61,550 nt of DNA from Rhizaria sp. SCN 62-66 (taxonomy: Eukaryota): positions 1 through 61,550 of the forward strand of contig MEDY01000154.1 in assembly GCA_001724265.1 (NCBI GenBank). Direction: 5' to 3'. The translations under genes and the position numbers were made by a program. Below the pieces are notes generated by a model. The model was given only the letters and a program-made list of their open reading frames with translations. It was not told the DNA's origin and searched no databases. Below are positions 1 to 61,550 of the stretch, one piece after another. Every line of letters begins with the position of its first letter. Positions within the stretch are counted from its first letter, which is position 1.

Positions 1-393
1 GCTCAATTCACAACCTCGCAGCCACTTTATTATCCATTGCTTCATAATTTGCGGATCATGATTTTGACTGGCGATACAGACGGTGACCCCACGGTGCTGA
101 CCGAAGGCACCAAGCCCCGGAACGTCTTTTTGTCGTCTTTCTTTGCGGATGGCGGTCATAGTGCGCTTTTAAAGCTGCTTCAGGACGATGCAGTGCCTGT
201 TGCCACGAGGGATTTGGCTGTGGCACTGCGCCAGATTGTGGACGTGATTGCCGGCGATGTTACCGATGCCACTGCACTCGAGGTACGCTTGGGCGGAGAG
301 GACATCGCGGATTCGTACGACGGATACCAAGTGGGCGATGAGTTTGGTGAGAGCAGTGATTACACTGACGGAGATCCGCAATCTGTTGACTGA
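1..393 (+). CDS. 3' part of a protein-coding gene entering from the left edge; helical region plus acidic tail, function unknown
   Basis: Frame +1 is open from base 1 (AQFTTSQPLYYPLLHNLRIMIL...) to TGA at 391-393. Acidic C-terminal tail, followed by AT-rich spacer. Confidence 0.55.
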   Translation, partial: AQFTTSQPLYYPLLHNLRIMILTGDTDGDPTVLTEGTKPRNVFLSSFFADGGHSALLKLLQDDAVPVATRDLAVALRQIVDVIAGDVTDATALEVRLGGEDIADSYDGYQVGDEFGESSDYTDGDPQSVD

Positions 394-2042
394 AGATATG
401 ATCACCGGTCTGCCAGAATTAAGGAAGTTGAGACAGAGAGACTGTGCCTTCAAGTGACGAATGGACCTGAGCAGCAAAAGAACGAAGCTGGGTCTAAGGG
501 TCAGGTGAGGTCGACTTGCGTTAACAGATCCTGCATCTTATTGACAGTTTCAACGACTCTCTGTCCTCTAGATTTGTGTTCGAACTAAGGACGTGCAATT
601 TATGAATATAAGACCTCCGAGTTGTTACGCGCGACATTTTACATAAAATGAATCTCTCACAGGAAAACCACAGAGAAAGAAAGTTCTTCTGACTCCCAAA
701 CAAAAACACACGATTTTTAATATAGTAAAGTCGATTCGCGTCACACTCACATATCTAACAAACAGGGAAACCACCAGCTGGTCACTAAACTTGCGCAAGC
801 GTGATTAATGTCTTTCTCCTAATAACATCCAAGAGATTTGTCACACGAGGAATACTACTCTTCATATTTGCGTTGAGTAAGCGAATTCATAGTTGTCATC
901 GATATCATTCTGTCGTTTGTTGGGCTCAGTGGTGACGGCAGATGTGAAGAAAGACTCGGAAACATGCAAACAACGAGAGTTCCGTGTGTTCACAATTCAG
1001 CGTGTGATGACGAATCGCGTTAATACATCAAGTCTACGACACCATAAAAGTCCTTAAGCTTATTATTGCGTTGAGGGATGCGTTCAACAAGCTTAGAAAC
1101 AGTGCCCGTTTGACAATAAGCCAGTCATGTATTGAGAGTTATGAACTGAAGAGTATAAATTAGTAACACCATTTGGAAGAACAACGAGTGTGTACATGTC
1201 ATCTTCTGAAAATAAAACTCGTTTGTTAACGAGTAGTCCAGAGACATGTGTTCCACTATTCTATGCAATCATTAGATGACAACGGATCCTTGCTGTCTGT
1301 GTGTTCTAAACAGATGTTAATACACGTTCAGTTAATATCGTAGATGCAGTTATAGGCGGTCGTCAATGATAGCGTTATATAGAGCAGAACACACGTGAAC
1401 AACATATCAAACAGGACGTGCATCGCTGATTGCCTGAACTGCTGATATGGCTGAGTACTTAGGTGAATTTTGTTTTGGAGATAGCTCGAAACATAATTGA
1501 AATGAGATATTTTTTTTTTTTAAATAGCTGAAACAAAACACACCTATGAAATACCACCTGGCAAAAAAACAACAACAGACAAAGAAGGGGGAACATCGAC
1601 AAAAAGAGCACGTTACTCGTACTCATGTCAAAAAGGTGCATTACATTAAGGAAGTCAGGATAACTAATTGCTGTAGTGTCTTAGTAAGACAACAAAAATA
1701 TGTGTTTAGGTGAAGAAATCTGCGCCAGCGCCACCGAGCATTCAATGACATTACAACGCGCGGTCGCGCTGCGCACAACATCTTGCTCGGATCTGACGTC
1801 GCGCACCAAGACAGACAAGTTTGTAGCAGGGACGCAAAACAACGAAAACAACACACGACAAAATATTAATATGTGCAAGAATGCAGCGGGATCTCAGCGA
1901 AAATGATCGCAATTAAAATAATCTGCAATCAAGTGATTATAGAACGATCATCGTGATGAAAGTTCTTGGCAACAGCGTGCAAAATGTCAGTTCAGCAGCT
2001 CGATATAGACGCACATATGACAAAAACTAGCGAGCTGTCATT

Positions 2043-5000
2043 TCAGTTTCTCATTGACGTGATTGAACTGAGATGACTTGACTTTTTCTTCGTGGGACTG
2101 ACAACAATGCTGTCGCAGTTGTCGTCCATATACTCAAGTCCCAGTCCCTCGTCGATGTACAGTCGCGGTGCCATGCCATCCGACACACCAGAGATCGGGG
2201 TCGCGCTCCAAGGTTGATTGTTATTATTACTGCCCGTCATGACGCCACCGTCATTGCCAGTAAGAGTGCTTCCAACACCATGCGAATTTGAATCGTCGAA
2301 GGACCCACTCACGCTAACCGCGCTGTTGCTATATTGACTGCGGAGTCGCACGCCATCCACGACAGAGAGACCACGATTACGATCTGACACGGCCTCACGA
2401 TCATTAACAGAGGATCCAGATGACTTTTCGTCGTTAAGACTCGGTCGCGTGGACGACACTGCTGAGATGGGGCGCGATGGAGCGAAGAAGTTTGCATGCG
2501 AGTCAATGAGGGGAAAACGGCGCGACGACGCAGGGCGTGGCATTCCGTGCAAGCGCGCATCACCACCAAAGTCGTATGCGTCAGCACCAAAGCGGATGAC
2601 ACCAGGTCCTGTGGAGGTTTCAGCAGAAGTATCTGACGATGTCGTTGACGAAGAAGCACGTTCTGGGGATGATGGGGACTCAGAAGAAGACTGGGTATCA
2701 TTCGACTGAACTTTCTCACGGTTGCTAGACGTACTCTTGCTCATTATCGCGTTCTTTACAAAATATGTCACTGTCGACCGCATAAATGTCGAGATAGGAG
2801 ATGAGATAACGACATACATTGCAATAGAAAGCAACGTTGCTAGGACCCAGCGTTCTGAGACGTTACGCAGCGACCGTGAAAGGGCAGTCTCACCAATGTC
2901 AATTTCCAGCCCAATGACGATAACCATGAGTGCACACGCAATAATACCGAGTGTGAGGAAGACAACACCAAGAAAGCGAATACCGCGGGGCTGTGAAATC
3001 TCCCAAGCTTTCCTGCGATACATCTGCTCAACATGCTCCGTGTCTAAGTCGATCGCGTATCGTAAGTAGAAATGCAGTCGCGCTTCTTGACGGAGTTCGG
3101 GCCAATCATGGTCTTGCGTTGACGCTACGCGAACCAGGGCGAGAGAGCCCAGCGACGCACCCACACTGCGAGCCGTGGCGAGAGTAGACTTTGACGAGCT
3201 GACCCCATTGCTGCCAGATTTGTTGCAAGGAACGGCGGAGTCAGCGTTCTTATTGATCACACTTGCAGACGTCGTGCTCATGACAGACTTTGCAGAGTCT
3301 TCCAACACAGTTGCCGTAGGACCACCCACATTTGCAGGACACGATGTCGAGCTTGACTGACTATTTTCCGATGATGAAGTGTCCACATTTGCGACATTGC
3401 CCTTCGTGGGAGCGGAGGCAGCAGAGGTGTCGATAGGAAAAATCATGGTGAGCAACGAGGGCTGACCTGTGGCTGCTGACACGCCGGCATTTGTACTTGA
3501 AAGCAGGCGCGCGGACAGAAGACGAGGGGAAACGTGGAAGCGAATCGGAGCATCCTCACCGCAATCGTTTTTTGAACGGTCAACATTGCGAGCGATTGCT
3601 TTGTCACCTGTGCCCAACGGAACGTCGTCCTGATCCTTCTCATTGACTGTGATCATGGCAACTGGGCCAACAACGCGCTGCCGCTCAGCGTCATTGTCAT
3701 CACTCACAGGAGTGACCGCATCAGCAACAGTCAAGCCCTTAGTACGTGTGCGGGACGTTGAAAGCGTTGCGACGGCAGCCGCAAAGCGCGTGCGACGCTC
3801 ATCCGGGTCAAGCTTACCATCGTGACCCTGCGGAGACTGCGTGACCCTTGATGGAGCTACTGGTGACGCCTCGGACGGCATGACAAACGCTGAAGCAGTG
3901 GGTGACTCTGTACGCTTGCGAGCAGCTGCGAAAGTAGCTGATGAGTGGTCCACAGCTGCCTCATGTTGTACAGGTGTCGTAGTAGGACGGGGACTTCCTG
4001 CACTGCTGGCAATTGAAATGAGTGATAAGAGCTGTATATCAGAAATGCGGCTGCTGGACTGAGCCATGCCGGCAGTGACCAGAGTCGACTTCTTCTCAGC
4101 ACTGGGACCGTTGACGTGGCCACTGTAATCCTCCCACGCGACGGATGTGTCAAGCGGCAGAAGAGGGGCAACGCGGAATAGCCAAGGCTGGCGGCGCGAT
4201 CGCGCACAGTCACAGAAGCAGCCGATCCACATGCGCGAAATACAGTTCGCAAACGAACATGTGCTACGGTCACGTTGACGCACCATATATCCGCGCTCCA
4301 CAGCGGCAGCAACCACCGATGCCGCTGTGACTGAGATATGATCCCGGAGACACACAGCCGGTGAAGCGGTCGAGGACGAAACGCCTTCACCGTCTGTCGA
4401 TGACGGCACAAGCGGATACGACGTTGGGCTCGAGCAAGAAGCAGAGATACTCGATTGAATGCTGTTGCTGTTGTATGAAGCAAGGCTTCGAGAACCAGTT
4501 GAGCTCGAGGGAGCGATGGTCGAGGCCTCACCGTTAAGGCTGATCTGACCCACACCCACAGTTGAGTCAGTTGCGGAGCCAGTACTTGCAAACAACGACG
4601 ATGAACGTTCAATTTTGGGATTGTTGTTGGAGGTGTTGAGCGGAACAATGCTGCAGCTGCGATTTGACGTACTAACCTTGGTCACACCACGAGCTGCTGC
4701 GGGTGAGGCAGACTTGCTCACATTTGCGTCCCGATTCGCCATGGGCGTGACAGATAAGGCGGTCGTTGATGCAGGTGCAGAGCGTGGAATTGCAACGACC
4801 TCAACATCATCGGGGGAGACGCGCCAGCATGCAGCGTCAGCAATAAGCTCAGCCACTTCGTCAACTTCGCGGCGGCGAGTGGCATACAGGGCGGGCCACT
4901 CCTCTTGAGGAAAATAGTCGGAAGTGCCAGTAAGTTGTAAGTACGCCAGTTGCTCAGCATAGTGATAAATGAAACGCTTAAGGCGGTCGGCGTTGCAGTG

Positions 5001-8000
5001 ATCAAAAATTGCGTGCCACAACAGTACTGCGGGATACACGGCAGCGGCCGACACAATCGCAGCGATGTAGATGGAATCGGCCGATTGTTCCCGGTACATC
5101 GCACCCGAAATAGTGAGCGTGAGCAGCATCATGAAGCAGACAGCAAACGCACGTGCCTGGGATGAGTAGTTGTCAGTGCGCGGCCGCGAAACAGTCGACG
5201 ACCAGAGGTGATCACGACGCAATAAATAGAGATAGCGACGCCACAGAAGCATAATTGTTGATGCTCCACGCTCAATGCCATATTCTTTGTGCAGATCCAT
5301 AGGACGCTGGTGCACGGGGTCCCAGCTCTCAAGCAACTCGGCTAGCCCTGCTTGATCAATGCGGACGTCAATAAAGAAGAATACAATACTCAGAATGACG
5401 GCCAAGCCAAACAGTGACATGACAGAGATAAGGGGCGCAGGATGACGACTCAGGTTGTCCCACGTGAGCAATTCAAAAGAGCTTGCAGTGAGGCGCACAA
5501 AGTTTGGTACACCCCAAAACGGGGTCCATCCGATTGAGAAAATAGTCAAGTGTGAGCATTTACATAGCGTGCGTGTGGAGCTGGTCGCAGCGACGGCGCA
5601 TCCCGCTCCAGACCACGTCTTGGCGGCCGTATCGTAAAAGCGGCATTGCGCAGCATAAGGAAAGATGCCATACGCAGCTGCGGGAGCTGAATCGTGCGGG
5701 ACAGAAATCCAGATTAGCTTATTGTCATTGACACTGTCAACAGGGGCAGGGTGGGTACCATTGGTGCTATTAGGGACTGTTCCAGGGAGCTCAGTTTCGA
5801 CACCAGAGGGACTTCCGTTGACCTCGCCAAGCTTTAAGCCTGCGGTTGTTGCAAACATGCTCGGCGGCTGCGGGTTATCACCCCATGTTGCATCTGCGGG
5901 AGGAAGCAGCGACACATCAAGGGAGTCAGTCAAATACGCCAGTCCGCCGAACGCATCGCGCGCAACAAACGCCACGTCAACATCAGCGCTGGGAATGCCA
6001 GAGAGCGCAACTGCAGGGATCCAAAAGGATGCTTCACCAGAGTTGTCTGTAGGAACCGCGACGCCGCCACCAATACCAGTAAAGGGGAACGCAGCTGGAG
6101 TGACGGAGGAACCACGCACAAGCCAGCCCTCAGCAGGCTCGCTTGCCGCGACACGTGAGAAGGAGTACCGCATTCCCCGAAGAGTCACAGCGATCGGCGC
6201 AGTGCCACCAGCCGTGGAAGTTGTCTCTTGCAGCAGTGCTGCAGCAGTGGGGGCAAGTGTGCGATCCATAAGGTCTGCTAGTGACACTGCCGTGGAAGTG
6301 GCAGAGAGAACCGCGTTTGTCTTCACGTCACCATACGTTGCGATGATACTTGCAACAGCAACGGCTGCATCAAGCGTGTCTGTGATGGGCACTTGCTGTT
6401 CAGCAAGATTGGCCATAATTTCCTCAGTAATAAACACTGCAAGTGCATGTGAGCTTAATACAGCAGCAGCCTCAGTTGCATTAAGCGCTGCAAGAAGTTC
6501 CGCACCTGCTGACACGTCGGAGCCAGGTGTCAGTGAGCTGTCAGTGAGAGCGAAGCCTTGTGCTACAGCTAATAGCTGAACCGCTGTGAGCGAGCTTACG
6601 TTGCGTTGAGCAATGATAAAAGTGTCGTCACCAGTTGCGCGCACAGAGCGCTCATAGTTCTCCAGAGCTGTCAACAGCCAAAGCGTTTCGTCACTGCCAA
6701 CATAATCATGCACTGACGAGACAGTGTGCGTGTACTGCGCTGTCGATGCAGCTGTTGTGGCACCAGAAGTCGCGCGCGCGGTTGAGGCTGCTGAAAGCAC
6801 AGCTGCCACAAACGCAGTCGAATCAAGTCGCCCGAGCGCGTCGGACGCGGCGCCCACATGATAATCAGCGGTTGCTAATGGATCTGAGCTGCCCAGCGCA
6901 GGCACTACTACGTTGGGAATAGTGACCACAACACGGCCGCCAAGTGCGTTCAAAATCTCAACAGTCGCAACATGCGTTCCAGGCGCAAGAGCAAGACGTA
7001 ATTCTCCCGCGGAAACGCCCTCTGTAACGGCGAGCAAGACATCAACTGTCTCTGCGCCAACGAGGGCCTGATATCCCCATCGGTAACGCAAAGGAAGTGC
7101 TGCAGGTTCGTCAGTCCACCCACGGCAATACAATAGCACATTCTGCGACTCCGACAGGGCTGCAGTCCCGGCGTTTGTATCATAACCACATTGCCCTGAC
7201 TGCGGCGCAGAGGGCGTGTAGATATTGAGTGTTGCCGTTGCCACCGCGCCAGCAAGCAGATCTCCACTCGACGGCAGAGCAGGAGGTTGGGAGTATGGGA
7301 ATTGCTCCAGTATTGTTTCATAAACACCCAATTTAAACGTATACACCGCGAGTGGACTAAGAGCATTCGCAGCAATCACAAGCTCCGAGCTCGTGGTACC
7401 CGACGTCACAATGCCGGAAGAAGTCAGATCCAATTTTGTGACTGTGAACGCACTAGATGGGTCAGCTTTAGAGCCGCAGTTGGTGCAAATCCAACGAAGC
7501 GCATACAGCTTGTTACGAGCAGTCACAACTGCAGCCAACCGTAAAGGCGCCCCCAATGGAGCAGCAGCCCAGCTGTTACTTCCTACAGTAAGCGAAAATC
7601 GTGTTGCAAGCTCCTCAACTGCCTCGGTGCCAATCGCACCAACTGCAGGTGGGGAATAAACGACTGCAACCGACGTCGATAGAGTCGATACTAAGGCAAT
7701 AGCCGTCAGTGACTGCGTGCGGCGTGTATCAGTCGTCGCGTTCATAGATGGTGAAATTGTGTTCGCGATGACAAGAGTTGCAGATTGGGTTCCGTCTGTT
7801 TGTGCAGGCATAAGTGCCGAGAGTATCGACTGCGTGAGCACAAGAAGCGTTGTACTGCTCGTCAACACGGCCCCAATGCCGGAAACAAGAACCGAGCACG
7901 GTTGTGTTTCATATGTTGGAGTTGAAAGAGAATCGTTAGGATGAGCGGCGGTGCGGAGCACGCGGTAACACTTCCACTCACCCACAGTCACTGAGCCGAA

Positions 8001-11000
8001 CGCTGTGGCGGCGTGGGGATCGTACGCACCACTCGTGTCGATGTGAACCACAGCATCATTCGCTGATGACGCATACGTTGACAGCATATCTGTAGCGACT
8101 GTAAACACCGACTGAAGCTCGCCACCAACAACACGCTGTTGAACTGTCGACGAAGTCAGTAAAACGGGTACAGCACGGGATACAAAAGTTGCCACGGTAT
8201 CAGTCTGGCCCTTCCGAAGCAGCGTCGCTGTGAGGCGAGACACGAGACGGAAAGAACGGGACTGCAAAACGATGCTTGCCGTGGCAGACCCCACGTCCCC
8301 CGCAGTGCCTGAGCTGAAGTCGGTGTAAGACACTGTCAACGAAAGCGTATACATCGTGGCAAACGCGAGCGAGTGCGCTGGAATGATAAGATTGCGTGCG
8401 GCAGCAGCTGCACCTGCGCCAACAATATCTGCAAATGTGGCCCCGTTGGGTGGCGCAGGAGAGATGGCCCACTCCGCGGAAACAAAGCCATCGCCACCAG
8501 GCGCGTTACCAACCATGCCAGCCAGTGAGCAGAGGGATGCAGACGAAATTGCGTCGACAAGAAGAACTTGTCCCGGGTCGAACGAGCCGGGATCCGAACC
8601 GACAGCGTCGTCGCTGCGGGCACCAGCGGCAGCTATCGTGACCCGCGGCAGAGGCGAGGAGGTTACCGTCAAAACATGTGTACGAATAACGGGAGCATGG
8701 TTCACCATGAGCCAATTCCACGCCGAGATGCGCACTTCATGCGCACCATCAGTGAGCCCAAGATTAGAAACGTTGAGAACGATGCGCTGCCAGCGTCCAT
8801 CAAAGTCATTATCGGCAAACACACTGAAAGAGGGCTGCCACTGCGCAACAAACGCGTTTATAGCATCGGAAAAGGCCGAAATATCGTCATCCGTTGTGAC
8901 GGTACCCGCAGCGCTGGCTTCAGCCGCTAGGACAAGCTCCCATAATACCTTGATACCATGTCCTTCGGCGCCACTGGTTGGAATTGCTGTAAACACAAGT
9001 TCACTGCAAGTGTCCACACTCGTGGGTCCCGCGATTGTGAAATTTAGCGGTGGTGGAGATAAGACAGGGGGCATATTGACAGGTGTTGCCGCAAGTTGTG
9101 CAGGTGCCGCCGGCCAAACCGAGGTGACAGCCATGTCTTCCTGTGCAAGCGCAGTGTAGCCGGGCTGCGAAAAAACAGTCGCATACGCATTGGGCACTGA
9201 CGCCGCAATGACAACTGAGTTGAACTTTAGAGGGAGGAGAGTAAACGACGGATTAAAATTGGTACCGAGAGTAACAGCGAACGTTGCCCCATCTGACTTC
9301 CAGCCGCACAGCGTGGTGTTCCCACCTAGCAGCGCAAGTGTTGCAGGCGTAAGAACAGCTGAGCACGCGGTTGTCGTCGCGTTGACTTCAAGCGCGAAAG
9401 CAACCGCAGTCGCGCGTGAGGCAGTCAGCTCCCCCGCCGTCGTCGATGCAATAGGGGTGGCGGTAGGAAGCGCGGGCGCTGACAGCGCTCCTGCGAGGTA
9501 AGCACCATGTGGGGGCATCGTCGTCGAGAGCGAAAACTTAAACGTGACTGTCGCATGGTCAGCCAGCAGCGTAGTGGCAGTGGGGACAGGAGTAGGAAGA
9601 CAAGCAAGAAGCGGCACAGGCAAAAGGAGTAATGGCAGCACTGGGGCAATGCGACGCGCGTACGAGATGGCATTCGTCGACCACACTGCGGACGAGGCGT
9701 TAGTACCTGGTGCCACAACGCGCACACAGCGTGGAAGGCGCAAGTGCGGGTGCGACAGAGCGCTGTTGGTGCTCAGAGTTTCGATAGTCGGCCACGCCGT
9801 CAGCGCTGCGGTGGCAAGCGCAATGTCATCACTCCGGCACACGGGACGTGCGACCACTCCCAGAGGCACTGCGGCGGCGGGAAAACCAGCCTCAGGGGGA
9901 ACTGCAGCGGCGGGCGCGGCTGAATGGCAGATGGCATTCTGCGGACACGGATAGTTATTATAATCGTCATATGAGCCGGTGTTCGTGGCATCAGCCGCAA
10001 GAAGTGCAATTGAGGCAGGCGTGACAAGATCGGAAGTCGGAGCAAACAAAGCCGCTGATTCAATCACATTGGCAGTGTCCGCTAGCAGCGCCGTCGCGGA
10101 GCAAGTCGGGATAGGAACGCACTGGGGCGGCGTCACACCGGCGCCCCAGCCTGCACCGCCACCCTGACAGAGGTGCGTGATGTTTTTAGCGCGGTGTGCA
10201 TGAGAAAACTCGTGACCAGTGTCGCACGTGTACGTTACAGCGATCGCACCCGAGATCACGCTAGCATGCGCCGTGCCGTTGTTCAGCGCGTTAATCGGAC
10301 ACTCGTTTGAGGCCGCGCAGACCAGCTGTGTAAGGGTCGCGGTCCACTGACCGGAGCCTAAGCTGGGATCGCACTGCGCCGTCACAGTCGCCGTGCTCGC
10401 GAACTCGGGCGTCATGGCGGCACCAAGAGCGCACGCGACGGTCACTGTCGTCGAAACACGGTATCCTTGTGCGTTGCTGGGTGGGACTGTCGTCAATTCT
10501 GAAGCAGTGCCGTTGGCCATAGTGTACTTAGTTGTGACCATGAAATCTTGAACAGCCACTGCGGGACAAAGCTTACCGCACATACCTCCAGTTGCCAGCA
10601 TAAGCTGCTTGCTAGCACCACAAACAACGGCACCATTCATATCAAAGGCTAGAGAGACATACCCAGACTTGCAAGGGGCAGTGCGCGTCGCAGCGAGAGT
10701 GATTGGTGCAAAAGATGTTGGACGCAGCATCCCTTTGCTATTCAGTAAAGCAGCGTTAGATGACGTCAGTGGATCACACGACGTCGACTCTGGACATTGC
10801 GCAGTATTACGGCCTTCCACAGGCACACGACGCCACTGGCCGCTCTCACAATACAGTGTACCCCAAGGAACTGCAGCGAACTCGTTTGCTGTCGCACTGA
10901 GGATGTGGCAAAAGTAAGCACCACTCACTCCGTGGCCTGCTACTCCTGCGCCAGTCACTGCCGCAATGTAGGTATTAAGATCGGCGTCAGCAGCAACGAG

Positions 11001-14000
11001 AGAGACAAGCGAGCCTGCCTGGCGCAGAGCCTATAATGTGGCACCAAGAGCTAGATTAGGATCGATCTCAGTGATCGGACCACAACTAGCTGTGGAGGCT
11101 GACGCGGGCTTGACCATAAAACGAGCTGACAACGTACAGTTACCCATACCACACGTTAACAGTCCGGATGTGGCTTCAAGCAATGGAAAGTACGCAGATT
11201 CGGAGCCAGGCGTCGTAAATCCTATCAGCTCGTTGGCTGGCTGCGGTGTTTGAATAGCAAAAATCTCGGATTGGAGAGGAAAAGGCAGACCTGTCGTAGA
11301 CGCGAGTTTTGCAGAGTACGCGACAGGTTTCTCTTCCGAGGGAAGTGTCACAACAGTTGGCAACAGCAGGCGACGCGTGTTCGTAGAGTTGAGGCGGATG
11401 GCGTCCCAGCGTGCATACAACGCAGTCGATTCAGCAATGCTGATACCGCCGTAGAGGTACACTTCTGGTGAGAGTGCACTCGCAACGTCAGCATCGTCGA
11501 TCCTGCCCGCCTCATCTGTGAGGCGCATCTCCAGCCACGCCGCAGCCTCTGCATCGGCCCCGGTCCATACGTCAGGCGGCCAGCTAATGGCCGTAGTCTC
11601 TGAGTACTTAGAAACTGTGCGCAGGTGCCGTGACACGACTGGCGGAAACCGCACGGTCATCTGAAGAGTCTCACGCATCAGATCGTTTTTGATTGTAACA
11701 ACACCTTCTACAACTGCCCGTGGCAGGCGGGCTGCCGCTGTTGACGCAAATAGCATCAAACAAGTTACCCGCGCCGTACCGCGTGTCTTGCGCACATCGG
11801 CCGTCGCGCCGGCAACACCAAAGTTAGGCACGATAAACGACAACACGGAGTGCAGCGGCGCTGAGATAAGTTGGAAGTTGGCTTGTGGCGTGAGCGTACT
11901 AAAGCGCTCTGTTGAGTCGTAGCCAGTAGCAGACGAGTGACCACGCAATGTGCACGAGGTGATGTTGAGCGTGTCTGCGAGTGCAGGAGGCAGACGAACA
12001 GTTACGTCGTGAAATAACGACATATTTAGTGACGGAATGTCGACGATCAATGGGCGAGCGTCCGAGGTGGAAGCTGCCGACGTTGCCGTCGCAGTCAAAC
12101 GTAAGCTGTCAGCAGTATAAAGCGCACCAGCGGCGTATGGTGCCGAAACATAAACAGGCAGCGCCTCAGCAGCGTGGAATTGGAACCTCGGAGTGAGATT
12201 AATCTCGCGTTTTGACACACGCAATAAACCGTAGTGGGTAGATACTACGGCACGCGCGCGCCAGTATGTCCCAACTGCGCCACCATCACTAAACGGTGCA
12301 CGTGACTGCACGGTGAACGAGACGTGAGCTGAGACGCAAGCGCCAAGCCCGCGCGCGGCACTGATGCCGTTTCCAATTACGACCGTAGCTGCGTCAGGAT
12401 GAGACCAGCTAGAGCTAGAGCTGGAGCTAGCAAGACGCGAAACCAACTTGTGGATCTCGTAGTTCGCAGTATCTAGATCAGTGACCGTGATTGGCATGTC
12501 CGCGATCTCTGGCGCAGGTGCAACGCATGTGACCGTGATGCTGGTGTGATCAATCGCGTCGACATTTTCTATATTTGTATATTTGGGCGCGGTCCAGCTA
12601 CTATCATTCCAGTCAGACGCACACTCCAACAAAAGAGCGATTTGCGCGACGGTCGAGCCGAGTGGGACCCACTGGTTCCCGTACCACGAGGACGAGTCTG
12701 GAAGTGATCCGTCGAGCCACATACCTCCTGCACGGGAAATGACCAGTGTTACACGGTGTGCGGTCGTGGGCACCGGTGCCGCAACCGCAGCCGCGGGCGA
12801 GTAGTAGTGGGACGGGAGCACGGAGTGGCGGAACAGAGCCTCATCACTCTGCTTGATGAACGTGTGGTACCGACCACGCGGCGGCCATGCCGAAGAACCG
12901 TTGGCAGCGATAAACGCCAGTGCACCTGCGCGTGTGGTGACAGCAGTCGGGATGTGGAAGGTGAAGTAGTCCGTCGCCATCGGCTCGCTGCTATCGAGAT
13001 CGTGCGATGTCCACGCACCTTCTGTGAAAAGGTAGTAGGGCATAATCCGTTGAAACACCGAACCCAGAAAAACGTCCGCAGCCGCGTTCTGCCAAGCCCA
13101 CGGAAAACCGGCCACAGGAAGCGGCCGCCATGGATTTCCCGCCCACTCGGTGTTGACAGTGCGGCGCGAACGGTCATGGCAACGCACAATGATGACGCCG
13201 CCCCAGAAGGGCTTGTTAGCGACTGAGTTGAGGTTGAATTCAAGCACTGACGTCGTGCTATCCCAGCCCCAGTTTGACGCCGGTATCGTAGACCATGTTG
13301 CGCCCACAGAGCCCCACGCCGTGGGGTTCAAGGCGCTGGCGGAGGGAAACGTCGCAAGGTTTGGCGCATACGCGGAGCACATTGAAATATTGTGGGTCAC
13401 AGAGGTTTCACCAACGTTGGAGAAGACGTTAAAATGTTCGTTTTGTCCGGGGTAGGCCCATCCATCGTCACTGCCGTACGCCACGTTGACTGTAAAGCGT
13501 GGTGACCGTGGGACCAGCATCACCATAACAAATGAAAGGCCGGCGTCAGCCAACGCTGTCGATACAGGGTCTGAAGGGGGCTCATCGGCACTTCCCGTGT
13601 ACCCATCGTAGTCCTAAAAAGCCAGAAAGATTATCAGAACAAAACACACGAGAGGCAGATAAGTGCAAGTATTTACAATAAATAGGATGTGGCATTTTAG
13701 AGGTATTCATTGAAAAGCTGATGAAGCTGCACCGCAGTGGCATCGCCCACGAACCTGGTCGTTGCGAACAAAAACAATTGATGTTTTTTCAAACCCAACA
13801 AGAGGAAGCTCACGAGGCGGGCTTGGTAGAGAGCCGCGCATGCCATCTAGCTGGACGCCAGAGAAGACGTATTTGGCTGTGAAAGGTGTGTGATACACGA
13901 GATTGACAGTGGCGGAGACAGTGACAACACGCCCGACATAAGCGGTGGGCTGGTAGAGTAGGCTTGAGCATGTTAAAATAAGCAGCGTGTTAAGGCGTGA

Positions 14001-16946
14001 CAGGGGAAAGTTGGTCACTTTGACAGCAACGTTGTATCCGATACCCAATTCGCCACTACGCGCAAGAAATTCTGGAACTCCATAGGAAAGAACGATGCTT
14101 TTCATCCAGGGCGAATCCTCATTCTCCGAACCCAGTGGGTCTAGCAGCTGACACTGCGGCAGAGCTGTACCCGGGTACTCCGGGTTACCAAAGACATTAA
14201 ACAGGTCTACAGTCACTTCCACCGACGTGATAACAGCCTCGGCGTGGTTGCGCAGATACTGTTCCGTACTGATTGTGAAGGGCACGTTGATTGAGCCAGA
14301 CGTCGCACTCGTGGAGTTGTAACGCGACTCAACAATCCATGCCTCAAGCGGAAAAGCTGCCGTACCGGGCGTCACCGTGATGACAGGCCGCGCACCGAGC
14401 TTGCCGAGCTCGGGCGGGTCTGTGTCAAGCGCGTATTTTGCCGCGGCGTCAGACAAGGCCAGGGGCTCGCTCATACAGCTGATAACATCTTCCAAGCCAC
14501 CCCCACCGCTGGATTCAGAGACTGGCTTGTCGCCGGCAGTTGAAATTAGTGCCGATGTGCACGAAAAGAGCATCACGTCAACACCGTCAACGAGGCCGAA
14601 GGGGAGCGCCATAGCAGTCGGCTTGGGCGGCGTGTTTGACTGGCACGACAGAGTCCACGGCACGCCCGGAAGTACGTCCAAGTCGGCGGGCAGTACAGCG
14701 CCGTAGTCAAAATCATACGTGGTCGAGACAGATCCAGACAAACCAGCACCACGAAATCGAAGCTCACTATCAAGAGCGTCCTTATCAACAAACGCAGTGT
14801 CCTAAAATATCAATCAATAACGAACAAAGCAGAAGCACTGGAAGTCAGATATATCAAATTCGTATGCAAGAAGTTCATCGGAAATGAAGAAATTCTTGTC
14901 AAATGACGATTATCGAATGAAACTACGTTATAAGATATGACGAACCTGAGTAAAATGACAGGTGCCCGATGGGAGCTGTTCGAGGAGAAGTTTAAGTCCG
15001 TTGTCGTCAGGATTAATGTCGTTGGCCGCGGGGTCTGCCAGCTCGAGCTTGATGCCAATGCGGCGTCGGGGCCCAGTGCGGATGCCCGTGGTGGAGCCTG
15101 TGACGACAATTGTGAGGGGCGTCTGGTTCTGTGGAGAGCCAAATTCAAAGCTGGTCGCAACGGGCAATGTCACCATCACCTGAGCGCGCGAACCGGGAAA
15201 CTGCGGCGGCGCAATGGCCTCCAGTCCACATGACGACTGCTGTGCGACCACGCGCGCCGCAGGCCCGGCGGCGTCGGCAGCGGTAGCGCCCTGTACCAGC
15301 GCCAGTGAGAACGCACCACCGGCATGAACAATGGCGCGCGCGGCAGGAGTCTTGCCCGCGAGCAATTGGCACGTGATTGTCAGACCGGCCTGGTACTCGC
15401 TGCCCCGGGAGACGAGAGACGCGAGCACGGTGGCCAGCCAGGGGCGAGGCAGCGAGATCGCCACGCACTGCTGCCCCGCGGGCGCGGCGCCGGGAGCGAG
15501 ACGGGCCGCAGAAGCTGCAACGCGCTGTGAGGAACCAACCATGAACGGACTGTCTTTCGGGAAGGAGCAGTACGCCGATTCGGCACTGTTGTGCGCCGGG
15601 AACAGCTCCATGAAAGACGTGGTCGTGTCAAATGTCGGGTCAGATTCAGTCGGAGCAGCGCGCTCACACACGCGCAGCGCCACGGCGTCGGTGGCAACTA
15701 GCCCAATGCGCAGAAGAGCGGGGAAGCCAACAACGCGGAAGCGCACGTGAGAGGGCCCTTCGGGGTCGATTGAGGAAATGAATGCGGCGCCACAGAAGGC
15801 AGTGCCCAGTGACGGGGTCCGCTGAGGGTCGACGGTGAGCTGCGTTGTATAGCCATGCACCTCCAGGTCGTCGCGCGCCTTGCGATCGCCGCCGGTCAAG
15901 AGTGGGAGCGCGAGCCAGTGCGGGTTCAGAGCAACGGGGTTTTGCAGCACGAGCTTCTCACTGGGCGCCGCAGAAGTCGTGCCGTCGGTGTAGAAGATAG
16001 TCGCAGTGATGTCCCCGCCGCGCAACACGGGCTGCACGTGAAGCATCTCTTCGTACGCCTTGCCCGTAAAAAGCCATGACACAATAAGCAGGCCGTCGAA
16101 GGTCGGCGTGTGCTTCGCGGGCGCAGCGGTGGCCGTTGGCGAGAGCACCATCACGACATAACCTGTCGCCGAGATCGAGTAAGAGGTCGACGTGAAGGCC
16201 TGCGTCTCGCTCGCAATCGCAAACGTGGAGCCGTGTGCGCGAAGCACGTCCGCAACCGCAGAAGGAAACGTCAGCTGCAGAGTTGTGGGGTGCAGCAGCG
16301 GTGACGATAGTGTTGTAGGTAGCGCCGTGACGCGAATTTGCGCCGCAGTGGCGCCAACGGGAAAGGTCACCCACAGCGCACGCACGACCACGGGTGTGAA
16401 GATGTGATCGTGGTAAAATGACGCATAACTAAATTCCCCAATTGTAAGCATCCCCACCCATGTGCAATAATCGTCGATAGGGCTGTTGTTTGAGAGGTAG
16501 CTCGTCGCGCTACCCTGGGAGTAGGGTTCCCACGTGCGGAACGGCGCGACAACAGGGGTACCTATGATGCTAGCGACAACGCGGAAGTACGCACCTGCGG
16601 GTCGCGTGCCTTTGGAGGTGAAAAACACGATATCTTTGTCAGGTGCGCCCAAAGGTCCAGTACTGATGGATAGCGCGGAGATGGGGCCTGTTGAGCTGTT
16701 GTAGTACTCCATCTGTGCGGCCCATGTCATTGTGTTAAATCGGCTGCTATCAACCGAGCCACAGGAAATGGGAATGCGAACACCAGCAAAGTCATTCGGG
16801 ATCGGCATCAGAGAAAATCGGTACTCAATACTCAGCAAATTCGTCGTGTCGGGTGAGTGCAGCGTGGTGACATAGGCGTTTGTGTCACTTACCATTTGCG
16901 CGGCCGCCAGCGCTCCGAGGGTAAGCAAGAGTACAACACAGATCAT
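2043..16946 (-). CDS. Giant (~4,870 aa) polycystin-1/REJ-like GPS receptor. Exons 16946-14946, 14801-13755, 13613-2043; in-frame TAG at 11033-11031
   Basis: Joins ORFs 14928..17027, 13707..14741, 11031..13553 and 2043..10958 through two phase-0 GT-AG introns and one in-frame TAG. Signal peptide MICVVLLLTLGALAAAQ; Cys-rich sushi-like modules (YTCDTGHEF...PQC); REJ-like segment (PQSGQC...CRGWTDEPAALPLRYRWGY); GPS motif CRFYDTAAKTWSGAGC...CKCSHLTIF; about 5 TM helices including the PKD1-type HLWSS..RP...S.QAR..C..M...AMY segment. Stop TGA. Confidence 0.8.
13614..13754 (-). other. Spliceosomal intron, 141 nt, phase 0
   Basis: CAG|GTTCGT...TTTTTAG|GAC; joins VRNDQ to DYDGYTG in frame and removes a stop codon. 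Confidence 0.8.
14802..14945 (-). other. Spliceosomal intron, 144 nt, phase 0
   Basis: CAG|GTTCGT...ATTTTAG|GAC; AT-rich; joins CHFTQ to DTAFVDK in frame. Confidence 0.8.
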
Positions 16947-18073
16947 AATAAAGTTGTATGCACAAGCTTTGCATACAGATTCAAGGCGTTGTCGCACTAT
17001 GAAGGTGACCATAAGGTACACGATCAACAGGCAACAACAACAGCAGCTGTTTCGTCGCAGCTGTTACTAGTCGTGGAGAGTGGCCGTGTCAAGTGACAGA
17101 CGATGAGCACTCGCAGGTAGGAGCTAGCTTCGCAGTAAGCAAAAGCAAGCCACGCCAGGTGCACGGCCGTTTGTGATTAGATTATGAGGCCCAACACCTA
17201 AGCAGCGGTGTGCAGACAGCGAGGAGACAAGATGAGGAAGTCGAGCGACAGGTCTCGAGGAACGACTCGCTCGATGCGACGCAGCGCTGGGCATGTCAAA
17301 TGACGCAAAGAAGCAGAGTAAGCGGAGTATATAGTATTACCAATACAGATTTCCCGCATGATACAATTCGCATATCGATATCAGCTTCAATGCAAAGTTA
17401 TACGGTACGCTGACAAGTGTTAGCAAGCTGTCATGCAAGGCCAGAAGAGCAGGCCAATATTAACCACCGACATGTGTCCCTTAGCAGTTCACGAGTAATA
17501 AACACATAGAAAATACAGTAAATTATCGCTAAAAAGTACGCAGGATCCTCTTCACGAACTCAACGAGCCGTACATTCGTATCGCCCAAAACGCACGACGA
17601 CTCCTCTTTCACCCGCCGCTGCGACTGTGGGAGTGACCGTGGGCAGTCACATCAGTCGGTCGGTCAAGCATAGGTCAAGACTTCGACCAAAGACCGACTG
17701 ATCGCGATTTGAATATCCCGATGTGTGTAATGCCTCTGGTTTGGCACAATTGAGATAGATATTAAAAAATATTGCAATAGTACTATTGGAGTATATTTAT
17801 ATTTGTCATAGATGCTTATTCAACGTGTGTTAACGAAAACCCCCAATGTGCGCGAGGCAACTTCATGAAAGGCCGCTGGGTTCAAAATGTCATGCAATTC
17901 AGGGTTGTGTGACGGTGTATGACAAGTATAACTTACGTTTTATTGGAACAACCGTCAGCTATTTAGTTTGTTATGCTCTGATGCGAATTCCACCTCTTGA
18001 GGCTCACGATAACCAACTTGCCTTTTTTTCCGCAGCTTCGTTGTCCCTTCGTTTTTGTTACACACTCTTTATC

Positions 18074-21000
18074 ATGCTCTCCCCAGGTGCCTCCACATCC
18101 CGAATCGCACTGGCGCTTGGCGCTGCAGTGCTATGCACGGCGTTTACAATCCTTGGCGCATGGCGCTGGGCACAAGACCCCTGGACGGTGTGGCCGGCCG
18201 AACGCAAGAGGCCCTTCTATGGTTACACGCTTGGCGGTCTCGCTGGCCTCTTCGCCATGATCACATTTGCGCCTATTGCCTTTGCCACTTTCCTTTCCGT
18301 TGGCCAGGTAGCGCTGCAATGGTTGGCTACTAACGTTGAGGCCGCCGCCGCTGTGCGCGCGCGCCTTGCCGCCAAGCCTCCCGGCAGCCGCCTTGGCCGT
18401 TTCGTCTCTGCGGACGAGCCCAGCGTGCAGCAGCACGAGCTCCAGCAGCAACAAGCGCGTTCCTCGTATCGCCGCGCTGTTGCGGCATACCTTGGCGTTG
18501 CTTTCCTTGCGCTGGCCGCGCTTGTGGGGCTTACGATCGCGGGCTGGTACGTCGGTGCGCATTGGATCCTGTCGTGTCGCGGTGGACTCTTCTGCATCGC
18601 TTCGGCTTCGCACATCGTGCCGCCCGATCCCGAGGGCACGCCTAGCGCCACGCGCAGCTGGTGGGGCTCCACTGGCGCTATGGTGATGTTTGCCGCACTG
18701 CTTTTCGGCGCCGCCATCGCTGCCCGTGTCGTCGTTGACACCGTCAAGATCATCCGTGGCTCCCACACTGCTGCCTCCGCCGCTGTCTCCACCACTGACA
18801 ATGCGTACGCACAGCTTGGCGACGCCTCCGCGGCCAACGACCAGAAGCCTGTGTTGCGCTCTTCGGTGCGCCCGCTGAGTTTGCGCGGCTTGTTCGCGCT
18901 GTACGCGTGCTGCCTTGTCGCCGCTTTCCTCTTGCTCCTCGTCGGCGGTTACCTTCCGAACGGTTTCTACGCCAAGATGACTCCCGCCGGACTCGCTTCA
19001 GCGGCTCGGCGCGCGGCCGTCGACATCCCCGCCGTTATTGCCGCCGCCAAGGCCAACGGCACCGACGAGGCAGTCGCTGCACAGTGCAAGCAGCGTAACC
19101 TGTTCACGTGCCCCGAGCTACCCGATGCGACAATGATTACCAAGAACCTGCGCCTTGCCGACGAGTGGGTCGTTAAGCTCTACCCCAGCAACGTCATCTT
19201 TTACATCTTCGTTGCGCTGTTCCCGCTTGTCGCGCTGCTTATGCGCTCTGTGCCCGCGCTTGACCGCATCGGCAGCGCTAAGCTCCGCGTGCGCCGCTGC
19301 TCGCCCATCGGAGCGCTTAAGCGTCTCTGCGCGCCTCTGTGCTGCCGTCGCAGCGCTGCCCCGGACGCCGGTAAAGCTGGTCATCTGCAGCAGGCTCCAC
19401 AGCTCTCGCGCTCGTTGCTGTCACAGGATGGCTCCAACAGCAACAGCAGCAGCTTGACTGTCGCGGAGCAACAAAAGGCGGCCCCGCGCGCGCGTATGGC
19501 GTTCTTCACCGTGCGCGAGATCCTTGCCCTGCTCTCGGTGCTTGCAATGGCGCTGCTGTTTTTCTCGTATTGGTTCTTTGACCACAACTGGAACGCCAAG
19601 TTCCCTAACAAGAAGCTCCCCACTCTGGTGGAGAATTGGTGCCGCACACTGGGCCAAGTCGCCACGCTCTTCTTCGCTCTGCTACTCTTCCCCGCAGCGC
19701 GCAACTCGCCCGTGCTGGCGCTGCTGGGCGTGTCGTGGGAGGCCGCAATCCAGTATCACCGCTGGCTGGGCACTGCTTTCCTGGCCGTCACCGCCGCGCA
19801 CGCTGGCGTTGCCATCAAGTGGTATGACGACAAGGGCGGACTCCCCGGTGACCTCGTGCGCGTGCCGATGCTCCATGCGCCGCATAGCAATAACTTCACC
19901 ATCCCTCTCGCGCACTGGGCCACGCTGGCGACGTTTATCTTCATCGGCGGGTTCTCGCTGATCCCACGCGTGCGCCGCGCGTGCTACGAGCTCTTCCTCT
20001 ACGCGCACCTTGCGACGTACCTGCTTCTCACGCCCACAGTGCTGTGGCACGCGCAGGCCTCGTGGGTCTACCTCGCCCCCGGCATGCTCATTTGGGCCGG
20101 CGACAAGGCCGTGCGTCTCTTCCGCTCCACACGCGCCGTCGAGCTGCGCCCCATCGCACTCCCGCCCACGCCCGCGCGCCCCCGCGGCACCGTCGTCATG
20201 GGCGCTGCCGCGTTTGACTGCGGCGCTGCGGGCCAGGTCGTCGAGCTCCGCGTCTCGGCTAAGAGTCTGCAGTTTGCCACGGGTCAGTACGCCTTCATCA
20301 ACGTCGCCGAGCTCTCGCTGTTTGAGTGGCACCCCATGACTGTGTCCTCCGCGTCAGTCTACGCCGGCCGCACCCGCGGAGACGCCGAGGGCAGCGCCGA
20401 CAACGACGTCACTTTCCACATCAAGGCCATGGGCGCTAAGACCTGGACCGACGCGCTGTACAACCACGTTCTTGCTCACCAGCAGAAGCAGCTCGCTCTC
20501 AACGCCGCGAACCCAGACAGCGGAATGGCTGGTGCCGTGGTCCCGCTCCCGCTGCCGCTCACTGTCGCTCTTGACGGCCCCTACGGCCGCCCGCTGGACT
20601 GGGAGAACTACGACGACATCGTGCTTGTCGGCGGCGGCATCGGCTCCACGCCCTGCAAGTCCGTCTTCGAGACCGTTCTGAACCACAAGCGCAATGTCCG
20701 TAGCGGCCGCGACAACGCCGCCACCGCCGGCTCCGCTGTCGAGGGCCCGCGCGTGCACCTTGTCTGCGTGGCGCGCGACGCCTCTCTGTTCGACTGCGTG
20801 CTGCGCGACACCCTCTCCGGGCTGCCGCTGCCCGCGACCACCGCGCAGCATGTCAAGGGCAAGGGCCGTGGTGGCATCGACGACGCGCGTGCCAGCTATA
20901 TTACGGACGACGACTTCACCGTTCAGCTCTTTGTGACGAACCCGTCCACTAGCGCCTCCGCGGTGGTTGGCGGCGTCGACGCGACCGAGTACTATTACTA

Positions 21001-21421
21001 CGAGTCCGACAACGAGGACGCGCGTTCTACCCTGCCCGCGCCCGGTTCTGTTGACTCGATCGGCAACGACCATGGCTTTGAGTATGCCGTGTCCCCGCTT
21101 GCGCCCGTGCCGGCCAGCAAGGCCGCTTCGGCGCGTGTCGACGCCTCGCGCAATATCGCCGCGAGCGCTGTCGCCGAGTCGGGGGCCAGTACCGCGGTCG
21201 CGTCTCGCCTTGCGTTCGGCCGTCCCGACCTCGACGCCGTGATCCCGGCCACGATTACGCGCGCGCAGCCTGGTCACATGGCGCTGTACCAGCCGCAGGC
21301 GCAGCGCGGCGAGCGCAAGACGCTCGTGTTTGTGTGCGGGCCTCAGGCCGTGGTGGAGGAGTGCGAGGCGCTGGCGCACACGCACGGCTACCATTTCCAC
21401 GCAGAGACGTTCACCCTCTAA
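18074..21421 (+). CDS. Ferric reductase / NADPH oxidase family flavocytochrome with extra N-terminal TM region (~1,115 aa)
   Basis: Heme-ligating His pairs (YHRWLG..AHAG; LYAHL..LWHA), FAD motif EWHPMT, DGPYG, NADPH motif VGGGIGSTP, VFVCGP and C-terminal FHAETF. Start placed at ATG 18074 where coding-like composition begins. Stop TAA. Confidence 0.9.
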   Translation: MLSPGASTSRIALALGAAVLCTAFTILGAWRWAQDPWTVWPAERKRPFYGYTLGGLAGLFAMITFAPIAFATFLSVGQVALQWLATNVEAAAAVRARLAAKPPGSRLGRFVSADEPSVQQHELQQQQARSSYRRAVAAYLGVAFLALAALVGLTIAGWYVGAHWILSCRGGLFCIASASHIVPPDPEGTPSATRSWWGSTGAMVMFAALLFGAAIAARVVVDTVKIIRGSHTAASAAVSTTDNAYAQLGDASAANDQKPVLRSSVRPLSLRGLFALYACCLVAAFLLLLVGGYLPNGFYAKMTPAGLASAARRAAVDIPAVIAAAKANGTDEAVAAQCKQRNLFTCPELPDATMITKNLRLADEWVVKLYPSNVIFYIFVALFPLVALLMRSVPALDRIGSAKLRVRRCSPIGALKRLCAPLCCRRSAAPDAGKAGHLQQAPQLSRSLLSQDGSNSNSSSLTVAEQQKAAPRARMAFFTVREILALLSVLAMALLFFSYWFFDHNWNAKFPNKKLPTLVENWCRTLGQVATLFFALLLFPAARNSPVLALLGVSWEAAIQYHRWLGTAFLAVTAAHAGVAIKWYDDKGGLPGDLVRVPMLHAPHSNNFTIPLAHWATLATFIFIGGFSLIPRVRRACYELFLYAHLATYLLLTPTVLWHAQASWVYLAPGMLIWAGDKAVRLFRSTRAVELRPIALPPTPARPRGTVVMGAAAFDCGAAGQVVELRVSAKSLQFATGQYAFINVAELSLFEWHPMTVSSASVYAGRTRGDAEGSADNDVTFHIKAMGAKTWTDALYNHVLAHQQKQLALNAANPDSGMAGAVVPLPLPLTVALDGPYGRPLDWENYDDIVLVGGGIGSTPCKSVFETVLNHKRNVRSGRDNAATAGSAVEGPRVHLVCVARDASLFDCVLRDTLSGLPLPATTAQHVKGKGRGGIDDARASYITDDDFTVQLFVTNPSTSASAVVGGVDATEYYYYESDNEDARSTLPAPGSVDSIGNDHGFEYAVSPLAPVPASKAASARVDASRNIAASAVAESGASTAVASRLAFGRPDLDAVIPATITRAQPGHMALYQPQAQRGERKTLVFVCGPQAVVEECEALAHTHGYHFHAETFTL

Positions 21422-22323
21422 GCACCACTCTCGCTTGCACTTGTAGTAAAAGAGAGCGCGACTGCGACTGTCTTTTCTTTCTTTTATTTTGGAGGACCCT
21501 CTCCTGTTTCTCGAGATACTATTTGCCGTCATATGTTCTTACTTCACTAGGTTCGAGTTCAAAGATATGATATAGTTGTGCTGTATCTAACTATCATATT
21601 TATGGATTATTCCAATGTTGTATTCTTAGGGATTGTGCATGTGTATCGTTACATGTTCTAGCTAAATGCTTTAGAATGTCACCATTACAATTTAACTCAT
21701 GTTTTACCATCGATTCTGTATTTTGTTTTCCGTTCTAGGTTTTTTTTGTTGTTGTATTTTTCACTTGAAGAAATGTTTATTCCACGCTGTTCAACTCTTT
21801 TTGAACAGTCCATGTATTTTTTTAAACCATGGTTTATCGATACGATTTCGCCGCTACACATCGCTCAATTCCTTGCATTTTGCAACACACATCACCATTG
21901 CATCATTTGACAGAATCAACCACCAACATTTCTTCTCACAGCGTCTACATGTGATGAGGGTCCACGGCACTAGAGGCTATGCCCTTACTTAGTAGTTGCA
22001 GTTGTAAACATCGTTGTCTGTTATCTGTCTCGAATGACTTGTCATTCTGTGGCGTGTAGATGTCGCTTTTTCTTTTTGCGCGCTCCGGCCCTGCACGGAT
22101 CATAATCAGCGAAGTCAGTGTCTTGATATAACAAACCATCGTTCAAATGTGTTGAAGCACATCATTTGATCTTGAAATACAGCTTGAGAAACCTCGCGCG
22201 CGCATGAGTGACTCACTAAATCTATGTATCGTAATCAAGTTTAAGAAATGCTATAAACACAGAATCATTCACGTCATTCACCCCATCTTTGTTCAAGCAA
22301 TACCAACACAAGTAAAGCAAGCA

Positions 22324-25300
22324 TTAGTTGCGTGCCTGTGTCATAATGTACGGGGCATACGGCAGCAGTTCACCCGCCGCAGCGCAGTCGTACAGAAACG
22401 CTGAACTTAGGTTAACGAATGCGCGACGCTTGCAGTACGGACATTCACTCCCTACACAGATAAGAATCCAGAAACAGAGAGCGCATAACAGTGGGAGTTA
22501 GTAAAAATAATGTGCTCACTGTTAAGAAATATAGTCAATTCCAATGGTAGCAAAGCAAACCACGAAAAGGCCTGAAGTAGCAACAGTCGTACCTGGGAGT
22601 CCCGTGATCCAGATGGGGAAGTGCGTGCCCTGCATGCCGCCCATGCGCTCGCGCTCGCGCTCCGTCAGCGTCTGCAAGTGCGGCCTCGCGCCGGGCGCCG
22701 TGGTGAAGCGCTCGGTGAGTTCGTCCACGAACACAGGCGCCGCGACGGCCGCGCCCATCCCCGTGGCCCAGCGTGCAACGGCCGCGACGTCCGCGGGGTG
22801 ACACAGCTCCGCGCTGCGCGTCGGGGCGGGCGGGGCGGTGGCCGCGACGCTGCGGCCGCGCGGAGCCGCAGCGCGGATCAGGGGCTTCTTCGATGGCGCC
22901 AGCGCGACGACGCCGAGCCCGTTTCCGGTGGCGGAGGCGTCGCGCGCGGCGCCGCCGCTGTAGCACTGCGTGCCACTGCAGACGAGCGAGAAAACTGAGG
23001 ACGGAGTCGGCGCGGGCATGTCGTCGGGCGCCGAGGAGAGCCACATCGGCAGCACGACGGTGAGCCCGTCCAGCGGCGCCGCGCGCAGCAGCGCCAGCAT
23101 GGCCTTTCCAGGGGCGTGCGCGCTGACAGTGGCGGGCGGCGCAACTACAGTGTTAACTGCGGGCTCATTGGCAGCGTGTGTATCAACAGAGACGTCAGAT
23201 AGCACCTCCAGTGATGCAGCAGCAGAGCCTGCCTCGAGGTTGGCAACGGCAGCAATGGCAGCTGCAGTCCCGGCAGCTTCAGCTTCAAAATGAGCGGCAA
23301 TAGTGGCCTGAACGTCAGCATCCGACTCGGCATCCGCCTCAGCCGCGGCAAGTGCCTCAGCCTCCGCAGCCGCCGCCGCCTCGGCAGCTGCAACAGCTAC
23401 GGCTTGTCCAGTCGCAGCCTTTCCAGCAGCTTCTGCTTGCGCAGCAGCCTGCGCCTCGTAAAACTCCGCGTCAGCATCGTTGCCATCGCCGTCTTCGAAG
23501 AGAGCCGCAAACGGATCAAGCGCAGTATATCCCTCAGCATCCGCGTCGGCTGCAACCGCGTGGTCATCAAACTGGTCAGAGACAGGCGCGGTGTCCACTG
23601 CAGCACCTACAACAGCATCTGCGTCTTCCATCGGCATGACATGCGTGCCTTCAACACTTTCCTTTGTTGGGTCTGATGACGCAGACGGTTCCCCATTCAG
23701 CATCACAGTGCTATTCGCTGCACGTTGCGTTGCAGTATGAGTCGCGGCTGCGCTCTCGCCGGCGCTGGCCTCGTCCCAGTCAGCGCTAAGCGACCGCTCC
23801 CAGCCCGCGCGCGCGGACACGGCCGTCGCGCCAGCGGCGATGCGACTGGCGCGATCCTCCGCCTCCTCCGTCGCGGCCTGCGCAAGCGCGGCCGCGTCGC
23901 CGCGTTGTCGCGCTGCCAGCGCGCGCGCAGCGGGGTTGTGAGAGTAGTAGCACACAATGGCAGGCACGCCGGCGCCGCCGGCGTAGGTGCGCAACCCGCG
24001 CTCCAGCGCGTACCACACGGCGTTGCCGGCGCCGGCGCCCTGGGACGCGGAGTATCCGTGCTTCGGCGTGACAATTGCGAGGAGCATCGCGGAGGCAAAT
24101 GAGACGCACTTGCGCAGCGCGAGCGCGAAAGCAGCCTCAGAGAACACACGCGTTTGCCGCGAGTAACACACGAGCAACGCTGCGAAAGTCCGCTTGCTGC
24201 CGCCCTGCGCGCCGGCCCCGGCGGCGGTGGGCAGCTCGACGACGTGCACCGAGCCCAGCGGCGCGTCCTGCGCGTCGCCCGCCGCAGCGTCGAACTGCTC
24301 CGCCACTGCGGGGTTCGCCGCGCGCAGCACCGAAAAGATGCCTCCGGTGCCAAAGCGCCCCGGCGCGACAAAGTGCAGCAGCAGCGTGCCGCCGCGCGCC
24401 TCCTGAAACGCGCGCGCAGCCGCGGCGAGCGCGGCGTTGAGTGACCCGCCAGCGGCGCTCGCGATGCGGTGCGCGGACGGCAGCGGAAACCCGAGCGTAC
24501 GGCCGGGCGCGGAGATGTCGGCAAACACGTGGTGCACCGCCGCGCCACCGTCGTCGACGTAACCCTCACTATGAGCACCATCGTCCTCGCTGCCCACGTG
24601 GTCTCGCTTGTCGAGCGCAGCACGCGCAAGCGGGACCGCCCAGTAGTGAGACTGAAGCAGCGACCGCGCCGCGGCGGCAGCAGCGGTGGCCATGGTCGAG
24701 GAAGACTCGGATTCCGCCGAAATTACGGCAGCGCGCCGAGCTGCGACAAGCGCTGCAAGCCTGGTCCGCTCCGCAATAACAGACGTGTCAACATTAACAG
24801 CATCAACGTCTTCTGCAGAGGACGTGGTAGAGCTCGCCTGAGAGACAGCAGCGGCGAGGATACTATCCACATCAGTTTCCCTCGTGTTTGCATCATCTGA
24901 GTCCTCCGTCTCGCTGCCATCAGCATCACTAGCGCGCGCTTTGCTAGGAACCAGTGCAGTCACAGCCGCCTCAACTGTGTCGGGCGCAGGCACTTGTGCC
25001 GAGAGGTAGCAGCGCCCCGCAGCGCCCGCGGCCGCAGCCTCCTCCGCGGCGAACGGCACCACCGCAGCAACAGTAACGGCAGGTGACGGCGCGTGCAGCG
25101 ACACGTTACCAACCGCAGGCAGCTTGGCCCAGCGGCTCTGGCGGCGCGCGCGCACCGCAGCGGCAGAGGACGCCGCGCGCGCTGTATCGCGTGCGTCACG
25201 CGTTTTACGCTGCGCCTGCAGCGCCCAGCGCCGCAAAAGCGCGCACACCGCGTCAGATGCGACAGCGCTGCCCGGCGCCGCTAGCGCGTCCGCTTCCGCG

Positions 25301-35837: not shown

Positions 35838-36859
35838 TGGATGTGACAGTCTACAAGCGGCAGCAAGTGTGTGAACAATGCGGATAAAAGCACACGCGGA
35901 AGTAAGTAATGATCGTGACGTACGTGGATGTGCGTGGTGCAACGAGAGCGCGAGGGGGAGCGGAGGAGAATGTGGGTTGGTGAAGAGGGAAATATGGTGA
36001 GCGAAAGTCGCACAAGTCGAGGCGTACTGCGCAAAAGAGAGATTACTATTTAGTGTTATGGTAAATCACGCCGATAATTACCACGGAATTAATATAAAAT
36101 CGCATTCCACGAACATTTTGTGGGGAAAGTTCCAACTGCCGTGACACACAGCGCCGCGCTTGGCTTCTCTCGCTCGCTCACTCGCCGCTGCGAGCTTTTT
36201 TGCGAACTTGCTTTACGTCGTTCGTCGTGGTGACGAGCGAACGACGAGTCACGGTCAGTCTCTTTGGGTAGCACTTTAACAGCGTAGAAGACTGAAAGAC
36301 CGTCGTGGTAACCGTCTTTATGCGGAGTGTCCGGGAGATATGATACGCGTTTTATATTATTCTCTTTTTAATTTTTGCTTGACAAGTTTTTAGCGCGCGC
36401 CAGTCTCTCTTTTATCATCGCCGCTCCTCCACTGGTTTTTGTTCGAGTCTAGGCGATTGGGGAGGGCACTCTTTGAACCGCGGCAGACCACCCCGTCCTC
36501 TCTAACTTTTCGGATTTTCCTTTTGACGAATTTTGTGTGCCATTAAATCGCATCACCTGCCTCATACTTCTTCATACCCTTCACACAACGTGTATGCCTC
36601 TCGCTTTGTGCCTTTTCGCCACTCAACCGACCAGCTCCGGTGCTTCCTTCTGCTCCCTTGCGAGCCTGCCTAGAACCTCACCGAGCCACGACAGACGTGT
36701 TATACGGTATAGCTACATCAGCTTGCTAGACTGCAGCTGTTGCAGCTTGTCATCACTCGCACTGAACACCGTGCCTCGGGGCACGCGTGCGCGCACCACC
36801 CCTGCGCCTCAGCAACCAAGCAAACTACAGTCGCTTGACTGAGCTCAACCACGGGGACC

Positions 36860-38149
36860 ATGCTTCGTTCTTTTGATTTGGACGCGCTGATGAGCGACTA
36901 CTGGGTGACGGTTATCTCCGCCATCTTTGCGGTGCCGACGCTGTGCATCGCCTTCGCGTGGATCCACCACTTCGCCAGCTCCGTGCCCTGGACACGCCGT
37001 CGTCGCCTCAACACGTGCGTCATCCGCATCCTGCTTATGGTGCCCGTGTACTCAGCCACGTCTTTCTTCGGTCTCCAGTTCCCGCACTCGGCGCTCATCT
37101 TCCGCACCGTGCGCGAGTGCTACGAGGCCTTTGCGCTGTATTCGTTCTTCCTCATGATCACGCTCGTGCTAGGCGGCGAACAGCGCATCGCGCGCCGCCT
37201 CAGCACGCGCCCGCCCGTGCCGCATCTCTTCCCGCTCTGCCACCTCGCACCCTTCGCGCCTGGCTACCCGTTTTTGTGGCACTCCAAGGTTGCCACGCTG
37301 CAGTTCGTCGTCTTGCGCCCGCTCATCGCTATCATCGCAGCCGTTTGTGGTGCGTTCGGCGTGCTCGGCGACGGCGTCTTCTCGCCCTACGTCGCTTACC
37401 CGTACCTTGCGTTCGCGGCGTCCCTCTCACAGGCCTACGCGCTATATTGCCTTGCGTTGTTCTACTCGCGCGTCGCGGCGCCGCTGAAGCCGATCCGGCC
37501 GATCCCCAAGTTCATGGCCGTGAAGCTCATCCTTTTCTTCACCTACTGGCAGGGCGTGGTTTTGGCCGTGCTCGTCGACTCCGGCCACATCGCGCCCCGC
37601 GCGTCGCTGTCCGCGCTCAACGTCGCCTCGCAGGCGCAGGAGATGCTCACGGTCATCGAGATGTTCTTCTTCGCACTGTACAACCTCGCAGCGTTCCGCC
37701 CGCAAGACTTTGACGCCCTCACGCCGCAGCACCAACACCAGCACGGCGGCGTTGCTGTGGCCGGAGCAGCGGCGCACAAGGCCGCGCTGCAGGGGCCAGC
37801 GGCGCTGCCGCAGCTGCAATACGCGCACGCGCACTCGCACACGGAGGGCCATGCGCACGCGCAGGGATGGACACCGCGCAAGCCGGCACCGCGAAAGTCC
37901 CTCGGCGGCGAGTACGCGCACGACAGCGGTCTCCACAGCAAGTGTTCTCAGTGCGACACCGCCGCTGTGGCCGATGCGGCCGCGCTGATGCTGCTGACGG
38001 GCGACTCAAAGGGCCGCAGCAGCAGCATTGTGCGGAGCAGCGGTGGCGGCGGCAGTCGCGGCCGCGATCGCGATGTTGCGGCTGAGCGGAGGGCCGCCGC
38101 TGCCCGGTCTGAGGCCGCCGAGCTCTGGCCCGGGCACTCCGCCTCCTGC

Positions 38150-38180
<31 letters not shown>

Positions 38181-41100
38181 ACGGACAGCTCTGCGCCGCG
38201 CACACTGGAGCAGCTGCGCTGGGGCGCGGCCGCAGCGGCAGCAGCGCCAGCGCACATGGCCTCACATACAAAGGAGACCGGTCTAGCCTCGGCCACGGCC
38301 ACGGTCATGATGCTCTAGCGCGCGGCCGCAGCACGAGCGCCGCCCCCGACGCCACAGTCACTCACGGCGCGTCGTCGCAGTCTGAGTACCGTGTCACAGT
38401 GCACACACAGGGACCCGCGCCGCCGACGCCGCCGACGCACTTGCGCAGTGCACTCGCGACGAGGAGCACTACGGTGGATGGCAGAGACGCGTATCTGCTG
38501 CCGCTGCCGTTACCGCGGTCCCCTAGCGCCGCGCCCGGTCAGTGCACGTGCCACCACGGAAAGCACGGCCGTACTTTAGGTCACGGGCACGGTCACAGTC
38601 CTCAGACCGGCTCCGGTGCGGCGAGTGCGCGATTGCGGGGTTCGGCCACTGCGCCCGCGTCGCCCGCAGTCTCTGCACGCTCCCTGTGCGCTGCCGCTGC
38701 CGCTGCCGCTGCTAGTGGCGCTGGTGCTGATGAAGGCGATGACGACGGCGTGCGCAGCCGCAGCGGGAGCCTGTCGAGCCGCGCCAGCAGCAGAGCCAGC
38801 GTGTACAGCGTTAATAGCGCCGCGGTCGCCTCTATCGCCACCTCCGCTACCCCCTCTGTGGCGGCCACGGCTGCGTCGGCCGCCGCTGGGAGCAGGCGTG
38901 GCGGAATGAAGCCGATCTGGTACACTGGCGCGGGAAAACATGACCACGACGACGAAGATGACGACGGTGACGACGGCGACGGCGACGGTGATGATGACGA
39001 GGAAGAAGAGGAGGAGGACGACGAAGACCTTGGACTCGCCGCTGACGATGACGACGACGACGACGACATTGACATTGCCTGTGAAAGCGGCGTGAAGGTG
39101 ACTCGCAAGGGCGTTGGTAAAGACGGCGCGCCGCTCTTTGCACAGGATGACGACGAGGACGACTGCGACTGTGAGGATGGACTCACCTCACCGTTATCGC
39201 CCGCTTATGTCACAGGTTCTGCTCTTGCGAGCGCCGCCGCATCGCCGGTCAAATTCGTCTCTGGCTCCGGTGTCGGCGCTCGTCACAGTAACGCACGCAC
39301 GCATGCGCACTCACATGCACAGACCTCGTCCCAGGCCCGCCTGGTGCGCGCTGGATCTGGCGACGCTGCGGATGCCGCGAATGTGACCGGCGCCGCTGTT
39401 TATGACGAAGAGCGCGGCGACTGCATTGCACACAGCGAGCTTGGCGGCGACGAGACGGGCGCCGAGTTCGCGCGCGCCAGCGACTACGGCGACTGGGACG
39501 GCTACAGCGACGCCGGCGGCGGCGACAACCCCGCCGCCCCGGGCGACGACGTCGATGTTAGCAGCCGCGGCCACGGACATGGCCAGGGTTCCGGTGACGG
39601 AGACGGCGCCGGCGACGCGGACGAAGGCCTGCTCGCGTCGATGGTCGATGGACTCACGCACGTGCGGTCACGCACACTGGCCGCGCTGCACCTGCTGCGG
39701 CCCGCGCACGTGGCGGCCAGTCTGCAGGCGCTTGCGGGCACTGCGCGCGCTCGTGTCGGGGGCTACAAGCCGCTGCGCGCGGGCGGCGCTACCAACAAAC
39801 AGCAGCCACAGCAGCTGCAGCTGCAACAGTTGCAGCCACTACATCAGCATCAGCAGCTGAGGCACCAGATGTCGCAGCACGCTGGCGAGGCGCAGCTGTC
39901 GTTCGCGCACCATCCGTCGTTCCCTCAGCTGGGACCGCTGGCGCCCGCGCCGGACGTCTCCGCTGTTCCGGCCCCCGCTAGCGCGAGCGCCGCTTCTGCT
40001 GCTGCTGCGGTCGCAGCGGGGCCCGTGGCGGTCGCCGCTGCGCCATCATCGTGGCAACAAGGCCTCGCGTTCCTGCCTCTGCGCGCGCCCTCCGCTCCGC
40101 CCCACGTTGCGGCCCCATCTCGCGCGGCTGCTTCCTTCGTTGTCGGTGTCACCGTCAGCGCGCAAAGTGCGGCGGGCCTGCGCTCCGCTGCTGCTGCGGT
40201 TACGCGTCCCGGGGCTGAGGCTGACACCGATGCTGCTGCAACCGAGGCTGCCACTGCGATCGCCGCGGCGGCTGCCACGGCTGCAATGCTCGCGGCTGAG
40301 GCCGAGGCCGACGCTGAGACCGAAGTTGAGACTGAAGCCACCCGCAGCGCCACTGGGACTGCGACCGATAAGAAGGCTCAGGCGAACACGAAGGCCAAGT
40401 CTGCTGCGGCGCAAGCGGCTGCTGAGGCCGAGGCTGTAGCTGAGGCCGAAGCTGAGAGCGCCGGCCGCGCCCTCCTGTTGCGCGCACACGCGACGCTGCA
40501 TCGCACACCTGGCCGCGGGAATACGCTGGCGCACACTGCATCTGCGCAGCAAAGAGCCGCTGTGCAGAGCGCGTCTGGGCGCAAGCACGTGGACTCGGAT
40601 GAAGACGACGACGGGAGCGCAAGTGATGTTGTTGACCTTGCGGATGGCGGCGACGGTGACAGCGATAGCCGCGATGCCAGCGGTAGTGTGAGCGAGCTCG
40701 AGCTAGGGCTTGCCACGGACTCAGACTCGGACTCGGACTCTGGACCTGGCGCCGCCGCTGCTGTCCGCAGCCCTACCGCGGCTGCAAATGGCCCCAAGCT
40801 GGCACTGACACGCTCTCGCTCGCACTCGCCCGAGCACTCACTGCCCCCGTCTCACTCGCCTCACATCGCTGACGGCCCCGTGCCTGTTGGGATGGAGCAG
40901 CAGTCAGTGCAACCACGCCTCGGCCTTGCGCTCACGCGCTCGCAGTCCCAGTCGCACCTCCCGGGCAACGCCGCTGACGTCGCCGCTGCAGCGCGCAGTC
41001 CTGTGCCTCTCCAGGCGCAGACACAGACACAGAGTCAGATGCAGATGCAGATGCAGACTCGGCCCCGTGTGTTGTCCGCGCACCCTGCGCTCACTGCGCG

Positions 41101-41929
41101 TCCGTCGCTCGCGTCGCAGTCGCTGTCGCCCTCCCCTTCCAGTCCGCAGCTCAAGTCGCTCACTCAGGTCCAGACTCAGATCCCGACCCGGCCGCATTCG
41201 CAATTGCATTCGCCATCATAGTCGCCGACCTCAGTAGTCGCGGCAGCAGCTCCGCCGCACCGCTCGCCCTCAGGCTCGCCAGCGCCGCCGCAGACCGCAG
41301 TCTCCGTCGCGTCAGTAACCGAAGCTACCGGTGTAAGTGGAGACCTGGGTCTGAGCCGAGGTTTAGTGCTGTCGCGGACCGCGAGCAGCGCGCACAGCGA
41401 GGCCGAGCCCTCCCTGTCGCATCACTATGACGCCGGCGCGGCGATGAATAATCTCTCGCCCACTGCCTCCGCTGCTGCTGCCTTCGCTGCTGCTGCCTCC
41501 GCTGCTGCTGCCTCCGCTGCTGCTGCCTCCGCGGCTGCTGCCTCCGCGGCTGCTGCCTGCGCAGCTGCGACTCCTGTGGACGACTTAAGTCGCGGCGCAG
41601 TGACCGTGGGCGGCGGTGGCGTGGCGGGGTCGATCCGCAACCCGCTTAAGTACCTGTTTAAGGCGATCAACGTGAGCGACATTGCGCGCGACACGCGCAA
41701 AGTGCTTAGACGCACGCCAGCCGTCGCTGCCGCAGCTGCCAACAGTGGCGCTAACGCCGGTAGCAGCAGCAGCAACAACAATGGCGCCGGTAAAGGCGAT
41801 GCGACGCCGGTGGGTGGTGCTGTTGCGCCGGCGGTGGGGGAGACCGGCGCCAAGAATCGGAGCAAGAGCAAGGGTGCGACTGCGGCTCGGACGAACGCGG
41901 GCAAGCCTCCTGCGCAGCAACAGTTTTAA
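36860..41929 (+). CDS. TMEM184: TMEM184/OST-alpha family transporter-like protein with a very long low-complexity C-terminus (~1,689 aa); in-frame TAG at 41219-41221
   Basis: IRILLMVPVYS, RECYEAFALYSF, LQFVVLRP, KFMAVKLILFFTYWQG, IEMFFFA. The frame stays open after the TAG (SPTSVVAAA...) into ORF 41366..41929. Stop TAA. Confidence 0.85.
41471..41560 (+). repeat. Coding minisatellite, ~6 copies of a 15-bp unit GCTGCTGCTGCCTCC (AAAAS)
   Basis: Visible tandem repeat encoding [30 protein letters not shown]. Confidence 0.8.
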
Positions 41930-43014
41930 CAACGACGAACGACAACAATCAACTTAAGTCTTACTACGATAGCAACATTTTTACATAGTGACAGAATCAT
42001 GTTATGTCTAACTAACCCTTTTTTAAATATTTACTTCCAGTCATGCACTTCAACGCGATTTTTCATGTTATAATAGCTTCAGCCCGATCGTGTCTGTGTC
42101 CCGAGAAGCAGTCCGATGTTTGCAATCTGATGCATATCTCAAGCAAGATATTGTCCACTTCGGGCATGGTTGTGTTATCACGAAAGACCCTCAATAAACT
42201 AGTATTATTCAAGCTTCAAATCTCTATACTACTTTGTTCCAGAGATATATCTGATTAAAGGACGGTTTGCTCTGCGTGACCGTGGGCAGCAGACTGTCGT
42301 CTGATGCAAACCTCGCCTGAAACCCGACAAACAGTGGATACGGCGACACAGTCCGCCAACGCGCCTGCTGCTTACCATGGCTGAAGTTGCTTGTTTCATA
42401 TTGTCTATGATGTCTTCGCAACAACACTCACCTCGGCTGATGTGCTCAAGCGCGTTGCACCGGGAGGCTGCTGACGAATCGTGGCTTCGAGAGCATGGCC
42501 GAACTGCTTCGGAGCAATATCCGCCTCGGCTCATGTGTGTATGCGCGATTCGCGAATCATAATAAGACACTGCCGTTGTTTTTGCGCGTTTATATTTTGA
42601 GTTGCCTGTTAATCTTGCAGATGACGATCGGAGTGTGGTTTATTTTACCCTACTTTTTTGAATGACAGCCGACCGAAGTAACAACCTGGCACAATCAACA
42701 TCGGCGTCTCACGGACCCTAGCTGACTATTAAGGCAGTATAACTACTATGCTATTCACGAACCGCATCATTATTAATCAAAAGTCTTGCCTGTGTCCTCC
42801 CATACTGCATTATCTCACGAATATCCTCCTTACCCCTCACTCCTTGCGGTTCGTTTGGTGATCTGCCTCACCTCACCAACCGTGCCTCCTCGCCTCCATC
42901 CCGGGGTGTAATCAACGCCATATTTGCAGCCCATCCGCTTTCCCGCTTTTTACATAGCAGGAATTGTCTGTTCTTCTCCCACCGTCGCGTCTCCGCCCCA
43001 TCCAGCCCACCCCG

Positions 43015-46000
43015 ATGATCCGTGCCAATAATATACCTCCCTCATCCGCCGCCTCTGCCGCCGGCGCCGCCTCCCGCCCGCCCGGCGTTCCCCCCTCCGG
43101 CCCCGCCGCCGGCCGCCCCCCCGGCGGCGGCACTGGCGGCAAGGAGCCTCTGAACGTGACCCCCGAGGAGCAGTCGCGCATTGCAGCCGCGCTGCAGCAG
43201 CCGGAGTTCCGGAAGCTCTTCGAAGACTACCTCAAAGACCTCGCTGATCCTGCCACCCGCGCCGAGTCGGAGCAGTACCTGGCCGAGATGGAGGCGCGCG
43301 GCGATTTGGGTCTCGCGCCCGGCGAGCACCTTATCCGCCCCAAACCGGCGTTCGCGCTCAAGGCGTGGACCGCGGACGGTGCGAAGCTCTTCATCAACGT
43401 CTGCCACCACCCCGACGTCGCCCCGGCGCAGGCCACGCGTTCCACGGGTCCCGCTGGCTCTGCGGGCGCGAGTGGCGAGGCGTGGGAAGTGCCGACGTCG
43501 CTGTCGCCGCCGCGCGCGTGCCAGGACGCCGAGGGGCGCCCCGCCGTCGTCGTCGACGCGGTGTTCAACTCTGGCACGCTCGCTAACGCCGCTCGCCGCC
43601 CCGCGCTTAAACGGTTACTCGTCGACGTCGCACTCGAGCGCGTCGACCACATGCTTGCCACGGGCCCACCACCAGGCGGCAACAACGCCGCCAACGCCGC
43701 CGCTGCGCCCAAGGGCCTCAAGCGTGCTGTCCCGCCCGCCGCCGCTAACAGCAACAGCAACAGCAACAGCAACAACAAATTTGACTCTGCGGCGGCGCAG
43801 GAGTCCGTGAAGCGCAACATGGACGCGATGCGGACGCTGATGACGCGCGCGCAGGCCGCCGCCAAGGCCGGCAAGTCGTCCGACGCCCAGCATTTCGCGA
43901 CGCAGGCCGCGCGCATGCAACAGCGCATCGCAGTCGCCACGGCCGAAATCGCCGCCGCCGCGGGCAACGGCAACGGCGGCGGCGACGGCGCGGCGTTGGC
44001 GACGGTGTTCGAGCACCGTGTGCTGACGCGCGAGAACATCGGCGGCGACCCGCCCGCGCTGGTGTGTCGCAAGGCGCCCGGGAGCGATACTACCCAGAGC
44101 CCCAGCCCTGCGCCAACGTCCGCTGCCTCTGCGCAGTCGACAGCAGCTGCGGCGGCGACGCCGGCTGCGGCGGCGAAGGCTGCTGCGGTCGCCAAAGCTG
44201 CTGCCGCGGCCAGTCCCGAGAGCAAGACGTCTGCTCTTGCTAAGGATCCTGTTAAGGATGCGAGTGCGCGTGCGACTGCGAAGCCCACGTCTCCGACTCC
44301 CGAGTCCGACTCTACTGCGGCGGATGAGCCCTCAAACGGTCCTGCAGCGGCGGCGCAGCACGCGTCCCTGGTACGCGTGACCCCCGCGCACACGGTCACC
44401 CACGTGTCCGCGCCCTCCGCCGACAGCACCGCTGGGACCGGCGGTGCGGATAACCCGTGGCTGGCGACCGCGCAGGCGGGTCTCTCCGCGCGCGCATCGG
44501 AACTCCTGGCCACGGGTCCGCTGGCAACGCGCCCGGCGGCGCTGACGGTGGTGTTCCAGCTGCCGCAGCGTGACTCAGCGCGCGGCATCGCGCTGGTGCC
44601 AGAGCGCGACCGGCTCACTCTCGAGTCCGACCCCGTGCTCGCCGCCGCCGCCGACTCAGCTACTGCCAGCGCGAGCGCGAGTGCGTCGTGGGTGCAGTAC
44701 CAGGCGAACGTGAAGCTGCCGTTCCCCGTTCTGGGCGAGCAGGCGCACGCCGCGCGGTGGGCGCGCAAGCTCCGCACCCTCACGGTCACTTTGCCCGTCG
44801 CGCCGCCCGGCGACGAGGAGATCGTCCGCGAGCGCGAACGCGTTGAGGCCATGGTGCGCGACGCCGAGGCCGCCGCGCACCGCCACCAGAGCACTGCGGG
44901 CAAGAGTAAGCACAGCAGTGGCAGCGGCAGCAGCAGTGGTAGCTCGAGCGCGTGTGCGAGTGCGCAGAACGCCGTTGTCGAGAGCAAGAACGACGGTGCT
45001 CTTGGCTCTGTGTCCATCAGCGTCACTGCGCCGGCGGTCAAGCCCACTGCCGGTGAGGCCAAGGACAGCACCTTGGGCGAGGTCGCCAACAAGAACAACA
45101 GTAACGGGAGCGAGAGCCCGCAGACAAAGAGCCTCAGTCCGGACTCAGCCTGTTCGACCCCACTGTCTCCCGAGTCAGCGCGCGCCGTGCTGATGACGTC
45201 ACCGCGCAGCATCCTGCGCCGGCCCTCGTCGCCCGATCTCGTCGCGCCCGGATTCGCGTCCAACGCGGCTGCCGCAGACGCGTTCAGCAACGGCCCCGGC
45301 TCCAGTCATGGTAGCCAGGTGGGGGGCGACAGCCCCGGCACGGCGGCACGGAAGCGCGTGTCTTTCGGCCAGTTCAACGAGGCCGTGTCTCACCAAGGCG
45401 CCATTTACCACGAGGTGCTCTTGGACGCGCACGACCCGGCTTTTAACGCCGAAGTCTCTCCGCCCGACATGGCGCCACTGCCGCACCTGTTCCGCGACCC
45501 GCTCGAGTACCTGAACACGCCCTCAGCCATCGCCGCCGTCGCCGCGGCAGCCGCGATCCGTGCCTCGCGCGGCGCGTCCCCCGGCCCGAACAGCCCGGCG
45601 CTGCACGGCAACGGGCGCGGCGGGCAGTCGCCGAGTCTGTCGCCCGCGGCGTCGCCTGCGCTGTCGTCTTTGGTGGCGCCCTCGGGCCCGCGCAAGGTCG
45701 TCCGCGTGCGCGCGACGCGGCGCTCGCCGTCGTTTCACTACACGCAGTCGCCCGAGTCCGTCACACTCACCTTCCCGGTGAAGGGCGCGCTGCTGGGCAA
45801 GACCGAGGCCGAGTTTGGCCCGAGCTCGGTCGCGCTCGTGATCGCGACGCCGGCCCCGCGGCCCGCGACGGCGTTCACGCTGCGGCTCTTCGCAGAGGTG
45901 CTGCCGGAGCGCTGCACGCTGACGGTGGGCAAGACCAACGTCATCGTGCACTTGAGCAAGGCCGTGCGCGTGATGTGGCCCGACGCGTTCGCGGACGGCG

Positions 46001-47004
46001 TGCTTGACGAGCTCAACGAGACGGCGAACAGCAAGAAGAAGAACGCCAAGAAAGCCGCCGCCGCTGCCGCTGACGCTGCGGCCGCCGACACCGCTGACTC
46101 CGCAGACTCGGTCGACGCCGACGACGCTGCCAACGGCGAAGGTGACGCCGACGCTGATCCTGAGCATTATGACTCGAACTCGAGCGCGGATTTGCTCAGC
46201 GGCTCTGACAGCAGCAGCGGCGCTGATAGCATGGATAAGCTCGACCTGGGCGCCGCAGCAGCCCACACCAACACCAACAGCAACGGTAATCTCCACAGTG
46301 GCGGTAGAGCGACCTCTGCTGCTGCTGTGAACGCGCCCTCGCTTGTGGCTGCGGCCAAGGCCAAGGCCACGGCCGCGGTGTTGGCGGCCGACGATGCGCT
46401 CGACTCTAGCAGCGCCATCTCTGACGTCATCGATGTGTGTATCGGCGGCAATAGCGACAGCGCTCGCGCTAAGTCCGCCCATCCTCACACTGGCGCGGCC
46501 GTGGTGCTGCCATCGAGGGGCGCGCTGCTGGGGTCGACCGACGGCGCCAACGGCGAAAACGCCGAGGACGGTGAGCTGCAGACGCTGGTGCTGCCCGGCG
46601 CCGCTAAGACCACAGTGGCCGTCGCGAACGCCTCCGCTAACGCCACCGCAAAGCCGGGTGTCACTGTCATTGGCGACGCTGAGGCTGAGTCCGCTGCTGC
46701 TGCTGCGAACGCTGCGGCGGGCTCCAAGGGTTTTGCCGCTGCGGCGACGGCTGCGTTTACGGGCGCGGCGCGGCTAGTGACGCAAAACGCACTGCCCTAC
46801 GCGCGCGCCGCCGCTGCTGCCGCCGCCGCCGCAGTGATGGGCAGCCCTCAGCGCACCGACGCGAAGCCGCAGACTGACGCTGACGCTGATGCTGATGCTA
46901 AAGCGGAGGCAGAGGCGGAGGATGCAGTGCTGGCCGCGCTCGGCGTGACTGGCGCCGCGGGCGACGAGGCTGGCGCGCTGGCGCTGGCGCTCCAGTTTGA
47001 CTAA
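43015..47004 (+). CDS. DNAAF2: Kintoun / PF13 dynein axonemal assembly factor (PIH1 + CS domains)
   Basis: N-terminal EEQSRIAAALQQPEFRKLFEDYLKDLADPATRAESEQYL; PIH1 motifs IRPKPAFALK, KLFINVC, WEVPTSL, VVDAVFN; CS-like ARWARKLRTLTVTLPV and FHYTQSPESVTL. Stop TAA. Confidence 0.85.
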   Translation: MIRANNIPPSSAASAAGAASRPPGVPPSGPAAGRPPGGGTGGKEPLNVTPEEQSRIAAALQQPEFRKLFEDYLKDLADPATRAESEQYLAEMEARGDLGLAPGEHLIRPKPAFALKAWTADGAKLFINVCHHPDVAPAQATRSTGPAGSAGASGEAWEVPTSLSPPRACQDAEGRPAVVVDAVFNSGTLANAARRPALKRLLVDVALERVDHMLATGPPPGGNNAANAAAAPKGLKRAVPPAAANSNSNSNSNNKFDSAAAQESVKRNMDAMRTLMTRAQAAAKAGKSSDAQHFATQAARMQQRIAVATAEIAAAAGNGNGGGDGAALATVFEHRVLTRENIGGDPPALVCRKAPGSDTTQSPSPAPTSAASAQSTAAAAATPAAAAKAAAVAKAAAAASPESKTSALAKDPVKDASARATAKPTSPTPESDSTAADEPSNGPAAAAQHASLVRVTPAHTVTHVSAPSADSTAGTGGADNPWLATAQAGLSARASELLATGPLATRPAALTVVFQLPQRDSARGIALVPERDRLTLESDPVLAAAADSATASASASASWVQYQANVKLPFPVLGEQAHAARWARKLRTLTVTLPVAPPGDEEIVRERERVEAMVRDAEAAAHRHQSTAGKSKHSSGSGSSSGSSSACASAQNAVVESKNDGALGSVSISVTAPAVKPTAGEAKDSTLGEVANKNNSNGSESPQTKSLSPDSACSTPLSPESARAVLMTSPRSILRRPSSPDLVAPGFASNAAAADAFSNGPGSSHGSQVGGDSPGTAARKRVSFGQFNEAVSHQGAIYHEVLLDAHDPAFNAEVSPPDMAPLPHLFRDPLEYLNTPSAIAAVAAAAAIRASRGASPGPNSPALHGNGRGGQSPSLSPAASPALSSLVAPSGPRKVVRVRATRRSPSFHYTQSPESVTLTFPVKGALLGKTEAEFGPSSVALVIATPAPRPATAFTLRLFAEVLPERCTLTVGKTNVIVHLSKAVRVMWPDAFADGVLDELNETANSKKKNAKKAAAAAADAAAADTADSADSVDADDAANGEGDADADPEHYDSNSSADLLSGSDSSSGADSMDKLDLGAAAAHTNTNSNGNLHSGGRATSAAAVNAPSLVAAAKAKATAAVLAADDALDSSSAISDVIDVCIGGNSDSARAKSAHPHTGAAVVLPSRGALLGSTDGANGENAEDGELQTLVLPGAAKTTVAVANASANATAKPGVTVIGDAEAESAAAAANAAAGSKGFAAAATAAFTGAARLVTQNALPYARAAAAAAAAAVMGSPQRTDAKPQTDADADADAKAEAEAEDAVLAALGVTGAAGDEAGALALALQFD

Positions 47005-47743
47005 GATCTCATGTGAGAGTCTATTGCTCTTGAGAGTCGAGCGATCCGCTCGATAACTGTGGCTGAGACTGAGATTGAGAAGCAGTTGGACTGGTGTCGG
47101 CGATGCTGGGTGTGTGTACTGATATAGAAAACATTGACTACATAGTTTATTTGAAAATTGTATGAATGATGACATAATTAACCCAACAAATTGATGTGTA
47201 TATTTCATGAAAGCATTTACATGTAACTTTGATATGAGTAAAATCTGCTCGCGTGCGTCACAGTGAGACACAGCTCAATTCCGGCTGTGTCACCGTGTTA
47301 TGTGGCGAATCGTGGGCAGATATAAAATACGCTGTCAACGGACGTGGGTGCAGATGTTGTGAGAACAGATAGCTGAAACAAGAAGTCTTTTGTCAAGTGA
47401 TGACAATTTTATGAAGATGAGGCTGTGACGCACAGCGGGATGGTGGCACAAACGGATCGGCAATAAACCAAGAAGCCTTTAACCAAAACAGACTGTTACA
47501 GGTCCAAGACGTTCGTACATTAAATAAACACAACTGACTGTATTGAAAATACTGTAGCATAATTATAATGAATTCTTTGAATATAAGCGACACGTAGATA
47601 GAAACGGCCAAGCTTGCTCTCGCTCTTCGAGACAAGCTTTAACACGTTTGTGGCCAGTTTCCTCTGTGTTAGAGCAGCTGAGCGAATAACGCATGAAGGG
47701 TCGCTCATCGCACATACACAACAAATGCAGGTTAGCGCATTCT

Positions 47744-48652
47744 TCACCAGGAGAAGAAATAGAAGTAGGTGACGCAGGCGATGCCGAAGTGGACGGCGGC
47801 GATTGCAATCATGAGCACAATACCGGTCTTCTTGTGCGTCTCGACCTCCTCGGCGTTATCCTGCGGCACGGCCGCGGAGAGGAAGTACGAGTAGATGTTG
47901 CGGGTGAGGAAGAGCGCGCTGCAGAACCAGGCGAGGCAGACGCCCGCGAGGTTGATGTAAGGCACGGGAATGGCGCAGATTGGGCAGATGGGGATGTAGA
48001 TGGCGAACGAGTAGCCGTAGAGCGAAATAATGTTCGTCAACGGGCGGCGCGCGTTGAGCTTTTTGAGCGCAAAGTAGACGCAGATGGGGAAGATGATGCA
48101 GGAGAAGTAGAAGGTGGTGGCAGCGAGGGAGACCTTCTCGAAGTCGTAGGTCCAAACCAGGCCGTCGGCGGTGTTATTGAGGTAGTCGACAAGGTTGCCC
48201 GTAATGGCGAGCACGAAGATAAGCGTGGTGACAATCCAGAAGGGGCAGTAGAGGTCGGGCTCGGGGAGCACGCCCGTGTCGCCGTACTTGCTGGGCTGCT
48301 GAGGGGAGGCGGAAGAAGGGTCGATCTCGGCGTCCGAGGGCGCGGCGGCCGCGGCGTCGGAAGCCACAGGCGCGGAGACGTCCGAGGCTGAGGGGTAGAA
48401 GACGGGGCCGAAGGGCACGAGTGCGCGCAGAACGCGGATGCCGGCCTCCTTAGAGCTGATGTCGAAAAAGGCTTGGTAGTAGCTCAACGTGCAGCAGTTG
48501 CCACGGGCGGGGCGCGCGGGCTGGCCGTTGTTGTCCAGCGTCACCGTGTGCGAGTGCGCGTTCGAGCCCGGTGCGGGGCCCTGCTGCTGAGCGTTGCTGG
48601 GGCTGCCACCGCCGACCACGAGGTCGGCCAGAGTGCTGCCGATGCGGGACAT
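47744..48652 (-). CDS. YIPF1: Yip1-domain Golgi membrane protein (YIPF1/2 subfamily), 302 aa
   Basis: LSYYQAFFDI, PDLYCPFWIVTTLIF, YDFEKV, LYGYS; 5 TM helices. Stop TGA. Confidence 0.9.
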   Translation of the reverse strand: MSRIGSTLADLVVGGGSPSNAQQQGPAPGSNAHSHTVTLDNNGQPARPARGNCCTLSYYQAFFDISSKEAGIRVLRALVPFGPVFYPSASDVSAPVASDAAAAAPSDAEIDPSSASPQQPSKYGDTGVLPEPDLYCPFWIVTTLIFVLAITGNLVDYLNNTADGLVWTYDFEKVSLAATTFYFSCIIFPICVYFALKKLNARRPLTNIISLYGYSFAIYIPICPICAIPVPYINLAGVCLAWFCSALFLTRNIYSYFLSAAVPQDNAEEVETHKKTGIVLMIAIAAVHFGIACVTYFYFFSW

Positions 48653-49546
48653 GAGGGAAGAAGTCGACCTGACGGTTTGTGGTGACTTGGGGTTGGGCGC
48701 CTTGTCGGAGGGGCTAGGGTCTTACGGGTGCCTGATAGAGGGAAAACAGATACGGGACAATAATGAAACGCAAGAGTGAAATATAATATTCCGGCGACAA
48801 TAGCACCGTCGGAGATTTTGATCGGTAAGAGTCTCGGATCGGCGATCGAGACGTGGACAACAAGTGATGTCAGACCCCACACGAAGAGTAGCTTTTGGAG
48901 AACCAAAGACGCAGATTTGTAATAATAACACAGTTTTAATAGCGCAACCTCCAGTGAACTGCCAGAGAGTATTGTTCAATAAGCATTGACGAACAAACGC
49001 GGCCACATAAGCGATGTTTCTAAAGTTTCGGTCTAAATTTGGTGTCTCGGTCGGTTGGTTAGCCGAGTTTTTTTGCGAACCACGATTCCCAACGAGCGAC
49101 GAAGCCTCAACTTTACTCCCATCAAGTGACACACATTGTTCGTCAATGTTAATTGTAACAACGTGTTTCATTAGAATGCGTTGTTGTCTATCTGAAGGTT
49201 CACTATAGCACCTATCTGAGGCACCTCCTGTGGCGATGCAATCATGAACCGGAAGCGTCCTCACAGACACCCTCTCCTGCAAGCTGCACTCATATTTCCC
49301 GTCAAACACGCATCATCTTATCTTTTCGCGTTCTGATTGCTCATTTTTGTTGTGTATTTGCCTTTTCTGTACCTCTGGTGCCGCTTGAAGTTGCACAGTC
49401 CTTTGTTTAGTCCACTCTCAAGTGACTAGAGAGACCTCTCCTTGCTCCCATTCGCGCGCGTACCTCGTCCGTACCAACACGAGCGTTACAGCCCGTGTTG
49501 CGCCGCGCAGCAGACCGCACCCCCGTGGTGAGCACTATTGGGCGTG

Positions 49547-50029
49547 ATGTCTAAGTCTCCCCGTCCCGGCAGCAACGCCAGAGACAGCTCCAAGACCAGC
49601 GCCGCCCGCTGTTCAGATCTGGCCTCTTCGCCGAGCAGCGCTGTTCTGGCCGCGGTCACCGCCGTGACGGCCGCCCGCGCCGCGCACCACGCCATGGACC
49701 CCGAGGCCGAATACTACACGGATGCCGACGTCGACTCGAGCAGCCTCGCGTTCGCGCAGGCGCTGGCGCTGGCCCCGGCGCTGCCGCAGACCCCCCGCGG
49801 CAGCAACAGCGCGAGCCACCTCAGCAGTGCGTCTACGTCGTCGAACAGCGCAATTAGCAGCAGTGCGGGCGGCAGTGCGACGGGCGGCGGCGCGCATATG
49901 GGTCCTACACCCGGCCGCGACCGCGATGGCAGCTGCGACGAGCGCGGGCTCACGACGGGCTCGCTCGCGCTGTCCTTCCCCGACACGCCGCCGCCGACGC
50001 AGCACCCCCAGCTGCAACAGCAGAGCCAG

Positions 50030-50061
<32 letters not shown>

Positions 50062-53000
50062 GGGCTCGGCGGCGCAGGAGCAGCACCGGTACCACTCGCG
50101 CTACTCCGACAGCGGCGCCAGCACGCCCGCCCCCGCTGGGCTCGACAGCGCAGGAGGATACAGTGCGCGCTTCAGCGTCGGAGGATACAGTGCGAACGAC
50201 GGCGTCGGATATGGCGTGGATTTGACTCCGCCGCACAACGCGCACGCGCTGCCGGCGCACGCTCACGCACACGCGCACACGCATGTCAAGGGCGCGACGG
50301 TGCTCACGTACACATCGTCGCAGCCGCACGCACAGACGCTGTCGCACTCGCCGGGGCAACAGCAACCGCAGCAGGCGCAACAACAGCAGCACCAGCATAT
50401 GCATCAGCAGCACCAGCAGAGGCAGCGTCCGAACCGTGCGCGCGCGCTCTCGTCAGCGCTGTTGCCGCCACACCTCGCGCCCGTCTCTGCCGACGGCGGC
50501 GCAGTCACTGGTGATGCGAATCTGACCAATACCGGCACCGGTATCGGTGCCGGTGACGGGGGCGGAGGCGGGGCTGGCGGCGACGGCGGGGACTCTATGA
50601 GCGGCGCGCTCAGCAGTCGCGCGCGCGGCAGCCACGGGCAGCTGGCCGCTGTCGCTGCCGGCATTGTCAGTGGCAGTCCCGGACCCGGCCTTGAGAACGA
50701 CGACGATGACGCCGACGACGATTATGATCATGATGGCGAGCACAACAACGATGGCCACAACAACCGTGAACACAACGCCACTTTGGCACAGCGCAGATTC
50801 CCTCTGGCCGCGGAGCCGTCGAGCCGCAGCCGCAGTGCGAGCGCGGTCAGTGACAGCGATTCGTTCCACACAGTCTCGGGCTCTGTGGCGGTCGGGAGCA
50901 GGCCCGCGCACGCACACAGGGCGACTACGCCCACGCAAGGCCCCGACTCAGCAGCACCAAGAGCGGGCGCTGTGGTGCGAGTGTCGCTCTCGCCCTCGCG
51001 GCCGCGGCCGCAGCCGCCGCAGCCGGACTCGCCTGCGCTGTCGCACGCGCATTCTCTCAGCGCGCAGGCCCTGCAGACGCGCTCTTTCTCGCAGCTTCCG
51101 TCGCACCAAGTGCCGTCGTCGCAGCTGGCTTCCCAGCTCCCGTCGCAGCAGCCTTCTTTCGTGAGCGTCCCACCCGCCTCCGCCGCCGCCGCTGCGCTGT
51201 CGTCCGTGCCCGCGGGCGCCCCGCGCGCGCTGGCTCTGCGCACGCCGCGCTGGCAGCCCGACGCCGCTGTCGCCTCGTGTCCTCTCTGCATGGCGGCCTT
51301 CGGGCTCTTCCTCCGCAAGCACCACTGCCGCGCGTGTGGCGGCATCGCGTGCGGCCGCTGCTCGGCGCGGCGCGCGGCGCTGCCAGACTTGGGCTACGAG
51401 CGGCCCGAGCGCGTGTGCGACCGCTGCTACGAGCACGTCAAGCGCTTCCGCGTCGGTGATGCGCTCGGCAGCTCGCTAAGCTCTGGGTCACTCACAACGG
51501 CACTGGGCGCGCAGGCGCAGACACAGGCGCTGGTGGCGCCGCAGTATGCGCAGCACCCGCATCAGCAGCAGCAGCTGCACCAGCTCTTGGCGCAACAACA
51601 GTTGCTGCTGCAGCAACAAGGCTCCGCGCCCGCCAGCCCCGTGGCAGCGCCCGACGCGAGCGGTGACAGCTTCGAGGGCAGCGCCTCTCTTACTGCTGTT
51701 CCTGCGAGTGCGAGCGCGACTGCTGCGCTTCCGCTAAGCCACCGATACAGCCAGAGCCAGAGCTACACCGCGGGCGCACTGGTGGACCACACACAGGGCG
51801 ACGATGAGGCTGACGATGACAACGACAACAACAGCAACAACAACAACAACAACACCAACGGTGACGACTCCGACGACGACAACGATAACGACCGTGACAC
51901 CAACGACCTCGCACAGGCGCACGCCGTGCACGAGCACGACGGCGGCGGCGCGGGCCACGCCGCGAGCGTGTCCGGCGAGCGCATCACAGTGCACAGCCAC
52001 TACTACGCCGCGCCCGCCGGCCAGGACTCGGCCGCACAACAGGCGGCAGCGGTCGCCATAGCGCCCGTCGGTGCTCCGATCCCTCCGTCGCCCGCGCACT
52101 CGCAAACGTACTCGCAGACGCAGTTGCAGTCTTACGTGCCGCCAGCGCACCCGCTGCCGCAGCTGCCCGCGCCCGTGGCGCGCGCCGTGTCCCGCGTGTC
52201 CGCAGCGTCCGCAGCGCACGCGCGCGTGACGCTGCCGCTGTGGGAGCGTTATCTCGTCCGCCACCCGCGGCTCGACCGCTCCAGCTCGCGCGTCAAGGAG
52301 CTCCTGCGCCTGGGGCTGCCAGCGCGGCTGCGTGCGCGGATGTGGTCCGCGCTGCTCGAGACGCCGCGTCTGCAGGGCCGCTTCGACAGCATGGCGCGCG
52401 CCGCCGTGGCCCGCGCAGGCGCTGCGGCGGCCGCGGCAGTCGACCGCGCCGCCAAGGCCGCCGCGGACGCCGCCGCGGCGCGCGCAGTGGCGACGACCGC
52501 GGCCGCGGAGGAAGCCGCGGCGCTGGCCGTCGCGGCCGCGGAGCGCGAGCAGCTGCAGCAGCAGGACCTGTTGAGCGACGACGAAGCGAGTAGTGGGCTT
52601 AACTCGAGAGACGTCAGCGGGACCAGTCTCGGCCGCTGCTACAGCGACGTCGAGTCCGAGTCGTCGGTGGCTGCGTCCGCGGCTGCGACTGCCAGCGCCA
52701 CGGCCGCCGCGACCGCTGCGGCTGCTGCGACCGCAGCGGCGGCGGCCGCTGCCGCTGCAGCCGCGGTGGTGTCGGCGTCCACGTCGCACCTGCCGCTGCC
52801 GACGCGCGCGCAAGTCTTCTCCGCGCACGCTGCGCACGCCGCCGCCATCGCTGCCGCTGCTGCCGCTGCTGCCGCTGCTGCCGCTGCGAAGGCCGGCCCC
52901 GGCGCCGCTCCCGGCCACGGGCGGGCGCGCGGGGGCAGTCTACTGCCGCCGCCCCCGCCGCCCGCGCTGGTGCGTCTGCTGTGCGACATGGCCGCGATGG

Positions 53001-55867
53001 CGTCGACGGGCGCGTTCCCGTCGGGTCACATCCCGCCTGACTCGCACTACTGCTCGCTGCTGATCTTGGCGCCGACGCGCGTGCGCATGGGCACTTTCGC
53101 CGAGATCAACAAAGACGTGCGCCGCACGTTCCCTGAGTGCCCACGCTTCACCACAATCATCGCCGCACCTCGCGCGGCGAACGACAGCGCGCTGGTGAGC
53201 TTGGGCGACGACGCGCACAGCGCGGGCGACAACAGCTGTGCTATTGTCGGCTTTCACTCCGGCTCCAGCGGCGGCGGCGGTGACAAAGAGTGCGAGCCGG
53301 TGGGCGTGGGCGAGCTGCGGCGCGTTCTGACCGCGTACGCGGTGCACAACCCCGGTGTGGGCTACACGCAGTCGATGAACTGCGTGGCGGCCGCGCTGCT
53401 GGTCGTGATGGAGAGTGAGCAACTTGCTTTCTGGGCGCTTGTCGCACTGCTCGAGGGCGTGCTCTTCTCGCGTCTGCCCAACCCCGCGCTGGCCGCGTAC
53501 AACGCCGAGCAGGCCATGTACGCGCGTGACTTGACCGCGTACAACAAGGAAGTCGCCGCACACGCGCGTGCACAGGCACACGCGCGCGCCGTCGCACAGG
53601 CGCAGGCACAAACGCAGACGCAGAGCCTCGCGCTTGGGCTCGCGGGCGCGACCGGCACCGGCACGATGCAGCAGCATCAGCAGCAGCAGCAGTTGCAGCA
53701 GAGTCCCGGCGGCGTTTTTGGCACTGCGCCGCCCTCAACAGGTCGTCGGCAGCAGCTGATGGCGCTGGCGGCGGCGCAGCACGCGGCGGCCTCGCTGCTG
53801 GGCTCGGCGAGCCTGCCCTCCGCGGCGGCGCTGCTCGCGGCCGCGGGCGCGGGCGGACTAGGGCTCGCGCAGTCAGTCTCCGTGTCAGCGTCGGCGTCGC
53901 AGTACAGCAGCCTCAGCGCGACGTCCAACACGCCCGCGGCGGCACAGGCGATCGCGGCCGTCAACACGAGCTACGGCAGACTGCCCCCGGGACTGACGCC
54001 GCCCGTGCCGCCCGCGCAGCCCGCGCCGCCAGCCACGGTCGCCATCGCCTTCCACGCGCCGTCGCTCTTCGCCGTGCAGACCGAGGCGCGGACCGTGGTG
54101 ATGCTCGTGCAGTCCCGTCTCCCGCGGCTGTGGGCGCGGTTGGCCGCGCTCGACGTGTCGCTTGAGCCCTTTCTGCTGTCGTGGCTGCTGTGTCTGTTCC
54201 TCGCCGCACTGCCCGTGCCGCACTGCCTGCTGCTGTGGGACTCGGTCATGCTCGACGGCCGCCGCGCTCTGTTGCGCGCCGCGCTCGCCGTGCTCAAGGC
54301 GATCGAGCCCGAAGTGCTGCGCGCGCCCGACGCCGCCGCCGCGCTGGCGCTGCTCGCGCTCGGCTCCGGCGCGCCCACGCTCGCCGCGGCCGCGATCGAG
54401 ACGGCGACTGCCAACGCTGTCGCTGCGAACGCCGGCGGCGACGTCTCTGTGTCCGCAGCTGGATCCGCAGGATCTGCCGGCAGCGAAGCGCTGGCGCAGG
54501 CGATGCTGGGACAGGCGCTGGGCGCGGCGTCAGGCCTGCGCTATAGCCAGTCGCCTGCGATGGCCACGCTGGGGTTGGGGCCCTCTTCGCTGCGCTACCC
54601 GTTCGCGCCCAAGCAGCTCCAGCCGCAGCAACCTCAACAGCAGCAACCGCAGCTCCATCAGCCGCAGCAGCAGCAGCAGCTACAACAGGCGCAGCAAGCG
54701 CTGGCTGATGGGCTGTCGTTCAGCTACAGCCAGATGCCTGCTGCGCCTGCGGCCCCCGCAGTTGCGGTCATTGTGGCTGCGGACGACGCCGCAGACCCGG
54801 ACGCGCACCTCGAAGTCGCTGGCGTTGCCACCGTGCTCTCTCAAACGCATGCGTCGAGCAGCCAGCTGCAAGCTCCGCAGCGGCTGTCGATGAGCTCGAA
54901 CATCAGTAGCCTCGACGCACACAGCGGCGCGGCGAGCGGCGACGCCAGCGGCAGCGGCAGCGGCAGTGCGAGCGTTGCCGTGAGCTACAGCAGCAGTCTC
55001 GCCAGTAGTCGTGCCAGCAGCTTCGTGCTGCCCGACGCGCCGACGCACGGCACCGCGTCTCACGCTCTCAGTCACGACACGTTTGCGCTCGTTCCGCCGC
55101 CCGCGCTTGGGACAACAGGCGAGTCATCGCCAGTGAGCCCCGTCACCGAGACTGACGCCTCCGACGACATCGATGACGCTGCGTCGACGACAGCCTCGGT
55201 GACCGAGTCCGTCAAGGCTGCGACTGTGCCTTTTGCAACAGCAGCAACAGCGGCCTCGGCCGCTCGCAGCAGCACTCCAACTGCCTCTGCGGTCGCGCCG
55301 AGTCCGTCCGCTGGCGTGAGCGTGAGCCTGAGTGCTGGCATCGCGGCGGGCGTGGCCGCGCACACGCCGTCGTCCGTGGCCGCGGCCGCTGCGGCGATCG
55401 TCCCCGCGCCGCTGTCGCTGGCGACATTCGCGGACCTCATGTTCCGCCACCCGCTCACGCGCGGGCTCAGCGCGGCCAAGCTCGACGACCTGCGCGCGCG
55501 CGCCGCGGCAGATCTGCTTGCCGAGCGGGCCGCGGAAGCCGAGGAGGACGCGCGTCGCCGCGCCGCGCGCGAGGCCGCCGCGATTGTCGCCGCGCGCCGC
55601 GAACGCGAGAAGCGCGAGTGGGCTGCTCGGGAGGCGGCGGAGGCTGAGGCTGCTGAGGCCGCGAGCGAAGCCGCTGCGATGGCGGTCCGTGCACGCAAGG
55701 CTCGGAAGACTGCGACTGTCGAGGCTGCGGTGGAGCATACGCAACGTAGTTCACACGGCGACGGCGACGATGGCGATCATCCGTACGACGACAAAGAGTA
55801 CATCGATGAAGGTGATGAGAGCGATGAGACCGATTACTTAGAGCACGATGAGAGCGAGAAAGTGTAA
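49547..55867 (+). CDS. FYVE zinc finger + TBC (Rab-GAP) domain protein, ~2,100 aa
   Basis: [34 protein letters not shown] motifs [54 protein letters not shown]. Stop TAA. Confidence 0.9.
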
Positions 55868-56159
55868 AACACAGACGTTACTTAGTCAACCCAATTTCTA
55901 CTTAGAGTGAGTTTTCACAACAATACCGCAAATTCATTTTGAAATAAACAAGTTTACCGTATTTTTCCACGACTATTAAAACTATTTTTTGACTTTAAGC
56001 TTCATTTACGGCTATCTAGATGATTTCATATGACGAAAACGCACATCTTCAGCCCCTCGCTCACAGTCGCAAGTCGGCGGGGCACGTCTGTCCGGAGATC
56101 ATGGAGAGCATGCTCATATGACTCTTGAAGCTAAGTTAGAGCTATTCATACTGACTGCC

Positions 56160-59100
56160 ATGCAGTTGAAAGTTGGCCAGCGTCCGGCTTATACGGGCTT
56201 TTCTGTACGTAAAAACTATTCTGTCCCTCCACCCACGTTTCAGTTGTCAATTTAGTGTTCTTGAAAGACTCCTGCTCCCAGCCGTCTCGGTTGCTCCCCT
56301 GCCTCTCGCTCACCCCTCTTGCGCGTTCACTATGCTACATTTGCTACTATATAGGCCCCGCTGGTGACGAAGTACACCGCACCGCGTGAGTTCACTATCA
56401 TGGACCTTTCGCGCCGTGCGGAAGCGCGCCGTGCAGCGGAGCCAGTCATGGCTGTTATCGCTACGAACGACCTTCAGCGTCGCGACGGTGTTCCCGCACC
56501 CGGTCCTGCTCCTAACGGCCGCCGTGGCCGCAATGGCATGTCTGGCATGTTGGGGGGCGCCTCGGGCCAGCCCGGTGCATGCGGTACGTGTCCCTTTTTG
56601 CCTTTCAATGCCCACGAAACATATCTCAACTCGATTGTGCTGTCTTTCCCACCACAAACATCTCCCAATACTACATATCGTGCAGATAGTGACGCATACA
56701 AGGACATTACTGCGATTTTGATTATACTACTCGAAAAGCCGCAATTTTTTGTTTATTTTATGTATTTTATTCTCATCTAGTCTTCATTTGTGACCGTAAA
56801 TTCTCTATTTCACAATCTCTGCATCGCGCTTGTCCGCGTGCAGGCGAGAACGGTGCCAACGGCGCACCCGGCGCCCGCGGTGCCGACGCTCGCGACGCGA
56901 TGGTGTACATCTCCTCCTCTGGTGGCGACGACGTGACGATCTGGCGATCTGACCAGCACCATTCGCTGCCTCTGCGCGTGTCGCAGCCCGGCTTCGTGAT
57001 GCTCGACGCGCGTGGCGGCGACGGTGCTGTCGGCCAGCGCGGCGGTAACGGCGGTGCTGGTGGCAGCGGTGGCTCCGGCGGCGTCGGCATGAGCGGCCAT
57101 GACAGCAGCAGCGGTCCCGGTGGTTCTGGCGGCCGTGGTGGCAACGGCGGCAATGGCGGCCGCGGCGGCAACGGCGGCTGGGGCGGTCCCGGCGGCGACG
57201 GCGGCCGCGGTGGCAACACCGTCATCTCCGTCGACGAGAACCAGACCGCGCTGATGTGGCTGATGGAGGCCGACGTGCGCCGTGGTTTTGGAGCGCCCGG
57301 TGGTGCGGGCGGCCTCGGCGGCTCTGGTGGCTCAGGCGGCAGTGGCGGCTTTGGTGGCCGCGGCGGGCGCGGCGGGCGCAACAACGAGCGGACGTTCCCC
57401 AGCGGCTCCTCCGGCTCCTCCGGCTGGTCGGGCTCGCGTGGGCAGAACGGCGTGCGTGGCAACGCGGGCCCCAACGGCCGCGACGGTATCCCCGGCAGCG
57501 TCTTCTGGCAGGTCACGCGCGGCGGCATGGTCGTCGGTTCTGCGCAGGACCGTTTCAACGCCTCCGTCGAGAGCTTCACCGTGTACGACGACAACGGCGA
57601 CGGCGTGTTCGAGCCCGGATCCGAGCTTTTCATCCGCGACACGGTCTGGCGCAACGTCGGCCAGCTGCCCTTCCCGGCGGGCGCGATCGTGACGTTCCAC
57701 CCTGGAGACGAGCTCCCAGTGGTGAGCGACCAGAGCTTCTACCCGTCGCCACTCGTGTACCCCGGACAGGAGCACGTTGTGCCGCACCAGTTCCGCATGC
57801 GGCTTCCCGACGCCGGCGAGCCCTGCCACAACAAGCCGTACCGCCAGGAAGTCTCGGTGTCTTCGCGCGTGTCGCTGCTCAACCGTCCGTTCCCCCAGGC
57901 CTCGGTCAAGTCCGCGCCCATCGTCGTCGAGTGGCCCGTGCGCGTGGAGGAGATTATCGGCGCCGACTGGCTCGGCGCTGGCGAGATCACGCGCATCATC
58001 GTCCGCGTACGCAATGTCGCCAACCGCACCTACGGCGGCTCCTCCGAGACGAGCGACGCGACGGCCGGCAAGGTCGAGCTGCGTCTCTGCGTGGACCCGC
58101 TTATCTACGTGCTGCCCACGGACCCAGCGACGCTGGCGCCCGGGCAGACCGCGGCGTACTCGATCGGCGACGCCGGCCACGCCGCGGCCATCATCCTGCC
58201 CGAGATCCCCGCGGCCGGCACGATGGACGTCGTGCTGACGCTGCAGCTCGGCGCCGAGGCCGGCAGCAAGCTCTTCTGCAAGCTGCCGATGCGCTACGAC
58301 TTGCTGCTGCGTGACCGTTGCATCGAGTACTACTCGCGCACTATGCGCGTCACGCCCATCTTCGTCGCCAACACGGCATCGGACGCCGTGCTTGTCACCT
58401 GCGACAAGCTCTCGCGCAACACCTTCCTGGCGTGGTCCTACCTGTTCCAGATGCTCGGCCTCTCGGTCCAGTTCTGGGACATCCAGCGCTACAACGGCTT
58501 TGCCGCTGCCGACGTCTCCTGGGTTGGCGCCACGCGTCTGCTGGTGATTGCGTCCTACGACATGGGCGGCCTCGAAGGCTCTGCCTCCGCCGCCAGCTCC
58601 AAGGGCTCCACAGTCATCGACTTCCTGCGCTTTGCCGAGCTCACGCAGCACATGCGCGGTTTCATCCCCACCGAGGCTACCAAGTCGCACCCGGACGCGT
58701 TCCCCGTCAAGGGCGAGCGCGGGCCGGACCAGGCGCTCGTCATCCTGGGTGGCTTCTCCGACCGCGCGACCTCGCGTCTGCTGTACGACCTGTGCCAGCC
58801 CGTTCAAGGCGCGCTGGGGATGTCCGCGGGCAAGCCGGAGCCGCAGGGCAACGGCAAGACAAGCACCATCTACCCGGGCTCCACCAGCGACGCACCGCGC
58901 GCGACGCCGCTGCCGGCGCCGTCTGCGAAGCGTGGGAGCCAGACGCTCACGGCCGAGGACGGCTTCCGCAGCCAGTTCCACGTCTCCGGTGGCGGTTTTT
59001 GCTGCTACTTGTGCGCGATTTGCATGGACGGGTGCTCGAGCGACCCGCAGGTGCTGCTGGCGAAGCTGCAGAAGGAGATTGCCGAGCAGGACCCGTCGCG

Positions 59101-60601
59101 CATGTACCTCATTGCGCACGAGCAACGCGAGAAGGGCAAGGTTCTCGACGTCGGCTGCATCAGCTCGCAGTCGTGCCCGCTCGCCGTGTACCCGTGTCTG
59201 TACCCGCGCTCGGCGCCCATTGCCGCCGTGCCCGAGCCTGACCTCAGCAGCGGCTGGGTGCCCTACGTCTTTGACGAGGTGACCTTCACTGCGAAGCAGG
59301 AGCCATGGCTGCCGGGACCGTTCATGGACGCATTCATCGCCATCTTCCACACGCTGCCGATCGAGCACCGCATCATGACCCTGGCCAACAACTACCTCGC
59401 GCGCCTCACCTTCAAGCTGCCGCAGTGCGGCGTGGTCGGCATGAACGCCGTTGTGCTCGCGTCACTGATGCGCACCATCAAGGCCGAGTACGACTCCGGC
59501 GACGCCGCGCTGCCGCTGGCGAACCGCCTGGTGACGGCGTGCTTCGAGCACCCCGACTGGGTGATGAAGGAGGTTCACCTCGTCGTCGCCGCGCTCCGCG
59601 GCCCCGGCATTGATCTGGGCTCCGACCTCGGCGAGAAGCTCGCTGGCCACGCTAAGAAGCTCGCGGGCTTCTTCGCTGAGCGCGTCAACTCGACCCCAGC
59701 GAACGTCATCACGCACTCGCGCCTCATGCGTCCCCAGCCCATGGCCTGCGCCAGCGACGAGACCTACGCCGAGATCATGCGGCTTGCGCCCTCGTTCGCG
59801 CTGCTCTGGTCCCCCTGCGACGAGCGCACGCTGCCTAAGCGCTTTGCTGGCTCTGGTGACGTTACTTTCCCCGAGCTTGGCGTCGCCGTGCGTCCCTTCG
59901 TGCCCGCGCACGCGTCGGAGCAGGCTTCGTCGTGGTACTACTCCGACTCGTACGCCGTCCAGCGTCTCCAGCGCAAGCACAACGACGCCGCCGCCGCTGC
60001 TGCCGCCGCCGCTGCTGCTGCCGCTGCTGCCGCCGCCGCTGCCGCGCACCACCACGCGATGCAGCAGCAGCAGGCCGCGGCCGCGCAGGCGCAGGCGTGG
60101 CACAACTACGCCCCGCCGGCCCCGCAGTGGGCGCAGGCGCTCCCCGAGGGCACTGTGCTTATGGAGGCTCCCGCGCCGCCGCCGGACTCGATGACGTTCG
60201 CCGAGGTCGTGTTCGATGCGCCGCCCGTGTTCGAGTCGCAGACGTCGATGATGGAGCTCAAGGCCGGTCCCCCCGCGTACGAGGACATCGGCACGAGCGC
60301 CGACGACGCCGCTGCGGCCGCGCTGGGCACCGCGTCGGCGCAGTTCTCCGAGTCGTCGCTCGGCCGCCTCAGCGAGCAGGCGCTGGCCGACGCCGCGCGC
60401 GAGGGCCAGCAGCAGGCCTCGAAGCAGTCTGCTGAGATGGCCGCCGCCGAGGAAGAGGAGCGCCAGCGCCGCTTCGGGGCGCAGATGGCGGCGGAGCAGA
60501 ATGCCACGTCTGATGTTGCGTCGGACGATGACGCCACGTCGGGTGACTTCGATGGAGCGGGCTTCGCCGATGCCAACGACCGCACCGGTGACCCCCAGTA
60601 A
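56160..60601 (+). CDS. Uncharacterised protein with a Gly-rich (GGxGGxGG / collagen-like) N-terminus and a globular C-terminal part (~1,343 aa). Exons 56160-56204, 56355-56583, 56844-60601
   Basis: Three exons join in frame through GTACGT...AG introns (MQLKVGQRPAYTGFS|APLVTKY...QPGACG|ENGANG). G-x-x-G repeats are followed by DDNGDGVFEPG..RNVGQLPFP. Stop TAA. Confidence 0.75.
56205..56354 (+). other. Spliceosomal intron, 150 nt, phase 0
   Basis: TCT|GTACGT...CTATATAG|GCC; preserves the frame from ATG 56160. Confidence 0.6.
56584..56843 (+). other. Spliceosomal intron, 260 nt, phase 1
   Basis: TGCG|GTACGT...GTGCAG|GC; AT-rich; links two Gly-rich segments in frame. Confidence 0.7.
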
Positions 60602-61275
60602 GGTAACTTGGACTGCGTGTAGCCCCCGGTAATGTAACTGGACTGCGGATGGGCTTCGAAAGGGCTGTGTGTTTTACACCATGTACATCTCTCATCACCT
60701 GTGGGAATGTACGAACGTGTGGTTTTAATTTTCTGTTTGTCTTGCTTCTTGTGTACTTTTATTTGTCGTATTCTAGCACCGATATGTCTCTCCATGACAG
60801 TTGTAGCTGCAAGGTTTATCGACGTACAAACAACACAGAACAAGCATGGCATGTATTTTTGTGTCAATATCATTTCTTTCTTCTTGAGACTTTTTATTTT
60901 TCGACCAACAAACGCATATGATCCTGGTCTGGTGAAGAGATCTTCTTGATCTTTTCACTCAGATCGGCCTTCTTGCTCCGATGTGTAACCCTGCGTATGA
61001 TATGCAAATTCGATATGTCTCATGTCGGACGTGTGTCCGTGCAATAAACAATGTAACTGCTTGAATGTACCATTTCTTCGTGTCCCAATTTCAGTTGCGA
61101 CAGGCACATTTCTATTGACCATGATAGGATGAATAAGCCTCAAAAGGGGCGTTTGAAAATGTTTGAAAATGTTTTGTATTATGGAGAAAAATTTAACTGA
61201 TCAAGAGTAAAAATAAGGATCACAATGCATTCTGTGGTGCACATTGTTCATTGAAATACTGACTGTTGCTGTCTT

Positions 61276-61277
<2 letters not shown>

Positions 61278-61310
<33 letters not shown>
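61278..61310 (+). repeat. (GTT)11 microsatellite, probably in the HSP70 3' UTR
   Basis: Perfect trinucleotide run about 65 nt downstream of the HSP70 stop codon. Confidence 0.9.
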
Positions 61311-61311
<1 letters not shown>

Positions 61312-61375
61312 TCTTGGAAAATAATCTTAAGGTGTGGCAGTAACACTGCCCAGTGTCCTGCAGCGACTAAGGCGC

Positions 61376-61550
61376 TTAGTCGACCTCCTCAACCTTGACG
61401 TTGTTGGCGGGGCCCGACGAAGGGGCAGCGCCACCGAAGCCCGCGTCCTCGCCGTCGCCCATGCCAGCGCCAGCAGCGCCGTCGGGCATGCCGCCGGCCT
61501 GGTAGAGCTTGGTGATGATGGGGGCGCAGACGCCCTCGAGCTCCTTCTGC
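61376..61550 (-). CDS. HSP70: C-terminal end of cytosolic HSP70 (partial; continues beyond the window)
   Basis: [24 protein letters not shown]...[16 protein letters not shown] terminus; stop TAA. Not present in the supplied ORF track. Confidence 0.95.

Follow-up and report, generated by a model that had tools for sequence, protein, structure and literature searches.

The window considered here (the whole stretch of DNA analysed, 61,550 nt) carries twelve modelled genes, and the frame of four of them is interrupted by a single TAG codon (Table 1). These four genes, all of them long, encode a giant membrane protein, a CHD1L-like SNF2-macro protein, a dual TKL kinase and a transporter, and we refer to their TAGs as sites 1 to 4, numbered by position. 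The GPS motif (PF01825) of the giant protein is encoded downstream of the site 1 TAG. Pfam recognizes the SNF2-rel_dom (1.5e-50) and Helicase_C (1.9e-15) domains in the CHD1L-like gene. All four TAGs had been placed correctly in the original prediction, and that list proved complete: the remaining TAGs beside long frames lie either in AT-rich introns (13614-16, 14802-04, 29624-26, 56778-80) or in 5' leaders (28045-47, 42955-57).

Table 1. In-frame TAG codons and the genes that contain them, in coordinates of the window
Feature	Position	Strand	Description
Giant gene	2043..17063	-	Exons about 17000-14946, 14801-13755 and 13613-2046; TGA end at 2043-2045
Giant-gene introns	14945-14802 (144 nt), 13754-13614 (141 nt)	-	Boundaries CAG/GTTCGT...TTTTAG; GC 0.33 and 0.41
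In-frame TAG, site 1	11031..11033	-	Exon 3 of the giant GPS-motif (PKD/REJ-like) membrane protein gene
CHD1L-like gene	22522..28044	-	SNF2 ATPase, TAG, long Ala-rich linker, macro domain; TAA end at 22522-22524
In-frame TAG, site 2	25963..25965	-	Linker of the CHD1L-like SNF2-macro gene
Dual-kinase gene	28583..31588	-	Exon 1 to 29675; intron 29674-29540 (135 nt, GC 0.34); exon 2 29539-28586; TAA end at 28583-28585
In-frame TAG, site 3	29009..29011	-	Within the PGDYG-like domain at the C-terminus of the dual TKL kinase
Transporter gene	36860..41929	+	Pfam Solute_trans_a, 1.9e-71; TAA end at 41927-41929
In-frame TAG, site 4	41219..41221	+	Low-complexity tail of the OST-alpha/TMEM184-type transporter gene

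Across the exon models (16,265 codons in 14 exons of the 12 genes), we counted four TAG codons in frame and, as had been claimed, no TAA or TGA. UAG is thus seldom used, at ~0.25 per 1000 codons, also as proposed. UAA and UGA both serve as terminators in the 12 modelled genes, and neither occurs internally in frame. Thirteen gene ends (nine TAA, four TGA) had been reported previously; our recount, in which one ORF is partial because the window starts within it and one or two weak ORFs (e.g. 33063-34118, with a TGA end) are omitted, gives 12 ends, of which eight are TAA, and it upholds the four TGA ends and the absence of TAG. Given the small sample, the lack of TAG among 12 ends is only suggestive of UAG being a non-terminator.

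Past the TAG, the same frame stays open for 2995, 1146, 141 and 235 codons at sites 1 to 4, respectively, in agreement with the predicted span of ~140 to 3,000 codons. At the off-frame stop density (1.83% per codon), the probabilities of such runs arising by chance are 9.5e-25, 6.4e-10, 0.074 and 0.013, and at the intergenic stop density (4.9%) they are 6.9e-66, 1.2e-25, 8.6e-04 and 7.7e-06. By chance alone the two short runs (141 and 235 codons) are weak, and hence need extra support, which codon usage and homology supply. The frame-0 codon-usage score persists beyond all four TAGs; at site 4 it is back in frame 0 at +75 to +600 nt and is gone past the TAA. Past the genuine TAA and TGA ends, this score drops, and more stops follow, mostly within 50 codons.

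At sites 1 and 2, which were checked in independent assemblies, the TAGs are genuine and not assembly errors. A contig assembled in an independent study (X4 record 17, 2025), spanning 10501-15755 (5.2 kb), carries the site 1 TAG unchanged and differs solely at 14896. DNA contigs covering 23402-26930 (X2/X3 record 6) show zero differences, site 2 included, and a separate JGI contig (L001) is identical at this site. Among the pieces listed, none spans site 3. Of six strain differences examined, four fall in genes and all of these are non-synonymous, although they are too few for a test of purifying selection.

Codons that are real in DNA could nonetheless be nonsense mutations, either in pseudogenes or in one diploid allele chosen by the assembler, with UAG an ordinary stop. 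Under this codon usage, TAG makes up 58.5% of the single-step nonsense target, and the probability that four of four random nonsense mutations are TAG is 0.117, so the identity of the codons is not in itself enough to rule out nonsense alleles. Rare variants are dropped from contigs, and a single step separates TAG from the Glu codon (GAG) that close homologues have at site 3, both of which would suit this explanation. However, nonsense mutation would have to strike four of 12 neighbouring genes without causing a frameshift or a further stop over any of the downstream runs. It would also have to leave codon usage and conserved residues past the TAGs intact, and to recur as the same TAG in samples from different studies and years. 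Moreover, none of the 12 gene ends is TAG. We regard nonsense mutation as a very unlikely origin of these codons.

Homology carries the coding sequence across site 2. The TAG here aligns to the final hydrophobic residue of a CHD1L motif, L..hL.FGLDxLh, in a column where 20 of 21 homologues have a residue and one has a gap. Leu (7), Phe (5) and Tyr (4) occupy this column, and Gln is found in 0 of 21. Downstream of the TAG, the encoded protein matches the macro domain of CHD1L (E = 1e-06 with P0230, E = 2e-17 with P0155). The latter is a relative with a continuous 1572-aa protein, in which the motif around site 2, the downstream SWSDADIDALL and the macro domain are all kept.

Site 3 falls inside a domain. 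Among 49 homologues that span the PGDYG-like domain, the TAG corresponds to a single ungapped column, and the nearly invariant residues past it (D, Y, F, Y, K) are kept in the translation. We modelled the domain with AlphaFold2 and obtained a mean pLDDT of 86.3. In the model, the TAG takes position 49, where a strand formed by residues 46-49 ends, in a block with pLDDT 96; four strands precede it and at least nine follow. The PGDYG-like domain is thus confidently predicted to fold across the TAG.

The other two sites offer less for comparison. A search of proteins of 2120-6748 aa with the site 1 protein returned only the organism's own shortened protein and no homologue from elsewhere, and the low-complexity tail around the site 4 TAG yielded no usable homologues.

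Another way to reconcile the TAGs with a standard stop would be their removal or alteration in mRNA, whether because each closes a tiny in-frame intron or through editing. Candidate introns do exist at two sites: at site 2, AAG/GTGAGT precedes the end of the TAG by 54 nt, at site 4 CAG/GTCCAG does so by the same 54 nt, and these lengths are multiples of three. In addition, TAG forms the 3' end of two real introns out of four. But the 54-nt candidates have a GC content of 0.57-0.61, compared to 0.33-0.41 for the three measured introns, which are 135-144 nt long and have GTWCG donors. The fourth real intron (260 nt) has a GTACGT donor and lies within an AT-rich island. GC around the TAG sites is 0.53-0.80, well apart from the 0.33-0.41 of those three introns, and no GTWCG donor was found upstream of any of the four TAGs. 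At sites 1 and 3, donor-like sequence is absent altogether, and the ungapped homologue column at site 3 leaves no space for a deletion.

For site 2, RNA can be consulted directly. A contig from a poly-A metatranscriptome (X5 record 31, 25759-26041) crosses the site colinearly with zero differences, no gap and the TAG intact, that is, unspliced and unedited, though this is one low-depth contig and the library may contain DNA. Among the RNA pieces listed, none bridges the other three sites, and stretches without RNA cover, such as 21840-22506, were not counted as evidence. Removal of the 54 nt would also delete the conserved CHD1L motif. The GT..TAG intron at site 2 was rejected; that at site 4 stands as a candidate. 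Loss of the TAGs from mRNA, by splicing or editing, strikes us as extremely improbable.

Since the TAGs are genuine at the DNA level and lie inside coding sequence and conserved domains, with frame and conservation continuing past them, UAG is most likely translated in this uncultured wastewater eukaryote, with UAA and UGA remaining stops. Translation past UAG need not mean reassignment, however. UAG could formally be a stop that near-cognate tRNAs read through efficiently, or it could be ambiguous, being sense inside genes and stop near mRNA ends. Ambiguous stop/sense codes are used by karyorelict ciliates and Condylostoma, and near-cognate tRNAs insert Gln, Tyr or Lys at UAG. Such decoding would fit the great rarity of UAG, and mixed near-cognate insertion would tolerate the different residue classes hinted at by sites 2 and 3. 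Twelve gene ends, furthermore, are too few to rule out occasional termination at TAG. Against this, TAG is used at none of those ends, and a TAG in mid-domain, or 2995 codons short of the gene end, would carry a high price if decoding were inefficient. The codons 3' of the TAGs (GCT, CAA, TCC and TCG at sites 1 to 4) reproduce the differing contexts originally described; they share no leaky-stop motif, and CAA follows the TAG at site 2 only. On balance, a formal or ambiguous stop seems unlikely.

Programmed readthrough, the leaky UAG of viruses and some cellular genes, was also considered. The likeness is that translation passes UAG to give a longer protein; the differences are that the 3' context is not shared here, that the TAGs lie within domains or precede the end by thousands of codons, and that four of 12 genes are affected. 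We rejected this candidate because a common 3' context is lacking and because the downstream parts, 141 to 2995 codons in length, include whole domains.

Taken together, the independent assemblies, the one RNA contig, codon usage, homology, the predicted fold and the stops at gene ends support the central claim of the original prediction, that this organism uses a code with UAG as sense and UAA and UGA as stops. The best explanation overall, and in our judgement a probable one, is nuclear DNA in which UAG is decoded and UAA and UGA are the sole terminators. The codons from which UAG was read number four, in one 61.5-kb window.

Which amino acid UAG specifies is a separate matter. The site 3 column contains Glu (14), Gln (10), Thr (5), Ser (4) and others, with Leu in 0 of 49 homologues, and hence appears to favour Glu or Gln, without Leu. 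The earlier suggestion that this site fits Gln or Leu therefore fails. Site 2, judging from its column, would favour Leu, Phe or Tyr; the hint of Leu taken from this gene holds as a hydrophobic residue and not as Leu specifically. Summed log-odds over sites 2 and 3 are 1.46 bits for Tyr, 1.29 for Glu, 0.60 for Gln and 0.02 for Leu, all below 1.5 and from columns that are both variable, which bears out the original view that four sites do not fix the amino acid. Glu, Gln, Tyr and Leu are thus the candidates. It may be added that the residue classes disagree between the two informative sites; had one clean reassignment taken place, a more coherent signal would be expected, although both columns are variable.

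Several nuclear codes are known in which UAG has been separated from UAA. UAG encodes Leu and UAA and UGA are stops in the rhizarian exLh, of the Sainouroidea (PMC5304391). The resemblance is close in that UAG is the only in-frame stop and only UAA and UGA terminate (56 and 15 genes in exLh, eight and four here), and both are non-ciliate protists found in mixed-organism sequence data. UAG is scarcer in highly expressed genes of exLh (PMC5304391). In contrast to the situation here, where UAG occurs at ~0.25 per 1000 codons and Leu is missing from the site 3 column, UAG is frequent in exLh (384 occurrences in 71 genes) and falls where Leu is conserved (PMC5304391).

UAG is Gln and UAA a stop in the fornicate Iotanema spirale (PMC5304391) and in Protocruzia tuzeti (PMC11687900). 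These two share with our organism the uncoupling of UAG from UAA, and Gln fits site 3 (10 of 49). They differ in that none of the 21 homologues has Gln at site 2 and in that the genome here is GC-rich with long, intron-poor genes. UAG is Ser in Scotinosphaera and Leu or Gln in phyllopharyngean ciliates (PMC11687900), and Oligohymenophorea sp. PL0344 has UAA as Lys and UAG as Glu (PMC10553269). In all of these, UAG was reassigned independently of UAA, and PL0344 provides a precedent for Glu, which leads the site 3 column (14 of 49). There, however, UAA is also sense, whereas here it ends eight of 12 genes. The list of UAG-only codes in the original prediction was incomplete: Scotinosphaera (Ser), Protocruzia tuzeti (Gln) and the phyllopharyngean ciliates should be added (PMC11687900). 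Ciliate genomes differ from the DNA analysed here, which is GC-rich with AT-rich introns of 135-260 nt. Our literature searches, supplementary files aside, turned up no GC-rich protist from wastewater for which a UAG-sense code has been described.

As to the source of the window, our search of metagenome contigs for further DNA of the organism returned one identical 4.6-kb contig and otherwise two unrelated SNF2 loci (36% identity). Genome contigs searched with the proteins of the two closest relatives gave no match, nor did viral contigs. An L1-domain search gave six matches, the best with 68% identity. The relatives represented by P0002, P0155 and P0275 show 50-70% identity. No tRNA genes or Rfam matches were found in the 61,550 nt of the window.

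We propose that the window is nuclear DNA of a GC-rich, intron-poor, uncultured eukaryote from wastewater or bioreactor communities. Its cytoplasmic translation would decode UAG as an amino acid, with only UAA and UGA terminating. A tRNA, either dedicated with a CUA anticodon or a strongly favoured near-cognate, would presumably read UAG, and eRF1 would discriminate against it. In other UAG-sense lineages, eRF1 has changes in its N-domain, where the TASNIKS and YxCxxxF regions lie. The rarity of UAG and its restriction to long genes fit what would be expected if its reassignment were recent or its decoding weak.

The organism thus appears to be an additional case of a rare, known type of nuclear code, UAG-sense with UAA and UGA as stops. 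More tentatively, with a chance that we put well short of even, UAG may stand for an amino acid (e.g. Glu or Tyr) that no nuclear code keeping UAA as a stop is yet known to assign to it, and the organism may belong to a deep lineage of non-ciliate protists, so far unsampled, that is common in wastewater systems. If true, the code would be a new variant observed early in its history, with the codon still very rare. In practical terms, gene calls in public databases stop at the TAGs (P0154 has 692 aa and P0274 has 2961 aa, and the Atlas has fragments), and the proteome of this organism is therefore mis-annotated in current databases. Nuclear codes that split UAG from UAA are few, and they bear on how eRF1 discriminates between stop codons and on how reassignments begin. 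Present in samples from several studies, this organism would offer a readily accessible example, from outside the ciliates, of a reassignment in its early stages.

The long open frames of the window have a content typical of eukaryotes (table), and the nearest proteins to its genes share 50–70% identity with them. Base composition is 43% GC at the left edge and 51–74% in the rest of the 61.5 kb. This DNA recurs in metagenomes that several studies obtained from bioreactors, wastewater, activated sludge and microbial fuel cells, and in one poly-A metatranscriptome; its source is thus an uncultured eukaryote, assembled from metagenomes. Scans of the 61.5-kb window found no tRNA genes and no Rfam families. 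The PIH1–CS protein, presumably akin to dynein pre-assembly factors, points to a ciliated or flagellated stage in the life of the organism.

In-frame TAG codons, introns and genes of the window
Feature	Position (strand)	Remarks
In-frame TAG, site 1	11033–11031 (−)	giant GPS-motif gene
In-frame TAG, site 2	25965–25963 (−)	CHD1L-like gene
In-frame TAG, site 3	29011–29009 (−)	dual TKL kinase gene
In-frame TAG, site 4	41219–41221 (+)	OST-alpha/TMEM184-type transporter gene
Intron	14945–14802	144 nt; giant gene
Intron	13754–13614	141 nt; giant gene
Intron	29674–29540	135 nt; interrupts second kinase domain
Intron	56584–56843	260 nt; DUF7932 gene
GPS-motif giant membrane protein
NOX-type ferric reductase
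CHD1L-like SNF2 ATPase	22522–28044 (−)
Dual TKL kinase with C-terminal PGDYG-like domain	28586–29140 (−)	position of the beta-rich domain
Ribosomal-L1-domain protein
OST-alpha/TMEM184-type transporter
PIH1 + PIH1_CS + CS protein	42958–47004 (+)
Yip1 protein
FYVE-TBC protein
DUF7932 protein		has the 260-nt intron

All four recognisable introns are AT-rich islands (GC 0.33–0.41 in the three measured). They begin with GTTCGT or GTACG[AT] (GTWCG in each), end in a T-rich tract and YAG (TAG in two of four), and exon-final CAG precedes the three short ones. These three are multiples of three in length, with in-frame stops inside. DNA between genes is also AT-rich, and hence coding and non-coding sequence are easily separated in this organism.

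The four in-frame TAGs lie where the original prediction placed them. The frame, said to stay open for roughly 140 to 3,000 codons, does so for 2995, 1146, 141 and 235 codons past sites 1, 2, 3 and 4, and the claimed lack of internal TAA and TGA holds across the exon models, whose 16,265 codons include four TAG, no TAA and no TGA in frame. TAG is likewise absent from gene ends, although these number 12 rather than the 13 counted earlier (eight TAA, four TGA). TAA predominates despite a third-position GC of ∼0.7–0.85 in most genes. At the off-frame stop density, the chance of the two short open runs is P = 0.074 (141 codons) and 0.013 (235 codons); as chance open frames are common in GC-rich sequence, these continuations are weak by themselves. 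A codon-usage log-odds score trained on the other genes of the window ranked frame 0 top past each TAG and collapsed only at the final TAA or TGA; beyond true gene ends the score falls, and more stops usually appear within 50 codons. Given this continuity, the short continuations at sites 3 and 4 are no longer weak. Codon usage is the one line of support at sites 1 and 4: no homologues of the site 1 gene from other organisms were found among proteins of 2120–6748 aa, and the surroundings of site 4 are of low complexity.

If UAG were an ordinary stop, the TAGs could be nonsense alleles or signs of decaying genes. TAG accounts for 58.5% of single-step nonsense changes at this codon usage, and four TAGs out of four has P = 0.117, so codon identity by itself is not decisive. 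Several points nevertheless argue strongly against decay: it would need four events among 12 adjacent genes, there are no frameshifts and no second stops over up to 2995 codons downstream, conserved residues past the TAGs are intact, none of the 12 gene ends is a TAG, and the in-frame TAG is kept over different studies and years. Site 1 recurs in a 5.7-kb contig of an independent study (DNA run X4) whose one mismatch to the window lies elsewhere. Site 2 recurs without differences in DNA contigs of runs X2 and X3, which hold the same contigs at near-equal depths under different filing years and studies, may be one data set and are counted as one source; the JGI contig L001, assembled separately, matches it too. 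At the RNA level, one poly-A contig (X5 record 31, 25759–26041) is colinear across site 2 and keeps the TAG, though it is a single low-depth contig in which DNA carry-over is possible. The comparison took in sites 1 to 3, and none of the contigs listed spans site 3.

Site 3 makes the strongest case for a translated TAG. Here a conserved domain spans from ∼25 residues before the TAG to ∼95 after it, and a full HMMER scan matched 363 proteins (E ≤ 0.001). We aligned 49 homologues hand-picked from the best 150, leaving out very long multi-repeat proteins and most matches that fell short of the TAG position. The TAG occupies a single ungapped column, preceded by WG and followed by GD, both nearly invariant, which leaves no room for any deletion by splicing, and all nearly invariant residues downstream are kept in the window's sequence. 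Short homologues match Pfam PGDYG (PF14083), and leads from the Atlas, a public predicted-structure collection, agree. With the TAG taken as a residue, AlphaFold2 predicts a compact beta-rich domain (mean pLDDT 86.3), with the TAG as residue 49 at a strand end within a block of pLDDT 96, four strands before it and at least nine after; for a public fragment that begins past the TAG, pLDDT averages just 0.45 (0–1 scale). In relatives, too, the domain is fused to the C-terminus of a dual TKL kinase. Elsewhere the family consists mostly of short bacterial and phage proteins, and one public protein (P0001, 3743 aa) has 15 matching stretches.

At site 2, the TAG falls within L..hL.FGLDxLh, a motif that CHD1L proteins carry C-terminal to their ATPase. 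Some 27 residues beyond, SWSDADIDALL aligns with TWTDADINALV of P0155 (1572 aa), a public protein from a relative, and a CHD1L-type macro domain follows 470–670 residues past the site (E = 2e-17 versus P0155, 1e-06 versus otter CHD1L). Since P0155 is one unbroken protein, the CHD1L-like gene is a single SNF2–macro unit reading through the TAG. Short introns ending in the TAGs would remove them, and 54-nt GT...TAG candidates do occur at sites 2 (25966–26019) and 4 (41168–41221), with donor-like AAG/GTGAGT and CAG/GTCCAG, respectively, each exactly 54 nt before the TAG end. This shared spacing is probably coincidence; both candidates are GC-rich, unlike the four real introns. At site 2, the intron is rejected, as it would remove the conserved CHD1L motif and is still present in the RNA contig.

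The main rival to a sense UAG is leaky readthrough, or an ambiguous code, with which a sample of 12 gene ends is compatible. Against leakiness, the 3′ contexts of the four TAGs have no common element, as originally claimed. Homology, the fold model, codon usage, cross-assembly identity and gene ends make the predicted code the best-supported explanation, and it is likely that this organism reads UAG as sense and UAA and UGA as stops.

As for the residue, the original prediction saw a hint of Leu at the CHD1L site and Gln or Leu at the others. Leu does lead the site 2 column (n = 21: L7, F5, Y4, E2, A1, S1, one gap), where the nearest relative has Phe. At the site 3 column (49 homologues: E14, Q10, T5, S4, K3, D3, R2, A2, V2, H2, Y1, I1, L0), Gln is frequent but Leu is absent, and the nearest homologues among the matches listed almost all have Glu. 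BLOSUM-weighted log-odds sums (Y 1.46, E 1.29, Q 0.60, L 0.02 bits) do not decide the residue.

UAG is Leu in the rhizarian exLh and Gln in Iotanema spirale (PMC5304391); it is Ser in Scotinosphaera, Gln in Protocruzia tuzeti, Leu or Gln in phyllopharyngean ciliates and, alongside UAA as Lys, Glu in one ciliate (PMC11687900). The window has the signature common to UAG-only codes (in-frame stops UAG only, UAA or UGA at all 12 gene ends), although UAG is far rarer than in exLh, with 384 UAG in 71 genes (PMC5304391). The host genome is also GC-rich and non-ciliate, and our search of the literature, exclusive of supplements, found no account of such a code in a GC-rich wastewater protist. In public protein collections the sequences from this organism are truncated at the TAGs (P0154, 692 aa; P0274, 2961 aa), and Atlas records for these genes begin at internal Met codons (regions 22522–28044, 2043–11030 and 28586–29008); standard-code gene calling therefore mis-annotates the organism. 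The case joins a known but rare kind of code change, and if UAG proved to be Glu or Tyr, it would be a new code variant.
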